IMG/VR virus record: IMGVR_UViG_3300021963_005683
Span: 6,078-70,077 of that record
Direction: 5' to 3' (one strand)
From: a virus
DNA: 64,000 bases
This document shows positions 1 to 64,000 of the stretch, piece after piece. The position numbers and the translations under genes are program-made. Below the pieces are notes generated by a model, which was not told where the DNA came from, did no database searches, and was given only the letters and a program-made list of their open reading frames with translations. How positions within the stretch are numbered: position 1 is the stretch's first letter; the number at the start of each line of letters is the position of its first letter.

Positions 1-213
1 AACAGGTACTACTGGAGCTTCTACTTCCGTAATACCCATAATTTTATTCCAAGTAGTATTTCCTACAATACCATCTGGAGTTAAACCATTCTTTAATTGA
101 AATGCTTTTACTGCATCTTCGGTTTTAGGGCCGTAGTTACCAATTGCTTCTAAACCTAACTTTGTTTGTAATTGTTTGACACTTTCGTTATTGTCACCTC
201 TTTTTAATAGCAT
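1..213 (-). CDS. Peptidoglycan-binding domain protein, probable endolysin N-terminus (runs off the left edge)
   Basis: Not in the ORF track. Manual translation MLLKRGDNNESVKQLQTKLGL...GPKTEDAVKAFQLKNGLTPDGIVGNTTW matches the PG_binding_1 pattern (AVKAFQ..NGL..DGIVG..TW). Confidence 0.85.
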   Translation of the reverse strand, partial: MLLKRGDNNESVKQLQTKLGLEAIGNYGPKTEDAVKAFQLKNGLTPDGIVGNTTWNKIMGITEVEAPVVPV

Positions 214-242
214 AGTAATTATGTTTTGTTATAAATATAAAA

Positions 243-1250
243 TTATTTAGTAATTGGGGATGGTCCACCAGCTGCTCCAGTATCTGCTTTTTTAGCTTTG
301 ATACCCATTTTTTCTGCAAATGCGTTTGAGCGTTTTACTAATGGTTCAATTGGTTCATCAATAACTCTAACATTCATTGGAATTTGATTTTTTGGATTTG
401 CTGCATTATGTGCAACAACTGCTGCCCATCTATGATGTCCATCTAAAACGTACCCATCATTGGATACATAAATAGGTGCAGTAATCTTTCCGTATGCCGG
501 ATGGTTTGGGTCATCCAATACTTTACTCATCCCTGCAACTTTAACTCCTACAAGCTCACTTTGTGTTGCTTTTAAGCGGTCTGGCGGAACTGCCGTTGGT
601 TCTGAAACTTTGATGCCTTGCTTATTCAACATTTGTTTGAAAAATTCTTCAGTATCAGCTTCTCCGTTTTCATCTTTTGGTAGTTTATCAGCAGGTGAAC
701 CTGGTTGAGGTGTTCCTTTGAATTGTGGCATATCACCTCTTTCTATTCCTTTGTTACCATCACAATATAAGTTAGTACCTGGAATTGAAACCTGACATAA
801 ATTAAAGTTAGGTGCTTGTTCTCCTTTTTCCTTTGCTTGCCTACCCAATTCAGCTAATTTATCTACAACAGTAGATATTTTTTGTCTTTCTATTGGAGTT
901 ATTTGTGAAAGAGATTTTGCCAATGTATCCATCCCTGGCATCAAATCTTTCAACTTCGGCATTCCACTATCTTTGGTATCTTTGGGTTTTTCTGCTGATG
1001 TTTTAAAATCCGAACCACTTAACTTTTGTCCCTGTTTTAGTTTTTGAGGTGCAGTGTTTTGTGGAGTTTGTTTTGGTTGGGGTTCACTTTTTGGAAGGAC
1101 TCCATTATTAGCTTGCTTAGTTTTTTCAATTTCGGCAGGAGATGGTTTATCATGTTTATTCGGGTCAAATGATTGAACCACATAAACATTACCTGTTTTT
1201 TTGTTTTTTACAACATCTTCTTCGGCTAATAATGATTTTAGTTTTATCAT
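243..1250 (-). CDS. ParB/Srx-like domain protein with low-complexity N-terminus, putative virion-internal protein
   Basis: C-terminal ATQSEL...PIYVSNDGYVLDGHHRWAA is ParB/Srx-like. Start moved to ATG 1250 (MIKLKSLLAEE) because 1252-1380 holds a separate ORF. Confidence 0.65.
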   Translation of the reverse strand: MIKLKSLLAEEDVVKNKKTGNVYVVQSFDPNKHDKPSPAEIEKTKQANNGVLPKSEPQPKQTPQNTAPQKLKQGQKLSGSDFKTSAEKPKDTKDSGMPKLKDLMPGMDTLAKSLSQITPIERQKISTVVDKLAELGRQAKEKGEQAPNFNLCQVSIPGTNLYCDGNKGIERGDMPQFKGTPQPGSPADKLPKDENGEADTEEFFKQMLNKQGIKVSEPTAVPPDRLKATQSELVGVKVAGMSKVLDDPNHPAYGKITAPIYVSNDGYVLDGHHRWAAVVAHNAANPKNQIPMNVRVIDEPIEPLVKRSNAFAEKMGIKAKKADTGAAGGPSPITK

Positions 1251-1251
1251 T

Positions 1252-1380
1252 TTATCTACCTTGTCCCTTATATCTTTTTGGTTTTTGTTCTTTAGGACCG
1301 AAATTCTTTTTAGCTTTTCCAGTACTTTTTTTTCCAAAAGAAAGTTTTTGTGCGGTATTCGCAGATTTTGCTTTTGCCAT
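1252..1380 (-). CDS. Small, very basic 42-aa protein
   Basis: Manual translation MAKAKSANTAQKLSFGKKSTGKAKKNFGPKEQKPKRYKGQGR*. Its stop abuts the next ATG; missed by the ORF track. Confidence 0.65.
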   Translation of the reverse strand: MAKAKSANTAQKLSFGKKSTGKAKKNFGPKEQKPKRYKGQGR

Positions 1381-1416
1381 GTAAAAATTAAGTTATTCTC
1401 TGATTGATTTAATTGA

Positions 1417-1719
1417 TTACTTTTTAGCTGCAGGCTTTCTACCTGGTCTAGCTTCCGAACTTTTAGTTGCTTTAGTTACATGAGATGCTTGTTTACCTAC
1501 TTCTTTAACAGCGGCAACTACATCTTTTGTTTCTTCTACAACTCTTTTTACACGGGTTTTAGTTTCTTTAACAACTGCTTTAACTTTTTCAACTTTCTCA
1601 TCTATTACATCAGGAATGTTGTTTTTGTTTGCATCTGCAATTTTTCCTTTTTTCATTAGGAAGTAAGTAATTCCACCAGCTACTGCCAATGTAACTAATA
1701 CTAATACGAATGTGCTCAT
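1417..1719 (-). CDS. Membrane-anchored hypothetical protein
   Basis: N-terminal hydrophobic helix, D-x-N-x-N-N-I-P-D motif, Lys/Val/Glu-rich helical tail. Confidence 0.6.
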   Translation of the reverse strand: MSTFVLVLVTLAVAGGITYFLMKKGKIADANKNNIPDVIDEKVEKVKAVVKETKTRVKRVVEETKDVVAAVKEVGKQASHVTKATKSSEARPGRKPAAKK

Positions 1720-1764
1720 TTGTTTTTGTTTTTGTTTTGTAATTAAATATAAATATTAAAAATT

Positions 1765-2514
1765 TTAGATTAACTTATTAATTTTAGATTTCCATATTTC
1801 AGTTGGAGTATTTAATAAATCTAAACTCTTATCTGATAATAATTCTGGCATATGCTTCAAACAATAATCATAATATATTCGTCCATTGGGATGCTTACTT
1901 TGGTCATCATCTAAATATAATGTTTCATTATTATTTTTTCTGTAAATATCTATTGGTTCTTTGATATCTAATATATTGTATATATCCTTTATTTTTGGAA
2001 CAATGTGTCCTATATTTTCAAACTCAAGATCCAATCCTAATGTATATGCCTCATTTATGTAATGACTGTTATCCAATGCCATTATTATTTTGTGTTCAAT
2101 TCCTTTTAGAGTTAATAACTTTTTAATTACAGTAGTAGCTATCCAAGAATCATAAGCTGCCCAAGGCCAGTTATATATTTCATTTCTAATTAGTTTGGCT
2201 TTAGTAGGATGTTCATCATTTGGAAATAAAATATCACCATTAGTCTGCCAAACGTATCCACCTTTATCAGGAATTTCCAAATATGCAAATCTACCAAATC
2301 CTGTAAGGGCTACTATTATGCAATCGGTCTCTGCGTTTAAATTATATACTTCATCAGCTTCTATGAGCTTTTGCATTATAAATGTATTAGATGCACCAGG
2401 AATTCCAAAGTTATAGTATTTATCATAATTTATACCAATAAAATCAGCCCAAGTTGGATTATCTTTCCAATAGGTATAACTACATCCAAATGCAAAAAAT
2501 CTGCTTTTATTCAT
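1765..2514 (-). CDS. Hypothetical protein, SGNH-hydrolase-like
   Basis: FGCSYT, NFGIPGASN and late D..HP motifs resemble SGNH blocks. Confidence 0.45.
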   Translation of the reverse strand: MNKSRFFAFGCSYTYWKDNPTWADFIGINYDKYYNFGIPGASNTFIMQKLIEADEVYNLNAETDCIIVALTGFGRFAYLEIPDKGGYVWQTNGDILFPNDEHPTKAKLIRNEIYNWPWAAYDSWIATTVIKKLLTLKGIEHKIIMALDNSHYINEAYTLGLDLEFENIGHIVPKIKDIYNILDIKEPIDIYRKNNNETLYLDDDQSKHPNGRIYYDYCLKHMPELLSDKSLDLLNTPTEIWKSKINKLI

Positions 2515-2939
2515 ATTTTATTTTTCAATTCCGATGAAGATTGTATTTTATCACCCAACCCATCTACCAGCTCTATTCCAAGCTGATTACATAAATCCTT
2601 TTCTAAAATAGTATCTCCGAATTGGTCTCCACCATTGGTAAATATGTATTTATCAGCTTTTATAAATTTATGAATGAATTCTATACTACGCTTTACACTC
2701 CTATCCTCATCTATGGATACCAGACTGAAATTAACGGATTTTAATTCATCAATAATTTCTCTTCTTTCCAATTCATTTTGAAATACCTTAGAACCCTTCA
2801 ACCCCACTTGCATATCATTATTAACAATAACTATGAGCGAATCTCCAAGCTCTTTACTTTTTTTAAGATATTCTATATGCCCTTTATGTAATGGATTAAA
2901 ATACCCACTTGCTATAACTAATTTTTTAATCTTCGCCAT
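2511..2939 (-). CDS. Cytidylyltransferase-family nucleotidyltransferase (RfaE-II/TagD-like)
   Basis: SGYFNPLHKGH (HxGH), VNND, NGGD, KIQSSS motifs. Confidence 0.85.
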   Translation of the reverse strand: MAKIKKLVIASGYFNPLHKGHIEYLKKSKELGDSLIVIVNNDMQVGLKGSKVFQNELERREIIDELKSVNFSLVSIDEDRSVKRSIEFIHKFIKADKYIFTNGGDQFGDTILEKDLCNQLGIELVDGLGDKIQSSSELKNKI

Positions 2940-3186
2940 ATAGTGAGAATCGTTTTATTACTTTTTCAACTTCAGCCTGCTTTACTATTTCTACAGTTCC
3001 CTTCCTTGCTTCAATGTAAAATTCGGTATCTCCAGCATATTGATACCAAGCTTCTAAAGCATCGGTAAGAGATTGATGGATATCACCTTGAATATGCCCT
3101 GGTTTGGCATTAGCAAATATCCATCTATCTCCCGGTGGAACTCTTTTAAGAACAAGTTGTTTTTCTTCTTTGAGTTCTTTTTCCAT
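2926..3186 (-). CDS. Hypothetical protein
   Basis: Tightly packed ORF; likely start MEKELKEE. Confidence 0.6.
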   Translation of the reverse strand: MEKELKEEKQLVLKRVPPGDRWIFANAKPGHIQGDIHQSLTDALEAWYQYAGDTEFYIEARKGTVEIVKQAEVEKVIKRFSLYGED

Positions 3187-3187
3187 A

Positions 3188-3394
3188 TTAGAATACTTCA
3201 ATAATGTTTGTTTCTGATACTTTTACTACTTCATACTCAAGCTTAACTCCTTCTGCTACGAATTTCTTAACTAACTTAGCTTCTGCTTCCGTTACCGATA
3301 ATGCATCTACTAAATAATTTTCTTTTTGTTTTTTGATTTTACCTTTAGCATCTTCAACTTCGATTGCCACACATACTGAATAAAACTTTGCCAT
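3188..3394 (-). CDS. DUF4494-like protein (Bacteroidota family)
   Basis: KK.KENYLVDALSVTEAEA...V.ETNI.EVF matches the DUF4494 N-terminal pattern as recalled. Confidence 0.7.
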   Translation of the reverse strand: MAKFYSVCVAIEVEDAKGKIKKQKENYLVDALSVTEAEAKLVKKFVAEGVKLEYEVVKVSETNIIEVF

Positions 3395-3438
3395 AACTTT
3401 TGTTTTTTGTTTTTAAAATAATTATTAATTGTTTAAAA

Positions 3439-3468
3439 TAAAGGGGTACACTCCCATGCACCCCTTTT
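3439..3468 (-). terminator. Rho-independent terminator after the Hc1-like gene
   Basis: Minus strand AAAGGGGTGCA-TGGGAG-TGTACCCCTTT followed by ATTTT. Confidence 0.75.
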
Positions 3469-3471
3469 GGG

Positions 3472-3645
3472 TTAATTTTTGGTTTCTTCTACGGAAGCTG
3501 AACGATATTCGGTTACCAACTTTTTCAAGTCGCCAATTGCTGTTCTAGCATTCTTTTGAGATACTTTAGTTGTCTTGTTGTGTTCGTCTACAAATACTAC
3601 CCATAATTTGGTCATTTGTTCGAACAATTCTTGCTTTTTAGCCAT
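3472..3645 (-). CDS. Histone H1-like (Hc1-type) small DNA-binding protein, 57 aa
   Basis: Manual translation MAKKQELFEQMTKLWVVFVDEHNKTTKVSQKNARTAIGDLKKLVTEYRSASVEETKN. Has its own promoter and terminator; below the ORF-track cutoff. Confidence 0.7.
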   Translation of the reverse strand: MAKKQELFEQMTKLWVVFVDEHNKTTKVSQKNARTAIGDLKKLVTEYRSASVEETKN

Positions 3646-3664
3646 AATGTTTGTTTTAATTATA

Positions 3665-3696
3665 CAAATATAAGAAAGATTTTTGGATTTACCAAA
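3665..3696 (-). promoter_or_regulatory. Bacteroidota-type sigma promoter
   Basis: Minus strand TTTG-N20-TATATTTG. Confidence 0.75.
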
Positions 3697-3697
3697 T

Positions 3698-3889
3698 TTA
3701 TCTTCCTCGTTTTCTTCTTAACTCCATTTCTTTTAGATATTTTGCAGTATATTTCTGCTCTACTGATATAGGTCCATTTGCGAATTTATCCAAATCGTAT
3801 TTCCAAATTGATTCACATCCATCATCATCTTTGTAGATATGTTCAAATTTACGTGGTTTATCTTTAACGTTTGGTTCTGCTCTTGCCAT
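3698..3889 (-). CDS. Hypothetical protein
   Basis: 63-aa ORF packed in the operon. Confidence 0.6.
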   Translation of the reverse strand: MARAEPNVKDKPRKFEHIYKDDDGCESIWKYDLDKFANGPISVEQKYTAKYLKEMELRRKRGR

Positions 3890-3891
3890 AA

Positions 3892-4455
3892 CTAAAATAA
3901 TTTTGATTCTACTAATTCACAAATAATGTGTCCTATCATTATATGTGCTTCTTGTATTCTCGGTGTATCGGTATTGGGTATATTTATTAAATAATCTGCT
4001 AATATTCCCATATCACCACCGGTTTCACCCGTTAATGCTATTGTGATAATTCCTTTTTCTTTAGCGGTTTTAAATGCATTGATGATATTTTTAGAATTGC
4101 CTGATGTCGATAATCCAATTAATACATCGCCATTATTCATAGTACCATCAACTAATCTCGAATATATAACATCGTAACTATAATCATTTGCAACTGCTGT
4201 CAAATATGATGTGTTGCAATGCAATGCATCGGATGGTAATGCTTTTCTATCTTTATAAAATCTACCAGATAATTCCGCTGCTAAATGTTGTGCATCTGCT
4301 GCGCTTCCACCATTACCACAAAACATAACTTTTTTACCACTTTGAAAAGCGTTTACTATAACATCTATTGAATTATAAATTACTTGATGTAATGATTTAT
4401 CCAATAAAATATTTTCTTTTACTTCTATGGATTTTCGTATTATATCATTTATCAT
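3892..4455 (-). CDS. gmhA: D-sedoheptulose 7-phosphate isomerase
   Basis: CGNGGSAADAQH, STSGNS and TPRIQEAH motifs; ATGA overlap with iscA gives start 4455. Confidence 0.95.
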   Translation of the reverse strand: MINDIIRKSIEVKENILLDKSLHQVIYNSIDVIVNAFQSGKKVMFCGNGGSAADAQHLAAELSGRFYKDRKALPSDALHCNTSYLTAVANDYSYDVIYSRLVDGTMNNGDVLIGLSTSGNSKNIINAFKTAKEKGIITIALTGETGGDMGILADYLINIPNTDTPRIQEAHIMIGHIICELVESKLF

Positions 4456-4775
4456 ACTGCGAAACTTTCCCCGCATCCGCAAGTTCGGCTAGCGTTGGGG
4501 TTAATAAATTCAAAACCCTTACCATTCAACCCATCTGAAAATTGTAATTCAGTACCAAATAGGTATAATAAGGATTTCATATCTACTAAAATTTTTACTC
4601 CTTTATCTTCTGCGAGAGTATCTCCTGTTTGTTGGTCAGTATCAAATGAAAGGTCATATGCTAAACCACTACATCCACCACCTTTAACGGATACTCTGAC
4701 GTAGGGAGTTTTAAACCCACTTTCTTCAATGAGTGATGTTAATTTTTTAGCTGCTGTTTCTGATACTGTTACCAT
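4452..4775 (-). CDS. iscA: Fe-S cluster assembly A-type carrier
   Basis: GGGCSG and NPNA..TCGCGESF motifs. Confidence 0.95.
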   Translation of the reverse strand: MVTVSETAAKKLTSLIEESGFKTPYVRVSVKGGGCSGLAYDLSFDTDQQTGDTLAEDKGVKILVDMKSLLYLFGTELQFSDGLNGKGFEFINPNASRTCGCGESFAV

Positions 4776-5083
4776 TATGCGTATTTTAGACCAAAGAATT
4801 CATAATTCTTATGTACATATTCTTCTTCACCTGCTTTTATTGCCAAATCTTCATCATCGTAAATTGCATTAACGGGACATTCAGGCTCACATGCTCCGCA
4901 ATTAATACAAACATCAGGATTAATATACATTTGTCCACCTGGAAATGCTGCTCTACCATCTCTTTCAATTTCGCCACCCGAGCCTTCTATGTTAATGGGT
5001 CCGTGAATACAATCTACCGGGCATACATTTGCACATGCAGTATCCATACAATCAACACAAGACTTACCAATAATGTAGCTCAT
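4775..5083 (-). CDS. Ferredoxin (dicluster, 7Fe FdxA-like)
   Basis: CVDCMDTACANVCPVDCI and CINCGACEPECP. Confidence 0.9.
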   Translation of the reverse strand: MSYIIGKSCVDCMDTACANVCPVDCIHGPINIEGSGGEIERDGRAAFPGGQMYINPDVCINCGACEPECPVNAIYDDEDLAIKAGEEEYVHKNYEFFGLKYA

Positions 5084-5102
5084 ATTTTATATTTTTTTGT
5101 TT

Positions 5103-5507
5103 TTAGATTCCTTCAAGAATTAATTCCTCCAATCCTTGCTTTTGTCTATAATCTTTTATTGCTTCTTTTATCGCATCTTCAGCCAATACTGAACAATGTA
5201 TCTTAACTGGTGGTAATGATAGTTCCTCTACCAATTCCATATTATCCATTTTGATTGCATCATCTATTGACATTCCCTTCAACCATTCAGTTGCTAGGGA
5301 TGATGCTGCTATTGCAGAACCACATCCAAAGGTTTTAAATTTAGCATCAGTTATGATATTATCATTAACTTCTATTTGTAATCTCATTACATCACCACAT
5401 TCTGGTGCTCCCACCAATCCCGTACCTACATTGGATTTACTTTTATCCAAAGTTCCTACATTTCGTGGGTTATTGAAATGGTCTATTACTTTATCTCCGT
5501 ATGCCAT
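5103..5507 (-). CDS. iscU: Fe-S cluster scaffold protein
   Basis: NPRNVG, GAPECGD, FGCGSAIA and LPPVKIHC (the HscA-binding LPPVK motif). Confidence 0.97.
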   Translation of the reverse strand: MAYGDKVIDHFNNPRNVGTLDKSKSNVGTGLVGAPECGDVMRLQIEVNDNIITDAKFKTFGCGSAIAASSLATEWLKGMSIDDAIKMDNMELVEELSLPPVKIHCSVLAEDAIKEAIKDYRQKQGLEELILEGI

Positions 5508-5523
5508 ATTGGTTTATTTACTA

Positions 5524-5555
5524 TAAATATACAACAAATTTATTACTTTACCAAA
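5524..5555 (-). promoter_or_regulatory. Bacteroidota-type promoter upstream of iscU
   Basis: TTTG-N20-TATATTTA. Confidence 0.6.
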
Positions 5556-5559
5556 TATT

Positions 5560-6591
5560 TTATCCAATTTGCCAAGTCCTCATACCAAATTTATTCCAAG
5601 TAAATGGCTGATTGTATCCCATTTTCAGCTTATCTAATTCTTTAATAACATTATATTTTGTATTATTTGGGCAATAAAAGAACATAAACCCCCCTCCACC
5701 TGCTCCACTTATTTTACCACCGGTTGCTCCAGCTTTTAAAGCTGTTTGATATAAAATTTCAATTTCTTTGGTACTAATACCATTTGCTAACATTTTCTTT
5801 TGCTGAAATCCATAATCTAATATCTCACCCAAATCATCTATATTCCCTTTGATTAAGCAATCTTTAATCATCTTTGCTTGCTCTACTAATGCATGTAAAG
5901 ACAGAACAGATGTTTTATTTTTATCTTTCATTTTTTGAACTTGCTCTGTAAGAACATCAGAACTATTTCGAGTAAAGTTTGTGAAGTATAGTATTATGTT
6001 ATTTTCTAATTCATCTTGAATACTATCTTTAATTCGTAGTGGATTTACAATCACATCATCTCCTTTGAATTCCATATAATTCCATCCACCAAATGCTGCT
6101 GCATATTGGTCTTGCTTACCACCATTTTCAGCCAATTCAACCCTTTCAATTTGAATCGCCATTTCAGCTACATCATATTCACCTAATGGTAAATTAAATA
6201 ATTCCATATAAACACCAATGAGAGATACTATAAGTGTCGATGAAGTACCTAAACCGCTACCGGTAGGTACATCTTGATATGTTATAATATCATATCCGAT
6301 TGGTTCTACTTTGAATCGTTTACAAATGTGATTATGAGTTGCTTTAAAGAGCTTTAATCCATAAGAACAATCTAACTCATTGTTGAATTCATGCTCCTCA
6401 AATTCATCCTTATTTATCCATTTAAAGGTAACTTTGGTATCATCTCTTAATTGTAAAGATGTATGAGTAAATAAGCGAATAGTAGTATTGATTACTGCGC
6501 CCGTTTGATGTTTGCAATAATCAGGCATATCAGTACCTCCCCCACCTAAACTAATCCTGAATGGAACTTTGCTCCTGTATATTTTCTTCAT
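5560..6591 (-). CDS. hddA: D-glycero-D-manno-heptose 7-phosphate kinase (GHMP family)
   Basis: PFRISLGGGGTD, PTGSGLGTSS, GGKQDQYAAAFGG, GAGGGG; likely start MKKIYRSK. Confidence 0.9.
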   Translation of the reverse strand: MKKIYRSKVPFRISLGGGGTDMPDYCKHQTGAVINTTIRLFTHTSLQLRDDTKVTFKWINKDEFEEHEFNNELDCSYGLKLFKATHNHICKRFKVEPIGYDIITYQDVPTGSGLGTSSTLIVSLIGVYMELFNLPLGEYDVAEMAIQIERVELAENGGKQDQYAAAFGGWNYMEFKGDDVIVNPLRIKDSIQDELENNIILYFTNFTRNSSDVLTEQVQKMKDKNKTSVLSLHALVEQAKMIKDCLIKGNIDDLGEILDYGFQQKKMLANGISTKEIEILYQTALKAGATGGKISGAGGGGFMFFYCPNNTKYNVIKELDKLKMGYNQPFTWNKFGMRTWQIG

Positions 6592-7141
6592 CTGCGTATC
6601 CATTTTCTTCATACCAATGTTTTACATTTCTATCACCTACTAATAGGAAAAAGCAATTATAACATAATGGTCTGATATTTTCTAATTTACGATTATTAAG
6701 GTTACCATCTATAAAATCAATCAATAATGGCATTTTGCCATCAGATATTCTTTCTTCTCCAAAACCACACCCCCCACATACTCTCGGAACATACCCACTG
6801 TCAAATAATTTATTTTTAAATTTATGCAATGGATATCTAATATGCTTTCCGGCAATCAAATCATCAATGTGATATTTTTTATTTTTGATTTTCTTAGCTT
6901 TTTCAATTCCAATACCATATGGATTTTTTAAATCTTCAAATACGCCATATAATTTAGCATATTTTTTATAGGTGTTATATGATACACCTAACGTTCTCGC
7001 TGCTTCAAACGCAGAGCGTGATGCTTCTTGTGCGGCTTTAATTTGAGATTCTAACAACGGCTTTGCGCCTAACCCTCTTTTTGTAGTTCTACTATTGGGT
7101 TCTATGTTTGGGAAGAATTCTTCTACTTCTTCATTTTCCAT
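6551..7141 (-). CDS. HTH plus degenerate HNH/Zn-finger protein
   Basis: SAFEAARTLGVSYNTYKK (HTH); CGGC...DFIDGNLNNRKLENIRPLCYNC (HNH fold with the His replaced). Confidence 0.65.
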   Translation of the reverse strand: MENEEVEEFFPNIEPNSRTTKRGLGAKPLLESQIKAAQEASRSAFEAARTLGVSYNTYKKYAKLYGVFEDLKNPYGIGIEKAKKIKNKKYHIDDLIAGKHIRYPLHKFKNKLFDSGYVPRVCGGCGFGEERISDGKMPLLIDFIDGNLNNRKLENIRPLCYNCFFLLVGDRNVKHWYEENGYADEENIQEQSSIQD

Positions 7142-7175
7142 ACTAATAACATTTAATTTTATACTAATAAGTATA

Positions 7176-7622
7176 TCAAATCAAAATTTTTATTAGTTTA
7201 CTAAATGTATTATCTGGAGAATCGGATGTATCTAAATCCATATAAAATTCAATTGGTGGTTCATAGTCTAATGCAAAGAAGCTTTCTCTACCTCTCATTT
7301 TTTTAGTATGACAATATATTTCCTGAACTTTGCATTCGGATTTTAATTTTTCTCTTAATTCTCTATATGGAGCAACTAATGATATTATAACATCAGTATT
7401 AGTACTATCCAAATATTTAGCAATATCAAATGCTTTTTGAATATTGCGTTCTCTACCTTCTTTTGAATAATCGGTATTTGGGAATAGCTCTCTAAGCTGG
7501 TCTCCATCTATATGGAATACTGATTTTCTCCAATTCTTTTTATCAGTTTGAAGAAAATATTGTAACTTTTTTGCCAAAGTAGTTTTACCACTACCTGGTT
7601 GACCTGTGAAAAGGTATATCAT
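7176..7622 (-). CDS. Adenylyl-sulfate kinase-like P-loop kinase
   Basis: TGQPGSGKTT, IDGDQLR, YSKEGRERN, YEPP; CysC-like but shortened. Confidence 0.75.
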   Translation of the reverse strand: MIYLFTGQPGSGKTTLAKKLQYFLQTDKKNWRKSVFHIDGDQLRELFPNTDYSKEGRERNIQKAFDIAKYLDSTNTDVIISLVAPYRELREKLKSECKVQEIYCHTKKMRGRESFFALDYEPPIEFYMDLDTSDSPDNTFSKLIKILI

Positions 7623-7625
7623 AAC

Positions 7626-8459
7626 TTATTTTTTTAAAGTACGTTGAGCTGCTTGAAATACTTTTGATTTTTCATCGTATCCTAATGCAGATTTCATTTT
7701 AATCATTCTACCCGTTTCAGGGTTTTTAATTGTTTTTTCTAAATCTTTTGGAAGTAGTGATTTTAATTTAATATCATTTCCCTTTATCTTAGCGGATTTA
7801 GTTGGTTCGTTTTTATCCTGCTTTGGTGTTGTATCATTTTTAGGTAATGCCGGCGTTGCATGTTGAACATGCTTAACCTTCAATGATATATTTGGATATT
7901 TTTTAGATAATGCCTTTACTGCTGAAACATTCTTATGAGAATCATCTATAAAGAATACATCATTTACACCATCTTTTATTTTATTTTCTATCCAATCAGC
8001 TTTCTTTTGTGGATTTGCATCTGCTAATGCTACTACAAATATATCTTTTAATCCGATATCTGATAAATACTTCTTAATTGGCTTATATGCCGCTCTAGCT
8101 GTTAATATAACGATTTCCGAACCACCAACTCTTACTATGTTTTTTAATAATCTAGTAACACCCTTAATCTCTTGTGGTTGTTTTACTTTTTCAAAATCAG
8201 AAAAATCAAACTTATCATCATCTTTCGGCTCATAGACTGCGTATTCGCCAGGTGTTAGTTTTGATTCCTTTCCATCTTTGTGTTTAATGTATATATTAGA
8301 GTTTGTCTGAACTAATGTATCATCAAAATCAAATACTCTTAACTTCTTACTATCAGCTTCGTTCAATGGATTGAATGCAAAAGCGTTTAAGTTTGAATAT
8401 ACTTTTCCAAACTCAACCTTCATACCATTCCACATTCCCGATGTAAAGTTGTTAACCAT
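7626..8459 (-). CDS. HAD-superfamily phosphatase, putative virion-internal protein
   Basis: FDFDDTL, LTAR, K and FIDDS HAD motifs; PLNEA near the N-terminus; IKLKSLL and KNPETGRMIK C-terminal module. Confidence 0.75.
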   Translation of the reverse strand: MVNNFTSGMWNGMKVEFGKVYSNLNAFAFNPLNEADSKKLRVFDFDDTLVQTNSNIYIKHKDGKESKLTPGEYAVYEPKDDDKFDFSDFEKVKQPQEIKGVTRLLKNIVRVGGSEIVILTARAAYKPIKKYLSDIGLKDIFVVALADANPQKKADWIENKIKDGVNDVFFIDDSHKNVSAVKALSKKYPNISLKVKHVQHATPALPKNDTTPKQDKNEPTKSAKIKGNDIKLKSLLPKDLEKTIKNPETGRMIKMKSALGYDEKSKVFQAAQRTLKK

Positions 8460-9280
8460 TAAATTTCTTTTATTTCTATTTTAATTTTGGGAGTATATCC
8501 TTTGGGTAAGTCGGTTTTAATTCCTTTAAACTCTTTAACCTTATCTTTAAAGTATGTAATTTCTAATATTCTATCAGTCAAATTCATTACAGTTTGAGAT
8601 GATGTAGACATTTCTTCAGTATCTCTTTTCATATTTAACATAGGTCTTTTTGGAAAAAATTCTTTTCTCATTGCCAATGCTATTTCTTTCCAATCTTCTA
8701 CTTTATCAACCGATTTCTCTGCTGATATTTTTCTCAATTGTGAACTTAGATACTTCTCACCGCTTGTATATCCGGCATCGGTGAATATATGTCCGTGATT
8801 TGTACGAACAACGGGTGATTCGGAGTTTTGAATTTTAACATCAGGCTTATGCTTTGATGTAGTTTCAATACTAACCATATGTTTTGGAGATGCTACAAAT
8901 GTATGTCCTTTCAAAGCTAATCCACTCTTGCCCTTATATGATAGTGTAGCTCTTACTGCATCTACTAAGGTAGGTTGTTTGATAATGTTTCTCATCTTAT
9001 CACCATCAGGTCCTGGCTTACCACCCTTTTTTACAATCTTATGTTCGGCTTCATCATGTCCAACCAATAGTGCTGAATTTACAACACCAATTCCGTTTTC
9101 ATTTAAACCTTCACTCCAATCGGTAGTTATATCATGCAAATATGCAACTTCTACACCATCAATGATAGTGTGAATAATTTCTAAAGATGGATTATAAGCT
9201 CTATCTCTATTCTTAGCTAGAATGAACTTATCATTAACCTCTTTGGATACAATAATACATTCTTGCAGAATCTTAGCCAT
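8459..9280 (-). CDS. Ntn-hydrolase (Cys nucleophile; peptidase C45/NRDE-like)
   Basis: Cys8 followed by IIV...AKNRDR, EGLNENGI and RTNHG. Confidence 0.65.
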   Translation of the reverse strand: MAKILQECIIVSKEVNDKFILAKNRDRAYNPSLEIIHTIIDGVEVAYLHDITTDWSEGLNENGIGVVNSALLVGHDEAEHKIVKKGGKPGPDGDKMRNIIKQPTLVDAVRATLSYKGKSGLALKGHTFVASPKHMVSIETTSKHKPDVKIQNSESPVVRTNHGHIFTDAGYTSGEKYLSSQLRKISAEKSVDKVEDWKEIALAMRKEFFPKRPMLNMKRDTEEMSTSSQTVMNLTDRILEITYFKDKVKEFKGIKTDLPKGYTPKIKIEIKEI

Positions 9281-9590
9281 TTAATATTTGCTTCTTTGTT
9301 TTTGGAAGTGCTTTTTCTAACTTATCATTCTCTTTTGTAAGGAACTCAACTTTAACACCTAATGCTGCCACTTCTTTTGTAAGTTCTAACACCATATTAC
9401 GAAGTTCATCTTTCTCTTTTGAACTATTTTCTAACAATGCTTCCAATTTAGATATTCGGTCTTTACAATCGTGTCTAACAAAATCATCATCCCTCTCTTT
9501 ATTTAGTGCTCTCTTTTCGTAATATCTCCAAGCTCCTGTCCCACCTAATACGGTTATTGCCGTAATTAATACTGAATACAAATTTTCCAT
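9273..9590 (-). CDS. Single-TM coiled-coil protein (holin-like)
   Basis: N-terminal TM helix followed by heptad repeats. Confidence 0.45.
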   Translation of the reverse strand: MENLYSVLITAITVLGGTGAWRYYEKRALNKERDDDFVRHDCKDRISKLEALLENSSKEKDELRNMVLELTKEVAALGVKVEFLTKENDKLEKALPKTKKQILNG

Positions 9591-9592
9591 AG

Positions 9593-10171
9593 TTACTTTA
9601 TTGAATGGTCTTTTTTAATGTTAGAAAGTGATTGTAATGCATTTTTTAATCTATCACTATGTAATTTCTTTTGTTCTGGCGATTTAGTTGCAGATATTTT
9701 ATCTCTTAACACTTTAATTCTATCATTAAGATTTTGAATTTTTTCTCCAGGTGATTTAGCTGGTTCTTCTTTTAATGGTTCTATTTTACCATCATCACCA
9801 TCCATTGCATCGTGTACAGAGTTTAAATTTTCTAATGCTACTGTAAGTTGAGAATACATCCACGAATCTAATTCCTGTCCTGCCTGCATTCTTTGTAAAA
9901 TCATATTAGAATAATCGGCAATTCTTTCCAAATTACCCATTGCCATTTCTTTTAATCCTGCCAATGTTTCTTCTGGTGAAGAATTATCATCATTTTCACC
10001 CATTCTGTGTTTAAGTAATTCAGTCATTTTATTGAATACTTGCTCTCCACCACTTTCCCCTAAACGATATGCTCCGCCTAATTTTTCATAAACTTTAATC
10101 TTATGCGTCATTGGAATATTCTTCTCGTTTACAGCTTTCCAAGCTTTTGGGTTGGTTACTTCAAATTTCAT
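9593..10171 (-). CDS. Hypothetical protein, putative virion-internal
   Basis: Several hydrophobic-x-E sites (VNE, LGE, MGE, LKE); late-type motif upstream. Confidence 0.55.
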   Translation of the reverse strand: MKFEVTNPKAWKAVNEKNIPMTHKIKVYEKLGGAYRLGESGGEQVFNKMTELLKHRMGENDDNSSPEETLAGLKEMAMGNLERIADYSNMILQRMQAGQELDSWMYSQLTVALENLNSVHDAMDGDDGKIEPLKEEPAKSPGEKIQNLNDRIKVLRDKISATKSPEQKKLHSDRLKNALQSLSNIKKDHSIK

Positions 10172-10220
10172 ATTTTTTTTTATATTTTATATACTATCAT
10201 AAATATAAATTTTTATTTAA

Positions 10221-11123
10221 TTACAATAGATTATTTATTTCTTCTTGAAATACAATATATGATTTTTGTTTAAATTCTTCTTTTCTATCAATTCTGCTTA
10301 TCAAAGAATCATAATGCTTTCTATCTCTATATATATAATTTTCACAAACAATATAATTTTTCAATTTAAATTGATATATATTTTCACCTTTTTGGTTTAA
10401 TTTTTCAATTCCCCACATTAAAAATGTATCATCTGGCCCGTATGCCCCCATTGATTCAGGTAAAGGTATTCTATCCAATAATGGTTTTGATAAAAGTGTA
10501 AACCACCCTGCACCAAATTTAGTTTTAGGTTGTCCTACAACATTATTAAGTACAGTTTCTAATTCTACATCTCCAACCTCACCACTTTCAGAAAATGGAT
10601 TATTTGTTTTGCAATAATCTAATGGTTTATCTAAATAATTAGAATTAACTAAACAATCCCAAGTTGTATCCCAATATTTAACAATTTCTGGTGTAATAAA
10701 ATATTTATCAATATGTTTATCAGTTTCATTTAATCTATCAATACTTGCTTCCATATAGTACAATATTTTATCATCAAAACAAATATCTGTATCTAACCAA
10801 ATAAAATGAGTTGCATCGGTAATTTCTTTATGTGCATATCTTTTACATTGAAATGCTCCCATAACTTCTTCTCTAATTTGCATTACAGAACTACCTGCCC
10901 AATTAGTCAATGGCTTTAATGAATTGAATCTATCTATAAAAAATTGTTTATCAACTTTAGATGTACTCCAATCTATTAAATAATCGGATACCGAAAGTGA
11001 GATATAAAATGAGTAATTTTCTCCTTTAATATATTTAGATGCTTTATTTAAATCTACTAATACCCTTTCCAAATCATCCAACTCATGTGGCATGATAAAT
11101 GATGTAATAACTATTTTTTTCAT
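10221..11123 (-). CDS. Glycosyltransferase-like protein (GT-A)
   Basis: WLDTD DxD motif; GAGWF and YGPDD motifs. Confidence 0.6.
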   Translation of the reverse strand: MKKIVITSFIMPHELDDLERVLVDLNKASKYIKGENYSFYISLSVSDYLIDWSTSKVDKQFFIDRFNSLKPLTNWAGSSVMQIREEVMGAFQCKRYAHKEITDATHFIWLDTDICFDDKILYYMEASIDRLNETDKHIDKYFITPEIVKYWDTTWDCLVNSNYLDKPLDYCKTNNPFSESGEVGDVELETVLNNVVGQPKTKFGAGWFTLLSKPLLDRIPLPESMGAYGPDDTFLMWGIEKLNQKGENIYQFKLKNYIVCENYIYRDRKHYDSLISRIDRKEEFKQKSYIVFQEEINNLL

Positions 11124-11911
11124 TTATATTTGTTTTCTATTAATTGTTTAAGTTCTTCGTTTCTATCGTATTGATGGACTAATGTATATAGTTCATCTTT
11201 TTCATTTTTAACTTCACTACCATCTATTTTTGGTAATATTTCAGTATAAGGTAGTGTATCACCTTTCTTTAATTTCAAATGTAATTGAGCCGCAAATCCT
11301 TCTTGTTGTTTTACAAATTGAACTTTATCTTTGAATTGATTCAGATGTATAATAATATTATATGCAGCTTGGTCTGCTAATTGTTCTGGATTAGAAGTAG
11401 TTAAACTCCATCTATAAATATCAATAAACAAATCCCTAATTGCTTCTTTCTTTCCAACAATAGTGCCAGCGCAATATATTTCTTCGTTTTGTAACCACTC
11501 CCATTCCATAGGAAATGATGTTCCAGCATTCAATCTTGCCCATTGTTCATCACCAAATTTCAATGATTCACTAAAAGCAAGAATATCTTTATTCATATTA
11601 GTATTTAACCATTCGGTTGGGTCTTTTTGAAATACGATATCTTTAACATCTACCCAAATAATTACATCTGTTTCATATGATTGTAAAAGTGCATACATAT
11701 CTCTAAATCTTTGTAAGATAATATGCTGCTGTGGTTCTGATTGTGTTATTAACCAACCCTTACTATCCAAATATTCAATTGTTTCTTTAGATATATCATA
11801 TACTAACATTAATTTTTCACCTTTGAATCCACTTTGTTCAATTGATTCTACAAATGGTCTTATTTGCTCTATTCCGTATTTGGTTATACAACCTACTATT
11901 GTGTATTTCAT
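11120..11911 (-). CDS. Glycosyltransferase-like protein (GT-A)
   Basis: VDVKDIVFQ.DP, CAGTIVG, ADQAAYN, VHQYDR. Confidence 0.65.
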   Translation of the reverse strand: MKYTIVGCITKYGIEQIRPFVESIEQSGFKGEKLMLVYDISKETIEYLDSKGWLITQSEPQQHIILQRFRDMYALLQSYETDVIIWVDVKDIVFQKDPTEWLNTNMNKDILAFSESLKFGDEQWARLNAGTSFPMEWEWLQNEEIYCAGTIVGKKEAIRDLFIDIYRWSLTTSNPEQLADQAAYNIIIHLNQFKDKVQFVKQQEGFAAQLHLKLKKGDTLPYTEILPKIDGSEVKNEKDELYTLVHQYDRNEELKQLIENKYK

Positions 11912-12651
11912 TATCTTCCGTATTTTTGCCAATCGTTATGTTTGAATAATCCTTCACCATGTCCAACTTTATATTCTTGCTGAACCCACCATTTTCCGAT
12001 ATTGCCTTCTAATGCAATACCATCGCCGGCGAATTGTTTAACGGTATCTAAATAAAATTGTTTTTTGTATAAGCAAGGATTGTTTGTCCAATTACCATAT
12101 CGAGAAGTAGTCCAAAACATATCTTCTGATTTTTTTATATAATCACCAAATTCAATATCAGGCTCACACCAATGAACTGAATCTAAAAGGTGAGGCGATG
12201 TTGCTCCAATCTCATCATCATAGTAAGTAAGTTCTTTACCAATATATCTAAATGAAAAATGTGGATTACCTGGATTCTTTCTATGTCTTAATCTAACTAC
12301 ATCCATTCCCATTTCAATTGCTTGATAACTTCTTTTTAATGTATCGTATGTAGTTTGTTTATCTTCAATTAAATTCCAATCATGTTCCAATACTAAAACA
12401 TAATTCGATTCGGCATTTTCAGTTAATTTTATAAATGCTTGCCCTATTCCAATATTCTTAGTTAACCCTATAAAATCTAATCCAAAATGTTTTGCTATTT
12501 GGTAATCTTGTTCATTAAATTCCTGAAACAATATAGTAGTATCGTTCACCATATCAAATAATCCATTTTGATGATATGTAGTTAAAGTATCTACTAATAC
12601 TTGTCCACTATTCCAAGCTAATATACCTATACTAATTGGTAACTTGTCCAT
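11911..12651 (-). CDS. Glycosyltransferase family 2-like
   Basis: LEHDW and WTNNPCLY motifs; cluster context. Confidence 0.6.
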   Translation of the reverse strand: MDKLPISIGILAWNSGQVLVDTLTTYHQNGLFDMVNDTTILFQEFNEQDYQIAKHFGLDFIGLTKNIGIGQAFIKLTENAESNYVLVLEHDWNLIEDKQTTYDTLKRSYQAIEMGMDVVRLRHRKNPGNPHFSFRYIGKELTYYDDEIGATSPHLLDSVHWCEPDIEFGDYIKKSEDMFWTTSRYGNWTNNPCLYKKQFYLDTVKQFAGDGIALEGNIGKWWVQQEYKVGHGEGLFKHNDWQKYGR

Positions 12652-13279
12652 TTCTTAAATAATTTATAAAGTTATTATAATCTTCTTTTTTTATTTCATC
12701 CCATTCTTTTTCATCTGAAGTTGTACTCATTTCGGTATCAACTCTAAAATTTCGTAATACTGCTTTTGGTGTAGGGTTTACATCTTTTATAATATTATCA
12801 CCATACCATATTTTAATATTATCAGGAATATCAATCCAATCCTTTTTGTTTAACATAATAAAACATCCCCATCCCCAATCGTTTACGCCAGGTTGCCATA
12901 CTTCTAAAATTGGGTCACCTTCTATGTTTAATGATTTATAATTACCCTCACCCATTCCAATGATACCAAACTGATTTAATATATCTTCAGTTATCACTTC
13001 AAATATATTTGGATTAAAATTTATATCATCATTCAATATTGCTATACAATTATTTTTAGCAATTTTAACTCCTAAATTCCAAGCAGGATTTACATAAATG
13101 TTTTCTTCTACCTGTACTAATTTAACTTTATCTAATGCTTCAAAATATTCAAAAAATTTACCGGCATTATCTATTAATATGATTTCATCTACGAATTCGC
13201 ATTCTATCAAACTAAATAATAACTTTCCAATTCTATTTGATTTCCAAAGTGTTGGTATAATTACGCTATATTTATCCAT
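12632..13279 (-). CDS. Glycosyltransferase family 2
   Basis: SVIIPT, IILIDN, AWNLG, LNDD, WYGD. Confidence 0.8.
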   Translation of the reverse strand: MDKYSVIIPTLWKSNRIGKLLFSLIECEFVDEIILIDNAGKFFEYFEALDKVKLVQVEENIYVNPAWNLGVKIAKNNCIAILNDDINFNPNIFEVITEDILNQFGIIGMGEGNYKSLNIEGDPILEVWQPGVNDWGWGCFIMLNKKDWIDIPDNIKIWYGDNIIKDVNPTPKAVLRNFRVDTEMSTTSDEKEWDEIKKEDYNNFINYLRNGQVTN

Positions 13280-13854
13280 TGTATAAATTGTTCTGATGAA
13301 ATAATATTTAACATATTCCATTTATTATTATTATAATGATAATATGATTTATAATTAGCAGATGTTTCATATGGTATATTTGTTCCTCTACGAATAATAC
13401 CACACCCATAATCAGTATTTACAACTTTAATATCTAAATCAATCCTTTCAACTCTTAATTCGGCAATTGCTTTCCATACATCTCCAGTCCATTCTCTACC
13501 GTGGTCATCTCTAGCTTGCATATCTTCGGTTGTTGGTAAACAATCGTGACAAATAATAGTTCCATTTTCTGATAAATGGTTTAATGAGTTTTCAATATCT
13601 TTTAAAACTTGGTCATCGTGATGTAATCCATCTATAAAAATAATATCATACTTCACATCTTCTGATATTGATTCAAAGTATTCATCGGATGTTCCAATAA
13701 ATGTTACTTCTCCTCTTGGAAATGGGTCTACCGATACTTTACATTCTGCATTTATTAAATCAAAATTAGATGTTGGGTCTTGTGTGCCAACTTCTAAATA
13801 AGATTTGTAACCATACTTTTGTATAAGTGCATTAATTATGTCTGTTCTTTTCAT
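13261..13854 (-). CDS. Class I SAM-dependent methyltransferase (Methyltransf_24-like)
   Basis: YLEVG, DIIFIDGLH, GTIICHD. Confidence 0.85.
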   Translation of the reverse strand: MKRTDIINALIQKYGYKSYLEVGTQDPTSNFDLINAECKVSVDPFPRGEVTFIGTSDEYFESISEDVKYDIIFIDGLHHDDQVLKDIENSLNHLSENGTIICHDCLPTTEDMQARDDHGREWTGDVWKAIAELRVERIDLDIKVVNTDYGCGIIRRGTNIPYETSANYKSYYHYNNNKWNMLNIISSEQFIQWINIA

Positions 13855-14695
13855 ATGCTGCTATTAGTTTATCTACAACTTGAATTTGAGTGTAGTTGTG
13901 TAATACTTTCATCATTCCATTATGTGCAATTCTTTCTCTCTCCTCTTCATTTTCATTGTAGTAATTCATCTTCTCTATACAATCAAACATCTCATCGTAA
14001 TATATGATATCTTCCCCATCGATAAACATTTCTGATAACCCAGTTTCATTTGATAATCTATCAGTTATAACCAATTTACCACAAGCCATTCCTTCAAAAA
14101 TTCTACGAGTAATTTCTTTCCATCTACTATTTTGAATAACCATTAATCCACTATTCAAAAATTCAGTATGCTGTTGTGCATTCAGTCCATTCCTATTTCC
14201 AACCGAACCTTCAGCCCATTCGGTTAAGTAATCTAAAAATGTAGAATTACCAATTCCTCTAGTTGTAACTGCTACATATTTTGATTCAGAATTCATAGGA
14301 AATTGAACGGCTGTATCTGCAAAGTGGTTTATCCATTCAGAATTTATACCCATTTTTATATATGCTTCCGCACATTGTTTATCAGGTGTTATTGTAAAGT
14401 GGAATCTATTTGCTTTTGGTGAATTTCTTTCAAAGTTTTGAGGGTCATCTCCACTCTCTTGTATCCAAAATGCAGGAACTAAATCTTTATTAAGATATTG
14501 TGAATCAAATCTACCCCAATCCATAAACAATACAATATCAGTTTGTGGTTTGGAATCTACCCAATTCTTTAAGTCGGCATCGTTTGTTTTGATTATTTGA
14601 GTTTCCCACCCTCTTTCTTTGAATTCATTTAAGAGTGCTAATGGCGTAGACCATTGCTCTCCATTTTTATAATCGTATATGAATGTTATTTTCAT
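13832..14695 (-). CDS. Glycosyltransferase (CgeB-like GT-B)
   Basis: RIFEGMACG.LVITD and ERERIA.NG...V...YT. Confidence 0.8.
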   Translation of the reverse strand: MKITFIYDYKNGEQWSTPLALLNEFKERGWETQIIKTNDADLKNWVDSKPQTDIVLFMDWGRFDSQYLNKDLVPAFWIQESGDDPQNFERNSPKANRFHFTITPDKQCAEAYIKMGINSEWINHFADTAVQFPMNSESKYVAVTTRGIGNSTFLDYLTEWAEGSVGNRNGLNAQQHTEFLNSGLMVIQNSRWKEITRRIFEGMACGKLVITDRLSNETGLSEMFIDGEDIIYYDEMFDCIEKMNYYNENEEERERIAHNGMMKVLHNYTQIQVVDKLIAAYEKNRHN

Positions 14696-15327
14696 TGTCT
14701 ATAATTTGTTTCGTCAAAATTAATTAGATAATGGTTTTCACCTTCTCTGTTATATGATGAATATGGTTTCCAATCTATTCCGTTTTGGATATAATCCACT
14801 TCAGCATTAAATCTATTTCGTTTTACCCCATCCATTTCTATTGTTTTCAAATAAGATGCTTTTGCCCACCAAAAATTACCAGAATATAATTTCCATTTTC
14901 CAGCTGTCCCCAATAATACTCCACATGTGTTATATGAAGTTTTTTCAAAAATTTTAAAAACATTCTTACACTTTTCAACGTTAAAGTAATTCATAAGATG
15001 TCTCCAAGTTATTACATTTTCTGAATTTTGTTTAGAAGCACCTTTCGTATGAAGATACAAAATATAATCGGAATCTCCAAATTTTTCCTTATCTTTTTCT
15101 ATTAAATCTAATGTAACAAACTCATTTGCTCTAGCTCTTACATCTTTTAAATCTGATATATTAAATAAACTAAGTATATTGATAAGTGATGTATTATCAT
15201 TTGCAATTGAAATACCTATATTTAATTTATATGGAAAATCAAAATTGGCTTTTATCAATTCCAATTGTTCTTTAACTATCGCATCAACGCCTTCTATTGC
15301 ATATATGTGATAATAAATGTGTACCAT
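14692..15327 (-). CDS. Putative glycan-modifying enzyme
   Basis: YLHTKG and YSGNFWWA motifs typical of viral GT-cluster proteins. Confidence 0.5.
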   Translation of the reverse strand: MVHIYYHIYAIEGVDAIVKEQLELIKANFDFPYKLNIGISIANDNTSLINILSLFNISDLKDVRARANEFVTLDLIEKDKEKFGDSDYILYLHTKGASKQNSENVITWRHLMNYFNVEKCKNVFKIFEKTSYNTCGVLLGTAGKWKLYSGNFWWAKASYLKTIEMDGVKRNRFNAEVDYIQNGIDWKPYSSYNREGENHYLINFDETNYRQ

Positions 15328-15953
15328 TATAAAGTATCGTAGTAGTTATTTTGCTTTTCTTGTCTTTCAATTGCTTTTGGATGGATAATACAATATAATT
15401 CTTCTATTGGAAAATTTGTATAATTCTCATATCCACCAATTCGTTCGTGTACTTTCCCATTCCATCCAATTTGCTCTGGTTTATTTTTGTAAATACGAGT
15501 CTGAACATCGGGGAAGTTTACCCAACCTTTTTCATTTACATTCCATCCCCATTTTTTAATATGTGCTTCAGTTAATCCTTCAACTGTATTAATGCGTGGA
15601 ACTACTATTAGGTCTTTATCACTATTAGCTTCTAATAATGCTTCTAAATTTACAATCAAATCAGGTGTAAGATATTCATCTGCATCCAACTGAAATATCC
15701 ACTCACCTTTACATTGTGAATTTAAAAAGTTTTTCCATTGTGCAAAATCATTATCAAATTCGGATTCAATGAGAGTAATATGGTCTGCATTTGCTTGCAA
15801 TTCCAAATACTCTACCAATTCAGTAGGAGCTTTGGGTGTATCCAATAGAACTACTATTTCAGAATTTTCTTCTTTGTAGTTTAATAACTGATTAACCAAA
15901 CGAATGGTTTCTTCGACTTCATTACAAGCCGTTATTGCGTAACTTAATTTCAT
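15327..15953 (-). CDS. Glycosyltransferase family 2
   Basis: WIFQLDADE, W.GKVHE. Confidence 0.85.
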   Translation of the reverse strand: MKLSYAITACNEVEETIRLVNQLLNYKEENSEIVVLLDTPKAPTELVEYLELQANADHITLIESEFDNDFAQWKNFLNSQCKGEWIFQLDADEYLTPDLIVNLEALLEANSDKDLIVVPRINTVEGLTEAHIKKWGWNVNEKGWVNFPDVQTRIYKNKPEQIGWNGKVHERIGGYENYTNFPIEELYCIIHPKAIERQEKQNNYYDTL

Positions 15954-16785
15954 CTATATAACTTTTTAATTTATCTGTTGGTTTCCAATTTAAACGTTCA
16001 ATCGCATCATTATTTAATCTTAATGTTTTTCGATAATTACCCTTTACATCATTTACATATTTTATATTTGGGTAACTAAACATATCAGCCAATTCATTTA
16101 ATGAGTAATTACAACCTGTTCCTAATTCCCAAGCATCTTCATGCTTTTCATCGGTTTCAGCAATTCTAATTAACCCATCAACAATATCATCTATATGTGT
16201 GAAATCTCTTCTTTGTTCACCATCGCCATGTATTAGAATTGGTTCTTCTTTTGATATAGCATTTCTCCATATACCAATAACAGCTGCCATATTACTATCT
16301 ACCAACTCACCTGGACCATATACATTATAAAATCTAGCTATCTCCGCATTCAAACTATATACCCCCTTAAACATCTTTATCCATTCTTCTCCCATATGCT
16401 TTGTTAGTGCGTATGGTGATAGCATTGGATTATGATGACGGGATGATGAACCTGCGTAAATCAATTTGGATTTATTTCGATATGCATATTCAGTAACTTG
16501 CTTTGTACCATCTACATTACAACTAAACGTTAATGTAGGATTCTGAAATGATGGTTGTATTCTACTTAATGCTGCCAAATGAAATATATAATCATATGGG
16601 GTATTTTTGATATTATCCATACTTCTAATATCTCCACCTAAAAAATTTACAAATGGTGATATTTTTGCTTCAGCTCCAATTGAAAGATTATCAATTACAT
16701 CTACTTCATACTTTCTTTTAAGCAATTCCAATGATAGTGCATATCCTACAAATCCCGCTCCTCCCGTAACTAATACTTTTTTCAT
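15922..16785 (-). CDS. NAD-dependent epimerase/dehydratase
   Basis: VTGGAGFVG, YALTK (YxxxK), RFYNVYGP, GDGEQRRDF. Confidence 0.92.
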   Translation of the reverse strand: MKKVLVTGGAGFVGYALSLELLKRKYEVDVIDNLSIGAEAKISPFVNFLGGDIRSMDNIKNTPYDYIFHLAALSRIQPSFQNPTLTFSCNVDGTKQVTEYAYRNKSKLIYAGSSSRHHNPMLSPYALTKHMGEEWIKMFKGVYSLNAEIARFYNVYGPGELVDSNMAAVIGIWRNAISKEEPILIHGDGEQRRDFTHIDDIVDGLIRIAETDEKHEDAWELGTGCNYSLNELADMFSYPNIKYVNDVKGNYRKTLRLNNDAIERLNWKPTDKLKSYIDEIKLRNNGL

Positions 16786-17162
16786 TAATCTTCGTTGTGG
16801 GGTTTATTGGTTGTATAACTAAGGGTACTACCACTTGGATACCCATACGCAGTATTTGTTACAAATTGTGGTGTTGCGTATGTAATAGAACCACCACCTG
16901 GTGTTGTTGTTATTGTTCCAGATGAACCACTACCACAATAAACTTCGTATGGTCTATGTGGATATGTGGGTGATGGTGTAATATGTGGCAATGTTTGTAT
17001 TGGTGCAGTATTTGGAACTCCAAATGGAAATCCTATTGGGGGTTCATCCTTAACCTCCGCCAATTTATCTTTTAATAAATCCCATTGCTTTGGGGTAATG
17101 TTAAATTCATGTACTCCGTCTGTAAATCCTTTTAACCAAAGGACAAATTCTTTTGATGTCAT
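16785..17162 (-). CDS. Hypothetical protein, Pro/Thr-rich C-terminus
   Basis: MT..EFV.WLKGF N-terminus; packed in the operon. Confidence 0.6.
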   Translation of the reverse strand: MTSKEFVLWLKGFTDGVHEFNITPKQWDLLKDKLAEVKDEPPIGFPFGVPNTAPIQTLPHITPSPTYPHRPYEVYCGSGSSGTITTTPGGGSITYATPQFVTNTAYGYPSGSTLSYTTNKPHNED

Positions 17163-17164
17163 TT

Positions 17165-17635
17165 TTATCTACCTTTTAATTGTGAACGTTTATCTATGCC
17201 TGTAACATTCATATTCTTTGGAGTTATCTCATTTACATCCATAGTTAACTCTATAACTTTAGTTACTCCACTTATTTTATAAGTCCTATATGCATCATTT
17301 GTAATTATAGGAACTTTTGAAACAATTTGTTCATATATTTTTTTTGCTCCACCTCTCATTTGAAGTTTTTCAGTATCTTCATTTACAAATTTACCGAAGA
17401 ACTTCTTAATTAAGTTTGGATTAACATTTGATACTTTTACACAATGTATTATATCCTTTGGTTGCGATACAAATAGTGTAAATATTATAGGAGCAGTTGT
17501 TTCTGTAAATCTGCCTTTTATACCATCCACATAAACGTATTCTTTTATTAAATAAAACTTACCTCTAGCCATTTTATTGGCACTTATTGCATTTTTATCA
17601 TCAATTGATTTACGATATATAGGATTATAATTCAT
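17165..17635 (-). CDS. Hypothetical protein
   Basis: 156-aa ORF in the operon. Confidence 0.6.
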   Translation of the reverse strand: MNYNPIYRKSIDDKNAISANKMARGKFYLIKEYVYVDGIKGRFTETTAPIIFTLFVSQPKDIIHCVKVSNVNPNLIKKFFGKFVNEDTEKLQMRGGAKKIYEQIVSKVPIITNDAYRTYKISGVTKVIELTMDVNEITPKNMNVTGIDKRSQLKGR

Positions 17636-17636
17636 A

Positions 17637-18905
17637 TTATTTATTTAATGATTTTAATTTGGGTAATTGAAGTTGTTGAAACTTTGGTTGTATCTTAGTA
17701 TAAATACCATATTGATTTAGAATACCATCGAATCCTTCTGTCATTTTTGATAAACTAAATGTTGCTAAATTATGCTTACCCAACTTAGCTGATTCGGATT
17801 TATACTTATCGTAGTTCTTATAAACATCCTTAATGATTGGTAATGCCTTTGAAACATTTATATTGAACCATTTTGCCTCTTTTAATAAGAATTGGTCTGC
17901 AGCTGATTCGTGTACTTCTTTTAACTCTCCCTCCAATAATACCGCACCTTGTTTTAAGAAATCGATATGCCCACTCCAATTAGATACAATTACAGGCTTA
18001 CCCGTCAAACTGAATTCCAATAGGGGTCTACCAAACCCTTCACCCTTTGTAAAATTCAACATTGCTTTTACTTTTTTATGTTCATATAATCCATTCATTT
18101 CGGATGGAGTTAAATCGCCATGTAAAAGATAAACCGGAACTGATTTATAGTCTTTTCCTAATACTTCTCTAATTTTTTTAATAGTAGTTTCTCTATCTAT
18201 TACGCTAAATCCTGCTGATGATGTTTTAAGAACTAATGCTGGCTTTACTTTTTCGTTTTTGAATGCCATTGCGAATGTCTTAATCATCATCCCCACATTC
18301 TTTCTATCTTCGCCTAAATCACCTCTTAACCAATGTCCTACAAATAAGAATGCAAAATCTTCTTTGATTGCATCTAATTCACTAATATGTGCAATTGTTT
18401 CAGTCCCGAAATCAAATTCATCAAATCCTTCAAAAAGAATCTCAACTGGTTTTTGAATCCTATGTTGTACTATTAATTGGCCGGTTGTTTTATCAGCTTC
18501 ATTATAAACCGTATCTACTAAACTCTTTTTTGAATGTTCTGATGGAACTATAATTAAATCCATTCTATTACAACCATGTATCCAATCTAATGGAGAATGG
18601 GTTGTTTCGATTGCTGCAGTAATACCAATGTTATAGTTACCCAATGGTTGGAATTCGTTTGGTACAGTAACCTGAATATAAATATCTGGCTTTTGTTGAA
18701 TGCTTGGTATGATATTATCTACTACCCATTTATGAAATGGTTTATCATAATTAAGAGCATCCATTGGAGTTTGTCCCCAACGAGTACTAATAACTTTGAT
18801 TTCAAATTTATCTAATTTATAAAGAGAATGTAATAAATCTCTTGCGTGGTCACCATACCCACTTCTCGTTGCTACCGGTGCTTGAAATACTAATGTTGGT
18901 TTCAT
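17637..18905 (-). CDS. Glycosyltransferase family 4 (GT-B)
   Basis: SGYG, RKNV, KGEGFGRPLLE, WSGH.DF. Confidence 0.88.
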   Translation of the reverse strand: MKPTLVFQAPVATRSGYGDHARDLLHSLYKLDKFEIKVISTRWGQTPMDALNYDKPFHKWVVDNIIPSIQQKPDIYIQVTVPNEFQPLGNYNIGITAAIETTHSPLDWIHGCNRMDLIIVPSEHSKKSLVDTVYNEADKTTGQLIVQHRIQKPVEILFEGFDEFDFGTETIAHISELDAIKEDFAFLFVGHWLRGDLGEDRKNVGMMIKTFAMAFKNEKVKPALVLKTSSAGFSVIDRETTIKKIREVLGKDYKSVPVYLLHGDLTPSEMNGLYEHKKVKAMLNFTKGEGFGRPLLEFSLTGKPVIVSNWSGHIDFLKQGAVLLEGELKEVHESAADQFLLKEAKWFNINVSKALPIIKDVYKNYDKYKSESAKLGKHNLATFSLSKMTEGFDGILNQYGIYTKIQPKFQQLQLPKLKSLNK

Positions 18906-18906
18906 A

Positions 18907-20286
18907 TTATAACTCTATTAACTTAAATTTTTGTTTTGGTTTCCAATTTGCAAATGCTCCTTCCATACCTTCAACTAATGAATCACACATTGCTTCCTTA
19001 CTCAATTTTCCTTCTCCTATGAAATGTTTTCTACCTTTTAGTCCTGCTGCTTTTCTTTCCTCTCTACCTATCATATACCAATCCATAATTAAAGGAGCAA
19101 TATCTTCAAAATCAAGTCTATCATCAAAAATATATGGAGTAGGAACTGAACCTGTTGTTGAACGAACCGGCCAAATTGGTTTAACCCAATCTCCCCAAAC
19201 TACACCTGCTTTTTTATGTCTATCATGTAACGAACCAATTTCAACATAATCTTCTGCAGTTAGTAATTTACCCGTTCCTTTATCTCTAAACCCACATTGG
19301 TCTTGCATACCACCTGATACATTTAGTATAATTGGTGTACCCGCCATTACTGATTCTGCAGTTGCTAATCCAAATCCTTCGTTTGATGCTACATTGATTG
19401 TTACATCAGCTATATTATATAGATAGTTTAATTCTTGCTCCGTATATTTGTTGGGTGCAAATATAATATTTGCTTCCGGAATACAATGTTCTATAAATGT
19501 AGGTAAATCCGTACCATGCTCTTCAACAGGTTGGGTATGCATTACCATACAAATCTTATCTCGTTTATCTTCAGGCAATGCCTCTCTAAATTTATCAAAT
19601 GCCAACATAGCATCCATTGGTTGTTTTCTACGAATATTTCTATTATTCCAATATAGAACAAATTCATATTCTTTATCACCAAATATACTTTGTTTAAATT
19701 CTTTTGGAACTTCTACCGGCTTATATAAATCAGAATTAATACCATGTGGTACATAGCTTACTTGCCAATCTGCAGGTTTAGTCCAATGTTTTTCTTTATC
19801 CCAACCCCACACTCTACGGGTAATACCATAAGTTTGTTTTGAAATACATCCAATCCAATCGCAACTTTCGTAGTAATTTCTATTATATTTTGGGTCTGGT
19901 AAATCATCCCAAATATGATAAAAGAAAAGAGGAACTGATTGGCGAATTTCATGCTCAATCTCATATAACCACAACCAATATCTCGGGTCGGTAAAATGTA
20001 GAATTGCATCAGGTTTTTCAACCATTAATAACTGACGAATAATATCAGGGTTACCATATCCATCCGATGGATAGATTTTAACACTTGCATCTTTTACGCC
20101 GGTTTGTTCTCTAACACTATCATTTAAATCTAAAATTTTCCCTGCTTCGGGATGTTTAATTGCTGCACCTAATTGAACCCAATCGTACTTATCCAATGTA
20201 CCTAATACTAATTGTTTAGATACATTAGCTATACCACTCGTCATTCTAAGGTCATCCGAAAGTAACAGAATCTTCTTTTTTGCCAT
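18907..20286 (-). CDS. Glycosyltransferase family 4 (GT-B)
   Basis: NRNIRRK, NEGFGLATAES..AGTP. Confidence 0.88.
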   Translation of the reverse strand: MAKKKILLLSDDLRMTSGIANVSKQLVLGTLDKYDWVQLGAAIKHPEAGKILDLNDSVREQTGVKDASVKIYPSDGYGNPDIIRQLLMVEKPDAILHFTDPRYWLWLYEIEHEIRQSVPLFFYHIWDDLPDPKYNRNYYESCDWIGCISKQTYGITRRVWGWDKEKHWTKPADWQVSYVPHGINSDLYKPVEVPKEFKQSIFGDKEYEFVLYWNNRNIRRKQPMDAMLAFDKFREALPEDKRDKICMVMHTQPVEEHGTDLPTFIEHCIPEANIIFAPNKYTEQELNYLYNIADVTINVASNEGFGLATAESVMAGTPIILNVSGGMQDQCGFRDKGTGKLLTAEDYVEIGSLHDRHKKAGVVWGDWVKPIWPVRSTTGSVPTPYIFDDRLDFEDIAPLIMDWYMIGREERKAAGLKGRKHFIGEGKLSKEAMCDSLVEGMEGAFANWKPKQKFKLIEL

Positions 20287-20301
20287 AACTTATTTTGTTT
20301 C

Positions 20302-20499
20302 TTAAAATTGTGAACCACTTATTTGTAAAATAGTGTATTCATTTAATTGTTTTCTAAATTCTTCGTTTTTTGTGTAAAGGTCTAAGGTTCTATTAACGAG
20401 TTTTTGAAAATTGATACCACCATGTATTGTGATAATCTTAAAGTCCTCATCATATAACCTTTTTATAACCTTAACAGTTGTTAATTTTAAATCTGCCAT
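20302..20499 (-). CDS. Small putative ribbon-helix-helix DNA-binding protein
   Basis: LTTVKV strand followed by two helices (FQKLVNRTLDLY); palindrome directly upstream. Confidence 0.5.
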   Translation of the reverse strand: MADLKLTTVKVIKRLYDEDFKIITIHGGINFQKLVNRTLDLYTKNEEFRKQLNEYTILQISGSQF

Positions 20500-20537
20500 A
20501 GTTGATAATATTTGTATATACATATATATACAAAAAA

Positions 20538-21398
20538 TTATTTTCCATCACAATGTGTTCCCAAAAATTCACACCAACTACAAAGTTTTGATGGCTTTTT
20601 GAAAAATCCTATATCTGTTCTATATGAACCATCTTCATTAAATACGTTACCCACAAATTCAGTAAATCCTTTCCATGCTTTATTCATAGATGGTTTACCA
20701 CTAGCTGGCACGTGTCTACTAATGCGTGGAATATGGTAATCTGCATTTTCCGATACCTTGCGTTTTAGAATCATAAACTCCACATCGATAATATCAGGTG
20801 AAATATTTAATAACTCTGCGTAAAATTTCTTATACAAAAGTATTTGAGTGTTTTTAACCGGGTCTGCTTTTTGGTATTTGCTCCAACCTTTAGTGGATGT
20901 TTTGAAATCGGTAATACGATATCTGCCAGTTGTTTTACTTCTAACAATGAAATCTATAAATCCTAAAAAGTTAATGTGTTCACCTATCTTAGTATTAATA
21001 ACTTGCTCAATAGCAACTAATTCATCATCTTGTAAAGAAAAGAAGTTATTGAAGTTTTTTGATTTCTGAAAGTAATCTAAAATTAGATACCCATCTTCTA
21101 AGAACTCTACTAATTCTTCTTTAGAACATATAGGGTCTTTTCCTTCGTTGGATTCTTTGATAAAGAATTCTCTCATTTTTTCTTTAAGAAAAACCTTCGT
21201 ATCCATTCCCTTATCAGCTTGTGATTTGGAGATACGAAGGCATCTACTTAAATACTCTTGCAATGTTTCGTGCATTGCTGACCCAAATACAGAATGTATA
21301 TTGGATTTTGATGTGGATAAACCATCTATGTAAGATAGTTTATATTGTTGTGGACAATTACTCCACATACTATATTGTGAAAATGATACTCTAGCCAT
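20538..21398 (-). CDS. PD-(D/E)XK exonuclease (RecB/Cas4-like)
   Basis: CP, FGSAMH, GFID...DFKT, Q..LY and a C-terminal CxxC..C. Confidence 0.85.
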   Translation of the reverse strand: MARVSFSQYSMWSNCPQQYKLSYIDGLSTSKSNIHSVFGSAMHETLQEYLSRCLRISKSQADKGMDTKVFLKEKMREFFIKESNEGKDPICSKEELVEFLEDGYLILDYFQKSKNFNNFFSLQDDELVAIEQVINTKIGEHINFLGFIDFIVRSKTTGRYRITDFKTSTKGWSKYQKADPVKNTQILLYKKFYAELLNISPDIIDVEFMILKRKVSENADYHIPRISRHVPASGKPSMNKAWKGFTEFVGNVFNEDGSYRTDIGFFKKPSKLCSWCEFLGTHCDGK

Positions 21399-21402
21399 AT
21401 AA

Positions 21403-21434
21403 CAAATATACGAATTTTATTTCAATAAACCAAA
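21403..21434 (-). promoter_or_regulatory. Bacteroidota-type promoter
   Basis: TTTG-N20-TATATTTG, 4 nt before the ATG. Confidence 0.7.
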
Positions 21435-21437
21435 GAA

Positions 21438-21890
21438 TTATATCTTTAATTTAAGTTTCGTAATTTGTTTTTTCTCTACGCCATACATTTCACAAATGTA
21501 TTTTATATTCTCTCTACCTTCTCTAGTTGAGTAAAGGATATCTATATATTCTAATGCCTGTGATTCTGGCACCGAATAATCTTTCTTAACCAATTCAACT
21601 AAAAACTCCTCATACTTATCTTCGGATTTTCCTTTTGTATATTTCAAATATTGCTTACCCTTTGGTAAAACACCAATATACAATTTGTACATTTCCTTTG
21701 GTTGAAGAGTTTGGGTTAAAGGTAATAGGGATGCAATGAGTTCAACCCATTCCGGCTTCATAGAAAGGAATCGATTAATCATAAAGTTACTCCACGATTT
21801 TAAATCCTCTTCCGATAATTTATCGAAATAGTTTGGGTCTTGCTCCGCCGTAATTGCATTAAGATGGTCGAATAACTTTTTAACTGCCAT
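21438..21890 (-). CDS. Probable clamp-loader small subunit (T4 gp62-like)
   Basis: LFD.LNAI and FMINRFLSM motifs; next to the clamp loader and clamp. Confidence 0.6.
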   Translation of the reverse strand: MAVKKLFDHLNAITAEQDPNYFDKLSEEDLKSWSNFMINRFLSMKPEWVELIASLLPLTQTLQPKEMYKLYIGVLPKGKQYLKYTKGKSEDKYEEFLVELVKKDYSVPESQALEYIDILYSTREGRENIKYICEMYGVEKKQITKLKLKI

Positions 21891-22129
21891 TATTTTTCTT
21901 CTTTTGGAGTTTTCAATTCATCGGGTAGAAACTCTTGTAATGGTTTACCGCAATTTGTACATAAGAATACTTCGAATGGCATAACAGTATCTTTTTCACC
22001 ACCTGTTAATAATTTAGAAGCCTTACGGAATCTATAACCCGGCATAAAGATTAAATTACCACATTCACATGGTACATCTCGTGTATCTTTTAAATCAATC
22101 TGCGGTTGTTGAAATTGTTCGTTTATCAT
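21890..22129 (-). CDS. Small Zn-ribbon protein
   Basis: CECG...CTNCG. Confidence 0.65.
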   Translation of the reverse strand: MINEQFQQPQIDLKDTRDVPCECGNLIFMPGYRFRKASKLLTGGEKDTVMPFEVFLCTNCGKPLQEFLPDELKTPKEEK

Positions 22130-23073
22130 TTTATAATATTTAAAATTTGAATAATTGTGCTCATAAACACTATCTCTTTATCTACTACTAAAGCATCTTT
22201 TGATAATCCATCTGCTATGGTAAGTATTACATTTGCTGTATTTCCAGCAGCGTAATCATCTACCTTATCATATAACATAGAATACATTTCTGAATAATCA
22301 TTTAATCTATTATCAGCTACTGCTTGTCTAATATTTATGAACAAATTTCGTTTATCATTTGATGATTTAAGAAGTTCAATCAACTTAGTTTGGAAATTGG
22401 ATTCAACCATAATTGCATGGTCTACTTTTAATTCTCCTTTTGCCGATTGTAGTTGGCAAGTATTTAGGATTCTACGAATATCTGGATAATAAGAACTAAC
22501 AATATCAGCTACATTCTTAATATCATATATAATCTTTTCAGAATCTAATATTTTTGCTACCTGAATTGCCACATCCTTTTTAGTCGGAGGTGTGATTGCG
22601 AAAGATTGACATCTACTCTGAATCGGGTCTATGATTTTCTCAATGTAATTACACGTCAAAATAAAACGGCAATGCTTACTGAATGTTTCCATTAAGTTAC
22701 GAAGAATTGCCTGTGCGTTTGGAGTCATATAATCAAACTCATCTAAGATGATTACTTTGAATCCAGAGAATCCTACTGATGATGCAAATCCTTTTACTTT
22801 GTTACGAACGGTATCAACATTATTTTCATCCGATGCATTGATAATCATAAAGTCACATTTGATTGTGTTTACGATTAACTTTGCTAATGTGGTTTTACCC
22901 GTACCCGCTTTACCATAAAGTAGTAAGTGAGGGATATCGTTGTTATCCAAATATTGTTGAATTGTTTCTTTGATGGTTTCATTACCAACATAATCAGCAA
23001 GAGTTTGTGGGCGGTATTTTTCCACCCATAAGCTATGCTCTCTTTTATTAATATCGTTTGCGAAAAAGCTCAT
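22126..23073 (-). CDS. Clamp loader AAA+ subunit (RFC/gp44-like)
   Basis: WVEKYRP, GKAGTGKT, INASDE, LDEFD, SRC motif. Confidence 0.95.
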   Translation of the reverse strand: MSFFANDINKREHSLWVEKYRPQTLADYVGNETIKETIQQYLDNNDIPHLLLYGKAGTGKTTLAKLIVNTIKCDFMIINASDENNVDTVRNKVKGFASSVGFSGFKVIILDEFDYMTPNAQAILRNLMETFSKHCRFILTCNYIEKIIDPIQSRCQSFAITPPTKKDVAIQVAKILDSEKIIYDIKNVADIVSSYYPDIRRILNTCQLQSAKGELKVDHAIMVESNFQTKLIELLKSSNDKRNLFINIRQAVADNRLNDYSEMYSMLYDKVDDYAAGNTANVILTIADGLSKDALVVDKEIVFMSTIIQILNIIK

Positions 23074-23079
23074 ATTGTA

Positions 23080-23505
23080 TTATTTTCCTGTTGAACCGAA
23101 TCCGCCTTGGCCTCTATCGGTGTTATTTAATTCATTTACTTCTTCAAATTCAATTGTTGGATGTGGGATAATCATAATTTGACAAATCCTATCACCCACT
23201 TTATACGCAAGTGAATCCAATCCGTTTTCTTTTTTAAATGTAGCTTGGATTTCACCTCTATATCCACTATCAATTACACCAACTGAATTTGATAATATTA
23301 ACTCATACTTCCTAATTGATGAACGAGGAAATACTAATCCTACAAATCCTTCGGGAATTTCTAATGCAATATCAGTTCCATATGTAACATCAAATGTTGT
23401 ATTGGATATAATTTTAGTTGCTACTAAATCCATACCGGCATCCCCACTTTTTGCATATGTGGGGATAACGGCATCAGAATGTAATTTTTTAATCTTTACT
23501 TTCAT
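23080..23505 (-). CDS. dut: dUTPase (trimeric)
   Basis: AGMDL, PRSS, GVIDSGYRGE, RGQGGFGSTG. Confidence 0.96.
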   Translation of the reverse strand: MKVKIKKLHSDAVIPTYAKSGDAGMDLVATKIISNTTFDVTYGTDIALEIPEGFVGLVFPRSSIRKYELILSNSVGVIDSGYRGEIQATFKKENGLDSLAYKVGDRICQIMIIPHPTIEFEEVNELNNTDRGQGGFGSTGK

Positions 23506-23797
23506 TTTCTTTTTTTCTTTCTAATTTTGTTTCTTCAGAAATTGGTCTCGGGAAGATTTTAAATATCATTCCATTTTGTTGGAAATTTAATCCTTGTCCT
23601 TCGTTTGGTTCAATTTTCATTTGTAATGGTGTAGCGGTTTCGCCTTCATTTGAGAATGCAAATACTACCGGCTCATTGTTAAAAAATTGAAAACACCATT
23701 CTGCATCTGCAATTGGGTTTGCTTCAGGTACATTGATACTACCCGCATCTTGTTGTTGTAATTTCTCTTCTGGAAATAAGTCTAATTGTTCTGCCAT
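23489..23797 (-). CDS. Hypothetical protein with an N-terminal QLDLF motif
   Basis: Starts MAEQLDLFPEE. Confidence 0.6.
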   Translation of the reverse strand: MAEQLDLFPEEKLQQQDAGSINVPEANPIADAEWCFQFFNNEPVVFAFSNEGETATPLQMKIEPNEGQGLNFQQNGMIFKIFPRPISEETKLERKKENESKD

Positions 23798-23802
23798 TTT
23801 TA

Positions 23803-24516
23803 TTAATTTGAAATTTCTACTAAATAATATTTACATACGAATTCATCTATGATAAACTCAACGTGTGCCAATCCATCTACAGATACGTTTAGTTTAGCGG
23901 ATGTTGCTTCTTTGTTAGCCGTTAAGATTTCTTTAAGATACTTAGCGGAGAAAGAAATTGGTTTAACTTCACCGGCATATCCTTTTTGGCAAGTAAATGT
24001 TACTCTATTTGTGGAAATGGTTGAATAACCGATTGCCATTTTCAAATCACCACCTTCAGTAAATACAGTAAATGTATCGATATCAGATAATGCACCCTTT
24101 GCTTTGATAAACTTATCAATCATAGTAGATGCCATCTCAATTGAGATACCAAATTCAGGTAATACTTTCAAATCTGGCACAACAGGAATTACACCCAAAT
24201 CAGCCAATTGATACGAAGTTTCAGTTTCTTCTGAATTTAACTTCAATACAGTTGCTCTATCGCCAACCATATCAACATTTAAAGATAAATCATTATCTAA
24301 AATGCCTAATAAATTTTTTAACAATGATGTAGTGTAAATACCAACATTGAATGGTTTTGATGTAAAACCATTAAAATCCACTTCACCCAACATAGTCTTA
24401 TCATCTGAAATGAAACGTACAGATAGTTTGTTTCCTTCTGCATTCCATGCTACTGATTCGATAACTCCACCTAGTGAATACTTTTGGATGAATCTTTGTA
24501 AATTTTGTTTGTTCAT
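23803..24516 (-). CDS. Sliding clamp (gp45/PCNA-like)
   Basis: 237 aa, beta-rich, FSAKYL and C-terminal YYL; lies between PolB and the clamp loader. Confidence 0.75.
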   Translation of the reverse strand: MNKQNLQRFIQKYSLGGVIESVAWNAEGNKLSVRFISDDKTMLGEVDFNGFTSKPFNVGIYTTSLLKNLLGILDNDLSLNVDMVGDRATVLKLNSEETETSYQLADLGVIPVVPDLKVLPEFGISIEMASTMIDKFIKAKGALSDIDTFTVFTEGGDLKMAIGYSTISTNRVTFTCQKGYAGEVKPISFSAKYLKEILTANKEATSAKLNVSVDGLAHVEFIIDEFVCKYYLVEISN

Positions 24517-24552
24517 AATCTAATTTTTAAATTTTATTTTATTGTTATTGTG

Positions 24553-24584
24553 TAAATATACGAAAATATTTCGAATGTTCCAAA
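24553..24584 (-). promoter_or_regulatory. Bacteroidota-type promoter
   Basis: TTTG-N20-TATATTTA. Confidence 0.6.
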
Positions 24585-27146
24585 TTAAAATGAGAAAAAC
24601 TTTTTCGCAGTTAGGGATTCGGTTGAAGCTTTCTGCCATTTAAGTGCGGTATAGAAGTCATCAACCTTATTTTCCATATCCGATGCATATAATTTATCTC
24701 TATCAATATATTGTTCTACGAAATCCATAATTTCTTTTGGGTCATTATAATCCTTAAACGCCACCGTATCTAATCCCAATGGATTATTTTTAAGATATAC
24801 CCATTTAACCTTATCACCATCTCTAATTGGTTCGTGCTTATATGGTGCATTAAAGAATTTCAATAATCGATTATAAGTAATTCCAGCTTTAACGTGCGCT
24901 GGAGTTCCTTTCTCAAAAGATGCAATTGATAACCCACTATCTTTTCTCCAAGTACCATTATCATATTTACTTAACTCTTTGATTGCTCCACCCTTTGCTA
25001 TCTTATTAACCGGTAAATTAATCATACTAGCTTTAAATGCCAATAACTTTGTATCAACATACTCATTATCTTTACCCATAAGGATATCTTTCAACATACC
25101 ACTCATTTGGTCCTGAAATGCTTTTGGAAAAGATGAACGAACTACATCCAATCCTTTAACATCTAACTTATCGCAAGGGATACCATTCTTCAATACCATC
25201 CATTGTGCATATCGTTTCTTAGCTACCCAAAATCCTGCTTTAGAGATAAATTCTTTTTTAATCTCAAATCTATGCTTCTCTTTTGGAATAAAAAAGAATC
25301 TTTCAGCCAACATATCATAGAATGAGTTTAAGAATGTTTGTGTTTCGGTTGCAATATTATCCACCTCAACTGCCATTCTCTTTTCATCGAATGTCTTATA
25401 ATCTGGGTATCTATGTTTTACCAATGGTTCTGCCATCATATAGATTGAATCCGTATCAATATAAACATTGTAGTCATCGGTTGTTCCTAATTCTTTCCAA
25501 TATTTTCTATTTGCCATCTCCGCTGTTTTCTTAATAACAGTTTGACCCGTAACCGTAACTGCCTCTGCATTATCAATATCGTAAAACCGAAAGGCAGGAA
25601 GGCCAAGAACACCATACATAGAATTAAGAAGAATCTTCTGAACCAACTGCCTTTTAGCATAAAAGTCATATTTCTCCGTATCACCCGCTTCACCATATTG
25701 TTTTTCTAATTTTCTGAACTCAACACGTTTTTCAAACCAATCATTTAAAATATCAGCGATAAGACCCTTCTTATCCTGTGTATATAGAACCCCATTTGCC
25801 GCAACACCTAAATTACTATCTTTGATAACTTCCTTCAGTTCCTGAGTCGTATATGAGTACTCACCGCCATCCTTACCCACTAACTTATATGTCGTATCTA
25901 ATCCTTTAATATTAGCCTCTGCATCCCAATTTTCAATCTTACCAACTTTTGTTTCGGGACTGATATTTAGGGTCATAATGATTGATGGATATAGGGATGT
26001 TAAATCCAAATCATAAATCCAATCATACTTACCAACGATGGGTTCTTTTACATATGCCCCAATAAACTTCTCTTGGTTGTTATCCCTAAGAGCCTGCATT
26101 CTTTCTTTCCTATCTCGTGGTTTATTAGTTGCTACCAATCCTTTCTTTTTAAGATATCCTAAACAAGCTCCTTCTAACCACTTTGATGAATAAATGTAAT
26201 CTTCATATGGTACATATCCAGCGTGACAAACGGCTCTACATAATTCAATAAATTGAAGTTTATCATCCATCGATACAACTAAGTCCACATCGACAATGTT
26301 ATACTCAATAAACTTTTCCAAATCATTTTCGAATAAATCATCTAAACTTCCTTCGTACTCAATCTTACCTCTACCCAATTCTTTTGTTGAAATATAATTT
26401 AAGGTATAAGATGCTTCTAATGAATATGTGTATGTTTTATATAGGTTGATGTAATCCAAAATAGATACACCACCAAAACTAAACTTCTCTCTATATGGTG
26501 ACCAGAATGCCTGTCCTATTGGTGATAGTCTTTTAGCATGTCCTTCACCACATACATTCTTTAATCGGTTATACAAATAGGGAATATCAAAGAAATCGAT
26601 ATTCCAACCCGTTAGAATTGTTGGGTTTACTTCTTCGTAATAATTAAGGAACGCCTGTAATAGATTTCTTTCGTTATCGAATATGTGAAGAGTAACTTCT
26701 CTACCATCTTTGTTAAAGTTTTTGGCTTTATTCTTAACCTTACGTTCTTTATCTAATACAAATACATCATACAGCTTTGTTGCTCCATCGTGTGCAGCAA
26801 TGGCCGTAATTTCATTCTTTGCATCTTTTGTGTTTGGTAGACCTGATATCATTTCTACCTCAATATCGAAGGTAAGAACCCTATGTCCTTTTGATGGTAA
26901 ATCGTTATCGTATATATCTACTAAAACTCTCGTTGTTTCGGGAACATCTGATTCAAATAAATCTTCAGCATCTTCCTTTTCCCATTTACCAACTTTGGTT
27001 AATTTATCACCATACATAGAAAGGTACTCACCATGTGTATCTCGTTTATATGCATACTTTCGATATGGGAAAGTTTGATATCCACTTTTATCATCCCATA
27101 GATGAATCAAATTCTTTTGCCTTTCGTAATAAATATTTTGATACAT
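24585..27146 (-). CDS. DNA polymerase family B (gp43-like)
   Basis: Exo DIE and GWNIDFFD; pol DLTSLYPS, KILLNSMYG, YIDTDS, KKRY. Confidence 0.97.
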   Translation of the reverse strand: MYQNIYYERQKNLIHLWDDKSGYQTFPYRKYAYKRDTHGEYLSMYGDKLTKVGKWEKEDAEDLFESDVPETTRVLVDIYDNDLPSKGHRVLTFDIEVEMISGLPNTKDAKNEITAIAAHDGATKLYDVFVLDKERKVKNKAKNFNKDGREVTLHIFDNERNLLQAFLNYYEEVNPTILTGWNIDFFDIPYLYNRLKNVCGEGHAKRLSPIGQAFWSPYREKFSFGGVSILDYINLYKTYTYSLEASYTLNYISTKELGRGKIEYEGSLDDLFENDLEKFIEYNIVDVDLVVSMDDKLQFIELCRAVCHAGYVPYEDYIYSSKWLEGACLGYLKKKGLVATNKPRDRKERMQALRDNNQEKFIGAYVKEPIVGKYDWIYDLDLTSLYPSIIMTLNISPETKVGKIENWDAEANIKGLDTTYKLVGKDGGEYSYTTQELKEVIKDSNLGVAANGVLYTQDKKGLIADILNDWFEKRVEFRKLEKQYGEAGDTEKYDFYAKRQLVQKILLNSMYGVLGLPAFRFYDIDNAEAVTVTGQTVIKKTAEMANRKYWKELGTTDDYNVYIDTDSIYMMAEPLVKHRYPDYKTFDEKRMAVEVDNIATETQTFLNSFYDMLAERFFFIPKEKHRFEIKKEFISKAGFWVAKKRYAQWMVLKNGIPCDKLDVKGLDVVRSSFPKAFQDQMSGMLKDILMGKDNEYVDTKLLAFKASMINLPVNKIAKGGAIKELSKYDNGTWRKDSGLSIASFEKGTPAHVKAGITYNRLLKFFNAPYKHEPIRDGDKVKWVYLKNNPLGLDTVAFKDYNDPKEIMDFVEQYIDRDKLYASDMENKVDDFYTALKWQKASTESLTAKKFFSF

Positions 27147-28261
27147 TATCCTCTTAGTTTTTCGTTTAATATTTTAATCATCCTACTATCATTTTCAGAT
27201 AGCTTCTTTGCTCTCTCAATTGCTTTATTAGATAATTCTAATCTATGATTTTCATCATCTAATATTTTATCTAACATATTAAACAAATCCTTTTTATATT
27301 TAAAAAATAGTCCATCTGGCTCTATTTCTTTATAACAATCTGATTCCTGAAATATCATAGGAGTACCATTCATCATACAATCGGTAGCTGCTACACTCCA
27401 ACCATAGTTTGTCTGCCTCATTTGAATTCCAACCGAACATGATTGTAATTTTTTATAATAATCATGCTTAGCTACTTTGGTATTATCAACCCAACTAAAT
27501 TCAGGCTTACCATCTAATTGCGGCACCCAAACTTTGAAATCTTGTCTACGTCCTCTATATTCTTCCATCAACTTAATAAAAGATGGATATCCTTTATATG
27601 CAGCCGCCCTATGATTGAATACAATAACTTTTTCTTTTGGTTTAGGTGATTCGATAATTTTTGTAACATCTATTCCTAAATTCCACACTACTAATATACT
27701 ACTTAATTTTTGAATAAACAAATCATTGAACCATAATTTTGCTTCTTCTAAAACTCTATCTTTTTGTTCTTGCGTATTTAAAAAGCAAGTTTCCATTTGA
27801 GATACCCCCAATAGTTCAATCGGCATCCATCTCCATTTGTTTTTTCTATCTTCCGCATTGCAAGATTTCATTTCCCACCAATGGCAGTATCCAATTACAT
27901 TGGTTTTGAAATCGTTCTTATATCTACCAACTTGCGGCCAATCGGGCAAATGTGAATATATTACATCATATTCTAATGTTTCCAACAAACGATTCATATC
28001 GGGTGGATATGTTCTCATTTTAATCATATCACCTGAAAATTGAAGTATATGTTGCTTTACATTTATTAGATTTAATTTCTTAACGGGTTGTGGTAATATA
28101 ATATTCCAAAAGAATTCTCCATGCGATTCCAATGATTTTATATGATTGTATATAACATCTACAAAAGAATCCTTTTCAATATTGGAAGAGTTGGTGATAT
28201 TAGGTATCACCAACACTTTCCTTGCTTTATTGTATTCTACACTTTCCCAAAATATACTCAT
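27146..28261 (-). CDS. GT-B glycosyltransferase translationally coupled to PolB
   Basis: FNHR...KG and WSVAATDCMMNGTP; stop overlaps the PolB ATG. Confidence 0.75.
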   Translation of the reverse strand: MSIFWESVEYNKARKVLVIPNITNSSNIEKDSFVDVIYNHIKSLESHGEFFWNIILPQPVKKLNLINVKQHILQFSGDMIKMRTYPPDMNRLLETLEYDVIYSHLPDWPQVGRYKNDFKTNVIGYCHWWEMKSCNAEDRKNKWRWMPIELLGVSQMETCFLNTQEQKDRVLEEAKLWFNDLFIQKLSSILVVWNLGIDVTKIIESPKPKEKVIVFNHRAAAYKGYPSFIKLMEEYRGRRQDFKVWVPQLDGKPEFSWVDNTKVAKHDYYKKLQSCSVGIQMRQTNYGWSVAATDCMMNGTPMIFQESDCYKEIEPDGLFFKYKKDLFNMLDKILDDENHRLELSNKAIERAKKLSENDSRMIKILNEKLRG

Positions 28262-28262
28262 A

Positions 28263-29822
28263 TTATATTGATAAAACTTTTCCTATTTTTTTAATTTGTT
28301 CAGCGCTTAATCTACCGCTTTTATTTTGTAAAGCTTTAACCAATTCATCATAGTTCATACCAGATGATTTATCTCCATTACAATCCGAACATAGAATTTG
28401 TAAATTATCTTTATCAGTTTTACCATCTCCTTTTACAGGAACAATATGGTCAGCTTCTATTTCACTTCTAGTTATTTCTTTATCACATCCTAAACATTTA
28501 TAATCTTGTTCAGCCCATACTTCCCAAACATCTTGCTCTACGAATTTACCTCTCACTTCGCCAATACTTACACCAAATTTATCTAAATCAAATGCAGCTT
28601 GTACGTGTAGTAAAATGAATTCATAGTCATCAATACGAGTACCACCACTAAATACTTTAGTAGCCGGGTAAGGAATAGCATCTATATCTTTATTCTTAGT
28701 ACCATTTTTTACAACTACTTTACCATTTACTAATTCGTATCGTTGGTATTCAAGATGTTTCTCTTTGATAGAAGCAACTACTTTATCAAATTCAGTAACA
28801 AACGTTTTATAATCTATACTTAGTTTCTTCTTCGAATAAGTTGCTAATAACCATCTAAAGAACATACTATACTTTAATAATCTATGTACACCCCAATAAT
28901 TTTTACCATATCCTTTTATACCCGTATGTTCTATAACCATATCATTTAACATTTTTAAAATGGTTTTAGCTTCTTTTGAATATTTACCATCTAATGTAAA
29001 TTTGGATAATCCATTCTCACTATCTCTTTCATCCTGAATATACAATGTATTCCAAGCATTGTTATCACCCTCTCTCCAAGTATCACCTAAATAAATTTGG
29101 TGTATCAAAGCGGTTACAAACGCATCGGTTTCTCTTTTAATGCATGCCATTGATACATATTCCATTTTACCACCATTAAATGTGTTAAAAATCTTATATG
29201 GCGAATAATCAACTGCTCCTAACTTTCTACATAAATGAGCAATTTCAGCATTATATGCATTTCTTCTTTCAGCTGATGTAACTATATTTAAGTTATTCAA
29301 CGTAACAAACTTTGCTCTAGCTTCCTTATCACTCATATTACTATATCTTACAACAAAGAAATAGTTATTATCCATTAAGTATTTAGCAAGGTCGTCATGG
29401 TCAAATTGAATTGTATCCCAAGTCTTTCCACCTAAATCATATACACCACCTTTCCATTCAAAACTAAATCCGTTTGGAGTTTTAAGTAATCCTTTAAAGA
29501 AATTAAGAATAGTTCGAGTTCTATGTCCACCATCTATAATCTCCCATTTTTTCTTAGTAAGGTTATATCGGTGATGGATTGGTTGAATAAACTTACCTGT
29601 TAGAAATGCTACGATAAGAGCTTTTTGCCACTCATCGCCATAGTAACCCGGTTTTCCATCTAACTTAGTGTAAGGTCTTTGATATTCAGGAGATTTATCC
29701 AAAGTGTTTGAATTCTCCATTGCTAACATTTCAGTACCAGAAATGAAGCGAGGTTCGGTGTCAGCATCTATTCGATTTTGAGATAGTGCATCATTGACAA
29801 CTTTTAATTGTAATGTTTCCAT
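28263..29822 (-). CDS. DUF262 plus HNH nuclease (GmrSD-like)
   Basis: PEYQR, IIDGGHR and FVTLN (DUF262 motifs); CLGC..EADHIVP..G.T..DNLQILCSDCN (intact HNH). Confidence 0.85.
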   Translation of the reverse strand: METLQLKVVNDALSQNRIDADTEPRFISGTEMLAMENSNTLDKSPEYQRPYTKLDGKPGYYGDEWQKALIVAFLTGKFIQPIHHRYNLTKKKWEIIDGGHRTRTILNFFKGLLKTPNGFSFEWKGGVYDLGGKTWDTIQFDHDDLAKYLMDNNYFFVVRYSNMSDKEARAKFVTLNNLNIVTSAERRNAYNAEIAHLCRKLGAVDYSPYKIFNTFNGGKMEYVSMACIKRETDAFVTALIHQIYLGDTWREGDNNAWNTLYIQDERDSENGLSKFTLDGKYSKEAKTILKMLNDMVIEHTGIKGYGKNYWGVHRLLKYSMFFRWLLATYSKKKLSIDYKTFVTEFDKVVASIKEKHLEYQRYELVNGKVVVKNGTKNKDIDAIPYPATKVFSGGTRIDDYEFILLHVQAAFDLDKFGVSIGEVRGKFVEQDVWEVWAEQDYKCLGCDKEITRSEIEADHIVPVKGDGKTDKDNLQILCSDCNGDKSSGMNYDELVKALQNKSGRLSAEQIKKIGKVLSI

Positions 29823-29923
29823 TGTGTTTTTGCAATTTTAGGCTCTATGCTTGAGTTTTTGATAAAATTTATCCGCCTCTTTTTTGGGGCTACAGCGGTG
29901 TTTCCCTCAATTTTGTTTATATA

Positions 29924-29955
29924 CAAATATACTAACAATATTCCAAATTACCAAA
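29924..29955 (-). promoter_or_regulatory. Bacteroidota-type promoter of the DUF262-HNH gene
   Basis: TTTG-N20-TATATTTG. Confidence 0.7.
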
Positions 29956-29996
29956 TAATTAGGGATATTTTATATAACAGGTTGATAATCAATATG

Positions 29997-31223
29997 TTAT
30001 CTACCCACCTCTTTTAAATATGCTTCTTGCATTTGCTCCCACGTCATACCAATTGCATCAACGTAGAATAATACTTCGGGTTTGATTCTACCCTCATCGT
30101 GTAGTTTTGTATATCGTTTGATGGCTTTATCCTTCCACCACTTAGTGGTATATTCGTTTCCTTTTGCAAACTTTTCATTAAGAATTAAATCCTTTTCTTC
30201 GATGTTTGATTTTAAAAACTCATTACCATTTTGGTATATTGGTGCAAAATATACACCTCTTTGAAATCCGTGGTCGTAAGCGTTTCCTTTGATTCCTAAT
30301 TCTTTGAAAATTGCCTGAATAATCTTTTGTTTAATTCCACTTACAGGTCCGTTCTTTTCGTATCCCATATTAGCACCATTACGTTCTCTCTCATCCATAA
30401 TGTGCGTCTTATACCATTCCGAACGATTTTCTTTAATCCATTGATGCCAAGGATTATAAACTGAATCATCTGGCTTTGTAGAAATCTTACCTTTGGATTC
30501 TCCTAATGTTTTGAAATGTGGAATACCATTATATTGTGAATGAATACCATATAAAGATGTAGTTCCTACTCCAACTAATGGATTATCATATTTAGTTTTC
30601 CAATATGCTCTAACTTCGGGTGCGGTTGCTAATGCTGCGATTAACTTACCACCTAAAAAATTATAACCAAATGGTTGCGTAGATACAATCGTTGTAGCAA
30701 TAGATGTACAATTTAATTTACCTTTTTCAAACTTATCTTCTTTACTCCAACCAATATATTCATCTCTAACGCCTAATGATGTAATATCAGACCCCAAACA
30801 TATTTGTCCTAATATCTTTCCACTAACTCTATCCTTAACATATATTTTTACGTTTCTGCCAGGATTTGCCGAAAATTCCATAGTATGTATTAACTTACGG
30901 ATTTCAGTCCAACGAGTAGATTCTTTTGGGTCATCTTCAACGATTTCCACATAAGGTTCTAATTGCTCTATTTCAGAAATAGTTAATTCCTTATTATTAA
31001 TATCAGCTGGCTTCCACAATGAATCGTAGTATGATTGTAATGCAGGCAATCTCTTCATATTAGAAACTCTATCAGCATTCCATTCAATCCACTTCTTATA
31101 TAAAGTTTGTTGCTCTACTGACATTTCTTTAAGATAGTCCAAATTTTCAATGAACTTTCTTTTCATCACATCATAATCAAATGTGGTTGTGTTTGTTTCT
31201 TCGCCTGTGTTCCAAAATTTCAT
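29997..31223 (-). CDS. DUF4338/Druantia DruA-like protein
   Basis: PGRN, RD..IGW, PFGYNFLGGKLIAAL, TTSLYG..SQYN, LGESKG, H..RGVY. Confidence 0.75.
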   Translation of the reverse strand: MKFWNTGEETNTTTFDYDVMKRKFIENLDYLKEMSVEQQTLYKKWIEWNADRVSNMKRLPALQSYYDSLWKPADINNKELTISEIEQLEPYVEIVEDDPKESTRWTEIRKLIHTMEFSANPGRNVKIYVKDRVSGKILGQICLGSDITSLGVRDEYIGWSKEDKFEKGKLNCTSIATTIVSTQPFGYNFLGGKLIAALATAPEVRAYWKTKYDNPLVGVGTTSLYGIHSQYNGIPHFKTLGESKGKISTKPDDSVYNPWHQWIKENRSEWYKTHIMDERERNGANMGYEKNGPVSGIKQKIIQAIFKELGIKGNAYDHGFQRGVYFAPIYQNGNEFLKSNIEEKDLILNEKFAKGNEYTTKWWKDKAIKRYTKLHDEGRIKPEVLFYVDAIGMTWEQMQEAYLKEVGR

Positions 31224-31227
31224 ATTA

Positions 31228-31259
31228 CAAATATAACTAATTAATTTTAAATTACCAAA
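31228..31259 (-). promoter_or_regulatory. Bacteroidota-type promoter
   Basis: TTTG-N20-TATATTTG, 4 nt before the ATG. Confidence 0.7.
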
Positions 31260-32055
31260 ATTTGGTATCTATTTCTGATTCAGGTGCAATTGTTTCCCAC
31301 ATCTGAATATCTTTATTGAACGCTCGTGTATCTTTTGGATATGGTCTGATTTCGTGTTTGAACGTTTTCATAATTGCTTTCTTTTCTTTCTTATCAGCCG
31401 TAACAATTTGAAGATATCTATGTTTTGGTGGCTCTTCTCTTCTCCAAAATTGCTTATATCCATCCTTACCAATTTCTCTACGAAGATGTTCTAAATTACC
31501 ACTACCCCACTTTGTAAACACAGTCCTACTATGAATCCATTTATAAGGGTCATTTGATAAAGATATTCCATAATTTGGCATTAGGGCTATATCAGTATTT
31601 AACCCCTGATAAATCCAATTTGTTGCTTGGTAAATACCACCTAAATGTTCTTGCCCATTATCTGCATAAGAAATAAGTGCTTTAATAGCCTTATCGTTTT
31701 CTCTAAACCATTTGAATGATTGTCCCATTGCGTATGATTCAATATTAGAGCCATATCCATCATCACAATATAAACGAGTCAATTCTAATACATTATCTTT
31801 TGTAAGTAAATCTGAAATAGAAGTTGCTGCCCTTGCCCCAACGGGAAATCCATAAACTAAACATCCAATTAATTTATTATCTTCACCTAATGCATTACTT
31901 TCATCCATTTTATAAAAAATACCTAAAGCATATCTACAAGCTGTCCAAGCGTGTGTGTAGTGCTTCTTTACGATAATATCTTTTGCTACATCTTTGGTGA
32001 TTGGTGCAATATATACTTTGGATGTATCGCAATAATTTTTGCCTTCTTCTTTCAT
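31252..32055 (-). CDS. Mom-like DNA-modifying GNAT protein, paralog 1
   Basis: HY, LELTRL, NIES, ISYAD...H.G.IYQATNWIYQG, KHRY. Confidence 0.8.
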   Translation of the reverse strand: MKEEGKNYCDTSKVYIAPITKDVAKDIIVKKHYTHAWTACRYALGIFYKMDESNALGEDNKLIGCLVYGFPVGARAATSISDLLTKDNVLELTRLYCDDGYGSNIESYAMGQSFKWFRENDKAIKALISYADNGQEHLGGIYQATNWIYQGLNTDIALMPNYGISLSNDPYKWIHSRTVFTKWGSGNLEHLRREIGKDGYKQFWRREEPPKHRYLQIVTADKKEKKAIMKTFKHEIRPYPKDTRAFNKDIQMWETIAPESEIDTKFW

Positions 32056-32059
32056 AACT

Positions 32060-32815
32060 TTATTTTATTGGCTCTAATTTGAGTATCTCCTCCACAAATT
32101 CAACATTTAATTTTGGATATGGTAGAGATGGGTATTTTAATGATTTAAATAATTTCTTCTTTTCTTTTCCATGCAATAGTATGTAAACATATCTATGTTT
32201 GCGTGGTTCTTTTTTAATCCAAAATGGCGATGTAACCATTGTCTGAATTATCTTTGGGTCGTTTGTTCCATACTTAACATATGAAGTTCTACTATGATGC
32301 CATTCATCAATCTCACTCCATTTGAAACTCCAACTATCGTTTGGTCTGATTCGATTTCCCTGATATATCCAATTAGTTGCTTGATAAACAGTTCCTAAAT
32401 GTCCAACTTTTGGGTCTGAATATGATACCAATGCTTTAATGTGTGGTGCATTTTCTCTTAACCAATTGAAAGTTTGTCCTACAAACCAACTCTCAATATT
32501 ACTACCATATCCATCAAATACAAATAAACGGGTAAGTTCTAAAACTTCCGTTCTATCTAATGTTTCGGATATAGATGCGCCGGAATGTCTACCAATCGGG
32601 TCACCATAACAGGCAACTCCAATAAGTTGTTCGTTTACGCCACCAAAAAATTTATGTTCATCGTTTGATATATAAAATAAACCAATAGCATAAGATACTT
32701 TTGTCCATATACCACTATAATGGTTATTAATAATAATATCTTTTGCTATATCTTTACTTACTAATCTTATCGAAAGTTTAGATATATCACAATAATCTTT
32801 TCCTTCTATTTTCAT
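32060..32815 (-). CDS. Mom-like DNA-modifying GNAT protein, paralog 2
   Basis: HYS, LELTRL, NIES, VSYSDP..GH.GTVYQATNWIYQG, KHRY, PYPK. Confidence 0.8.
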   Translation of the reverse strand: MKIEGKDYCDISKLSIRLVSKDIAKDIIINNHYSGIWTKVSYAIGLFYISNDEHKFFGGVNEQLIGVACYGDPIGRHSGASISETLDRTEVLELTRLFVFDGYGSNIESWFVGQTFNWLRENAPHIKALVSYSDPKVGHLGTVYQATNWIYQGNRIRPNDSWSFKWSEIDEWHHSRTSYVKYGTNDPKIIQTMVTSPFWIKKEPRKHRYVYILLHGKEKKKLFKSLKYPSLPYPKLNVEFVEEILKLEPIK

Positions 32816-32819
32816 GTAA

Positions 32820-32978
32820 CTATTTTACCCAATCATTGAATGCTTCTTCAAAGGCAGATACTCTATCTCTCTTAGGATTTTCCTCCATAAGTTTTTTAGC
32901 ATCATCTAATACCTCTCTCCACAATCCATATGAATCGGCTTCTAATAGAATTTCTTCGATTTGTTCTTCGGCGCTCAT
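32820..32978 (-). CDS. Small acidic hypothetical protein, 52 aa
   Basis: Manual translation MSAEEQIEEILLEADSYGLWREVLDDAKKLMEENPKRDRVSAFEEAFNDWVK; fills the gap exactly. Confidence 0.65.
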   Translation of the reverse strand: MSAEEQIEEILLEADSYGLWREVLDDAKKLMEENPKRDRVSAFEEAFNDWVK

Positions 32979-32981
32979 AAC

Positions 32982-33179
32982 TTATTGCTTTTCATATGGC
33001 CACTTAATCATATGTGTCCATGTTTGGTTTGTAACTATTTTCTTAATGTTAGCAGAAGATACTCGGTAGTTTCTAGCAATAACATTGATATTTCTATGAC
33101 CTACTCTATATAGTTCTCTGATTTGCAGTATCTGCTCTTCAGTTAGTTTGTGCATTGGATGCGCTTCTCCTCTTAACAT
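32982..33179 (-). CDS. Stand-alone HTH DNA-binding protein (resembles the C-terminal domain of phage HNH homing endonucleases)
   Basis: RGEAHPMHKLTEEQILQIR...IARNYRVS..NI..I...TW.H. Confidence 0.65.
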   Translation of the reverse strand: MLRGEAHPMHKLTEEQILQIRELYRVGHRNINVIARNYRVSSANIKKIVTNQTWTHMIKWPYEKQ

Positions 33180-33219
33180 ACGTCTAATATAACACTTTTT
33201 TTTGAGAATCACAAATATT

Positions 33220-33483
33220 TTACTTTAAATTTTCGTTTATAGCGTTAATATATGCCATTTTTGATGATACTCCTGTAAATCTTTCAACTTCTTCACCATC
33301 TTTTTCAATGATTACCGTTGGAACTGAACGAACGCCATACTTAGTTGCTTCTTCGTAGGCTTCATCCACATCATACTCTTCAAATTTAACATTTGAAAAT
33401 TGTGTTTTTACTTCATTCATTACCGGAGCTAATGCTCTACACGGCCCACACCATACTGCACTAAATTTTTTAACTGTTACCAT
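33220..33483 (-). CDS. trxA: Thioredoxin
   Basis: WCGPC, VRSVPT. Confidence 0.93.
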   Translation of the reverse strand: MVTVKKFSAVWCGPCRALAPVMNEVKTQFSNVKFEEYDVDEAYEEATKYGVRSVPTVIIEKDGEEVERFTGVSSKMAYINAINENLK

Positions 33484-34195
33484 TTGTTTTGTTTTTAAAA
33501 TCATCATATGCATCCAATAATGCGTCTACAACCGGATGTCTATGATTGGTTAATAATGTTTGTGAATCCATATCCTTAATCTTTTTTGCTGCCGTTACTA
33601 AGAATTTAAATCCACTATCTCCTCTATATTTCAAATCTACCTGTTGTGTATCGCCACACACAACCATTTTACTTCGTAATCCCAAACGAGATGTAATCAT
33701 TTCCATTTGGTCGTTTGTACAATTCTGAGCTTCATCTACTATAATGAATGCATCTAAAAATGTTCTACCTCTCATAAATGCAAGGGGTACAATTTCTACT
33801 TGTCCACTTTCTAAAATTTTATCAATCTTTTCTTTGTTATAAAGTTGATAAAAGTTGGAATAGATTGGTTGCATCCAAGGCTCCATTTTCTCTCTTAAAT
33901 CACCAGGTAAAAATCCAATTTCTTCTTTACTTACCGTTGGACGAGTTATGATGATTTTGTTTACCGTCTTTTTAAATAACATATCTAATGCTACCTGACA
34001 AGCTAATAGTGTTTTACCACTACCGGCTTTACCACTTAGGATTGTTATGGCGTTATTTAGAATCTTTTCCTTAGCTTCCTTTTGCTCCTCATTTAATTGT
34101 AATTGGAATTTAATAGGGCCTTTCGGATAGTCGATTTTTTCTTCTCTAATTTTCTCTGTCAATTCTTTATGTTTTGTTGATTGATTATCCGCCAT
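33470..34195 (-). CDS. phoH: PhoH-family ATPase
   Basis: GKAGSGKT, GFLPGDL.EK, MRGRTF, DEAQN, GD..Q.D. Confidence 0.95.
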   Translation of the reverse strand: MADNQSTKHKELTEKIREEKIDYPKGPIKFQLQLNEEQKEAKEKILNNAITILSGKAGSGKTLLACQVALDMLFKKTVNKIIITRPTVSKEEIGFLPGDLREKMEPWMQPIYSNFYQLYNKEKIDKILESGQVEIVPLAFMRGRTFLDAFIIVDEAQNCTNDQMEMITSRLGLRSKMVVCGDTQQVDLKYRGDSGFKFLVTAAKKIKDMDSQTLLTNHRHPVVDALLDAYDDFKNKTNGNS

Positions 34196-34208
34196 TTTTT
34201 AATTTAGT

Positions 34209-35990
34209 TTATCCTTCACAGCTTATACAATCCGGGTCCATAGCTTTTGCAGCGATATCACCTCGTAAAACTGATTCGGTTCTCATATAATATAATGTTT
34301 TAACTCCTTGCTTCCAAGCTTCTAAGTGAACTTGATTAATCCATTTAGGGTCAGCCGTTGCAGGAAATGCCAAATTTAGGGAAACTGCTTGGTCTATATA
34401 TTGTTGTCTTATACCAGCTTGCCTTACCAAATCTAACTGATTGATTTCTTTAAATGTTTTAAATACATCCTTAACTGAACTACATCTATGTGCTCTTTCA
34501 TCTATTGATACTTCTGTACATTCAACTAACTTATCACCTGAAAAACACCATTCATCTAAAAAATCCAAATCTTGCACCGAACCACCATCTGCAAGGATTT
34601 TATCCCACACCTCTTTTGTGTTCTTACCCATCTTACGAAGTACTCTTTCTAATTCTGGGTTCTTTCTGATAAAAGTTCCTTTTGATGTTTGTTCGGTAAA
34701 TACGTTAGCTGCCCAAGGTTCAATACCACTACTAACATTACCACTCAATTTAGAGTTTGATACCGTAGGTGCTACTGCTCTTAGGTGAGTATTACGAAGT
34801 CCACTTTCTTTACACCATAGGGGTTCGCCATATTCGTTTGCTAAATCTCTACTTGCTCTTTCAGATTCAATCTTTAATTGAGAGAAAATCTTACGAGTTT
34901 CAAATTGAGCTTGTAATCCTTCAAATGGTAGTCCTTTTTGTTGTAAGTAAGTATGCCATCCTAATACACCTAATCCCAATGCTCTACCTCTTTCTGCTGA
35001 ACGAACTGAATTTTCAAATCCTTTCATATTCTTAGCTCTCTGAATAAACTCTTCCAATACACCATCTAAGAATACCGTAGCCGTATAAACTAAATCAGTA
35101 TCTTTCCACTCATCATACTTTGCTAAATTTAATGAACTTAGACAACAAACGAATGAATGTTGCTCATCAGTATGTAAAACTATTTCAGAACATATGTTAG
35201 TCATATGTACTTTCAAACCATTCTTCTTATACATTTCAGGATTTGCTTTGTTCACATTCCCCTTATACATAATATATGGTTCACCGGTTGCTTTTCTTTT
35301 TTGTAATATTTTACCCCACTTTCTACGGGCTTCTGAATCACCTTCTTCTAACTTCTTCATAAATCTATCACTAATTACAACACATTGGTGTAAGTTAAGT
35401 GATTGACGATTAACATCGCCTTTGGGTTCTCTAATCTCTAAGAAATCTTCAATATCTTTATGTTCGATTTTAATATTTACTGATGCTGCTCCTCTACGAA
35501 CTGAACCCTGATTTGTTGCAAGGATAGTTGAATCATAGATTTTACAAAAAGGAACTACCCCATCAGATGTACCATTTCCTGTGATTTTAGTACCTGCAGG
35601 TCGTATCATATTGATTCCGATACCCACACCCCCACCATGCTTTGCTAATAGCATTAATTCTAAGTTTTTAGAACCAATTTCAAATATACTATCACCCACA
35701 TCAATACCGAAGCAAGATATAGGTAAACCTCTATCAGTACCAGTATTAGCTAATACCGGCGTTGCTAAACATAGCCAACCCTTCCACATATAGTCAAAGA
35801 ATTTTGTTGCTAATTGTGGTTTCTCCAATCTTTTGGCAACTGCGGTGGCAACTCTCCAATATGCATCTTTAGGTTTTTCCCCGGCCTGTAAATATGTTTT
35901 AGATATAGTTTTTACATATATCTCATTGTTTCCCCAAAAAGGGAAATCAACATCAATTTCCCATCCATTTTCTTCTCCGTAATTTTTCAT
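34209..35990 (-). CDS. nrdA: Ribonucleotide reductase class I alpha subunit (no ATP cone)
   Basis: ISCF, GGGVG, TNICSEI, APT, KTLYY and C-terminal CISCEG. Confidence 0.96.
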   Translation of the reverse strand: MKNYGEENGWEIDVDFPFWGNNEIYVKTISKTYLQAGEKPKDAYWRVATAVAKRLEKPQLATKFFDYMWKGWLCLATPVLANTGTDRGLPISCFGIDVGDSIFEIGSKNLELMLLAKHGGGVGIGINMIRPAGTKITGNGTSDGVVPFCKIYDSTILATNQGSVRRGAASVNIKIEHKDIEDFLEIREPKGDVNRQSLNLHQCVVISDRFMKKLEEGDSEARRKWGKILQKRKATGEPYIMYKGNVNKANPEMYKKNGLKVHMTNICSEIVLHTDEQHSFVCCLSSLNLAKYDEWKDTDLVYTATVFLDGVLEEFIQRAKNMKGFENSVRSAERGRALGLGVLGWHTYLQQKGLPFEGLQAQFETRKIFSQLKIESERASRDLANEYGEPLWCKESGLRNTHLRAVAPTVSNSKLSGNVSSGIEPWAANVFTEQTSKGTFIRKNPELERVLRKMGKNTKEVWDKILADGGSVQDLDFLDEWCFSGDKLVECTEVSIDERAHRCSSVKDVFKTFKEINQLDLVRQAGIRQQYIDQAVSLNLAFPATADPKWINQVHLEAWKQGVKTLYYMRTESVLRGDIAAKAMDPDCISCEG

Positions 35991-35999
35991 AAACTTTTT

Positions 36000-37013
36000 T
36001 TAAAATATATCATCCCAATTTTCACCTTCTCCTGCCTTACTATAATCGGTAGGTCTCATAGCGAAGAAATCGGTGTGTGTAACACCACCTGTAAGATGAT
36101 AGAACCAATCCAATTCAGATGCTTTCTTTTTGTTAAACTCAAAGTAGTCATCTCCTCCTGGTATTGGATTATAACCCAATTCTCCTAATTTTTCATTAAC
36201 TCGTTTTGTAATGAATTCTTTTAAATCATCTGCTTTAAGATTCTCTAAATCGCCCATTTCAAAAATTTTATCAATAAACTTATGTTCCAAATCTCTAATG
36301 ATTTCAGCTGCTTTGTAGATATCAGCTTTTGCTTCTTCTAACAATTCAGGAAACTCTTCACACATATGTCTGAATAATTGACAACCCATCTTTGAATGTA
36401 GTGATTCATCTCTTACACTCCACTTCATTTGTTGTCCGATTCCTTTAAGAAAATTTCTCATTTGGAATGAATACAATACAGCGAATGATGAGTATAATGC
36501 TACACCTTCAGCAAATGCCGAAAAGATAGCAAGTGAACGAGCAACCTCAACTCTAGCCTTATGATTTGTTTGTAAATCTTTAGGAGTCCAATCTGCGGTT
36601 GTGTTTGTTAATAGTTCAAATCTTTCTTTCATAACTTCATCATGCATAAAGCCTGCAAAGTCATCTAATCCCAATGTTTCATTTAAGTATGAGTATGCAA
36701 CCGAATGTATTGTTTCTTGTGAACCAAATGCCATTGCCATCTGTCTAATCTCATGCTTTGGAAACCATTTAGTAACCATACCAGTCCAATAATCAGATAC
36801 GGCACATTCGGTTTGTGCAAATCCTAAAAGAATATTACCTACTAAATGTTTTTCTTCTTCTGTTAAATTCTCATTCCAATCCTTCACATCACCCTGCATT
36901 GGGATTTCAGTATGTAACCAAAATGCCTGCATTTGTTTTAACCAACCTTCATTGTAGTAGTCTGGAAATTCAAATGGTTTATAGGCGATTCTATCAGTAA
37001 ATAATTTGCTCAT
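36000..37013 (-). CDS. nrdB: Ribonucleotide reductase class I beta subunit
   Basis: E.IH..AY, EG..LYSSF, RDESLH, HTDFF. Confidence 0.96.
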   Translation of the reverse strand: MSKLFTDRIAYKPFEFPDYYNEGWLKQMQAFWLHTEIPMQGDVKDWNENLTEEEKHLVGNILLGFAQTECAVSDYWTGMVTKWFPKHEIRQMAMAFGSQETIHSVAYSYLNETLGLDDFAGFMHDEVMKERFELLTNTTADWTPKDLQTNHKARVEVARSLAIFSAFAEGVALYSSFAVLYSFQMRNFLKGIGQQMKWSVRDESLHSKMGCQLFRHMCEEFPELLEEAKADIYKAAEIIRDLEHKFIDKIFEMGDLENLKADDLKEFITKRVNEKLGELGYNPIPGGDDYFEFNKKKASELDWFYHLTGGVTHTDFFAMRPTDYSKAGEGENWDDIF

Positions 37014-37109
37014 TCTATATAAATTTTTATTAGAGTTGTAGGTATAACTATTCATCAGTAATTAAAATTTTCTCTTTTCTTTAGAAAACTTTATATGACT
37101 TTTTGTCAC

Positions 37110-38468
37110 TTATCCCATATTCTCTACATACTTTTTGTGTAATAATTTCTTTTCTAAATTCTCTCCATTTTTAGAATCTTTTGTAGCAATTACACCATCA
37201 GCGGAGTTAGCTGCAAATATATCCATTATTCCGTGGAATGTATCAATTTTTGCAGGGAAAGTCATCCCATCAGGTCCAAATCGATTCTTAACGATGTGAA
37301 TACGACCTGTGTTTGATAACTTATCTTTTGTCTTTCTACTCACACTCATAATGAAATCGGCAGTTTGTACTTTCTTATAAGAATCACCAACTGAATCAGC
37401 TCCAATAATTTCGTGGTCGATAGCTGCTCTATTAGTTTGAGTTGCTGTCCAAATAGGAATTTGTTGTTCACCACTTAAACCTCTTAATTCTTCATAGATT
37501 CCACCTAATTCTGCATATAATCCATCTCTATTACTATTTCCACTTTTTAATAAATCGGCGTAATCAATAATGATTAAATTTGGATTAAATCCACTTGCTC
37601 TTAATTTTTCAATATGAGCCGAAAGTGTTTTAGCTGATGCAATTTGTGGTGGATAATACTTAATACGAACTCTACCTGGTGTATTCTTAATCTTACGAAT
37701 GATTTCATCTTTACGTTCTTTGTGTTCCGATGTTTGGATACCGGTGAGAATTGTTGTATATCTCTGTCCTACATAACTTTCAGATAATTCTAAAGTATAA
37801 TGTAAAACATTCATACCCTGCTGAACTGCTGAACATGCTATTTTAGATAAGAACCAACTTTTACCAATGCCTGATGGAGCCATTACAACTCCTAATTCGC
37901 CTGGTCCTAATCCTCCATCCGTTAATTCATCAATTACATCCCATCCTGTGGATACTGAAAAACGTTTGACATCTTCCATAATCAGTTCAAAATTATCGAT
38001 ATAATCCATCCCTAAGTCGTTTTCTACACCAACTTTGGATGCCGCCATCATTGTATCTATAATCTTATCGTAGTTACCTGCTTTGAGTAAATCTACCGAT
38101 TTTAGGAGGGCATCTTTTACTTTTTGGTTTTTACAAAATGTTAGATATTCCTTTTTTACATATGGTAAATCTTCCGAACCTATTTGTAAATAAACATTTT
38201 TTAATTGTTCAATTACAGTTTGCTTTAATGCTTTATCATCAACAACACCTACTTTGATTTTAAACACTTCCATTGTAGGAACTGTACGGTATTCATCGAA
38301 GTATCGTTGTACTTCTTCGATAATCCATTGGTTGGCTTGTGATTCAAAAAAAGCTGGTTTGGTTATTTCAGTTACCTGTTCTAAGAACTTTACATCTGAT
38401 ATAAGAGAAGCAACAACTTTAGATTGATACGATTGGCCATATTTGACTAGTGTATCTATTGCTTCCAT
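37110..38468 (-). CDS. Replicative DnaB-like helicase (gp41-like)
   Basis: APSGIGKS, LELSE, IIDYAD, TATQTNR, KNRFG. Confidence 0.93.
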   Translation of the reverse strand: MEAIDTLVKYGQSYQSKVVASLISDVKFLEQVTEITKPAFFESQANQWIIEEVQRYFDEYRTVPTMEVFKIKVGVVDDKALKQTVIEQLKNVYLQIGSEDLPYVKKEYLTFCKNQKVKDALLKSVDLLKAGNYDKIIDTMMAASKVGVENDLGMDYIDNFELIMEDVKRFSVSTGWDVIDELTDGGLGPGELGVVMAPSGIGKSWFLSKIACSAVQQGMNVLHYTLELSESYVGQRYTTILTGIQTSEHKERKDEIIRKIKNTPGRVRIKYYPPQIASAKTLSAHIEKLRASGFNPNLIIIDYADLLKSGNSNRDGLYAELGGIYEELRGLSGEQQIPIWTATQTNRAAIDHEIIGADSVGDSYKKVQTADFIMSVSRKTKDKLSNTGRIHIVKNRFGPDGMTFPAKIDTFHGIMDIFAANSADGVIATKDSKNGENLEKKLLHKKYVENMG

Positions 38469-38710
38469 TATTTCTTAGTTTTCTTTCTTGCTAATTTTTT
38501 CTCTTCGATTGATAATTCTTCTACTTGGTCAGTAACTTGGTCACTAACTTGCACACTCTTTGGTTTTCGAGTTGCTAATTTCCACTCCGATTTTGGGCAG
38601 AACGCCCATACTTTACTACTTACTTTGGTATCCGCTTCTAAATCTGCTACTCTACGAATTGTACCAATTTTATTGTCTTTTGTTTCTCTTACTACTTTAA
38701 TACACTTCAT
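38468..38710 (-). CDS. Hypothetical basic protein
   Basis: 80-aa ORF coupled to the helicase gene. Confidence 0.6.
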   Translation of the reverse strand: MKCIKVVRETKDNKIGTIRRVADLEADTKVSSKVWAFCPKSEWKLATRKPKSVQVSDQVTDQVEELSIEEKKLARKKTKK

Positions 38711-38738
38711 ACGGTTTGTCCATGTTTTAATTTAAAAA

Positions 38739-39044
38739 TTATTTTAATACCATTAAGATTTCTGATTCTCTTAATAAGGTATATTTTTCTCCATTGATTT
38801 TTACCTCTTGTCCCTGATGGTATGGTGGTAAAATCACTTCATCGCCTTCCTTTACACTCATTGGAATCAATGTTCCATTTTGTGTGTAAATGCCAGGTCC
38901 TACTTTGATAACCTCTGCTCTTTTAACATCTTCTAATTTAGCGCTGTCTGGAATAATAATTCCACCTGCAGTTCTATCACTTTGTTGTTCTGATTCTTTT
39001 AGGAGAACTCTATCTCCAATTGGTTGTGCTACTTTGTCTGCCAT
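38739..39044 (-). CDS. groES: Co-chaperonin GroES
   Basis: PIGDRVL, TAGGIIIPD, VGPG, VKEGD.V, RESEIL. Confidence 0.93.
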   Translation of the reverse strand: MADKVAQPIGDRVLLKESEQQSDRTAGGIIIPDSAKLEDVKRAEVIKVGPGIYTQNGTLIPMSVKEGDEVILPPYHQGQEVKINGEKYTLLRESEILMVLK

Positions 39045-39054
39045 AACTTATTTT

Positions 39055-40113
39055 TTAAAATTTACTAATATGTGAAAATGTTGATTGTAACCAATCGTTT
39101 ACATTTGGAAACGCATCTAACATACGATTCTTTATCCCTAACTTTAGAAATGAATGTTTATCAAACTTTGGAGTTGATTCATTGAACCTATCCATTATTT
39201 TTAAACGAAGATTGCCACTAAAGTCTGGTTCGGATAACTGCATCAATTTACGATTTCTTTTTAAGATTTCCAAATTGTTTTGAAATAATTCGTGTGCTTT
39301 TATTTTCTTTGGTAGAGTTTCAATATACTCTAACATAGATTCGGTAGTATGCACATTTTCTTCGGTTAGTATTGGAAATGCTTTGATAATTGTTTTTGCA
39401 CCCAATCCCGTAATGCCTTCTACATTATCGGATTTATCGCCATCAATCATTCTGAAATTAATAAAATTGTGAGGATGAAATCCGTATTCTTCTTTTACTT
39501 CATCGATTGTGTAAATCTTCTTCTTAGATGGTGAATATACACTAACATCTTTATTCACTAATTGAAGAAAATCTTTATCCGAACTCATTATTACTACTTT
39601 CTCATTTTCTTTCTTTAATGTAGTAGCTATATAAGCCATTACATCATCAGCTTCGATTCCATCGTAAATCATAATGGTTACGGGTAGAGCTGAAAGTAAC
39701 TCACCTAATCCTGTCATTTGACGTTTCATAGATGCACTTTCTTCTTCTGGGTTCATTTCAACGGAAGCGGCACGATTCAATCTCATTTTGATTTTGTTCT
39801 TACCTCTTTCGGATTTGTATCCTGCGTATATTTCTTTTCTGCTGTTTGAACCCCCCTTACCATCAAAAACTACGACTACTCGTGTAGGGTTAATTAATCG
39901 GATGGCGTAGCCGATACTTTTTAAAGTACCGACTATTCCTCCAATGTGGTCTCCGTTATCATTAAGATTCGGAGCGGTTGACCAAGAACGAATGAAGGTA
40001 TTAAGACCATCAATAACCAAAGTTTTGGAGTTACGTTGTAAATCTCCAAAACCCTTATGTTCTTCATCTATTTGTTTTAGTATATCTAAATACTTTTTAT
40101 TAATCTGACTCAT
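39055..40113 (-). CDS. 5'-3' exonuclease / RNase H (FEN, PolI N-terminal-like)
   Basis: IDGLN, VFDG, EADD, SSDKDFLQL, GDKSDN..G..G.G.KT. Confidence 0.92.
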   Translation of the reverse strand: MSQINKKYLDILKQIDEEHKGFGDLQRNSKTLVIDGLNTFIRSWSTAPNLNDNGDHIGGIVGTLKSIGYAIRLINPTRVVVVFDGKGGSNSRKEIYAGYKSERGKNKIKMRLNRAASVEMNPEEESASMKRQMTGLGELLSALPVTIMIYDGIEADDVMAYIATTLKKENEKVVIMSSDKDFLQLVNKDVSVYSPSKKKIYTIDEVKEEYGFHPHNFINFRMIDGDKSDNVEGITGLGAKTIIKAFPILTEENVHTTESMLEYIETLPKKIKAHELFQNNLEILKRNRKLMQLSEPDFSGNLRLKIMDRFNESTPKFDKHSFLKLGIKNRMLDAFPNVNDWLQSTFSHISKF

Positions 40114-41206
40114 TTGCTCCGTCCGTTGTTGATTCAACTTCATCCGTTGCCGAATTTGTTTTGTATTGTAAAATGGTTGCCTCACAAATCCTACGATAGA
40201 TTTGGTCTTTTAGTTCTTCGTTCTCTAACATCTTAGTGAAGTCTTTAGATTGGAATTTACTAATTTCGCCTGTATCAATATCAATGTATTCATACCAAGC
40301 TCCTGCTTGCTTTAAGATTTTAGCATCTTTCATAACTGCTAACCAACCTCCGTAGTTATCGATACCTCTATCAAAGAAGATATCAAAATCTGCACACCTT
40401 AGTGGTGGCCCCATTCTATTTTTAATAACTTGCGTACGAACTTTAATACCAACGATTCTATCACCAACTTTTAATTGCCCCATACTCTTCAATCTCAATC
40501 TAACCGAACTATGAAATGCTAATGCTTTACCACCTGATGTTGTCCAAGGGTCGCCAAACATTGCGTTCATTTTTTGTCTTAACTGATTTGTGAATACTAA
40601 AGCGATTGATTGTCTACCAATCATATTGGTAATCTTTCTCATTGCTTTGGAAATAATAATAGCTTTATCAGTTGCGTAACCATCTTTATCATAATCAGCT
40701 TCCATCTCTTTCTTTGAAGATGCCGCTGCTACTGAATCGACTACGATTGTAACTAATCTATCTTTATCACCCGTTCTTACTTTCTCAATAATTGTTTCAC
40801 ACGCTTCGAAAATACCTTCAACAGTATCAACTGAAACGTAAAGTAGTTTTGAGATATCTACTCCGATTGCTTCTAAAAATTCTCTACTTACTGCGGTTTC
40901 CGTATCTATTAGTACTGCAACACCACCCTTCTTTTGGGTTTCTGCTAAGAGATGGGCGGAGAGCAGAGATTTTCCACTCTGCTCTAAACCCGTAATCTCA
41001 CTAATACGACCAACCGGCAAACCACCATAAGGACGATTTGAAATTGCCACATCTAACATTGCGTTACCCGTAGATAACCAATCTTTAACGTTAGTAGGTG
41101 CATCCGTACTATCATCATCTAAGAAATAGGCAATCTTACCATCCTTATTTTGTTTGTTGAGAGTGTCAGCGAGTATGCTCGCTAAGTCTTCTTCTCTTTT
41201 GGCCAT
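40100..41206 (-). CDS. recA: RecA/UvsX recombinase
   Basis: GLEQSGKS, IDTE, VVDSVAA, NQLR, TTSGG.AL.F. Confidence 0.93.
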   Translation of the reverse strand: MAKREEDLASILADTLNKQNKDGKIAYFLDDDSTDAPTNVKDWLSTGNAMLDVAISNRPYGGLPVGRISEITGLEQSGKSLLSAHLLAETQKKGGVAVLIDTETAVSREFLEAIGVDISKLLYVSVDTVEGIFEACETIIEKVRTGDKDRLVTIVVDSVAAASSKKEMEADYDKDGYATDKAIIISKAMRKITNMIGRQSIALVFTNQLRQKMNAMFGDPWTTSGGKALAFHSSVRLRLKSMGQLKVGDRIVGIKVRTQVIKNRMGPPLRCADFDIFFDRGIDNYGGWLAVMKDAKILKQAGAWYEYIDIDTGEISKFQSKDFTKMLENEELKDQIYRRICEATILQYKTNSATDEVESTTDGANESD

Positions 41207-41220
41207 TGTAACTTTTTTAA

Positions 41221-42081
41221 TTAGTTGTTGAATAAATCATCGAATGCCGATGCTACATCATCTTTTGGTGCTGCTGCTTTTGGTGCGGCAGGTGCTTCAG
41301 TTTCCCAAGGCAAATCTCCACTAATATCAGATGTTCCACCTAAATCTACTGATGGTTGTGGTTTTACTTTAGGAGCTTGTTTAGGAGCTTCTAATTCTTC
41401 AACTACACTATCACTATCAGTAGATGCTACTGCTGATGGGTTTAACCAAGTTTCTAATACACCTTTTAATTCTGAATAAGATAATTCTGAATATACTTCG
41501 GTAATATCTTTTTGATTTTCCAAAATAGTTTGAATTGCTTCCGGCGAATCAGCTACCTTTGTTTGAGCTGGCTTAACACGGATTGTAGTCGTTGGATATG
41601 ATGTACCTGATTCTTCAGCTGCAACAATTTCCAATACGATATCTCTACCATTCAATGGGTTTGTGATATCTCCGTAATCCGGGTCAGCGATGTAACCTAA
41701 GATATCCTGGTAAACGGTCTTACCGAATCCCCAAAATTTAACACCTTCGTTTTCTTTACCTCTTACAATAACAGGTGCAAAAGTTCTTAACTTTGGCTCC
41801 ATTTTCTTACCTGCTTTCCAATCATCGGTGTCGCCTGTACGTTTAAGTTTTTCTGCAAACTCAACAATAGGGTCAGGTCTACCAAATGAAATTGGAGATA
41901 GATAAGTTTTGTTGTTAATGTTGTAGTGAAAGTAAAGTTCAATAAACGGGATGTCTTTGTTGAACTTGTAGGGAACTAATCTAATTTGATGTTTTCCCGG
42001 TGTTGGCTTCCAAAGTGAATCTGATTTTTTGGAAGTGTTTTGTAACGAGTTAAATCGTTTCAAGGCTAATGAAATGTCCAT
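41221..42081 (-). CDS. Single-stranded DNA-binding protein (gp32-like)
   Basis: W.P..G...IR, FGK.V, GDIT.P..GRD and an acidic tail ending FDDLF. Confidence 0.8.
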   Translation of the reverse strand: MDISLALKRFNSLQNTSKKSDSLWKPTPGKHQIRLVPYKFNKDIPFIELYFHYNINNKTYLSPISFGRPDPIVEFAEKLKRTGDTDDWKAGKKMEPKLRTFAPVIVRGKENEGVKFWGFGKTVYQDILGYIADPDYGDITNPLNGRDIVLEIVAAEESGTSYPTTTIRVKPAQTKVADSPEAIQTILENQKDITEVYSELSYSELKGVLETWLNPSAVASTDSDSVVEELEAPKQAPKVKPQPSVDLGGTSDISGDLPWETEAPAAPKAAAPKDDVASAFDDLFNN

Positions 42082-42177
42082 TTTTCTTTTGTTTTAAAGT
42101 TAATAATTGTTTTTAAAGTTTAGGTGTATATCGATATTACCTATATCTAAATATAACCTTTTTATCTTTTGTTGTAT

Positions 42178-42209
42178 CAAATATACAACTATTTTTTTAA
42201 TATTCCAAA
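42178..42209 (-). promoter_or_regulatory. Bacteroidota-type promoter
   Basis: TTTG-N20-TATATTTG. Confidence 0.7.
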
Positions 42210-42563
42210 TTATTTCGCCCATTTATTTCTAGTCACCAATTGAGAGATAACTGAATAAACTGCGAGGTCTTGGTAGGTATCTTCGATTGATTCTCCTACT
42301 TCATCCGGAGCCCCTAATACTACCAATTGTTTTAATCTTTGAATCTTATCATTCTTTCTGAACCATAGTCCACTTAATGATAATTTGATATCTTCGTTGG
42401 TTTGAAGTGCCGTTCCTACGGAAATATTTCCAGTTCCATAGTTTCTTTGCTTTTTGCAAAATGTAGTGTACATCTCATCTAAGATGTTTTTGAATTCTTC
42501 GCACGTTTGTGGATAGGTTTCTTCGCAATATTCGATTGCAGTTTGTTCTTTAATTTCCGACAT
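42210..42563 (-). CDS. DUF1599 / nucleotide-modification-associated domain 1 protein
   Basis: KK..NYG, R.NDKIQRL, ESIEDT..DLAVY. Confidence 0.75.
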   Translation of the reverse strand: MSEIKEQTAIEYCEETYPQTCEEFKNILDEMYTTFCKKQRNYGTGNISVGTALQTNEDIKLSLSGLWFRKNDKIQRLKQLVVLGAPDEVGESIEDTYQDLAVYSVISQLVTRNKWAK

Positions 42564-42598
42564 GATTAATTTTTATTTGTTTCTATTTTATATTAGAA

Positions 42599-42630
42599 CA
42601 AATATAATAAATTAATTCGGAATTTCCAAA
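42599..42630 (-). promoter_or_regulatory. Bacteroidota-type promoter
   Basis: TTTG-N20-TATATTTG. Confidence 0.7.
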
Positions 42631-42643
42631 TTAAAAAGTATTA

Positions 42644-43048
42644 TTATTTAAAATCAGAAAGATTTAAACTTTTGAAAACTTTTGTAGGGATTTTTTTGTA
42701 GCCGTAGTTTGATGTGGTGATTATAGAGTTTCTATAATCTTCCCAATCTAATTGATATGAATTATCTAATTGTCCACCTGTCTTAGATTTAATAACTTCA
42801 TTTAAGGCGTTAATTGTATAGATGGTATTTGATTGCTTCTTTCTATGAACTAAAATAGTTTTCCATTGAGAATCTATTGGCGATGAACCTTTCTCCACAT
42901 TAAATGTAATAAATAAATCATCCTCCTTTAGTCTATTTTCTAATATAAAAATATTTGGATTTATTAAGACATAACTTTGTATTACAAATTGTAAGGATAT
43001 ATCTAATTCTGGTCTATATGTAAATAAACATAATAGTTGTGTATTCAT
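42644..43048 (-). CDS. Hypothetical phage protein
   Basis: QLLCLF and VHRKKQSNTIYTINALN. Confidence 0.65.
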   Translation of the reverse strand: MNTQLLCLFTYRPELDISLQFVIQSYVLINPNIFILENRLKEDDLFITFNVEKGSSPIDSQWKTILVHRKKQSNTIYTINALNEVIKSKTGGQLDNSYQLDWEDYRNSIITTSNYGYKKIPTKVFKSLNLSDFK

Positions 43049-43052
43049 TTTT

Positions 43053-45254
43053 TTATATTCTCTTTTTCTCGTTATGAAATCTTCCTGCTCCTGGATTTCT
43101 ACTTCTTCCTTCTAAATCAAATCCAATGTTGAATTCAGGTTTAGGATATGCTAGTATTTCTATGCCATCAGAACTATCTACAAAGATTCTACGTTCTTTT
43201 ACTAATTTAGCTCCACCTTTATCTTCTTTTTGAGATAGTACACTATCATTCGAAAAATCCTGAACATCTACATTTGTATTGTAGGCTTCATGTGCTAACT
43301 CGGTGTACATATATCTAGATTCCAATCTCAATCGTAAAGCCGATGTAATACTTGCATTAACCTCTAACCCTGCTTTTTGTCTTTCTAATATTACTTTTGC
43401 AAGAGCACTGGTGACTTTACTTTCACCTTTCCCACCCTTCTTTAATTCATTTTCAATTTGCTTAACAAATTCAGGACTTACATTTAATTTTAGAGATTTT
43501 TGTTTTAATTCTTCCTGATACCCTTTGTTTAATGCTTGATGCTCTTTTAATGAACTATCTAACTTTATTTCGAATGGTTTACCATGTGATTCTGATAATT
43601 CGATTACTCCTTTTCTAATTAATCCTTTTGGGTCATTTTTATACGTTGATTTTCTAGCTTTAGAACCCAATCCACTTGCTCCACCAACACCTTTTTTAAC
43701 ACTTCTACCATCCAATGTTACGATTCTATTCTCACCCTTACCATTTGAAATGGTAATAACATCTACTGTTTCTAATGTTGTACTTTGTGGTAATAATGCA
43801 CATTTACCATTTTGTGTTCCTTTACCATTATCATGCATTTCCTGTATAGCTACAAAGATTTCTGCGTAATTTGCCCAACCTTCTTTTAAAGATGGTTCTC
43901 CATCGTGATTTGCTATATTAGATAAAATTGTTTCAAATTCTTTTGACCATGCTTCGGGATTTTTGTTAGGGTCTTTTTTTGAAAAAGTATTAAGAGTATC
44001 AATAAGTTTTAACGTTTCATCATCTGTTATTAAAGCCTTATCAGCTAATGCTTTAAACCTTGTCCCCATCCCACTAATAGCTTCTTTGATTACAGTTACT
44101 CTATTTTCCGGAGAATCGGGTATAACTCCCGTATCCATATCAATGAAATCTAAATCACCTGCTTCTATTTTTTCGGCGTATTCATCCATTGTTCTATTAT
44201 TCTTTTCTATTTGCTTTCGTTGTCTATCCGATTTTGCTGATTTTGGGTCTACTCTAACTATATTAAGTCCACCTACTTTAACAGACTCTACCGTACCATC
44301 TTTTGCTTTTTTAACCTGACTTGCTCCTTTTAATAATCTAGTTTTACCAGCTTTATCAACATATGTTTGATTTGCGGTTGAAAGTTTACCACCAAATGTA
44401 GATGGGGATAATTCAGCCATACCATTATTTCTAACAAATTTACCAAACGCACCATTTACGGGATTAGATGAATCTTTTGCTCCAACATATATTCTTACTC
44501 TAGAAGTTGGTCCTTGGCTTTTAAAATTACCAGGTTCTTTAGCTATATAAAATTTAGTAGCATTTGGATTATTTTCGGTTGGTTCTGCTACTCTAATATA
44601 TTGAGCTGTCAATTTTTGCTCTGAAGAATTTAGTTTTTCTCCATTAAATAATTTTCCAAGTAATTCTTTAACTTTTTTATGGTCAGCGGCGTGTGGGTTT
44701 CCTTTTGTTTTTGCAAGTTTATCAATTGTATCTAACACCGATTTTTGAGCCTGAACAGTATTTTGTAATTGTGCTTCTGTTTTTTTATTATTTCCCATTC
44801 CAGCAACTATATCAGAAAATTTACCACTTGATTTTGTATTAGAAGATGGTTTAGATTGTTTTGATTGTGTAGTTTGCTGAGCTCTTTTTTCGGCTCCACT
44901 TATTTTAATTGTAGCAGGCTTAACTGATTTTGGTGTATCCTTTGAAGGTTTTGATGTTTTACTCATCAACTTCATAGCTGCTAAATATCCTGGATGCTTA
45001 TCATCGTATTTTATAGCCGATGAATATTTTACAGTATGCTTTTTTCCCCCTTTATCAACATAAGTTACTTCTGGGTCTTTTTTATTTGCTTCTGCTTTTT
45101 CTCTCAAACTATTAATTGCTTGTGAATTGTATATACGATTCTCCTCTAAGATGATAACTAATTCATCTAAGTGTTCTTCGTTGGTTAAATCAACTATTCC
45201 GGTTGGAATTCTATAACTTAGTTCCAATAATATTTCTTCGAAATTTGGAGTCAT
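43053..45254 (-). CDS. Large hypothetical protein, putative virion-internal
   Basis: 733 aa; ILLELSYR N-terminus, LRE site, K/S/T/P linker. Confidence 0.6.
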   Translation of the reverse strand: MTPNFEEILLELSYRIPTGIVDLTNEEHLDELVIILEENRIYNSQAINSLREKAEANKKDPEVTYVDKGGKKHTVKYSSAIKYDDKHPGYLAAMKLMSKTSKPSKDTPKSVKPATIKISGAEKRAQQTTQSKQSKPSSNTKSSGKFSDIVAGMGNNKKTEAQLQNTVQAQKSVLDTIDKLAKTKGNPHAADHKKVKELLGKLFNGEKLNSSEQKLTAQYIRVAEPTENNPNATKFYIAKEPGNFKSQGPTSRVRIYVGAKDSSNPVNGAFGKFVRNNGMAELSPSTFGGKLSTANQTYVDKAGKTRLLKGASQVKKAKDGTVESVKVGGLNIVRVDPKSAKSDRQRKQIEKNNRTMDEYAEKIEAGDLDFIDMDTGVIPDSPENRVTVIKEAISGMGTRFKALADKALITDDETLKLIDTLNTFSKKDPNKNPEAWSKEFETILSNIANHDGEPSLKEGWANYAEIFVAIQEMHDNGKGTQNGKCALLPQSTTLETVDVITISNGKGENRIVTLDGRSVKKGVGGASGLGSKARKSTYKNDPKGLIRKGVIELSESHGKPFEIKLDSSLKEHQALNKGYQEELKQKSLKLNVSPEFVKQIENELKKGGKGESKVTSALAKVILERQKAGLEVNASITSALRLRLESRYMYTELAHEAYNTNVDVQDFSNDSVLSQKEDKGGAKLVKERRIFVDSSDGIEILAYPKPEFNIGFDLEGRSRNPGAGRFHNEKKRI

Positions 45255-45263
45255 CTTTTAGTA

Positions 45264-46130
45264 TTATTTTCTTTTTATTAGAGATTTCAATTTTATATGA
45301 TTCTCTTTAACAGAAGAGCCTTTTGAAAATTTAGATTTCAATTTATCATATATTGGTTGAAACTCATCTATACTCATTTCACCCTTTAATACTTTTTGAA
45401 CTTCAGGTATTTTCATTAAAGCCTTTGTAACTTTATAAGCTTGTTGTGGTTCTAAATCATTATCACCGGTAAGTGCATCGTAATCAGGTTCAAAATATGG
45501 CATTCCTGCATCATTTGCAAATACGATTGAAAATTTACCATCATTGTTTGGGCTTCCTACTGATAAACTAATATAGTTACCACTTTCTTGGTCAGCATCT
45601 TTAGAAACTATTGTCATAGGTCCTTCCCAACCACCACCTCCACCACTACTTTCACGTGTAGTAGAAAATCCATTACCTGTTAAATTTAAATCATCTTCAA
45701 GTGCCGATTCTACTTTATCCAATCTATCGGATGTAAGTGCTACGCCATCGCCCGCTTCTTCATCATCATACCCATAATCATCATCATCTTCATCATCATA
45801 ATCATTGTATCCCGAGCTATCGCTTTTTTCAGCATCTTTCCAATACTCTTTATTATCGTATTTAGATTTTTCAGCGTTAGGTTCTACTTTTTTAGTATCA
45901 GATGATGCTCCACCCGCCTTAGCAAATACTGAAGCTCCTTTATCTTTACCAAATACCGATGAACCCTTAGTAGGTTTGGAATCTTTAGCTGCTTGTCCAG
46001 CAGTTGTAACTTTACCTGCGATTGTTACTTTGGTAGCGGGTCTTAATTCGTGTTGTTTAACATATGCATCAAATTGGTCTTGATTTTTAAAATCAATTTC
46101 TTTTAGTGGGATTAAATTAACTAGCTTCAT
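45264..46130 (-). CDS. Hypothetical protein, putative virion-internal
   Basis: MKLVNLIPLKE N-terminus, acidic linker, C-terminal VKENHIKLKSLIK. Confidence 0.6.
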   Translation of the reverse strand: MKLVNLIPLKEIDFKNQDQFDAYVKQHELRPATKVTIAGKVTTAGQAAKDSKPTKGSSVFGKDKGASVFAKAGGASSDTKKVEPNAEKSKYDNKEYWKDAEKSDSSGYNDYDDEDDDDYGYDDEEAGDGVALTSDRLDKVESALEDDLNLTGNGFSTTRESSGGGGGWEGPMTIVSKDADQESGNYISLSVGSPNNDGKFSIVFANDAGMPYFEPDYDALTGDNDLEPQQAYKVTKALMKIPEVQKVLKGEMSIDEFQPIYDKLKSKFSKGSSVKENHIKLKSLIKRK

Positions 46131-46185
46131 TGTTTTTGTTTTATTTGTTTTCTATTATATAAATATCGGATATAAATATAAATTT

Positions 46186-47451
46186 TTATCCTATTACAAC
46201 TAAATTATCGTAATTAGTTCCTTCATACGATTTAACGGGAAACCCACCTCTTTCCAATGTGGTCTTTAATTCGCCTAAAAGGTTATCTCTATCCTGCGGA
46301 TGTACATCAATTAAGAACGCATCATATGTATATAGTATCATTTTTGACCTTCTCCCATCACACCACTTCAGTACCTCATCAATCTTAGTATAATTGATTT
46401 CAGTTTCCAATGCCTGAAGAAGATAGTTAAACACCTTTTGTTCGTTGGCGGCTTCGATTCGTTGGAATGGGATTTCCCTCTTATATAGAGGTGTCGTTAA
46501 TTTTCCCGAAATTACGAACTTTTGGTAAACCGATTGAACATATTCATCTACCTTTTGAAAGAACGGAATAGTTTTGGCAAATTCATCCAACCCACCATAA
46601 AGGTATCGGAATGAAAGGGCTTTGGATTCTTCGGTCGTAACCCCATAATATTTTGCTAAATGTTCGTGCGCCGTTTCCCCTTCCGGAAACACATAACCCA
46701 CCATCTTACCAATGATACGGATGTGATAGGATTCATAATCGAATTGAATTAAAGTACCTCCCTTAAAACGGCTCACTATATTACTTCTACACCCATCGGA
46801 TTTATTCATAGCAGCCCAATTCACATTGAGATGTCTATTACTCGGTCTGCCCGTTACCGTATATGGATTGTATTTTGTGTACGCAAACCCATTGGGCAGA
46901 TACTCTTTGTTGAAATGAAATCTATCAATAAATTTTTCCTCTTCGACTTTCACCCCAGCCCCCTCCAGCCTCCCTAATATTTTAATGGAATCTGAATATT
47001 TTCTATACCAAGGTTTAATTTCTGAAATTAATGGAATCGTTTTTAAGAGCTCGTACCATCTCATCATAGGTACACAATCATTTAGATATTTAAAGTCGCT
47101 TCTGTACCCCTTATAAACCCCGTCAGCGAACTCATTGAATATGAACGACTTACCATACTCTTCAAAGTAAACCCACTCATAATCAAGCCCTTTGCTACCT
47201 ATATATCGATTCCCATAAACCAATGTATTCTCATTCACAAACAAACTTAGTGCTGCCTGTTTGCATTGTCCGGCATCGATATGATTGAAATTTATAATGT
47301 AATCGGAATCCTTTGTTCTAAGGTACGCAAATGATATGGATGTATCGTATTCGTGTGCCTTTGGAGAACTCCATACGGGCACCATCAAATCTATCTTTGG
47401 ATTGGATTTGTAGAACTCTACTAGGGCGTTATTTGTTTCGATTAAATTCAT
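46186..47451 (-). CDS. Compact family A DNA polymerase-like protein
   Basis: TGRPS, motif A FDYESYHIR, motif B SKALSFRYLYG, NYLLQ, motif C YTYDAF. Confidence 0.8.
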   Translation of the reverse strand: MNLIETNNALVEFYKSNPKIDLMVPVWSSPKAHEYDTSISFAYLRTKDSDYIINFNHIDAGQCKQAALSLFVNENTLVYGNRYIGSKGLDYEWVYFEEYGKSFIFNEFADGVYKGYRSDFKYLNDCVPMMRWYELLKTIPLISEIKPWYRKYSDSIKILGRLEGAGVKVEEEKFIDRFHFNKEYLPNGFAYTKYNPYTVTGRPSNRHLNVNWAAMNKSDGCRSNIVSRFKGGTLIQFDYESYHIRIIGKMVGYVFPEGETAHEHLAKYYGVTTEESKALSFRYLYGGLDEFAKTIPFFQKVDEYVQSVYQKFVISGKLTTPLYKREIPFQRIEAANEQKVFNYLLQALETEINYTKIDEVLKWCDGRRSKMILYTYDAFLIDVHPQDRDNLLGELKTTLERGGFPVKSYEGTNYDNLVVIG

Positions 47452-47457
47452 ACCCTA

Positions 47458-47489
47458 CAAATATACAAATTATTTATTTAATTTCCAAA
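47458..47489 (-). promoter_or_regulatory. Bacteroidota-type promoter
   Basis: TTTG-N20-TATATTTG, 6 nt before the ATG. Confidence 0.7.
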
Positions 47490-47493
47490 TGCT

Positions 47494-47868
47494 TTATTTA
47501 TGAAATTGCTTTATATTTGGTAAATATAAGGAAATATTTTGAATTTTCAAAGAAGTTATAGATAAAGATGCTTTATTTGATGCAATTACCCCTTTATCCA
47601 ATACCTTACCATCCACATCATATACAGTTTCCATTGGACCAGTAATTCTCCAAAATAGCTTTTCACCAATCCAAAATGGATTTTCTAAGTATTTATTAAA
47701 TGTGGTTTCATCCACCTCATAGATAAAGCCATTAGAATCAAAACTAACCTGTATAAAGTATCTTTCTATGAATCCATTTTCATAATCTAAAGCAGTTGGA
47801 TTTGGTACGATAGTTTTTGGTATCTTAATGGTGAACTTATCAATATTTTTAGCTACATCGTTATACAT
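47494..47868 (-). CDS. Hypothetical protein (tail/baseplate region)
   Basis: P.PT..DY..G.I.RYF and W.ITGP; last gene of the tail operon. Confidence 0.6.
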   Translation of the reverse strand: MYNDVAKNIDKFTIKIPKTIVPNPTALDYENGFIERYFIQVSFDSNGFIYEVDETTFNKYLENPFWIGEKLFWRITGPMETVYDVDGKVLDKGVIASNKASLSITSLKIQNISLYLPNIKQFHK

Positions 47869-47869
47869 A

Positions 47870-50224
47870 CTATTCTCTTATGATTCTCCAACTTGCTTCA
47901 ATCGTAGTATCCCATCCGCTTGCTTCCACACTATGTTTTACATTCATAACTTGAAATGCGCCGGTTTTATTATATATTTCAGGTATACCATCTATTCTAA
48001 ATAATTCACCACAACTAATTCCACTTAATCCATCGATAACCAATGTTGCACTAAAATCACTTAAAGTACCTTCATCTTTTTCCGCTTGAATATTCATACC
48101 TTTTATTATAACCCCAGTATCATTAAATATATATGGTAGATTTTTAGTACCATTTTTAAATTTAATAACCTTTTCATCAATTATTTCGGTATCGCTTGGT
48201 TGTTTTTCTGTTGTAGTTTTTTTTGCAGTTGATTTTTCGGGAACATCTGGAAAAGAATTTGTTTCTTCTTTTAGTAGATTTTTTTTAATAATACTACCTT
48301 CTATTCCATCCGCAGATATGTACCCATCTGCATTTTTATAATTAGTATATAATGCATTTCGTTTCACCGTACTCATTAATGCCTTATCTCTAGCAGCATC
48401 GCCGTTTTTCGTTTTTTCATTTAAGATTTCTTCAATAGCACTTGATTGCTGAAATACAGTTTGTCCTGCTATTAAGTTACCTAAATCCATTTCAAATGTA
48501 AATGCCTTAACTATACTATTAATCGTATTAGCTTTAAACCTATAAATTTTATCAGCCTTTAAACTATCAACAGTTATATTATCTAATTTTCTAAAATTAG
48601 TATCTACGATTGTCAAATATCCACTACTTGACGTATTTGGAGCAGTTATTAAATTGAATAAATTAAATGAGTTATCATTTATAGTACCTAATATTGATGC
48701 GAGAAAGTCAGCTCTAGTTGATGATTTTTGCCAAGCTTCAAGAACTATATCATAATTTACAAATATGTTCAAAGCATTACCCAATCTTAAATCGCCTTCA
48801 ACTTTATATTTTATTTTTTTAAATTTAATTTCATCCTTTGAATTTGGGTCTATTAATTCAATTTCTACTTCTTTTTCTGGAATATTAAATTCCAATCCAT
48901 TTATTTTGGCATCAATTGTTTCCTTATCATCTAACATCAAGTTATCAGATTTAGGATTACCTTTTCCAACTTTTATTTTTGGTAACATTCCCGGATATAA
49001 AACATCTTCAGATGAAGAAATTATTTTTCTATGGCTTTGGCAAATTATAGTTGGTTTATTATTTATTTGTTTAAATTGTATATTAAAGTTTTTTGCAGAT
49101 TGCGAACTTACTGAAACGATATAGTTTCCAAAATATTCCAATATAAGATGTAACGATACATATCTTAGTTCGGATGTACTTTGGTCTTTTTTTGTATCAT
49201 TTGGTTTTATGAAATTAAAAGTGTGTGTTTTTAAAAAATCAGTTGGTATTTTTAATAATGGTATATTAAAATCAATTTGCATTTGTTTTAATATAATTTG
49301 CTGTTCCGTTAGTTTTTTATCCCCCTCTTTTAATCCTATTTTTGCAGCAGCTGAAACATTGGCAATTGGTATAGCTAATGAAACAGTATTACCTGCTGAA
49401 ATTGTAATCGATACTTCATATGTTGCATCATCGTTTATAGAATATGTAAAATTAGTGACCTTACCAGCAAACGCATCATATTGTCCTTTACTTTTTACTA
49501 TTTTACCTAAGTACTCTTTATCATCATCTTCATTCATTGCAAAATATTTTGCAAATGTTGTTTCTGTATATATGGTGTAATCCGTTTTTGATACTAAAAT
49601 AGAATCTACCTTCATATCATTAAATGATTTTCCAGTGTAATTGTTTATAGTATCAATTGTATTAGTGTTCGGAGTTTTTGATAATTTTATAAAATCTTTA
49701 TATTTTTCAATTTGATTTTGAGTTATTTCAAAGTTATTTCCAAATTCTAATAATAAATTCATACCAGGTCTACAATAAAACAATTCAAACATTTCCAATT
49801 GCTTTAAAGTAAAACATCTAACAGTTATCTGAGCTTCTTTTAATGCGTTATTTTCACCATCAGTATTTATTTCAATTCTTTCTATTATCGGCATTGGCTT
49901 TCTTAAACCAAATTCTCCTTCGGTTGTAATATATTTACCATCAAAATCGATACCTACAATAGTCTTATTAGCTTCATTTGTTCCAATTAAATCTTTTCCA
50001 TAATTTAATTCGGTATCTAATATGTTACCAATAACACATCCTCTATATGAATTAGGCCCCTTTCCCTTAAATGCCAAAGCCGCATCCAGCTCAATATCTT
50101 TAGCAACGATAGCTGCCGATGTCAATAATGCAAATGGCATTTTAAACATAGCCAATTCCGGTGCTGCTTCTCTAAATTCTAATTCACTTCGAAGCCAGTT
50201 ACTAAGAGGTCTTAAATATAACAT
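47870..50224 (-). CDS. Probable baseplate hub protein
   Basis: Position after the LysM gene; PG..LLLEFG, G.VTNF.Y, DGLSGI..GE.F and V.H.V...GW.T.I (gp27/VgrG-like C-terminus). Confidence 0.6.
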   Translation of the reverse strand: MLYLRPLSNWLRSELEFREAAPELAMFKMPFALLTSAAIVAKDIELDAALAFKGKGPNSYRGCVIGNILDTELNYGKDLIGTNEANKTIVGIDFDGKYITTEGEFGLRKPMPIIERIEINTDGENNALKEAQITVRCFTLKQLEMFELFYCRPGMNLLLEFGNNFEITQNQIEKYKDFIKLSKTPNTNTIDTINNYTGKSFNDMKVDSILVSKTDYTIYTETTFAKYFAMNEDDDKEYLGKIVKSKGQYDAFAGKVTNFTYSINDDATYEVSITISAGNTVSLAIPIANVSAAAKIGLKEGDKKLTEQQIILKQMQIDFNIPLLKIPTDFLKTHTFNFIKPNDTKKDQSTSELRYVSLHLILEYFGNYIVSVSSQSAKNFNIQFKQINNKPTIICQSHRKIISSSEDVLYPGMLPKIKVGKGNPKSDNLMLDDKETIDAKINGLEFNIPEKEVEIELIDPNSKDEIKFKKIKYKVEGDLRLGNALNIFVNYDIVLEAWQKSSTRADFLASILGTINDNSFNLFNLITAPNTSSSGYLTIVDTNFRKLDNITVDSLKADKIYRFKANTINSIVKAFTFEMDLGNLIAGQTVFQQSSAIEEILNEKTKNGDAARDKALMSTVKRNALYTNYKNADGYISADGIEGSIIKKNLLKEETNSFPDVPEKSTAKKTTTEKQPSDTEIIDEKVIKFKNGTKNLPYIFNDTGVIIKGMNIQAEKDEGTLSDFSATLVIDGLSGISCGELFRIDGIPEIYNKTGAFQVMNVKHSVEASGWDTTIEASWRIIRE

Positions 50225-50526
50225 TATTTATTGATTTTTTCTAAATCTTTTAATATATTACCAATGTTTTGTGGTATTCTCAACTGAACACCTGGTTCTA
50301 TATAAAATACAGCATCATTGATATTATTTGCAATTGCAATAATCCACCATAATTTTGAATCACCATAGTAACTTTTAGCTAATATATCCAATCTATCACC
50401 CGCTTCTGAAATAATATAAGTATCATTATCGGATGGTATTACTTTTGGATATATAGTAGATTCATAATATCTTTTTTTGGTATCAGAGTTAACTACAATT
50501 TTAGTATTTGAATATCTACTTGCCAT
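50224..50526 (-). CDS. LysM / tail-X baseplate protein
   Basis: GDRLD.LA..YYGD..LWWIIA.AN, PG.QLRIP. Confidence 0.85.
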   Translation of the reverse strand: MASRYSNTKIVVNSDTKKRYYESTIYPKVIPSDNDTYIISEAGDRLDILAKSYYGDSKLWWIIAIANNINDAVFYIEPGVQLRIPQNIGNILKDLEKINK

Positions 50527-51815
50527 TATTTAATTTCTGTTTGATTTCTAAAATTATATTTGAACTGATTATTTGCGTTATCGTATCCTAATGTATTTTT
50601 AGAATCTACTATTTTCATACCAAATTGTACATTTATAATAGATGGTGTAGATTCTTTATTAGTATCTGCTTCATCTTTTTCCACTCCTTCGAAGTTTGCC
50701 CAAGAAACATTTTCATCAATTGTGAAACTTAAAGTATCAACAAACCCAAACATATTATTATAGAATGATTTTATTGTTAAAAATATAAAATTTGGAGCAA
50801 ACATTGTTTGTTGAGTCGCCCCTTCTTTATATGTAACATTCGATAATTGTTTGTAAGGATAAGCCAATGCTGTTAAATAATTTAATTTTTGTAGCATCAC
50901 ATCTTTTTCTTTTCTAGTTGTACAATACAATTTAAAATCAAAACTTAAACTACGTTCAACGCCACCATATGTATATACCTTAAATGGAGAACCAATGTAT
51001 TTGTATGTGTTCCATTCAGGGGTAACAGTTTCATTTATGCCAGAAATTGTTCCATTAAAATGTACTGAATCGGTTTCACCTAATACTTTAATTTTCATAT
51101 AGGTGTAATTCGAACTTTCTATCGTTTTGGTATCAGTATCATTTAGGTATAAATTATTTTGTATAAAAGTATTTGCAACATCCCAATGTGTATTTTTAGA
51201 TTCTTTCCATCCAACTACAGTCGGAAATGTGTGTCCTTTATCCGCATTTATTCCAAAAATAGGTTCATATTCACTACCCTTTTTGGTTTCTTTTTGAATT
51301 TTTCCGTTGGGCTTTTCTCCTTTTTTAAATGCAAGTTTAATATCATTAGATTGGTTCTTTAATTCCTCTCTGTATTTTTTGATATCTTCTAAACCCTTTT
51401 TACTTCCAAATTTATTAAGTGCTCCAATTGCTGCATTACCCAACATTCCTAATGGAGATGTGCCACCTTGCTTTAATTTAGCAAAAATAGATGCCGGGGC
51501 AGGGTCTTTTTTTATATAATAAGTTTCTCCAGCTTCGATTGCATCTTTAATACCTCTTTGTGTTTTTCCTAATGTTATTGGTTTAGCAAATGGTGTGTTA
51601 TTTTTAAATATAGTATCAGATGGTCTGTTTGCAGAACCTTTTAATAAACCACCAATTTGATTACCAATCATATCAGCCAACGCATTTGGTGAAGATGTAA
51701 GTAATGCGGCAGCTCTTGGCGGATTGATAAGACCTTTACTTTCAATAATAAGTTTACCACTCAACCCATACAGGTCTTTATTTTGTTTTTTGAATAAATC
51801 TTTTATTGTTGCCAT
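50526..51815 (-). CDS. Probable baseplate / tail-tube initiator protein
   Basis: PEW..YKYIG....YTY.G.ERSLSF.F; lies between the tape measure and LysM genes. Confidence 0.6.
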   Translation of the reverse strand: MATIKDLFKKQNKDLYGLSGKLIIESKGLINPPRAAALLTSSPNALADMIGNQIGGLLKGSANRPSDTIFKNNTPFAKPITLGKTQRGIKDAIEAGETYYIKKDPAPASIFAKLKQGGTSPLGMLGNAAIGALNKFGSKKGLEDIKKYREELKNQSNDIKLAFKKGEKPNGKIQKETKKGSEYEPIFGINADKGHTFPTVVGWKESKNTHWDVANTFIQNNLYLNDTDTKTIESSNYTYMKIKVLGETDSVHFNGTISGINETVTPEWNTYKYIGSPFKVYTYGGVERSLSFDFKLYCTTRKEKDVMLQKLNYLTALAYPYKQLSNVTYKEGATQQTMFAPNFIFLTIKSFYNNMFGFVDTLSFTIDENVSWANFEGVEKDEADTNKESTPSIINVQFGMKIVDSKNTLGYDNANNQFKYNFRNQTEIK

Positions 51816-51821
51816 TTATTA

Positions 51822-54665
51822 TTATTTTGCTGCTGCCTTTTGAGTCGACATTGTATTATATAATGTGGATGCTCTATCGTAGTTCAATCTAGTAATTCTC
51901 TTACCATCTAAATAAATTTCTCTAGTAGTATCATCTTTATCGTCTGATGCGAATGCTATAATTTCTATTAATCTAGTAGCTTCAACTAATTGTGCAACCA
52001 TAGCTGCTTGCCAAAATCCTGTATCTTGTGAGGCTGCGGCTAATGTTGCAGATTGTCCTTTCATAGCCTCTTGAGTTGCCAAATCTCGTTCCGTTAATAC
52101 TTTTTGAGCGGCTGCTACTTTATTTTGCTCTTCTACTTTTTTTAATTCTTCATCAGCTGCTTTGGCATCATCACTAAACCAATTATCCCATATACCTTTG
52201 ATACCACCAACCACACCACCAATTGCACCACCAACTGCCGTTCCAATACCAGGAATAATACTACCAATTGCTGCGCCATATCCAGCGTATTCGAGTGCGG
52301 TTGCTCCCGTTTTAATTGCTTTACCCTGATTAACTTTACTTCTATCTCCTTCAGCCATTCCCTGTTCCTGCCTCTGTCCTCCAAAGTAATCTCCAGCCAT
52401 AGATGCGGCTGTTCCCAATACTCCAGTTATACCACCTTTAAGAATACCTTTACCAAGACCACTCATTATACCTTTAACTCCAAATTTTCCAGCGGTTTTT
52501 AATCCTACTTTTGCAACATCATCGGCTCCACTTGCTAATAATGATGTAGTACCTTTAGTAGCTACTGTTTTGGTAGCTGCTTTTGTAGCAGTTTTTTTAG
52601 CTGTCTCTGTTGCTACTTTTGTACTTGCTTTGGTAGCTGCTTTGGTAGCTACTTTTTTTGCAACTACTTTTTTTGCAACTGTTTTGCCGGCTGATTTTTT
52701 AAACATATTGGCTAACCCCTTCATAGGTCCTTTACCAAACATTCCATAAACGGCTGTTGCGGCAATTGCTGTTAAAATTAATCCGGCTGTAATTACTAAC
52801 TTGCCGAGTTCCATTTTAGTAAGTGCAATATCTTTTTGCATATCAGCAGCGGCTTTAGCGGCTCTTTCGGCACCTTCTGCAGCCCACATAGATTTGGCAG
52901 CATCACTACTTAATCCTTTGATACTGATACCATCTTTGAAATATTTTGCCATAGTATTATCAAAGCTATTTCCTAATTGTGCAATAGAACCAACCATTTT
53001 TTCTTGGTCAGTTTGTAAAGGGCCACCTTTACCGCCTTTACCCAATTTCATAATTGTATCCATATCCATTCCAGTTGCCTCTTGCATTGCCTGTCTTTGG
53101 AACATATTCATTTTATCCATATTGATACCTTTCAATTGAGTTCTCAACAAATCAGCTGCTCCTGCGGCATCGCCGGAGGCAAACTTTTGTCTAACTCTCG
53201 AAAGGTCTACTTGCTTTCCTAATAAAGCGGATAATCTCATTTCAGCTTTGATACTATCTTTGTAGTTCAAAACCATATTTTGACCGGCTTGTAAAACTTT
53301 TTGTGCAGCTACACCCATAACTCTAAGTGTTGCTACTTGCTTTATCAAACTTTGTTCGTTACCATAGTTATTTTGTAATAATAATTCAGATGATTCTGCT
53401 AAATCTTCAAATAAAGCATTTACGGGTAACCCGGCTGTTTTGGCAACACTTTCAGCCATACCTAATGTATTAGCCGCAGCTTTACCACTTAAATTACCTA
53501 CTATTCTGAATGTATTAGCTATACTCCCCAATTGGTCTGCCGATGTACCCGTTCTTTTAGCGTACATAGCCATATCCGCACCTACATCTTGTGCGTTTTT
53601 ACCCATCAATCCTAAGTTATTAGATGAGTATTTAGTTGCATCTGCAAATTCTTGCCCAGATACACCTAACTTTACCATATTTGCTTTAGCTGCTCCGGAG
53701 ATTTGAATCACTTGTCCCAAGTTCATTGAGGTTTGTGTCAATTCTGTATTCAATCCGGCGATGGATGTAGCCATCTCATGAGCCATTTCTATACCAATTT
53801 TGTTAAGACCAAATATAGGGTCTGACATGTTAGTACCATCCATATACCATCCCAACAATTGATGAAATGCTGCTCCTAATGCCAATATACCACCAATCAC
53901 ACCCAAACTACCCATATTTGCAATTGCACTTCCCATACCACTAATACCAGGTATTGCGGAAGTTGCACCCGATGCTAAATCTCCAAATCCATCTTTTATT
54001 TGAGATAATTGTTTTTTAGATTCTGCAAATGATTTTGTTAATTCTTTTGTTGTGTCTGTTACTCCGGTTAATTTATCTTTTAATTTAGCAACTTCGGCAT
54101 TACTCTCATCTAAATCAAATATAAAGTCTGTTAAAGCATCATCAGCAGATTGAATACTACTAGCAAGAGATTCGGCAGACATATTCCCCCTTTTGAATTC
54201 TCGCATAGCATCTGCAACAGCGCTTGAATAACTTTCCATTGCAATAGCCGAATTCTTAGCTGCATCAGCTCCTTCTTTTGTATGAAAATTTCCTTCTTTT
54301 AAATTCTTAGCCAATTCACCGCTGTAACCAGTAAGAGCATTTAATTGGTCACCAACTTTTTGAGAAACATCTTTAGTTCTTAAAAAGTTTTTATTAAGTT
54401 TGGTTGCAACAGAAACTAAATCATCATAGTACTCAAATTGTTTTTTAGCTAATTCACCCGTTTCTTGCGTAGCTTTTACTTCTTTTCTCTTTAAAGCAAT
54501 TTTTTCCTTTAATAATTTTACTTCTTTTTCATCTATAACAACCCCCATTTCCTTCGCAATATTCATTTGTTTTAATTGCGCATAGTATCTATCTAAGTCT
54601 TTCGAAGCCTTAGTATCTCTAGCGTTAGCCGCTGATACTTCTTGTTGTTTGGGAGTTTTAGCCAT
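51822..54665 (-). CDS. Tape measure protein
   Basis: 947 aa, Ala/Gly-rich and helical with TM-like segments; downstream of tube and chaperone. Confidence 0.8.
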   Translation of the reverse strand: MAKTPKQQEVSAANARDTKASKDLDRYYAQLKQMNIAKEMGVVIDEKEVKLLKEKIALKRKEVKATQETGELAKKQFEYYDDLVSVATKLNKNFLRTKDVSQKVGDQLNALTGYSGELAKNLKEGNFHTKEGADAAKNSAIAMESYSSAVADAMREFKRGNMSAESLASSIQSADDALTDFIFDLDESNAEVAKLKDKLTGVTDTTKELTKSFAESKKQLSQIKDGFGDLASGATSAIPGISGMGSAIANMGSLGVIGGILALGAAFHQLLGWYMDGTNMSDPIFGLNKIGIEMAHEMATSIAGLNTELTQTSMNLGQVIQISGAAKANMVKLGVSGQEFADATKYSSNNLGLMGKNAQDVGADMAMYAKRTGTSADQLGSIANTFRIVGNLSGKAAANTLGMAESVAKTAGLPVNALFEDLAESSELLLQNNYGNEQSLIKQVATLRVMGVAAQKVLQAGQNMVLNYKDSIKAEMRLSALLGKQVDLSRVRQKFASGDAAGAADLLRTQLKGINMDKMNMFQRQAMQEATGMDMDTIMKLGKGGKGGPLQTDQEKMVGSIAQLGNSFDNTMAKYFKDGISIKGLSSDAAKSMWAAEGAERAAKAAADMQKDIALTKMELGKLVITAGLILTAIAATAVYGMFGKGPMKGLANMFKKSAGKTVAKKVVAKKVATKAATKASTKVATETAKKTATKAATKTVATKGTTSLLASGADDVAKVGLKTAGKFGVKGIMSGLGKGILKGGITGVLGTAASMAGDYFGGQRQEQGMAEGDRSKVNQGKAIKTGATALEYAGYGAAIGSIIPGIGTAVGGAIGGVVGGIKGIWDNWFSDDAKAADEELKKVEEQNKVAAAQKVLTERDLATQEAMKGQSATLAAASQDTGFWQAAMVAQLVEATRLIEIIAFASDDKDDTTREIYLDGKRITRLNYDRASTLYNTMSTQKAAAK

Positions 54666-54678
54666 AGTATTCTAAATC

Positions 54679-54918
54679 TTATTTAAGTTTAGAAACATCA
54701 ATTCCTTGGCTCTTTAGATATGGAACTGCCGTTTTGTCGATTTCTTTTTCAGCAGCTTTGATTTTTTTATCAAAATCATTCCAAATATTTTTTAATGCCG
54801 GGTATTTCTGGAATTTTTTTTCAATCCAACTAGCTTCTCTATTATCACTTTTTTGTGAATAATAGGTTGCAAACAAATCGGTTAAATCTCTAAATTCCTT
54901 TAATGTTATTTTAGACAT
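54679..54918 (-). CDS. Hypothetical protein
   Basis: Starts MSKITLKE; late-type motif upstream. Confidence 0.6.
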   Translation of the reverse strand: MSKITLKEFRDLTDLFATYYSQKSDNREASWIEKKFQKYPALKNIWNDFDKKIKAAEKEIDKTAVPYLKSQGIDVSKLK

Positions 54919-54952
54919 GGTTCTCTATTTAATCTTTTATATAAATATAAGA

Positions 54953-55169
54953 TTATCTTTTTCTTATTGATTCTTTCTTAGGTTGATTCTTTTTTAGTGA
55001 GTCAGCTTCTGCTTTTTTAGTATCCAATAGTTTTCTCATATAAAACTTACGGAATTTTGTAGGCATATTGTAAACATCGCTCCAAGTGAATGAACCATTT
55101 GAGTAATACAATAAATCAAATATCTCCGTATGGAGTAAAGATGAGTAATTAGATGGAAGGGTAAAAAAA
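54953..55169 (-). CDS. Tail assembly chaperone C-terminal extension (gp51-like), probably made by frameshift
   Basis: LH.EIF.L...FTWSDVYNMP...R.FY; no convincing own start; overlaps the upstream gene at a T7 run. Confidence 0.55.
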
Positions 55170-55976
55170 GTCCATCCCAAATGGGATAGAAAGAGCCTCC
55201 TTCTCTCCCGTAATAGGACTTGTATAGTCAAATTTTAAATCGATATCAGGCGTAATAGCTTGAATGTGATTTCTAAAAACTCTGGAATCTTTTGCTAAAA
55301 ATTGATTCTTAATAAAATTTGTAATATGTCCTAAATCGGAATTTCCGTTTACGGAAGTGATAATATATCGTAATCTTGTTGTAATTTCAGATGGATTATC
55401 TTTATTAAATTTAGATAATGCTTCTAAATCGGTTTCTATTTTCTTTTCTAAACCATGTGTTAATAACTGAAACTCAATTTTAGTTCCACTTACAGTAGTA
55501 AATTCGTATCTATTATTTCTATTAAGTACTGAATAATCTATTTCCTTTAAATTTACATTACTCATATCGATAGTGTATTCTACATTATCTTCTGTAATTG
55601 GGTCTGTAACTTTAACATCATATTCAGGACCATATGCTAATACTCTACTTGCTATTAAAATAGCGTTCTTATCTCCCATTAATAAATCGTCAGCCTTTAC
55701 ACCATCTTCTACTACAATTGCTTCTAATAATTTATCTAATACAATTCCTTTACGAATCAAATTTGGAGATGCCAATATATCTTCTTCTTTGGCGGTCATT
55801 AATTTAATTGTAACCTCACCTTTGGATAGTGGGTGTGATTCTGGGTAACCTAATCCCTTTGATGGTAAACTAATAACCTCCGTTGCGAAGTCATATACTT
55901 TTTTAGGTTGTGTAGGTGCAGCTTGTGTTGTTCCTAACCCTCTTTTAACTTGTTGTTCTACGTTTTGTTCTTCCAT
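55149..55976 (-). CDS. Baseplate hub / tail assembly chaperone (gp26-like)
   Basis: LPSKG..Y, MTAKEEDIL, GD.NAIL.A.R..AYG, ends DFFYP. Confidence 0.75.
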   Translation of the reverse strand: MEEQNVEQQVKRGLGTTQAAPTQPKKVYDFATEVISLPSKGLGYPESHPLSKGEVTIKLMTAKEEDILASPNLIRKGIVLDKLLEAIVVEDGVKADDLLMGDKNAILIASRVLAYGPEYDVKVTDPITEDNVEYTIDMSNVNLKEIDYSVLNRNNRYEFTTVSGTKIEFQLLTHGLEKKIETDLEALSKFNKDNPSEITTRLRYIITSVNGNSDLGHITNFIKNQFLAKDSRVFRNHIQAITPDIDLKFDYTSPITGEKEALSIPFGMDFFYPSI

Positions 55977-56016
55977 AATTATAATAACTTAATGTTTATA
56001 TATAAGTATATATAAA

Positions 56017-56048
56017 TAAAAAAAGGAGAACATTTCTGTCCTCCTTTT
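56017..56048 (-). terminator. Rho-independent terminator
   Basis: AAAAGGAG...CTCCTTTT hairpin with a T-tract on the minus strand. Confidence 0.7.
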
Positions 56049-56119
56049 ATATACTACCCAAAAAATATTTTAATTATCTAACCACCTCGCCACGTTGTAA
56101 CCAACTCTATATCTATATA

Positions 56120-56350
56120 CTACGCAGTGTAGTAGTTATCATAATCATCCGCATCCGTAATAGGAAACGATGTTCTCATATACAACTCCCGCTTAGCACG
56201 TTCATATGTGCCCAATGAAATCTCCACTCTCTCGAAGAAATTCACCCTATTCAAATCAAACACATCTACACCCAAATAAAGAGCGCAACTCTCTACATAA
56301 TCACAATACTCACTCAAACTCATTTCGGAAACATTCGATACTCTAGTCAT
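56120..56350 (-). CDS. Small acidic hypothetical protein in its own transcription unit
   Basis: 76-aa ORF with an upstream promoter and flanking terminators. Confidence 0.55.
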   Translation of the reverse strand: MTRVSNVSEMSLSEYCDYVESCALYLGVDVFDLNRVNFFERVEISLGTYERAKRELYMRTSFPITDADDYDNYYTA

Positions 56351-56395
56351 AATAGGGGGGTTTAAGGAGGAGAACCATCTCTCACTCTCATATAA

Positions 56396-56427
56396 TAAAG
56401 GTACGAAATTCTGCTCATATATACAAG
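56396..56427 (-). promoter_or_regulatory. Bacteroidota-type promoter variant
   Basis: CTTG-N20-TACCTTTA. Confidence 0.5.
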
Positions 56428-56475
56428 CCTTTTACCAATTATTTTTAAAATTTGGAATCATTCTAAATAAGACAT

Positions 56476-56507
56476 AAAAAAAGGGATATATTTCTATACC
56501 CCCTTTT
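56476..56507 (-). terminator. Rho-independent terminator after the tail tube gene
   Basis: Minus strand AAAAGGGGGTATAG-AAA-TATATCCCTTTTTTT. Confidence 0.75.
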
Positions 56508-56535
56508 AACTATTTTAAAGTTTATCTATTAGAAA

Positions 56536-57024
56536 TTAGTACTCAAGGATTGCGTAATCATATGATAATGTTAATTCTATCGATAATGGGTCGTTTGAAG
56601 CCCAATCTAATTCACCAAAGTTTGCTGAAGAGATAAATGCTCCTTTTAATGTCCATTGTTCAACTTTATCACCTACTGGTCCTAATAAGAAGAACGTAAT
56701 ATCTTTCTTATAGAAAGCTGCGTATCCATCTCTACCTGTTAGGGATTCGTGCGATTGTCTAATCCACTCCATAACTTGCTGTGCACCTGATGGTACAATT
56801 GGGTCATAAAGAGTGATTGTTACATCATCCCAAGTTGATTTACCTTTAATTTTTCTTTTTACGTTTATGTGGTCTAATTCAACTACTTCCGATGTGAAAG
56901 TTGGTCTACTAGCCGTTTTTATCATATACGATTCTATACCGTTGATTTCCATTATAAATCTATTACCTAACTTTGGTTCAAAGTTGGTATAGAACATTTT
57001 ATCAAACCCTAATACTTCTGGCAT
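56536..57024 (-). CDS. Tail tube protein (gp19-like)
   Basis: FEPK..NRF, W....ITLYDP, W.LKGAF.....FG.LDW; follows the sheath gene. Confidence 0.88.
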   Translation of the reverse strand: MPEVLGFDKMFYTNFEPKLGNRFIMEINGIESYMIKTASRPTFTSEVVELDHINVKRKIKGKSTWDDVTITLYDPIVPSGAQQVMEWIRQSHESLTGRDGYAAFYKKDITFFLLGPVGDKVEQWTLKGAFISSANFGELDWASNDPLSIELTLSYDYAILEY

Positions 57025-57072
57025 TTTCTTCTCTATTTAATTGTTTCTTTATATAAATATCTATTTTTTAAA

Positions 57073-59304
57073 TTATCCGTTAAAAGCGGCGCCAGTTGGT
57101 AAGATGTTGAAATCAATTTGAATGAATTCAGCTGTCTTAGTTGGTTGTAAGTAGATAGCGCCTTTCATAATGTTTCTATCAATTACATCTGGAGTATTAT
57201 TTGAATCATCCATTACAACACGGAATGCGTACAAACCTTGTCTTTGTTGGATTGATTCTAAATAAGGGTTAACAATATTTAAAAATCTATTTCTTGTTTC
57301 TGAAGTGTTTTGTTCAAATACTAAATATCTTGAAGTAGATGCGATGTATTTTCTTACAGTTAATAATAATCTTCTTACATTAATTCTGTCTAATGCAGAT
57401 GGTTTATCTTGTAAAGTCTTTTGACCGAATACTACAATACCTTGTCCTGGGAACTGAACGATTGGGTTTACCTTTCCTTCATATAGAGTATCTTTTTCAG
57501 ACTGAGTTAATCTATTCAATACACTAACTGCTCCTACTAATCCACCTCTATTCAAACCTGCTGGTGCGAACCACTCAGCTGCTACTCTATCGTTTGCTGC
57601 GAATACGCCTGGAAGTAATACTGATGGTGGAACTGAAATCAATTTGTTTGTATTAACATCAATTGTCTTAATCCAAGGATAGTAAGTTGCTGTCATATTT
57701 GAATCTATTGCGTCTGCTTGTGTTGTAGCTTGTGAAATTGAATCACCTGCTGCATTTGTATCCATAATATAGAAACAATCATCTCTTTGTTCAACCATAT
57801 CTAAAACTGAAGTTGCTACCGAAGAATGTAATCTCCTAATAACACCTGGAGTTACAACCATATTGATATCAAATTCATCTGCATTAGATAATGCTGCGAT
57901 ATGTTTTGAATATGCTACTGAACCTGAAGATAATGAGTTTGTTAAATCAAAACCTTGTGAGTTTCCCGCTATAATATCAGTACCTTTATAAATTGGCGTT
58001 GCTGGCGATTTACCATCAAAACCTTCTTGGAATGCTACAACGAATTGTGCTAAAGAAGAACCTACTGATAATGTACCACCATTTGCTGCATCCAATCCAA
58101 ATACTGAATTAGAACCTACACCTGCTCCTGTTGGAATTGGCTTTAAGTAGATTGCGTTATCAGTATTGTTATCCAAATCAATACCACCATATTGTGTTGC
58201 CGATGCAGTTACAAATGTTACTGATGGAATTAATGCTCCAATAGCTGCTGATGCAGAAACTGGTAAAGAATACTTAGCATGTCCGAATGGTACTGCTTGT
58301 ACAGGAGCCGATTCGTTTAAATTTGCAATTCTAATATATTTTGAATTATTAACCCAATCACCACTTTCACTAATTTTACCTTCAGAGTTGATAGATAATT
58401 TTCTATCACCAATTACTCTACTAATGTAGTTCGGAGAATTAGGGTCTAAGTTTATATTTGAATATGTTTCTAATACTGTCTTTTTCTTATTTGTATCAGC
58501 AAAATCTCTAACAACAACAGTGAATGTACCATAATCAGTACCATTTACACTACCAGCTGCTTTAATATTTGTAATACCTATCTTAATTTTTGTATTTGTT
58601 ACATTACCTGCACCAATTGTTTCAAATTGAAACAAATCATATCTGTCGCCAGAAATAGTTTGAGATTTGATTGTTGGAGTTAATGCTTCTTGTGCATCAA
58701 AATTAAATAATTGATTACCTAATACTGTTACACTCGCAGAAGTTGAACTATTAAATGACATATTACTATTTTGGAAAAATCCGTAAACATATGCATTTTT
58801 ATTACCAAATGGAGTTGTACCAAATACTGCTTCAATGTCGTTTACACTTGTTGAGTTTAAAGATGCTGACAATGATAATAATGAACCTGTGATTGAGAAA
58901 TCACCATTACCATCTTTATCCGATACGGTTGTTGCTGTGAAACCTGCGTTTGCACTTGCTGATGTATTAAATAAAATACCTAAACTAGCTGATACTGAAC
59001 CAGAGGTTGCTGTCAATAATAAAGGAGCGGTTTCGGTGTAACCACCAATACCAGCTACTCTACAAATTGTAGCGCTTCCAGCTTCTCTTAAATATGATTG
59101 TACTGCTAACGGAGTATAATATGTATCATCAACCACTCCAAATAGAGTTTCGAATTCAGCTTGTGAGTTAACGATTGTAGGAGTTAAAGGGCCTTCCTTA
59201 AAAGGTCCTATGAATGCTGCACCGATTTCAGCTACACCCTGTTGTAAGAATGATAAGTCGTTTTCTTTTGTAAATACGCCCGGTGATACTATTTTTTCTG
59301 CCAT
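57073..59304 (-). CDS. Contractile tail sheath protein (gp18-like)
   Basis: SPGVF..E.D, WFAPAGLNRG, GQKTLQ, RINVRRL, FEQN, PTKTAEFI. Confidence 0.95.
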   Translation of the reverse strand: MAEKIVSPGVFTKENDLSFLQQGVAEIGAAFIGPFKEGPLTPTIVNSQAEFETLFGVVDDTYYTPLAVQSYLREAGSATICRVAGIGGYTETAPLLLTATSGSVSASLGILFNTSASANAGFTATTVSDKDGNGDFSITGSLLSLSASLNSTSVNDIEAVFGTTPFGNKNAYVYGFFQNSNMSFNSSTSASVTVLGNQLFNFDAQEALTPTIKSQTISGDRYDLFQFETIGAGNVTNTKIKIGITNIKAAGSVNGTDYGTFTVVVRDFADTNKKKTVLETYSNINLDPNSPNYISRVIGDRKLSINSEGKISESGDWVNNSKYIRIANLNESAPVQAVPFGHAKYSLPVSASAAIGALIPSVTFVTASATQYGGIDLDNNTDNAIYLKPIPTGAGVGSNSVFGLDAANGGTLSVGSSLAQFVVAFQEGFDGKSPATPIYKGTDIIAGNSQGFDLTNSLSSGSVAYSKHIAALSNADEFDINMVVTPGVIRRLHSSVATSVLDMVEQRDDCFYIMDTNAAGDSISQATTQADAIDSNMTATYYPWIKTIDVNTNKLISVPPSVLLPGVFAANDRVAAEWFAPAGLNRGGLVGAVSVLNRLTQSEKDTLYEGKVNPIVQFPGQGIVVFGQKTLQDKPSALDRINVRRLLLTVRKYIASTSRYLVFEQNTSETRNRFLNIVNPYLESIQQRQGLYAFRVVMDDSNNTPDVIDRNIMKGAIYLQPTKTAEFIQIDFNILPTGAAFNG

Positions 59305-59374
59305 TTTGTGCTTTTATTTAATTTTTAATGTCTACTATAAATATAATCTTTTATTTCAAAACAACAAATCAATG

Positions 59375-61093
59375 TTATTTATATGTTGGTGAGAAATGGT
59401 CATATACTTGTCCTACTAATGCTGCTGATTGTAACGTACTATAAAATAATACTGGTCCAATTTGTCCGTTCCAAAATGTTGTTCTTGCACTATTACTACC
59501 AACTGTTAAATGGTTAGTAGATGCTGGTGCCGAAAATGCTGATGCTGTAAATGTTCCTACTGATGTTTTATCTACATAAACCGTTACAGTTCCTGATGGT
59601 TGGAATGTTGCTGAAATCATATACCAAACGTTTGATGATAATGAAGTCGTTAATTGTCCACTATTTCCTAATGAACTACCATAAAATTTTACTCTATTTA
59701 AAGTAGAACTATCAGTTGATTCAATTGCTAAACCATAAAAACCTGCGTAGTCAAAAATGTGTCTAGTAGTTGTACCTAATGTTGTTGTAGGTCTTATCCA
59801 CATATGAATAGTTCCGGTGTTAGTATTGAATTGAGAAATACCACCATTGATATTTGTAGTAATATCTTTAAACCAGAATTGGTTTGTACCATTTCCTGCC
59901 CAATATTTTTCTTTTCTAGTCACACCATTATTATAAGATGGGTTACCACCTGTAATACTTGCTGATGCTCCCTGTCCTGCTGGTCTAAGACCTGTACCAT
60001 ATCCACTCAAATCTAACCAATCGGTTGTAGCAGTACCATTCGTAGATGATGCTTTTGATGGGTCAACATACATTCTTAATCCTGCAGATGGAATATATGG
60101 TTGACTTATTGTACCTTTGTTGTGTGATATTACACCATTTGAAATATAAACATCGGCATTTTCCACATTAACAGTTGCAATTTCCACATCTTCTCTAACA
60201 ATTGCTACATCATAGATTTCTTCTTCACTTCCATCAGCTTTAATTAATCTATCTCCTGGAAGAATATCTCCAACAATTTTAAATTTATATTTTCCTATTT
60301 CATTATCCCACACATATAGAGGGTGAGTTTCGGTAGCATCAATTACTCCATTATTTAATGAATAGTATGCTCCTGCGAAATTAAATGTAATATCTGATAC
60401 TACAACGTTTTGTGCTGAACCTGATAAAGTTTCTGAATGATAGAATCTCCATTCAACTTGGTCACTCTCTGGGTCTTGCGTTTCATCCGGTAATCCGGCT
60501 GGAACCCAAGATTTAATTTCATCACCAACATTCAAATCTTCAACATTAACCATTGTACCATTTGCTAATTCTATTTGTGTACCAAATAATAAACAAAAAT
60601 CAGGTTCGTTGATTGTATTATAAACATCTACTGCGTATAATGTTTTTGTAGTTGCGGTATTATATCCGGTTGCTGCTGTATTATATCCATCTGCATAAGT
60701 CATACTTAATACAGAAGATGCTTCCGAATAGTTGGATGCTGCGATTGATGCGGGTGTAATTGGAAAAGATGGAGATGCTCCCAATGTTGGAGAACCTACT
60801 GAAAAGTTTGCGTTACCAAATGATACTGCGTAATTTGCTGCTACACTTCCAACTCTAGTCCCATGCACTGCTCCTGCTGAGCCAAATGAGAAGGTTGCTG
60901 TTTCGGTGGTACTTTCTACAATATATGTATAAGTTGGCAAATTTGGTGTGACCGAATCAATTGCAAATGAACCGAAAGAAACTTGCGTTCCTGCTGATGC
61001 GTTTCTTTGATTTAAAGACGAAGCTTGTGTAGTTCTTGTTGAACCCACTGTTGCTCTGTATAAATTACCTAACGATAAATTTGTTTTTGCCAT
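59375..61093 (-). CDS. Virion protein with an internal Hint domain and C-terminal LamG/ConA-like domain
   Basis: CLLFGT.I...G....VEDL.VGD, T.THP and NG..SHN (Hint); W.DLSG.G, W.MIS.TF and F.NGQIG.V.FY (LamG). Confidence 0.8.
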   Translation of the reverse strand: MAKTNLSLGNLYRATVGSTRTTQASSLNQRNASAGTQVSFGSFAIDSVTPNLPTYTYIVESTTETATFSFGSAGAVHGTRVGSVAANYAVSFGNANFSVGSPTLGASPSFPITPASIAASNYSEASSVLSMTYADGYNTAATGYNTATTKTLYAVDVYNTINEPDFCLLFGTQIELANGTMVNVEDLNVGDEIKSWVPAGLPDETQDPESDQVEWRFYHSETLSGSAQNVVVSDITFNFAGAYYSLNNGVIDATETHPLYVWDNEIGKYKFKIVGDILPGDRLIKADGSEEEIYDVAIVREDVEIATVNVENADVYISNGVISHNKGTISQPYIPSAGLRMYVDPSKASSTNGTATTDWLDLSGYGTGLRPAGQGASASITGGNPSYNNGVTRKEKYWAGNGTNQFWFKDITTNINGGISQFNTNTGTIHMWIRPTTTLGTTTRHIFDYAGFYGLAIESTDSSTLNRVKFYGSSLGNSGQLTTSLSSNVWYMISATFQPSGTVTVYVDKTSVGTFTASAFSAPASTNHLTVGSNSARTTFWNGQIGPVLFYSTLQSAALVGQVYDHFSPTYK

Positions 61094-61104
61094 TGTATAA
61101 AGTG

Positions 61105-62103
61105 TTATTCTCCGTTATAAATATCTAAAAGTTTTTCTTTCCAATCATCTTTATTTGAAAAGTTTTTAATCATCCAATTTTTAAGTTTTTCAAATTCCTT
61201 TTTACGGGTTTCGTAATCATCCTCACATATTTTTTGGTAGGTCTCTCTAAACGATATCGCATCACTCGCTTTGTATTTATAATCAAGTGGTACGTGCCAT
61301 TTTTCATGTAGTATTGGAAGTTTTCCCCAATCCACTGCTTCAAAAATTCCATATCCGAATGGCTCATATTCAAAGCAAGAATGAGATATTCCCCAATCAA
61401 GTTCGTAGAACCTTTCTTTATATTTGTAATCAAATTTGTAAACTTTTGATTTTTCAAATTTGTATCCATATTTCTTTTTATAATATTTGTTAAATGTTTC
61501 TGAATTAGTAGAAATTAATCCACCCAATCCATCCATATATTCAACATTCTTTCTACCTTCAACTCTTGCTGCGTATCCTAATTCAGTTGAGTTTGAAAGT
61601 TCTTTGTTTTTTATAAATGTATAATTATTTGGAATATGATGTAAATTTTCCGTTTCATATGGAAAATGATACAATCCTACCCAAACTTTATTTTTAATTT
61701 TATTTATTAATTCGTTTTCGTATTCCCAATTTCCGTACCAATGCAAGTATTCGTCTTTACCTTGCTGTGCCATTAAAGATACTTTGGTTAAATTATGGAA
61801 TACAATTGAATCAATCTTTTCCAAATTTTGATGAATAGCTCTGGTCGGAGTATAATGACCATGTAAAATATGTATCCTTCTTGCACCTTCTAATATTTCA
61901 ATAATTTTATCTTCGGATGTTTCCCAAATATGGTCAATATCAATTGGAAATTCTTCGTAATTGGATGGTTTGTGTCTATGGAAAAGAAGAAGTGGCTTAA
62001 CTTCTAAGTTAGGTGCCACTTCTTTTATCCATTCGGTTACCCATATATCTGCGCCGCTGTTAAACCAAGGCCCACCAGCGGTGGTGTAGTAAACATCGTA
62101 CAT
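61105..62103 (-). CDS. GT-B glycosyltransferase within the tail gene cluster
   Basis: ARVEGRKN and YEPFGYGIFEAVD.GKLP. Confidence 0.7.
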   Translation of the reverse strand: MYDVYYTTAGGPWFNSGADIWVTEWIKEVAPNLEVKPLLLFHRHKPSNYEEFPIDIDHIWETSEDKIIEILEGARRIHILHGHYTPTRAIHQNLEKIDSIVFHNLTKVSLMAQQGKDEYLHWYGNWEYENELINKIKNKVWVGLYHFPYETENLHHIPNNYTFIKNKELSNSTELGYAARVEGRKNVEYMDGLGGLISTNSETFNKYYKKKYGYKFEKSKVYKFDYKYKERFYELDWGISHSCFEYEPFGYGIFEAVDWGKLPILHEKWHVPLDYKYKASDAISFRETYQKICEDDYETRKKEFEKLKNWMIKNFSNKDDWKEKLLDIYNGE

Positions 62104-62106
62104 TAA

Positions 62107-64000
62107 TTATAAACCTTTTGATTCTTTTAACTTCTCAATTTCGATTGTTAAAGAATGAATTTGTGTTTGTTGTTCTTTAATTGCTTCTACCATTAAACCC
62201 ATCATTTTTGAGTAATCCAATGCTAAGAAACCATCATCTCTAGTTTTAACTACTTCTGGTAAAACTTCTTGTACTTCTTGTGCTATCAAACCTGTTTTAG
62301 GAGTTGATTTTGTTACTTCATTCACATCATCATTCCATTCCCAAGTTACACCATTTAATTTAGTTACTTTTTCTAAAGCGTTTGGAATAGTTTGTATATT
62401 ATTCTTATGTCTTTTATCCGAAGTATAGTATGCCGTAATATCGCCAGTTGCAGTTATTGCTCCCGTTACTGTTAATGCTCCCGTTGCGGTTGCTCCACTT
62501 ACTGTTAAAGTAGTTAATGTACCAACCGATGTTAATGAAGATGCCGTTACACCTGATGCTAATGTTGCTCCTGATAAAGTTCCTGCTGCTGCTGTTACCG
62601 TAATATCGGCTGAACCATTGAATGAAACACCATTGATATTTCTTGCAGTTGCTAATGTAGTTGCAGTTGATGCGTTACCTGTCAATGCTGCCGTAATTGT
62701 ACCTGCACTAAAGTTACCACTTGCATCTCTTGCTACGATTGCAGAAACTGTATTTGCAGATGTAGCTGTTGTTGCTGAGTTACTTACTTTACCTGCCGTA
62801 CTAATTGTTGCCAATTTAGTATCAACAATTGCTGCCGAAGCGTTAATATCTCCGTTGACAATTGTACCATCAACAATCATATCACTTGTTACAACTCCCG
62901 ATGCTATCGTTGTTGCGTTACCAACTGAAGTTACATTACCTGTTAGATTTGCGTTTGTTGTTACAGTTGAAGCGTTACCTGTTAATGCTCCTACGAATGC
63001 AGTTGAAGTTACTGATGTTAAACCTGCTAATGTGGTAGAAGTTCCACCTAATGTAGTCGATGTTGAACCAATTGTTATTGTTTTATTTGAACCTAATAAA
63101 GAACCATCTATTTGTGCTGAACCCGAAACTATACCTCTACCTTTTGTTTCGTAAGATGAGGTTGCTGTATTTAAGTTAGAAACCGAAGTGTTTAAAGAAC
63201 CTGTTGATGTTCCTACTGCGGTCATTCTTGTTTCTAAAGATGAAGTATAACTACCTATTGTGGTATGCCTTGTATCATATGAACCAGTTAAAGTTCCTAA
63301 TGTAGTAAATCTTGTATCAACACTTGCAGTATAAGTTTGTAATGTAGTAGATTTAGTATTTTCAGAACCACTAAATGTGTTTAAGTTAGAAACCGAAGTG
63401 TTTAAACTTGCAGTAGTTAAGTTTATATTTGTTACCGAAGTGTTTAAACTTGCAGTTGTTGTGTTTACATTTGAATTAAATACTGAAACATCTACACCAT
63501 CAACATTTCCTGTTAATGTAATATTTCCTGTAATATCAATTGCTTTGTTAATATCTAAAGTAGAGTTGGCATCATCCCAAAGAATACTTGCATTTGCACC
63601 ACTAATATAGATACCCGCTCCGTTTGCTCCTGCAGAAGTTGTTGTACCTATTGCTAATTCAATTAGTTTATCTTCAACTAAAAGGTTTGCAGTGTTAAGT
63701 GTAGTTGTATCCCCTTGTACTGTAAGATTACCTAATACTGTTAAATCTGCACCACTTAATGATAAAGCGGTTTTTAGTGAAGATGTATATGTATTTAAAT
63801 TAGTTACTGAAGTGTTTAAACTTGCAGTAGTTAAGTTTATGTTAGTTACCGAAGTATTTAAACTTGCAGTTGTGGCTTCTAAATTTGTTAATCTAACTAA
63901 ATTAGATGAAGTCAAAGATTGAATTGTAGTCAATCTAGTTTCAACACTACCGGTATAAGTTCCAATTGTACCTAATTGCGTATTATAAGAACCTGTTAAA
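62107..64000 (-). CDS. Tail fibre with C-terminal peptidase S74 intramolecular chaperone (start lies beyond the window)
   Basis: Thr/Ser/Gly-rich repeats; SDKRHKNNI, GLIAQEV..VLPEVV, DYSK...L.VEAIKE; frame is open to position 64000. Confidence 0.88.
   Translation of the reverse strand, partial: LTGSYNTQLGTIGTYTGSVETRLTTIQSLTSSNLVRLTNLEATTASLNTSVTNINLTTASLNTSVTNLNTYTSSLKTALSLSGADLTVLGNLTVQGDTTTLNTANLLVEDKLIELAIGTTTSAGANGAGIYISGANASILWDDANSTLDINKAIDITGNITLTGNVDGVDVSVFNSNVNTTTASLNTSVTNINLTTASLNTSVSNLNTFSGSENTKSTTLQTYTASVDTRFTTLGTLTGSYDTRHTTIGSYTSSLETRMTAVGTSTGSLNTSVSNLNTATSSYETKGRGIVSGSAQIDGSLLGSNKTITIGSTSTTLGGTSTTLAGLTSVTSTAFVGALTGNASTVTTNANLTGNVTSVGNATTIASGVVTSDMIVDGTIVNGDINASAAIVDTKLATISTAGKVSNSATTATSANTVSAIVARDASGNFSAGTITAALTGNASTATTLATARNINGVSFNGSADITVTAAAGTLSGATLASGVTASSLTSVGTLTTLTVSGATATGALTVTGAITATGDITAYYTSDKRHKNNIQTIPNALEKVTKLNGVTWEWNDDVNEVTKSTPKTGLIAQEVQEVLPEVVKTRDDGFLALDYSKMMGLMVEAIKEQQTQIHSLTIEIEKLKESKGL
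63170..63875 (-). repeat. Coding repeats of a 14-aa (42-bp) unit, TTASLNTSV(T/S)N(I/L)N(L/T), in the tail fibre
   Basis: Two tandem pairs near 63380-63460 and 63795-63875, plus a partial copy near 63170-63196. Confidence 0.8.

What the first reader, a model, noticed from the sequence alone, without database searches (positions are those of the whole stretch)
27146..32815. Candidate replication-coupled DNA hypermodification / self-non-self cassette: Mom-like x2, DruA-like, DUF262-HNH and glycosyltransferase upstream of PolB
Seen in sequence: five contiguous genes sit between the RNR/thioredoxin block and the replicative polymerase. They are two Mom-like paralogs, a DUF4338/DruA-like protein, a DUF262-HNH nuclease and a GT-B whose stop overlaps the PolB start. 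Established: phage Mu Mom is a GNAT-fold enzyme that modifies adenine to protect against restriction; DruA belongs to the Druantia defence system; GmrSD (DUF262+HNH) is a modification-dependent nuclease; T-even phages glycosylate DNA with GT-B enzymes. Inference: several writers build a multi-step base modification on new phage DNA while the nuclease attacks differently modified host or competitor DNA. I do not know this combination as a described system, and it would also suggest a DNA-modifying role for DruA-like proteins.
Basis: partly seen in the sequence, partly recalled or inferred. Interest (0 to 1): 0.9.

Follow-up and report, generated by a model that had tools for sequence, protein, structure and literature searches.

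The report
Phage DNA-marking island with swappable nuclease
An uncultured T4-like phage keeps two Mom-type adenine-modifying enzymes, a DruA-family acyltransferase-fold protein and a sugar transferase just ahead of its DNA polymerase gene, probably to decorate its own DNA, while the nuclease gene lying among them is an optional, swappable extra.

Summary
Five contiguous minus-strand genes lie between thioredoxin/RNR and PolB: Mom, Mom, DruA/DUF4338, DUF262+HNH and a GT-B glycosyltransferase. The GT stop overlaps the PolB start (TAATG).

Of 59 related IMG/VR loci spanning thioredoxin..PolB, Mom2 is in 52, DruA in 51, GT in 41 and Mom1 in 42; six, from one lineage, lack all of them. Of six genomes at least 95% complete, five have Mom, DruA and GT, and one has none. 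The three survive three different gene orders.

The DruA-like protein folds as a GNAT. Its best solved match is phage Mu Mom (Z 9.8), but there is no profile-level sequence link.

The nuclease is not a fixed part. The closest relative (99% PolB) lacks it. Others carry a 24%-identical allele or unrelated genes in the same slot. Only 43 homologues exist among 5.8 billion proteins, yet 13 of 15 full-length homologues lie near a GT homologue.

Momylation paired with a nuclease is already in print (PMC7824862). This scan has already reported the same Mom/DruA/GT island on other genomes. Chemistry is untested.

The parts
32060..32815 (-). Mom1: Mom-family GNAT, the paralog more like Mu Mom along its whole length
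   Evidence: PF25680 E 2.2e-43; phrog_1384. Matches PDB 8bv8 Mu Mom at E 2.2e-9 over residues 16-235. It keeps the residues aligned to Mu H58, Y59, R111, S124, D149 and Y159; the R151 position is K (the numbering offset is my inference). Present in 42 of 59 related loci.
31252..32055 (-). Mom2: second Mom-family GNAT, with a diverged C-terminal half and a conserved aromatic C-terminal tail
   Evidence: PF25680 E 1.7e-42. Matches 8bv8 at E 2.4e-4 over residues 17-153 only. 46% identical to Mom1. The R151 position is G. Present in 52 of 59 loci, so it is the most constant member.
29997..31223 (-). DruA/DUF4338-family protein: a GNAT-fold core (about residues 84-339) with N- and C-terminal helical extensions
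   Evidence: PF14236 E 2.1e-22; PADLOC DruA E 3.5e-20. AlphaFold model pLDDT 90.8. In VIA-align against 48,161 chains the top match is 8bv8_B Mu Mom (Z 9.8, rmsd 3.8, 168 residues aligned) and the next is Z 8.6. 3135 homologues. Present in 51 of 59 loci.
29823..29996 (-). 174-nt leader of the nuclease insert
   Evidence: By eye, its first 75 nt or so are shared with the leader of the different nuclease allele in L004. It is absent in L088, where the DruA stop is followed by one base and then the GT start. No significant RNA fold (z -0.2) and no Rfam match.
28263..29822 (-). DUF262 (ParB-like, GmrSD_N) + HNH nuclease: an optional occupant of a variable slot upstream of GT
   Evidence: PF03235 33.2 bits at its cut-off and PF01844 E 3.7e-11. 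Family invariants are YQR, DG..R, and the HNH residues D458, H459, N473 and N482. 43 homologues in 5.8 billion proteins. This family fills the slot in 9 of 76 loci; 35 slots are empty and 32 hold other genes.
27146..28261 (-). GT-B (GT4-like) glycosyltransferase; its stop overlaps the PolB start
   Evidence: Sub-threshold Pfam GT hits. Foldseek matches MshA, PimA, BshA and PglA at E 1e-9 to 1e-6. 583 homologues; none in 50,697 isolate phage records. Present in 41 of 59 loci. TAATG overlap with PolB.
24585..27146 (-). Family B DNA polymerase (context; anchor used to find relatives)
   Evidence: PF00136 and PF03104. Best isolate match is Microcystis phage Mel-JY01 at 49.5%. 494 relatives in IMG/VR.
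32982..33513 (-). Thioredoxin (33220-33513) and a 76-aa ORF (32982-33212): the upstream boundary of the island
   Evidence: PF00085 E 5.1e-21. Both are conserved upstream of Mom1/Mom2 in relatives.

Best explanation
The locus between thioredoxin and PolB is a DNA-modification island of an abundant clade of uncultured phages of about 200 kb, distantly T4-like.

Its lasting core is three GNAT-fold enzymes:
- Mom1 and Mom2. By homology to Mu Mom they most likely transfer an aminoacyl group (glycine from Gly-tRNAGly in Mu) to N6 of adenine in double-stranded phage DNA, which blunts host restriction. The two paralogs differ mainly in the C-terminal DNA-facing half, so they probably cover different sequence contexts or donors.
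- A DruA-family enzyme, probably a third nucleic-acid-directed acyl- or aminoacyl-transferase. Its donor and target are unknown.

A GT-B glycosyltransferase usually travels with the core, translationally abutting PolB. It plausibly adds a sugar to DNA.

The DUF262+HNH gene is not part of this core. It occupies a variable slot just upstream of GT. In relatives that slot is empty or holds other large genes (another DUF262-HNH allele, an HNH protein, proteins with possible ParB-like parts). It is most likely an accessory conflict nuclease (restriction-like, against host or rival-phage DNA, with the phage's own marks giving immunity) or a selfish endonuclease gene.

Shown here: domain identities, folds, co-inheritance and slot variability. 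Inferred: every chemical step, the DNA target of DruA and GT, and what the nuclease cuts.
For: Domains.

Mom catalytic residues: the positions aligned to Mu H58, Y59, R111, S124, D149 and Y159 are kept in both paralogs.

Co-inheritance: 59 unique loci span thioredoxin..PolB. Mom2 is in 52, DruA in 51 (2 of the 8 without it are cut at PolB), Mom1 in 42, GT in 41. Six loci of one lineage have none of them.

Near-complete genomes: G001, G002, G004, G005 and G006 (95-100% complete) have Mom, DruA and GT. G003 (100%) has none. In G005 the Mom pair lies about 19 kb from DruA-GT yet is retained.

Three gene orders keep all members.

DruA fold: the best of 48,161 chains is Mu Mom, Z 9.8. All weak Foldseek hits are acetyltransferases.

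DruA-domain fusions to ParB_N, UDG-superfamily, LAGLIDADG and GIY-YIG domains point to DNA as the target.

GT homologue in L171 sits beside TAGT (PF20691), DNA-methylase-like genes, an HD protein and a DUF262-HNH gene.

Nuclease optional: L088 (99% PolB, 99% GT) has the DruA stop directly before the GT start. Of the 7 loci with PolB at least 95% identical, 4 carry an allele that is 24% identical to the window's, 1 a 680-aa ORF, 1 an s1-type ORF and 1 nothing.

The window's allele is 70% identical to one in phages whose PolB is only 61% identical. That is discordant with the genome tree.

Published precedent for Mom plus an endonuclease as modification plus restriction: PMC7824862 (passages read).
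Against: - No chemistry is shown.
- The position of Mu R151, essential in Mu (PMC13219725, section 13 read), is K in Mom1 (V in one of six orthologues) and G in Mom2. The dimer residue W48 aligns to D in both.
- DruA and Mom profiles show no sequence relation (hhalign probability 0.3%). The Z margin over other GNATs is only 1.2.
- DruA-like genes stand without Mom in Pelagibacter phages Mosig and HTVC008M, so DruA does not need Mom.
- 12 of 59 loci keep the triad without GT.
- The window holds at least six more GT or sugar genes at 12.6-20.3 kb, so this GT may serve a glycan unrelated to DNA.
- The co-loss is one lineage, which is one evolutionary event. Shared synteny in a replication module can persist without shared function.
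- G008 (80% complete) has DruA-GT but no Mom match.
Confidence: 0.5

Rival explanations
1. Neighbours, not a system. Mom1/Mom2 are an ordinary anti-restriction adenine modifier. The DruA-like GNAT has an unrelated target (protein, tRNA or a small molecule). The GT belongs to the phage's large glycan machinery. The nuclease is a free-standing homing-type endonuclease. They lie together only because the region ahead of PolB is a conserved replication module with a recombination hot spot.
For: - DruA-like genes occur alone in Pelagibacter phage records, and GT is absent from isolates.
- Mom-like genes are found in 285 isolate phages whose ten commonest name words do not include Synechococcus or Pelagibacter.
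- The triad occurs without GT in 12 of 59 loci.
- Six further GT or sugar genes are in the window.
- GIY-YIG and NUMOD3 homing-type genes and DNA methylases are inserted at the same region in relatives.
- No DruA-Mom profile similarity.
Against: - All-or-none pattern in six near-complete genomes.
- All members are retained through three gene orders, and with Mom 19 kb away in G005.
- GT homologues sit in DNA-modification neighbourhoods in distant phages.
- DruA fusions are to DNA-handling domains.
Confidence: 0.25
2. All five genes form one replication-coupled system. Several writers build one multi-step adduct on new DNA, and the GmrSD-like nuclease is its integral self/non-self arm.
For: - Tight spacing, one strand, and the GT stop overlapping the PolB start.
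- The DruA-nuclease-GT order recurs in a distant phage, L167 (DruA 47%, nuclease 38%, GT 35%).
- 13 of 15 full-length nuclease homologues lie within a few kb of a GT homologue.
- Published Mom-REase fusions (PMC7824862).
Against: - The nuclease family is in only 9 of 76 junction-spanning loci and is absent in the 99%-identical relative.
- Only 43 homologues, against 3135 for DruA and 583 for GT.
- GT is dispensable in 12 of 59 loci.
- Mu Mom acts after replication on dsDNA and needs no partner (PMC13219725, abstract and sections read).
- Mu's product, as named in that paper, is a carbamoylmethyl group; that this group offers no hydroxyl for a sugar is my own chemical reasoning, not stated in the paper.
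Confidence: 0.08
3. The nuclease and the GT are the true pair, a phage-borne restriction-modification-like module. The GT's sugar mark (not momylation) protects phage DNA from the DUF262-HNH nuclease, which degrades unmarked host or rival DNA. Or the nuclease is type IV-like and cuts rivals' differently marked DNA.
For: - Nuclease homologues nearly always have a GT homologue nearby (13 of 15), including phages with no Mom or DruA hit in view (L170-L173, L175, L177).
- GT is frequent without the nuclease, as expected for a modification gene that can stand alone.
- The slot is always directly upstream of GT.
- The HNH catalytic residues are invariant.
Against: - In the window's own clade, adjacency to GT may only reflect one recombination hot spot.
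- The other slot occupants are unrelated by sequence.
- No test of cleavage or protection.
- The L170-L177 loci may descend from one ancestor.
Confidence: 0.15
4. The DruA-like protein is a counter-defence decoy: a copy of a Druantia component that poisons the host's Druantia system.
For: Family membership only. Phage DruA-like proteins are noted without an assigned function in the Phold preprint (passages read).
Against: - The family has 3135 homologues and 1069 clusters at 50% identity, with strongly conserved glycine, arginine and serine positions typical of an enzyme.
- It is fused to nucleic-acid domains.
- It occurs in SAR11 phages, whose hosts I recall as poor in defence systems (recalled, not tested).
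Confidence: 0.04

Closest known systems
Bacteriophage Mu Mom (Pfam PF25680; PDB 8bv8; Silva et al. 2026, PMC13219725)
   Same: Mom1 and Mom2 match the family far above the cut-off. They keep the residues aligned to H58, Y59, R111, S124, D149 and Y159. The DruA-like core has Mom as its best solved structural match.
   Different: There are two diverged paralogs here instead of one gene. The R151 and W48 positions are not kept. Mom2's C-terminal half does not align to Mu Mom. The genes sit in a lytic-type phage of about 200 kb next to PolB. The donor and the product are unknown.
Momylation systems with a fused restriction-fold endonuclease in jumbo phages (Iyer et al. 2021, PMC7824862, passages read)
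   Same: A Mom-family writer together with a nuclease, read as protecting own DNA and attacking host or rival DNA.
   Different: Here the nuclease is a separate gene of another fold (DUF262 + HNH). It is optional and swappable, lies beside GT rather than Mom, and a DruA-family GNAT and a GT-B travel with the Mom pair.
DruA of type I Druantia (Pfam PF14236; PADLOC DruA)
   Same: Clear family match. Noted as a GNAT domain in PMC10853773 (passage read).
   Different: No Dru partner genes are adjacent. It is encoded by a phage and co-inherited with Mom and GT. The function of DruA itself is not established in any paper I found.
GmrSD / BrxU-type type IV restriction enzymes (DUF262 + DUF1524)
   Same: An N-terminal DUF262 (GmrSD_N) match at the cut-off and a C-terminal His-Me-type nuclease.
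   Different: The C-terminal domain is a classical HNH (PF01844) and no DUF1524 hit was listed. The family shows DGGHR where I recall DGQQR in DUF262 (motif recalled; L004's allele has DGQQR). It is phage-borne. Dependence on modification is untested.
Phage DNA glycosyltransferases (T4 alpha/beta-GT; arabinosyl-5-hydroxycytosine systems of HY126/RB69, PMC13326640)
   Same: GT-B fold. The phage HY126 GT (9ir0) is among the matches, at rank 29. The gene lies among replication genes.
   Different: The best matches are GT4 enzymes that act on small molecules or lipids (MshA, PimA, BshA). In the window ORFs I scanned with Pfam I saw no hydroxymethylase or hydroxylase to supply a hydroxyl on a base. 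The acceptor is unknown.
Free-standing homing endonuclease genes of T4-like phages (seg, mob)
   Same: Presence/absence polymorphism between near-identical genomes, insertion between conserved genes near PolB, an HNH domain. GIY-YIG/NUMOD3 genes are inserted nearby in relatives.
   Different: 519 aa with a DUF262 NTPase-like domain. Several unrelated large genes share the same slot. Recurrent linkage to a GT homologue in distant phages.

Membership tests
Mom (PF25680) | Significant match to the family model | tested here: met
   148.7 and 145.8 bits against a cut-off of 27.1; phrog_1384.
Mom (PF25680) | Residues needed for Mu Mom activity (H58, Y59, R111, S124, D149, R151, Y159; PMC13219725 section 13) | tested here: inconclusive
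   Six of seven positions are kept in both paralogs. The R151 position is K (Mom1) or G (Mom2). The mapping uses my inferred offset of +9 between the chain index and Mu numbering.
Mom (PF25680) | HTH-like insertion (Mu residues about 175-209) needed for activity | tested here: inconclusive
   Mom1 aligns to Mu Mom through the C-terminus. Mom2's alignment stops at residue 153. Neither paralog was modelled.
Mom (PF25680) | Gly-tRNAGly-dependent N6-adenine modification of dsDNA | not testable with these tools
   Needs biochemistry. No tRNA or tRNA-like RNA was found in the window.
DruA / DUF4338 (PF14236) | Significant match to the family model | tested here: met
   80.1 bits against a cut-off of 27; PADLOC DruA E 3.5e-20.
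Druantia type I system | druA adjacent to its partner genes (druB-E) | tested here: not met
   The neighbours are Mom2 and the DUF262-HNH gene or GT. No ORF in the window exceeds 947 aa; the much larger size of DruE is recalled.
GNAT superfamily (for the DruA-like protein) | GNAT fold | tested here: met
   Model pLDDT 90.8. 220 chains at Z>=5, and all 50 rows listed are acyltransferase-fold entries. Top match is Mom at Z 9.8.
GmrSD type IV restriction enzymes | N-terminal DUF262 (GmrS) domain | tested here: met
   PF03235 33.2 bits, exactly at the cut-off, residues 36-219. The precomputed Pfam column lists PF03235 for 38 of 43 homologues.
GmrSD type IV restriction enzymes | C-terminal DUF1524 (GmrD) nuclease domain | tested here: not met
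   The C-terminus matches PF01844 HNH and PF14279 HNH_5. No DUF1524 hit was listed at E<=0.01.
GmrSD type IV restriction enzymes | Cleavage dependent on modified DNA | not testable with these tools
   Needs enzyme assays.
GT-B glycosyltransferases (GT4-like) | Two-Rossmann GT-B fold | tested here: met
   Foldseek: 457 PDB matches at E<=0.001, TM up to 0.62 to MshA. The model is only moderate (pLDDT 73, residues 282-321 below 50).
Phage DNA glycosyltransferases | DNA base as acceptor | not testable with these tools
   Context only: a GT homologue beside TAGT and DNA-methylase-like genes in L171.
Free-standing homing endonuclease genes | Presence/absence between near-identical genomes at one intergenic site | tested here: met
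   L088 (99% PolB) has no insert. Four close relatives carry another allele.
Free-standing homing endonuclease genes | Cleavage of the empty allele near the insertion site | not testable with these tools
   Needs an enzyme assay.

The most novel reading that the evidence does not exclude
The writers (two Mom enzymes, a DruA-family GNAT, a GT-B) and the gene in the slot ahead of GT form a diversifying, phage-borne restriction-modification-like system. The slot always holds some DNA-clamping (ParB-like) nuclease, of interchangeable nuclease fold, that destroys DNA lacking this phage's marks. The DruA-family enzyme is itself a DNA writer akin to Mom. That would give the first biochemical role for DruA of the Druantia defence system: marking DNA.
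Probability: 0.15. Interest if true: 0.8.

Novelty: new variant of a known kind. Interest (0 to 1): 0.55.

Why it matters
Mom was long a one-gene curiosity of phage Mu, and its tRNA-dependent chemistry was published only in 2026. Here Mom paralogs are a stable part of a larger writer set in a clade of uncultured phages with hundreds of contigs in IMG/VR.

That set includes a member of the DruA family, whose role in Druantia defence is unknown. If the DruA-like enzyme writes on DNA, it gives a testable hypothesis for Druantia. It also points to DNA adducts not yet described, possibly aminoacyl- or acyl-adenines and sugars.

The variable slot ahead of GT is a natural experiment. Near-identical phages differ only in which nuclease-type gene they carry, or carry none. 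This allows direct tests of self/non-self logic between phages.

Tried and rejected
- blastn of the 5.7-kb region against 50,697 isolate phage records found no match. tblastn with GT also found none.
- hhalign of the DruA alignment (40 sequences) against the Mom alignment (14 sequences) gave probability 0.3%. I therefore do not call DruA a sequence relative of Mom. The link is by fold only.
- Foldseek of the DruA model against PDB gave no match at E<=0.001. Mom appeared only with VIA-align.
- Complex prediction, DruA-like with Mom2: verdict 'no answer' (score 0.00). It is no evidence either way.
- Promoter and terminator scan of 26900-33600: 35 promoter-like sites against 39.6 expected, 2 terminator-like against 2.7. 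Uninformative.
- tRNA or a tRNA-Gly mimic near the DruA gene, a lead from earlier notes: ARAGORN found 0 genes. Rfam found no tRNA-like match in 26900-33600 at E<=10, none in the whole window at E<=1, and none at gathering score. A miniature tRNA that these models miss is not excluded. The first 6,077 bases of the contig were not scanned.
- The leader 29823-29996 folded as RNA gave z -0.2.
- Identity of the other slot occupants:
  - Pfam: s1, 0 clear hits in 9 members; s4, ParB_N E 0.0029 in 1 of 5.
  - PDB profile searches: nothing.
  - hhalign among s1, s4 and the nuclease family: not significant.
  - ESM Atlas gave only a weak structural lead from s1 to ParB proteins (TM 0.31-0.36 by query).
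  - My reading of GIY-YIG-like and PD-(D/E)xK-like motifs in s1 and s4 is by eye and unconfirmed.
- I first read the 70% nuclease identity in L163-L166 as higher than the core genes. It exceeds PolB (61%), GT (56%) and DruA (67%) but not Mom1 (79%) or Mom2 (74%). The discordance argument therefore rests on the nearest relatives carrying a 24%-identical allele or none.
- Counts use tblastn hits with E<=1e-5 and at least 40% query coverage. Mom hits under 50% identity (cross-paralog) were dropped. 16 loci that repeat a contig already held, and L084-L087, were left out.
- Supplementary files of PMC13219725 (homologue networks) could not be seen. They may already show Mom neighbourhoods.

Full report
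**What is there.** The window is low-GC (about 0.32) and almost all genes lie on the minus strand. It is most of a 70,077-base virus contig.

Between the RNR small and large subunits, PhoH and thioredoxin (36000-33220) and a family B DNA polymerase (27146-24585) lie five ORFs at exactly the reported coordinates. Pfam gives:
- Mom PF25680 for 32060-32815 (Mom1, 148.7 bits) and 31252-32055 (Mom2, 145.8 bits).
- DruA PF14236 for 29997-31223 (80.1 bits).
- GmrSD_N PF03235 (33.2 bits, at its cut-off) plus HNH PF01844 (E 3.7e-11) for 28263-29822.
- Only sub-threshold glycosyltransferase hits for 27146-28261.

PHROGs and PADLOC agree for Mom and DruA. An AlphaFold model of the last protein (pLDDT 73) matches GT-B/GT4 enzymes such as MshA, PimA, BshA and PglA. 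There are 457 PDB matches at E<=0.001. The GT stop and the PolB start overlap as TAATG.

**Which phage.** The region has no nucleotide match among 50,697 isolate phage records. The best PolB match is Microcystis phage Mel-JY01 at 49.5%, followed by T4-like cyanophages at about 32%. IMG/VR holds 494 PolB relatives. The 80 best are 83-99% identical. Complete relatives are 195-266 kb.

**Conservation of the genes.** I compared the window's proteins with all fetched loci by tblastn. The thresholds and the rows dropped are listed under Tried and rejected.

Among 59 unique loci that span thioredoxin/ORF76 to PolB:
- Mom2 is present in 52.
- DruA is present in 51; 2 of the 8 without it end inside PolB.
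- Mom1 is present in 42.
- GT is present in 41; six of these are a 30%-identical form.
- The DUF262-HNH family is present in 8.
- Six loci, all of one lineage with PolB 83-84% identical, have none of these.

Three gene orders keep the set:
- Mom1-Mom2-DruA-[slot]-GT-PolB. This is the window's order.
- Mom1-Mom2-[slot]-GT-PolB-g237-DruA (PolB 51-64% identical).
- PolB-g237-DruA-GT (PolB 70-75% identical).

In genome G005, which has the third order, the Mom pair lies about 19 kb away. Of six records rated 95-100% complete, five have Mom, DruA and GT, and one (G003) has none of the three. G008 (80% complete) has DruA-GT but no Mom match, which cannot be interpreted.

This is real co-inheritance, but the co-loss is one event. 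Twelve loci keep the triad without GT.

In the lineage without the set, the same place holds an asparagine-synthase-like protein, a small GNAT, a DNA-methylase-like protein and a 523-aa protein with no Pfam match. The locus therefore behaves as an island for alternative DNA-modification genes.

**The Mom pair.** Silva et al. 2026 (PMC13219725; abstract, sections 13 and 14 and passages read) show that Mu Mom transfers glycine from Gly-tRNAGly to N6 of adenine in dsDNA, followed by rearrangement to the carbamoylmethyl adduct. They name H58, Y59, R111, S124, D149, R151 and Y159 as important.

Aligned to the crystal sequence 8bv8 (the chain index plus 9 equals Mu numbering, by my inference from the HY motif), both paralogs keep six of the seven. 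The R151 position is K in Mom1 (V in one orthologue) and G in Mom2. The dimer residue W48 aligns to D.

Mom1 aligns to Mu Mom over its whole length. Mom2 aligns only to residue 153. The paralogs are 46% identical, and each has orthologues across the clade, so the duplication is old. Different sequence contexts, different donors or a heterodimer are all open.

**The DruA-like protein.** The family is large: 3135 homologues and 1069 clusters at 50% identity. Among isolates it occurs in 31 records, counted by first name word as Synechococcus 25, Pelagibacter 3, Marine 2 and Cyanophage 1. In Pelagibacter phages Mosig and HTVC008M it stands among replication and recombination genes with no Mom anywhere in the genome.

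A 40-sequence alignment gave a confident model (pLDDT 90.8). Foldseek found only weak acetyltransferase matches. VIA-align against 48,161 chains ranked Mu Mom first (8bv8_B, Z 9.8, rmsd 3.8, 168 residues over model residues 84-339). Next came AAC(6')-Ib (Z 8.6) and many GNATs at Z 7-8.4, including FemA. A profile comparison with Mom is not significant.

The protein is therefore a GNAT whose nearest solved structure is Mom, by a small margin. Aravind's group already calls DUF4338 a GNAT domain (PMC10853773, passage read). The Phold preprint notes DruA-like proteins in six Synechococcus phages.

Longer family members fuse the domain to ParB_N, a UDG-superfamily domain, DUF3102, LAGLIDADG or GIY-YIG domains. 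This fits a DNA-directed enzyme, although the last two may be endonuclease insertions. I found no paper giving DruA a biochemical function.

**The glycosyltransferase.** It has 583 homologues and none in isolate phages. It stays next to PolB or DruA in all three gene orders.

In a distant phage (L171, a 100-kb contig) a 36%-identical homologue is flanked by a PLP enzyme, a TET-associated glycosyltransferase (PF20691), a DUF262-HNH gene, an HD protein and three DNA-methylase-like genes. That is a DNA-modification neighbourhood.

Against a DNA role, the window has at least six more GT or sugar genes at 12.6-20.3 kb, and the best structural matches act on small molecules or lipids.

**The nuclease.** Its family keeps YQR, DG..R and the HNH residues D458, H459, N473 and N482, so it looks active. 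It is rare: 43 homologues in 5.8 billion proteins.

The relative with 99% identical PolB and GT (L088) has the DruA stop, one base, then the GT start. Among the seven loci with PolB at least 95% identical:
- Four carry a different DUF262-HNH allele. It is 24% identical to the window's and has the DGQQR motif.
- One carries a 680-aa ORF without a Pfam hit.
- One carries an s1-type ORF.
- One carries nothing.

By eye, the window's insert and the L004 insert share the first 75 nt or so of their leader and then diverge.

Over 76 unique loci spanning the junction upstream of GT:
- 35 are empty.
- 9 hold this nuclease family.
- 15 hold s1 (422-440 aa).
- 5 hold s4.
- 4 hold s5 (with a weak HNH hit).
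- The remaining 8 hold other genes.

Every locus in which Mom2 is the upstream neighbour has an occupant.

The window's allele is 70% identical to alleles in phages whose PolB is 61% identical (L163-L166). A DruA-nuclease-GT order recurs in L167 at 47%, 38% and 35% identity. Thirteen of 15 loci with a full-length homologue have a GT homologue within a few kb, including six with no Mom or DruA hit in view.

Taken together, the nuclease is an exchangeable accessory. It may be linked functionally to GT, or it may be a selfish endonuclease gene using a hot spot. The data do not decide between these.

Whether the other occupants are analogous ParB-like nucleases is only a lead.

**Comparison with what is known.** Iyer et al. 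2021 (PMC7824862, passages read) describe jumbo-phage Mom domains fused to restriction-fold endonucleases. They read these as modification plus restriction against host or superinfecting phage. The present case is an unfused, modular variant. It has two Mom paralogs, a DruA-family GNAT and a GT-B, and its nuclease slot is optional and variable.

The nuclease fails one defining feature of GmrSD: no DUF1524 hit was listed, and the C-terminal domain is a classical HNH.

The scan's earlier notes report the same Mom/DruA/GT island on other genomes, and a tRNA-Gly mimic beside DruA genes in SAR11-type phages. I looked for such an RNA here and found none.

**Verdict.** The best reading is a DNA-modification island with a three-GNAT core plus a usual GT, and an optional conflict or selfish nuclease (confidence 0.5). 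I class it as a new variant of a known kind. All chemistry remains to be shown.

Noticed in passing
window 12632-20286 (minus strand): A sugar-gene cluster: GT2 (12632-13321), a methyltransferase (13261-13854), Glyco_trans_1_2 (13832-14695), GT2 (15327-15953), an NAD-dependent epimerase/dehydratase (15922-16785), and two GT1-type proteins (17637-18905 and 18907-20286). The last also matches 'GT4 in conflict systems' PF20706, just above its cut-off. The target of this glycan machinery is unknown.
   Followed up: no
L083:4451-10000 (also L064, L067, L071, L073, L074): The one lineage that lacks Mom, DruA and GT carries a different set at the same place ahead of PolB: an asparagine-synthase-like amidotransferase, a small GNAT, a DNA-methylase-like protein of about 410 aa, a g237 paralog and a 523-aa protein with no Pfam match. 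This may be an alternative DNA-modification set.
   Followed up: partly
L171:1290-10762: A distant phage contig has a dense cluster: a DNA-methylase-like protein, a PLP enzyme, a GT homologue, a TET-associated glycosyltransferase (PF20691), a DUF262-HNH gene, an HD protein and two more methylase-like genes.
   Followed up: partly
L123:3547-4431: A RimK-type ATP-grasp ligase (PF08443, E 9.6e-49) lies between Mom1 and Mom2 in one relative. An amino-acid ligase inside a Mom pair could extend an aminoacyl mark.
   Followed up: no
proteins P0246, P0260, P0271, P0381, P0358, P0263: DruA-family domains are fused to ParB_N, a UDG-superfamily domain, LAGLIDADG, SegE-type GIY-YIG with NUMOD3, or DUF3102.
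   Followed up: partly
window 31252-31263 (C-terminus of Mom2) and its orthologues: Where the alignment reaches the Mom2 C-terminus, Mom2 and its orthologues end in a conserved aromatic tail (KFW, NFW, TFW, NYW) that Mom1 lacks. PolB ends in KKFFSF. It was not tested.
   Followed up: no
GenBank hits H79-H85 (Microbacterium phages): In several Microbacterium phages the Mom-like gene is annotated next to a 'ParB-like nuclease domain protein'. This is another pairing of a Mom-type GNAT with a ParB-like protein.
   Followed up: no
relatives, between PolB and g237 (for example L023:12564-13322): In one search, 27 loci (duplicate contigs not removed) carry an extra ORF of 248-261 aa between PolB and g237 that the window lacks. 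The only hit is a weak GDSL-lipase-like one (E 0.0025).
   Followed up: no
L148:3229-4749: One slot occupant upstream of GT is a 506-aa protein with a GHKL-type ATPase domain (HATPase_c_3, E 1.3e-9). It lies next to a 163-aa HNH-only ORF related to the nuclease family.
   Followed up: no
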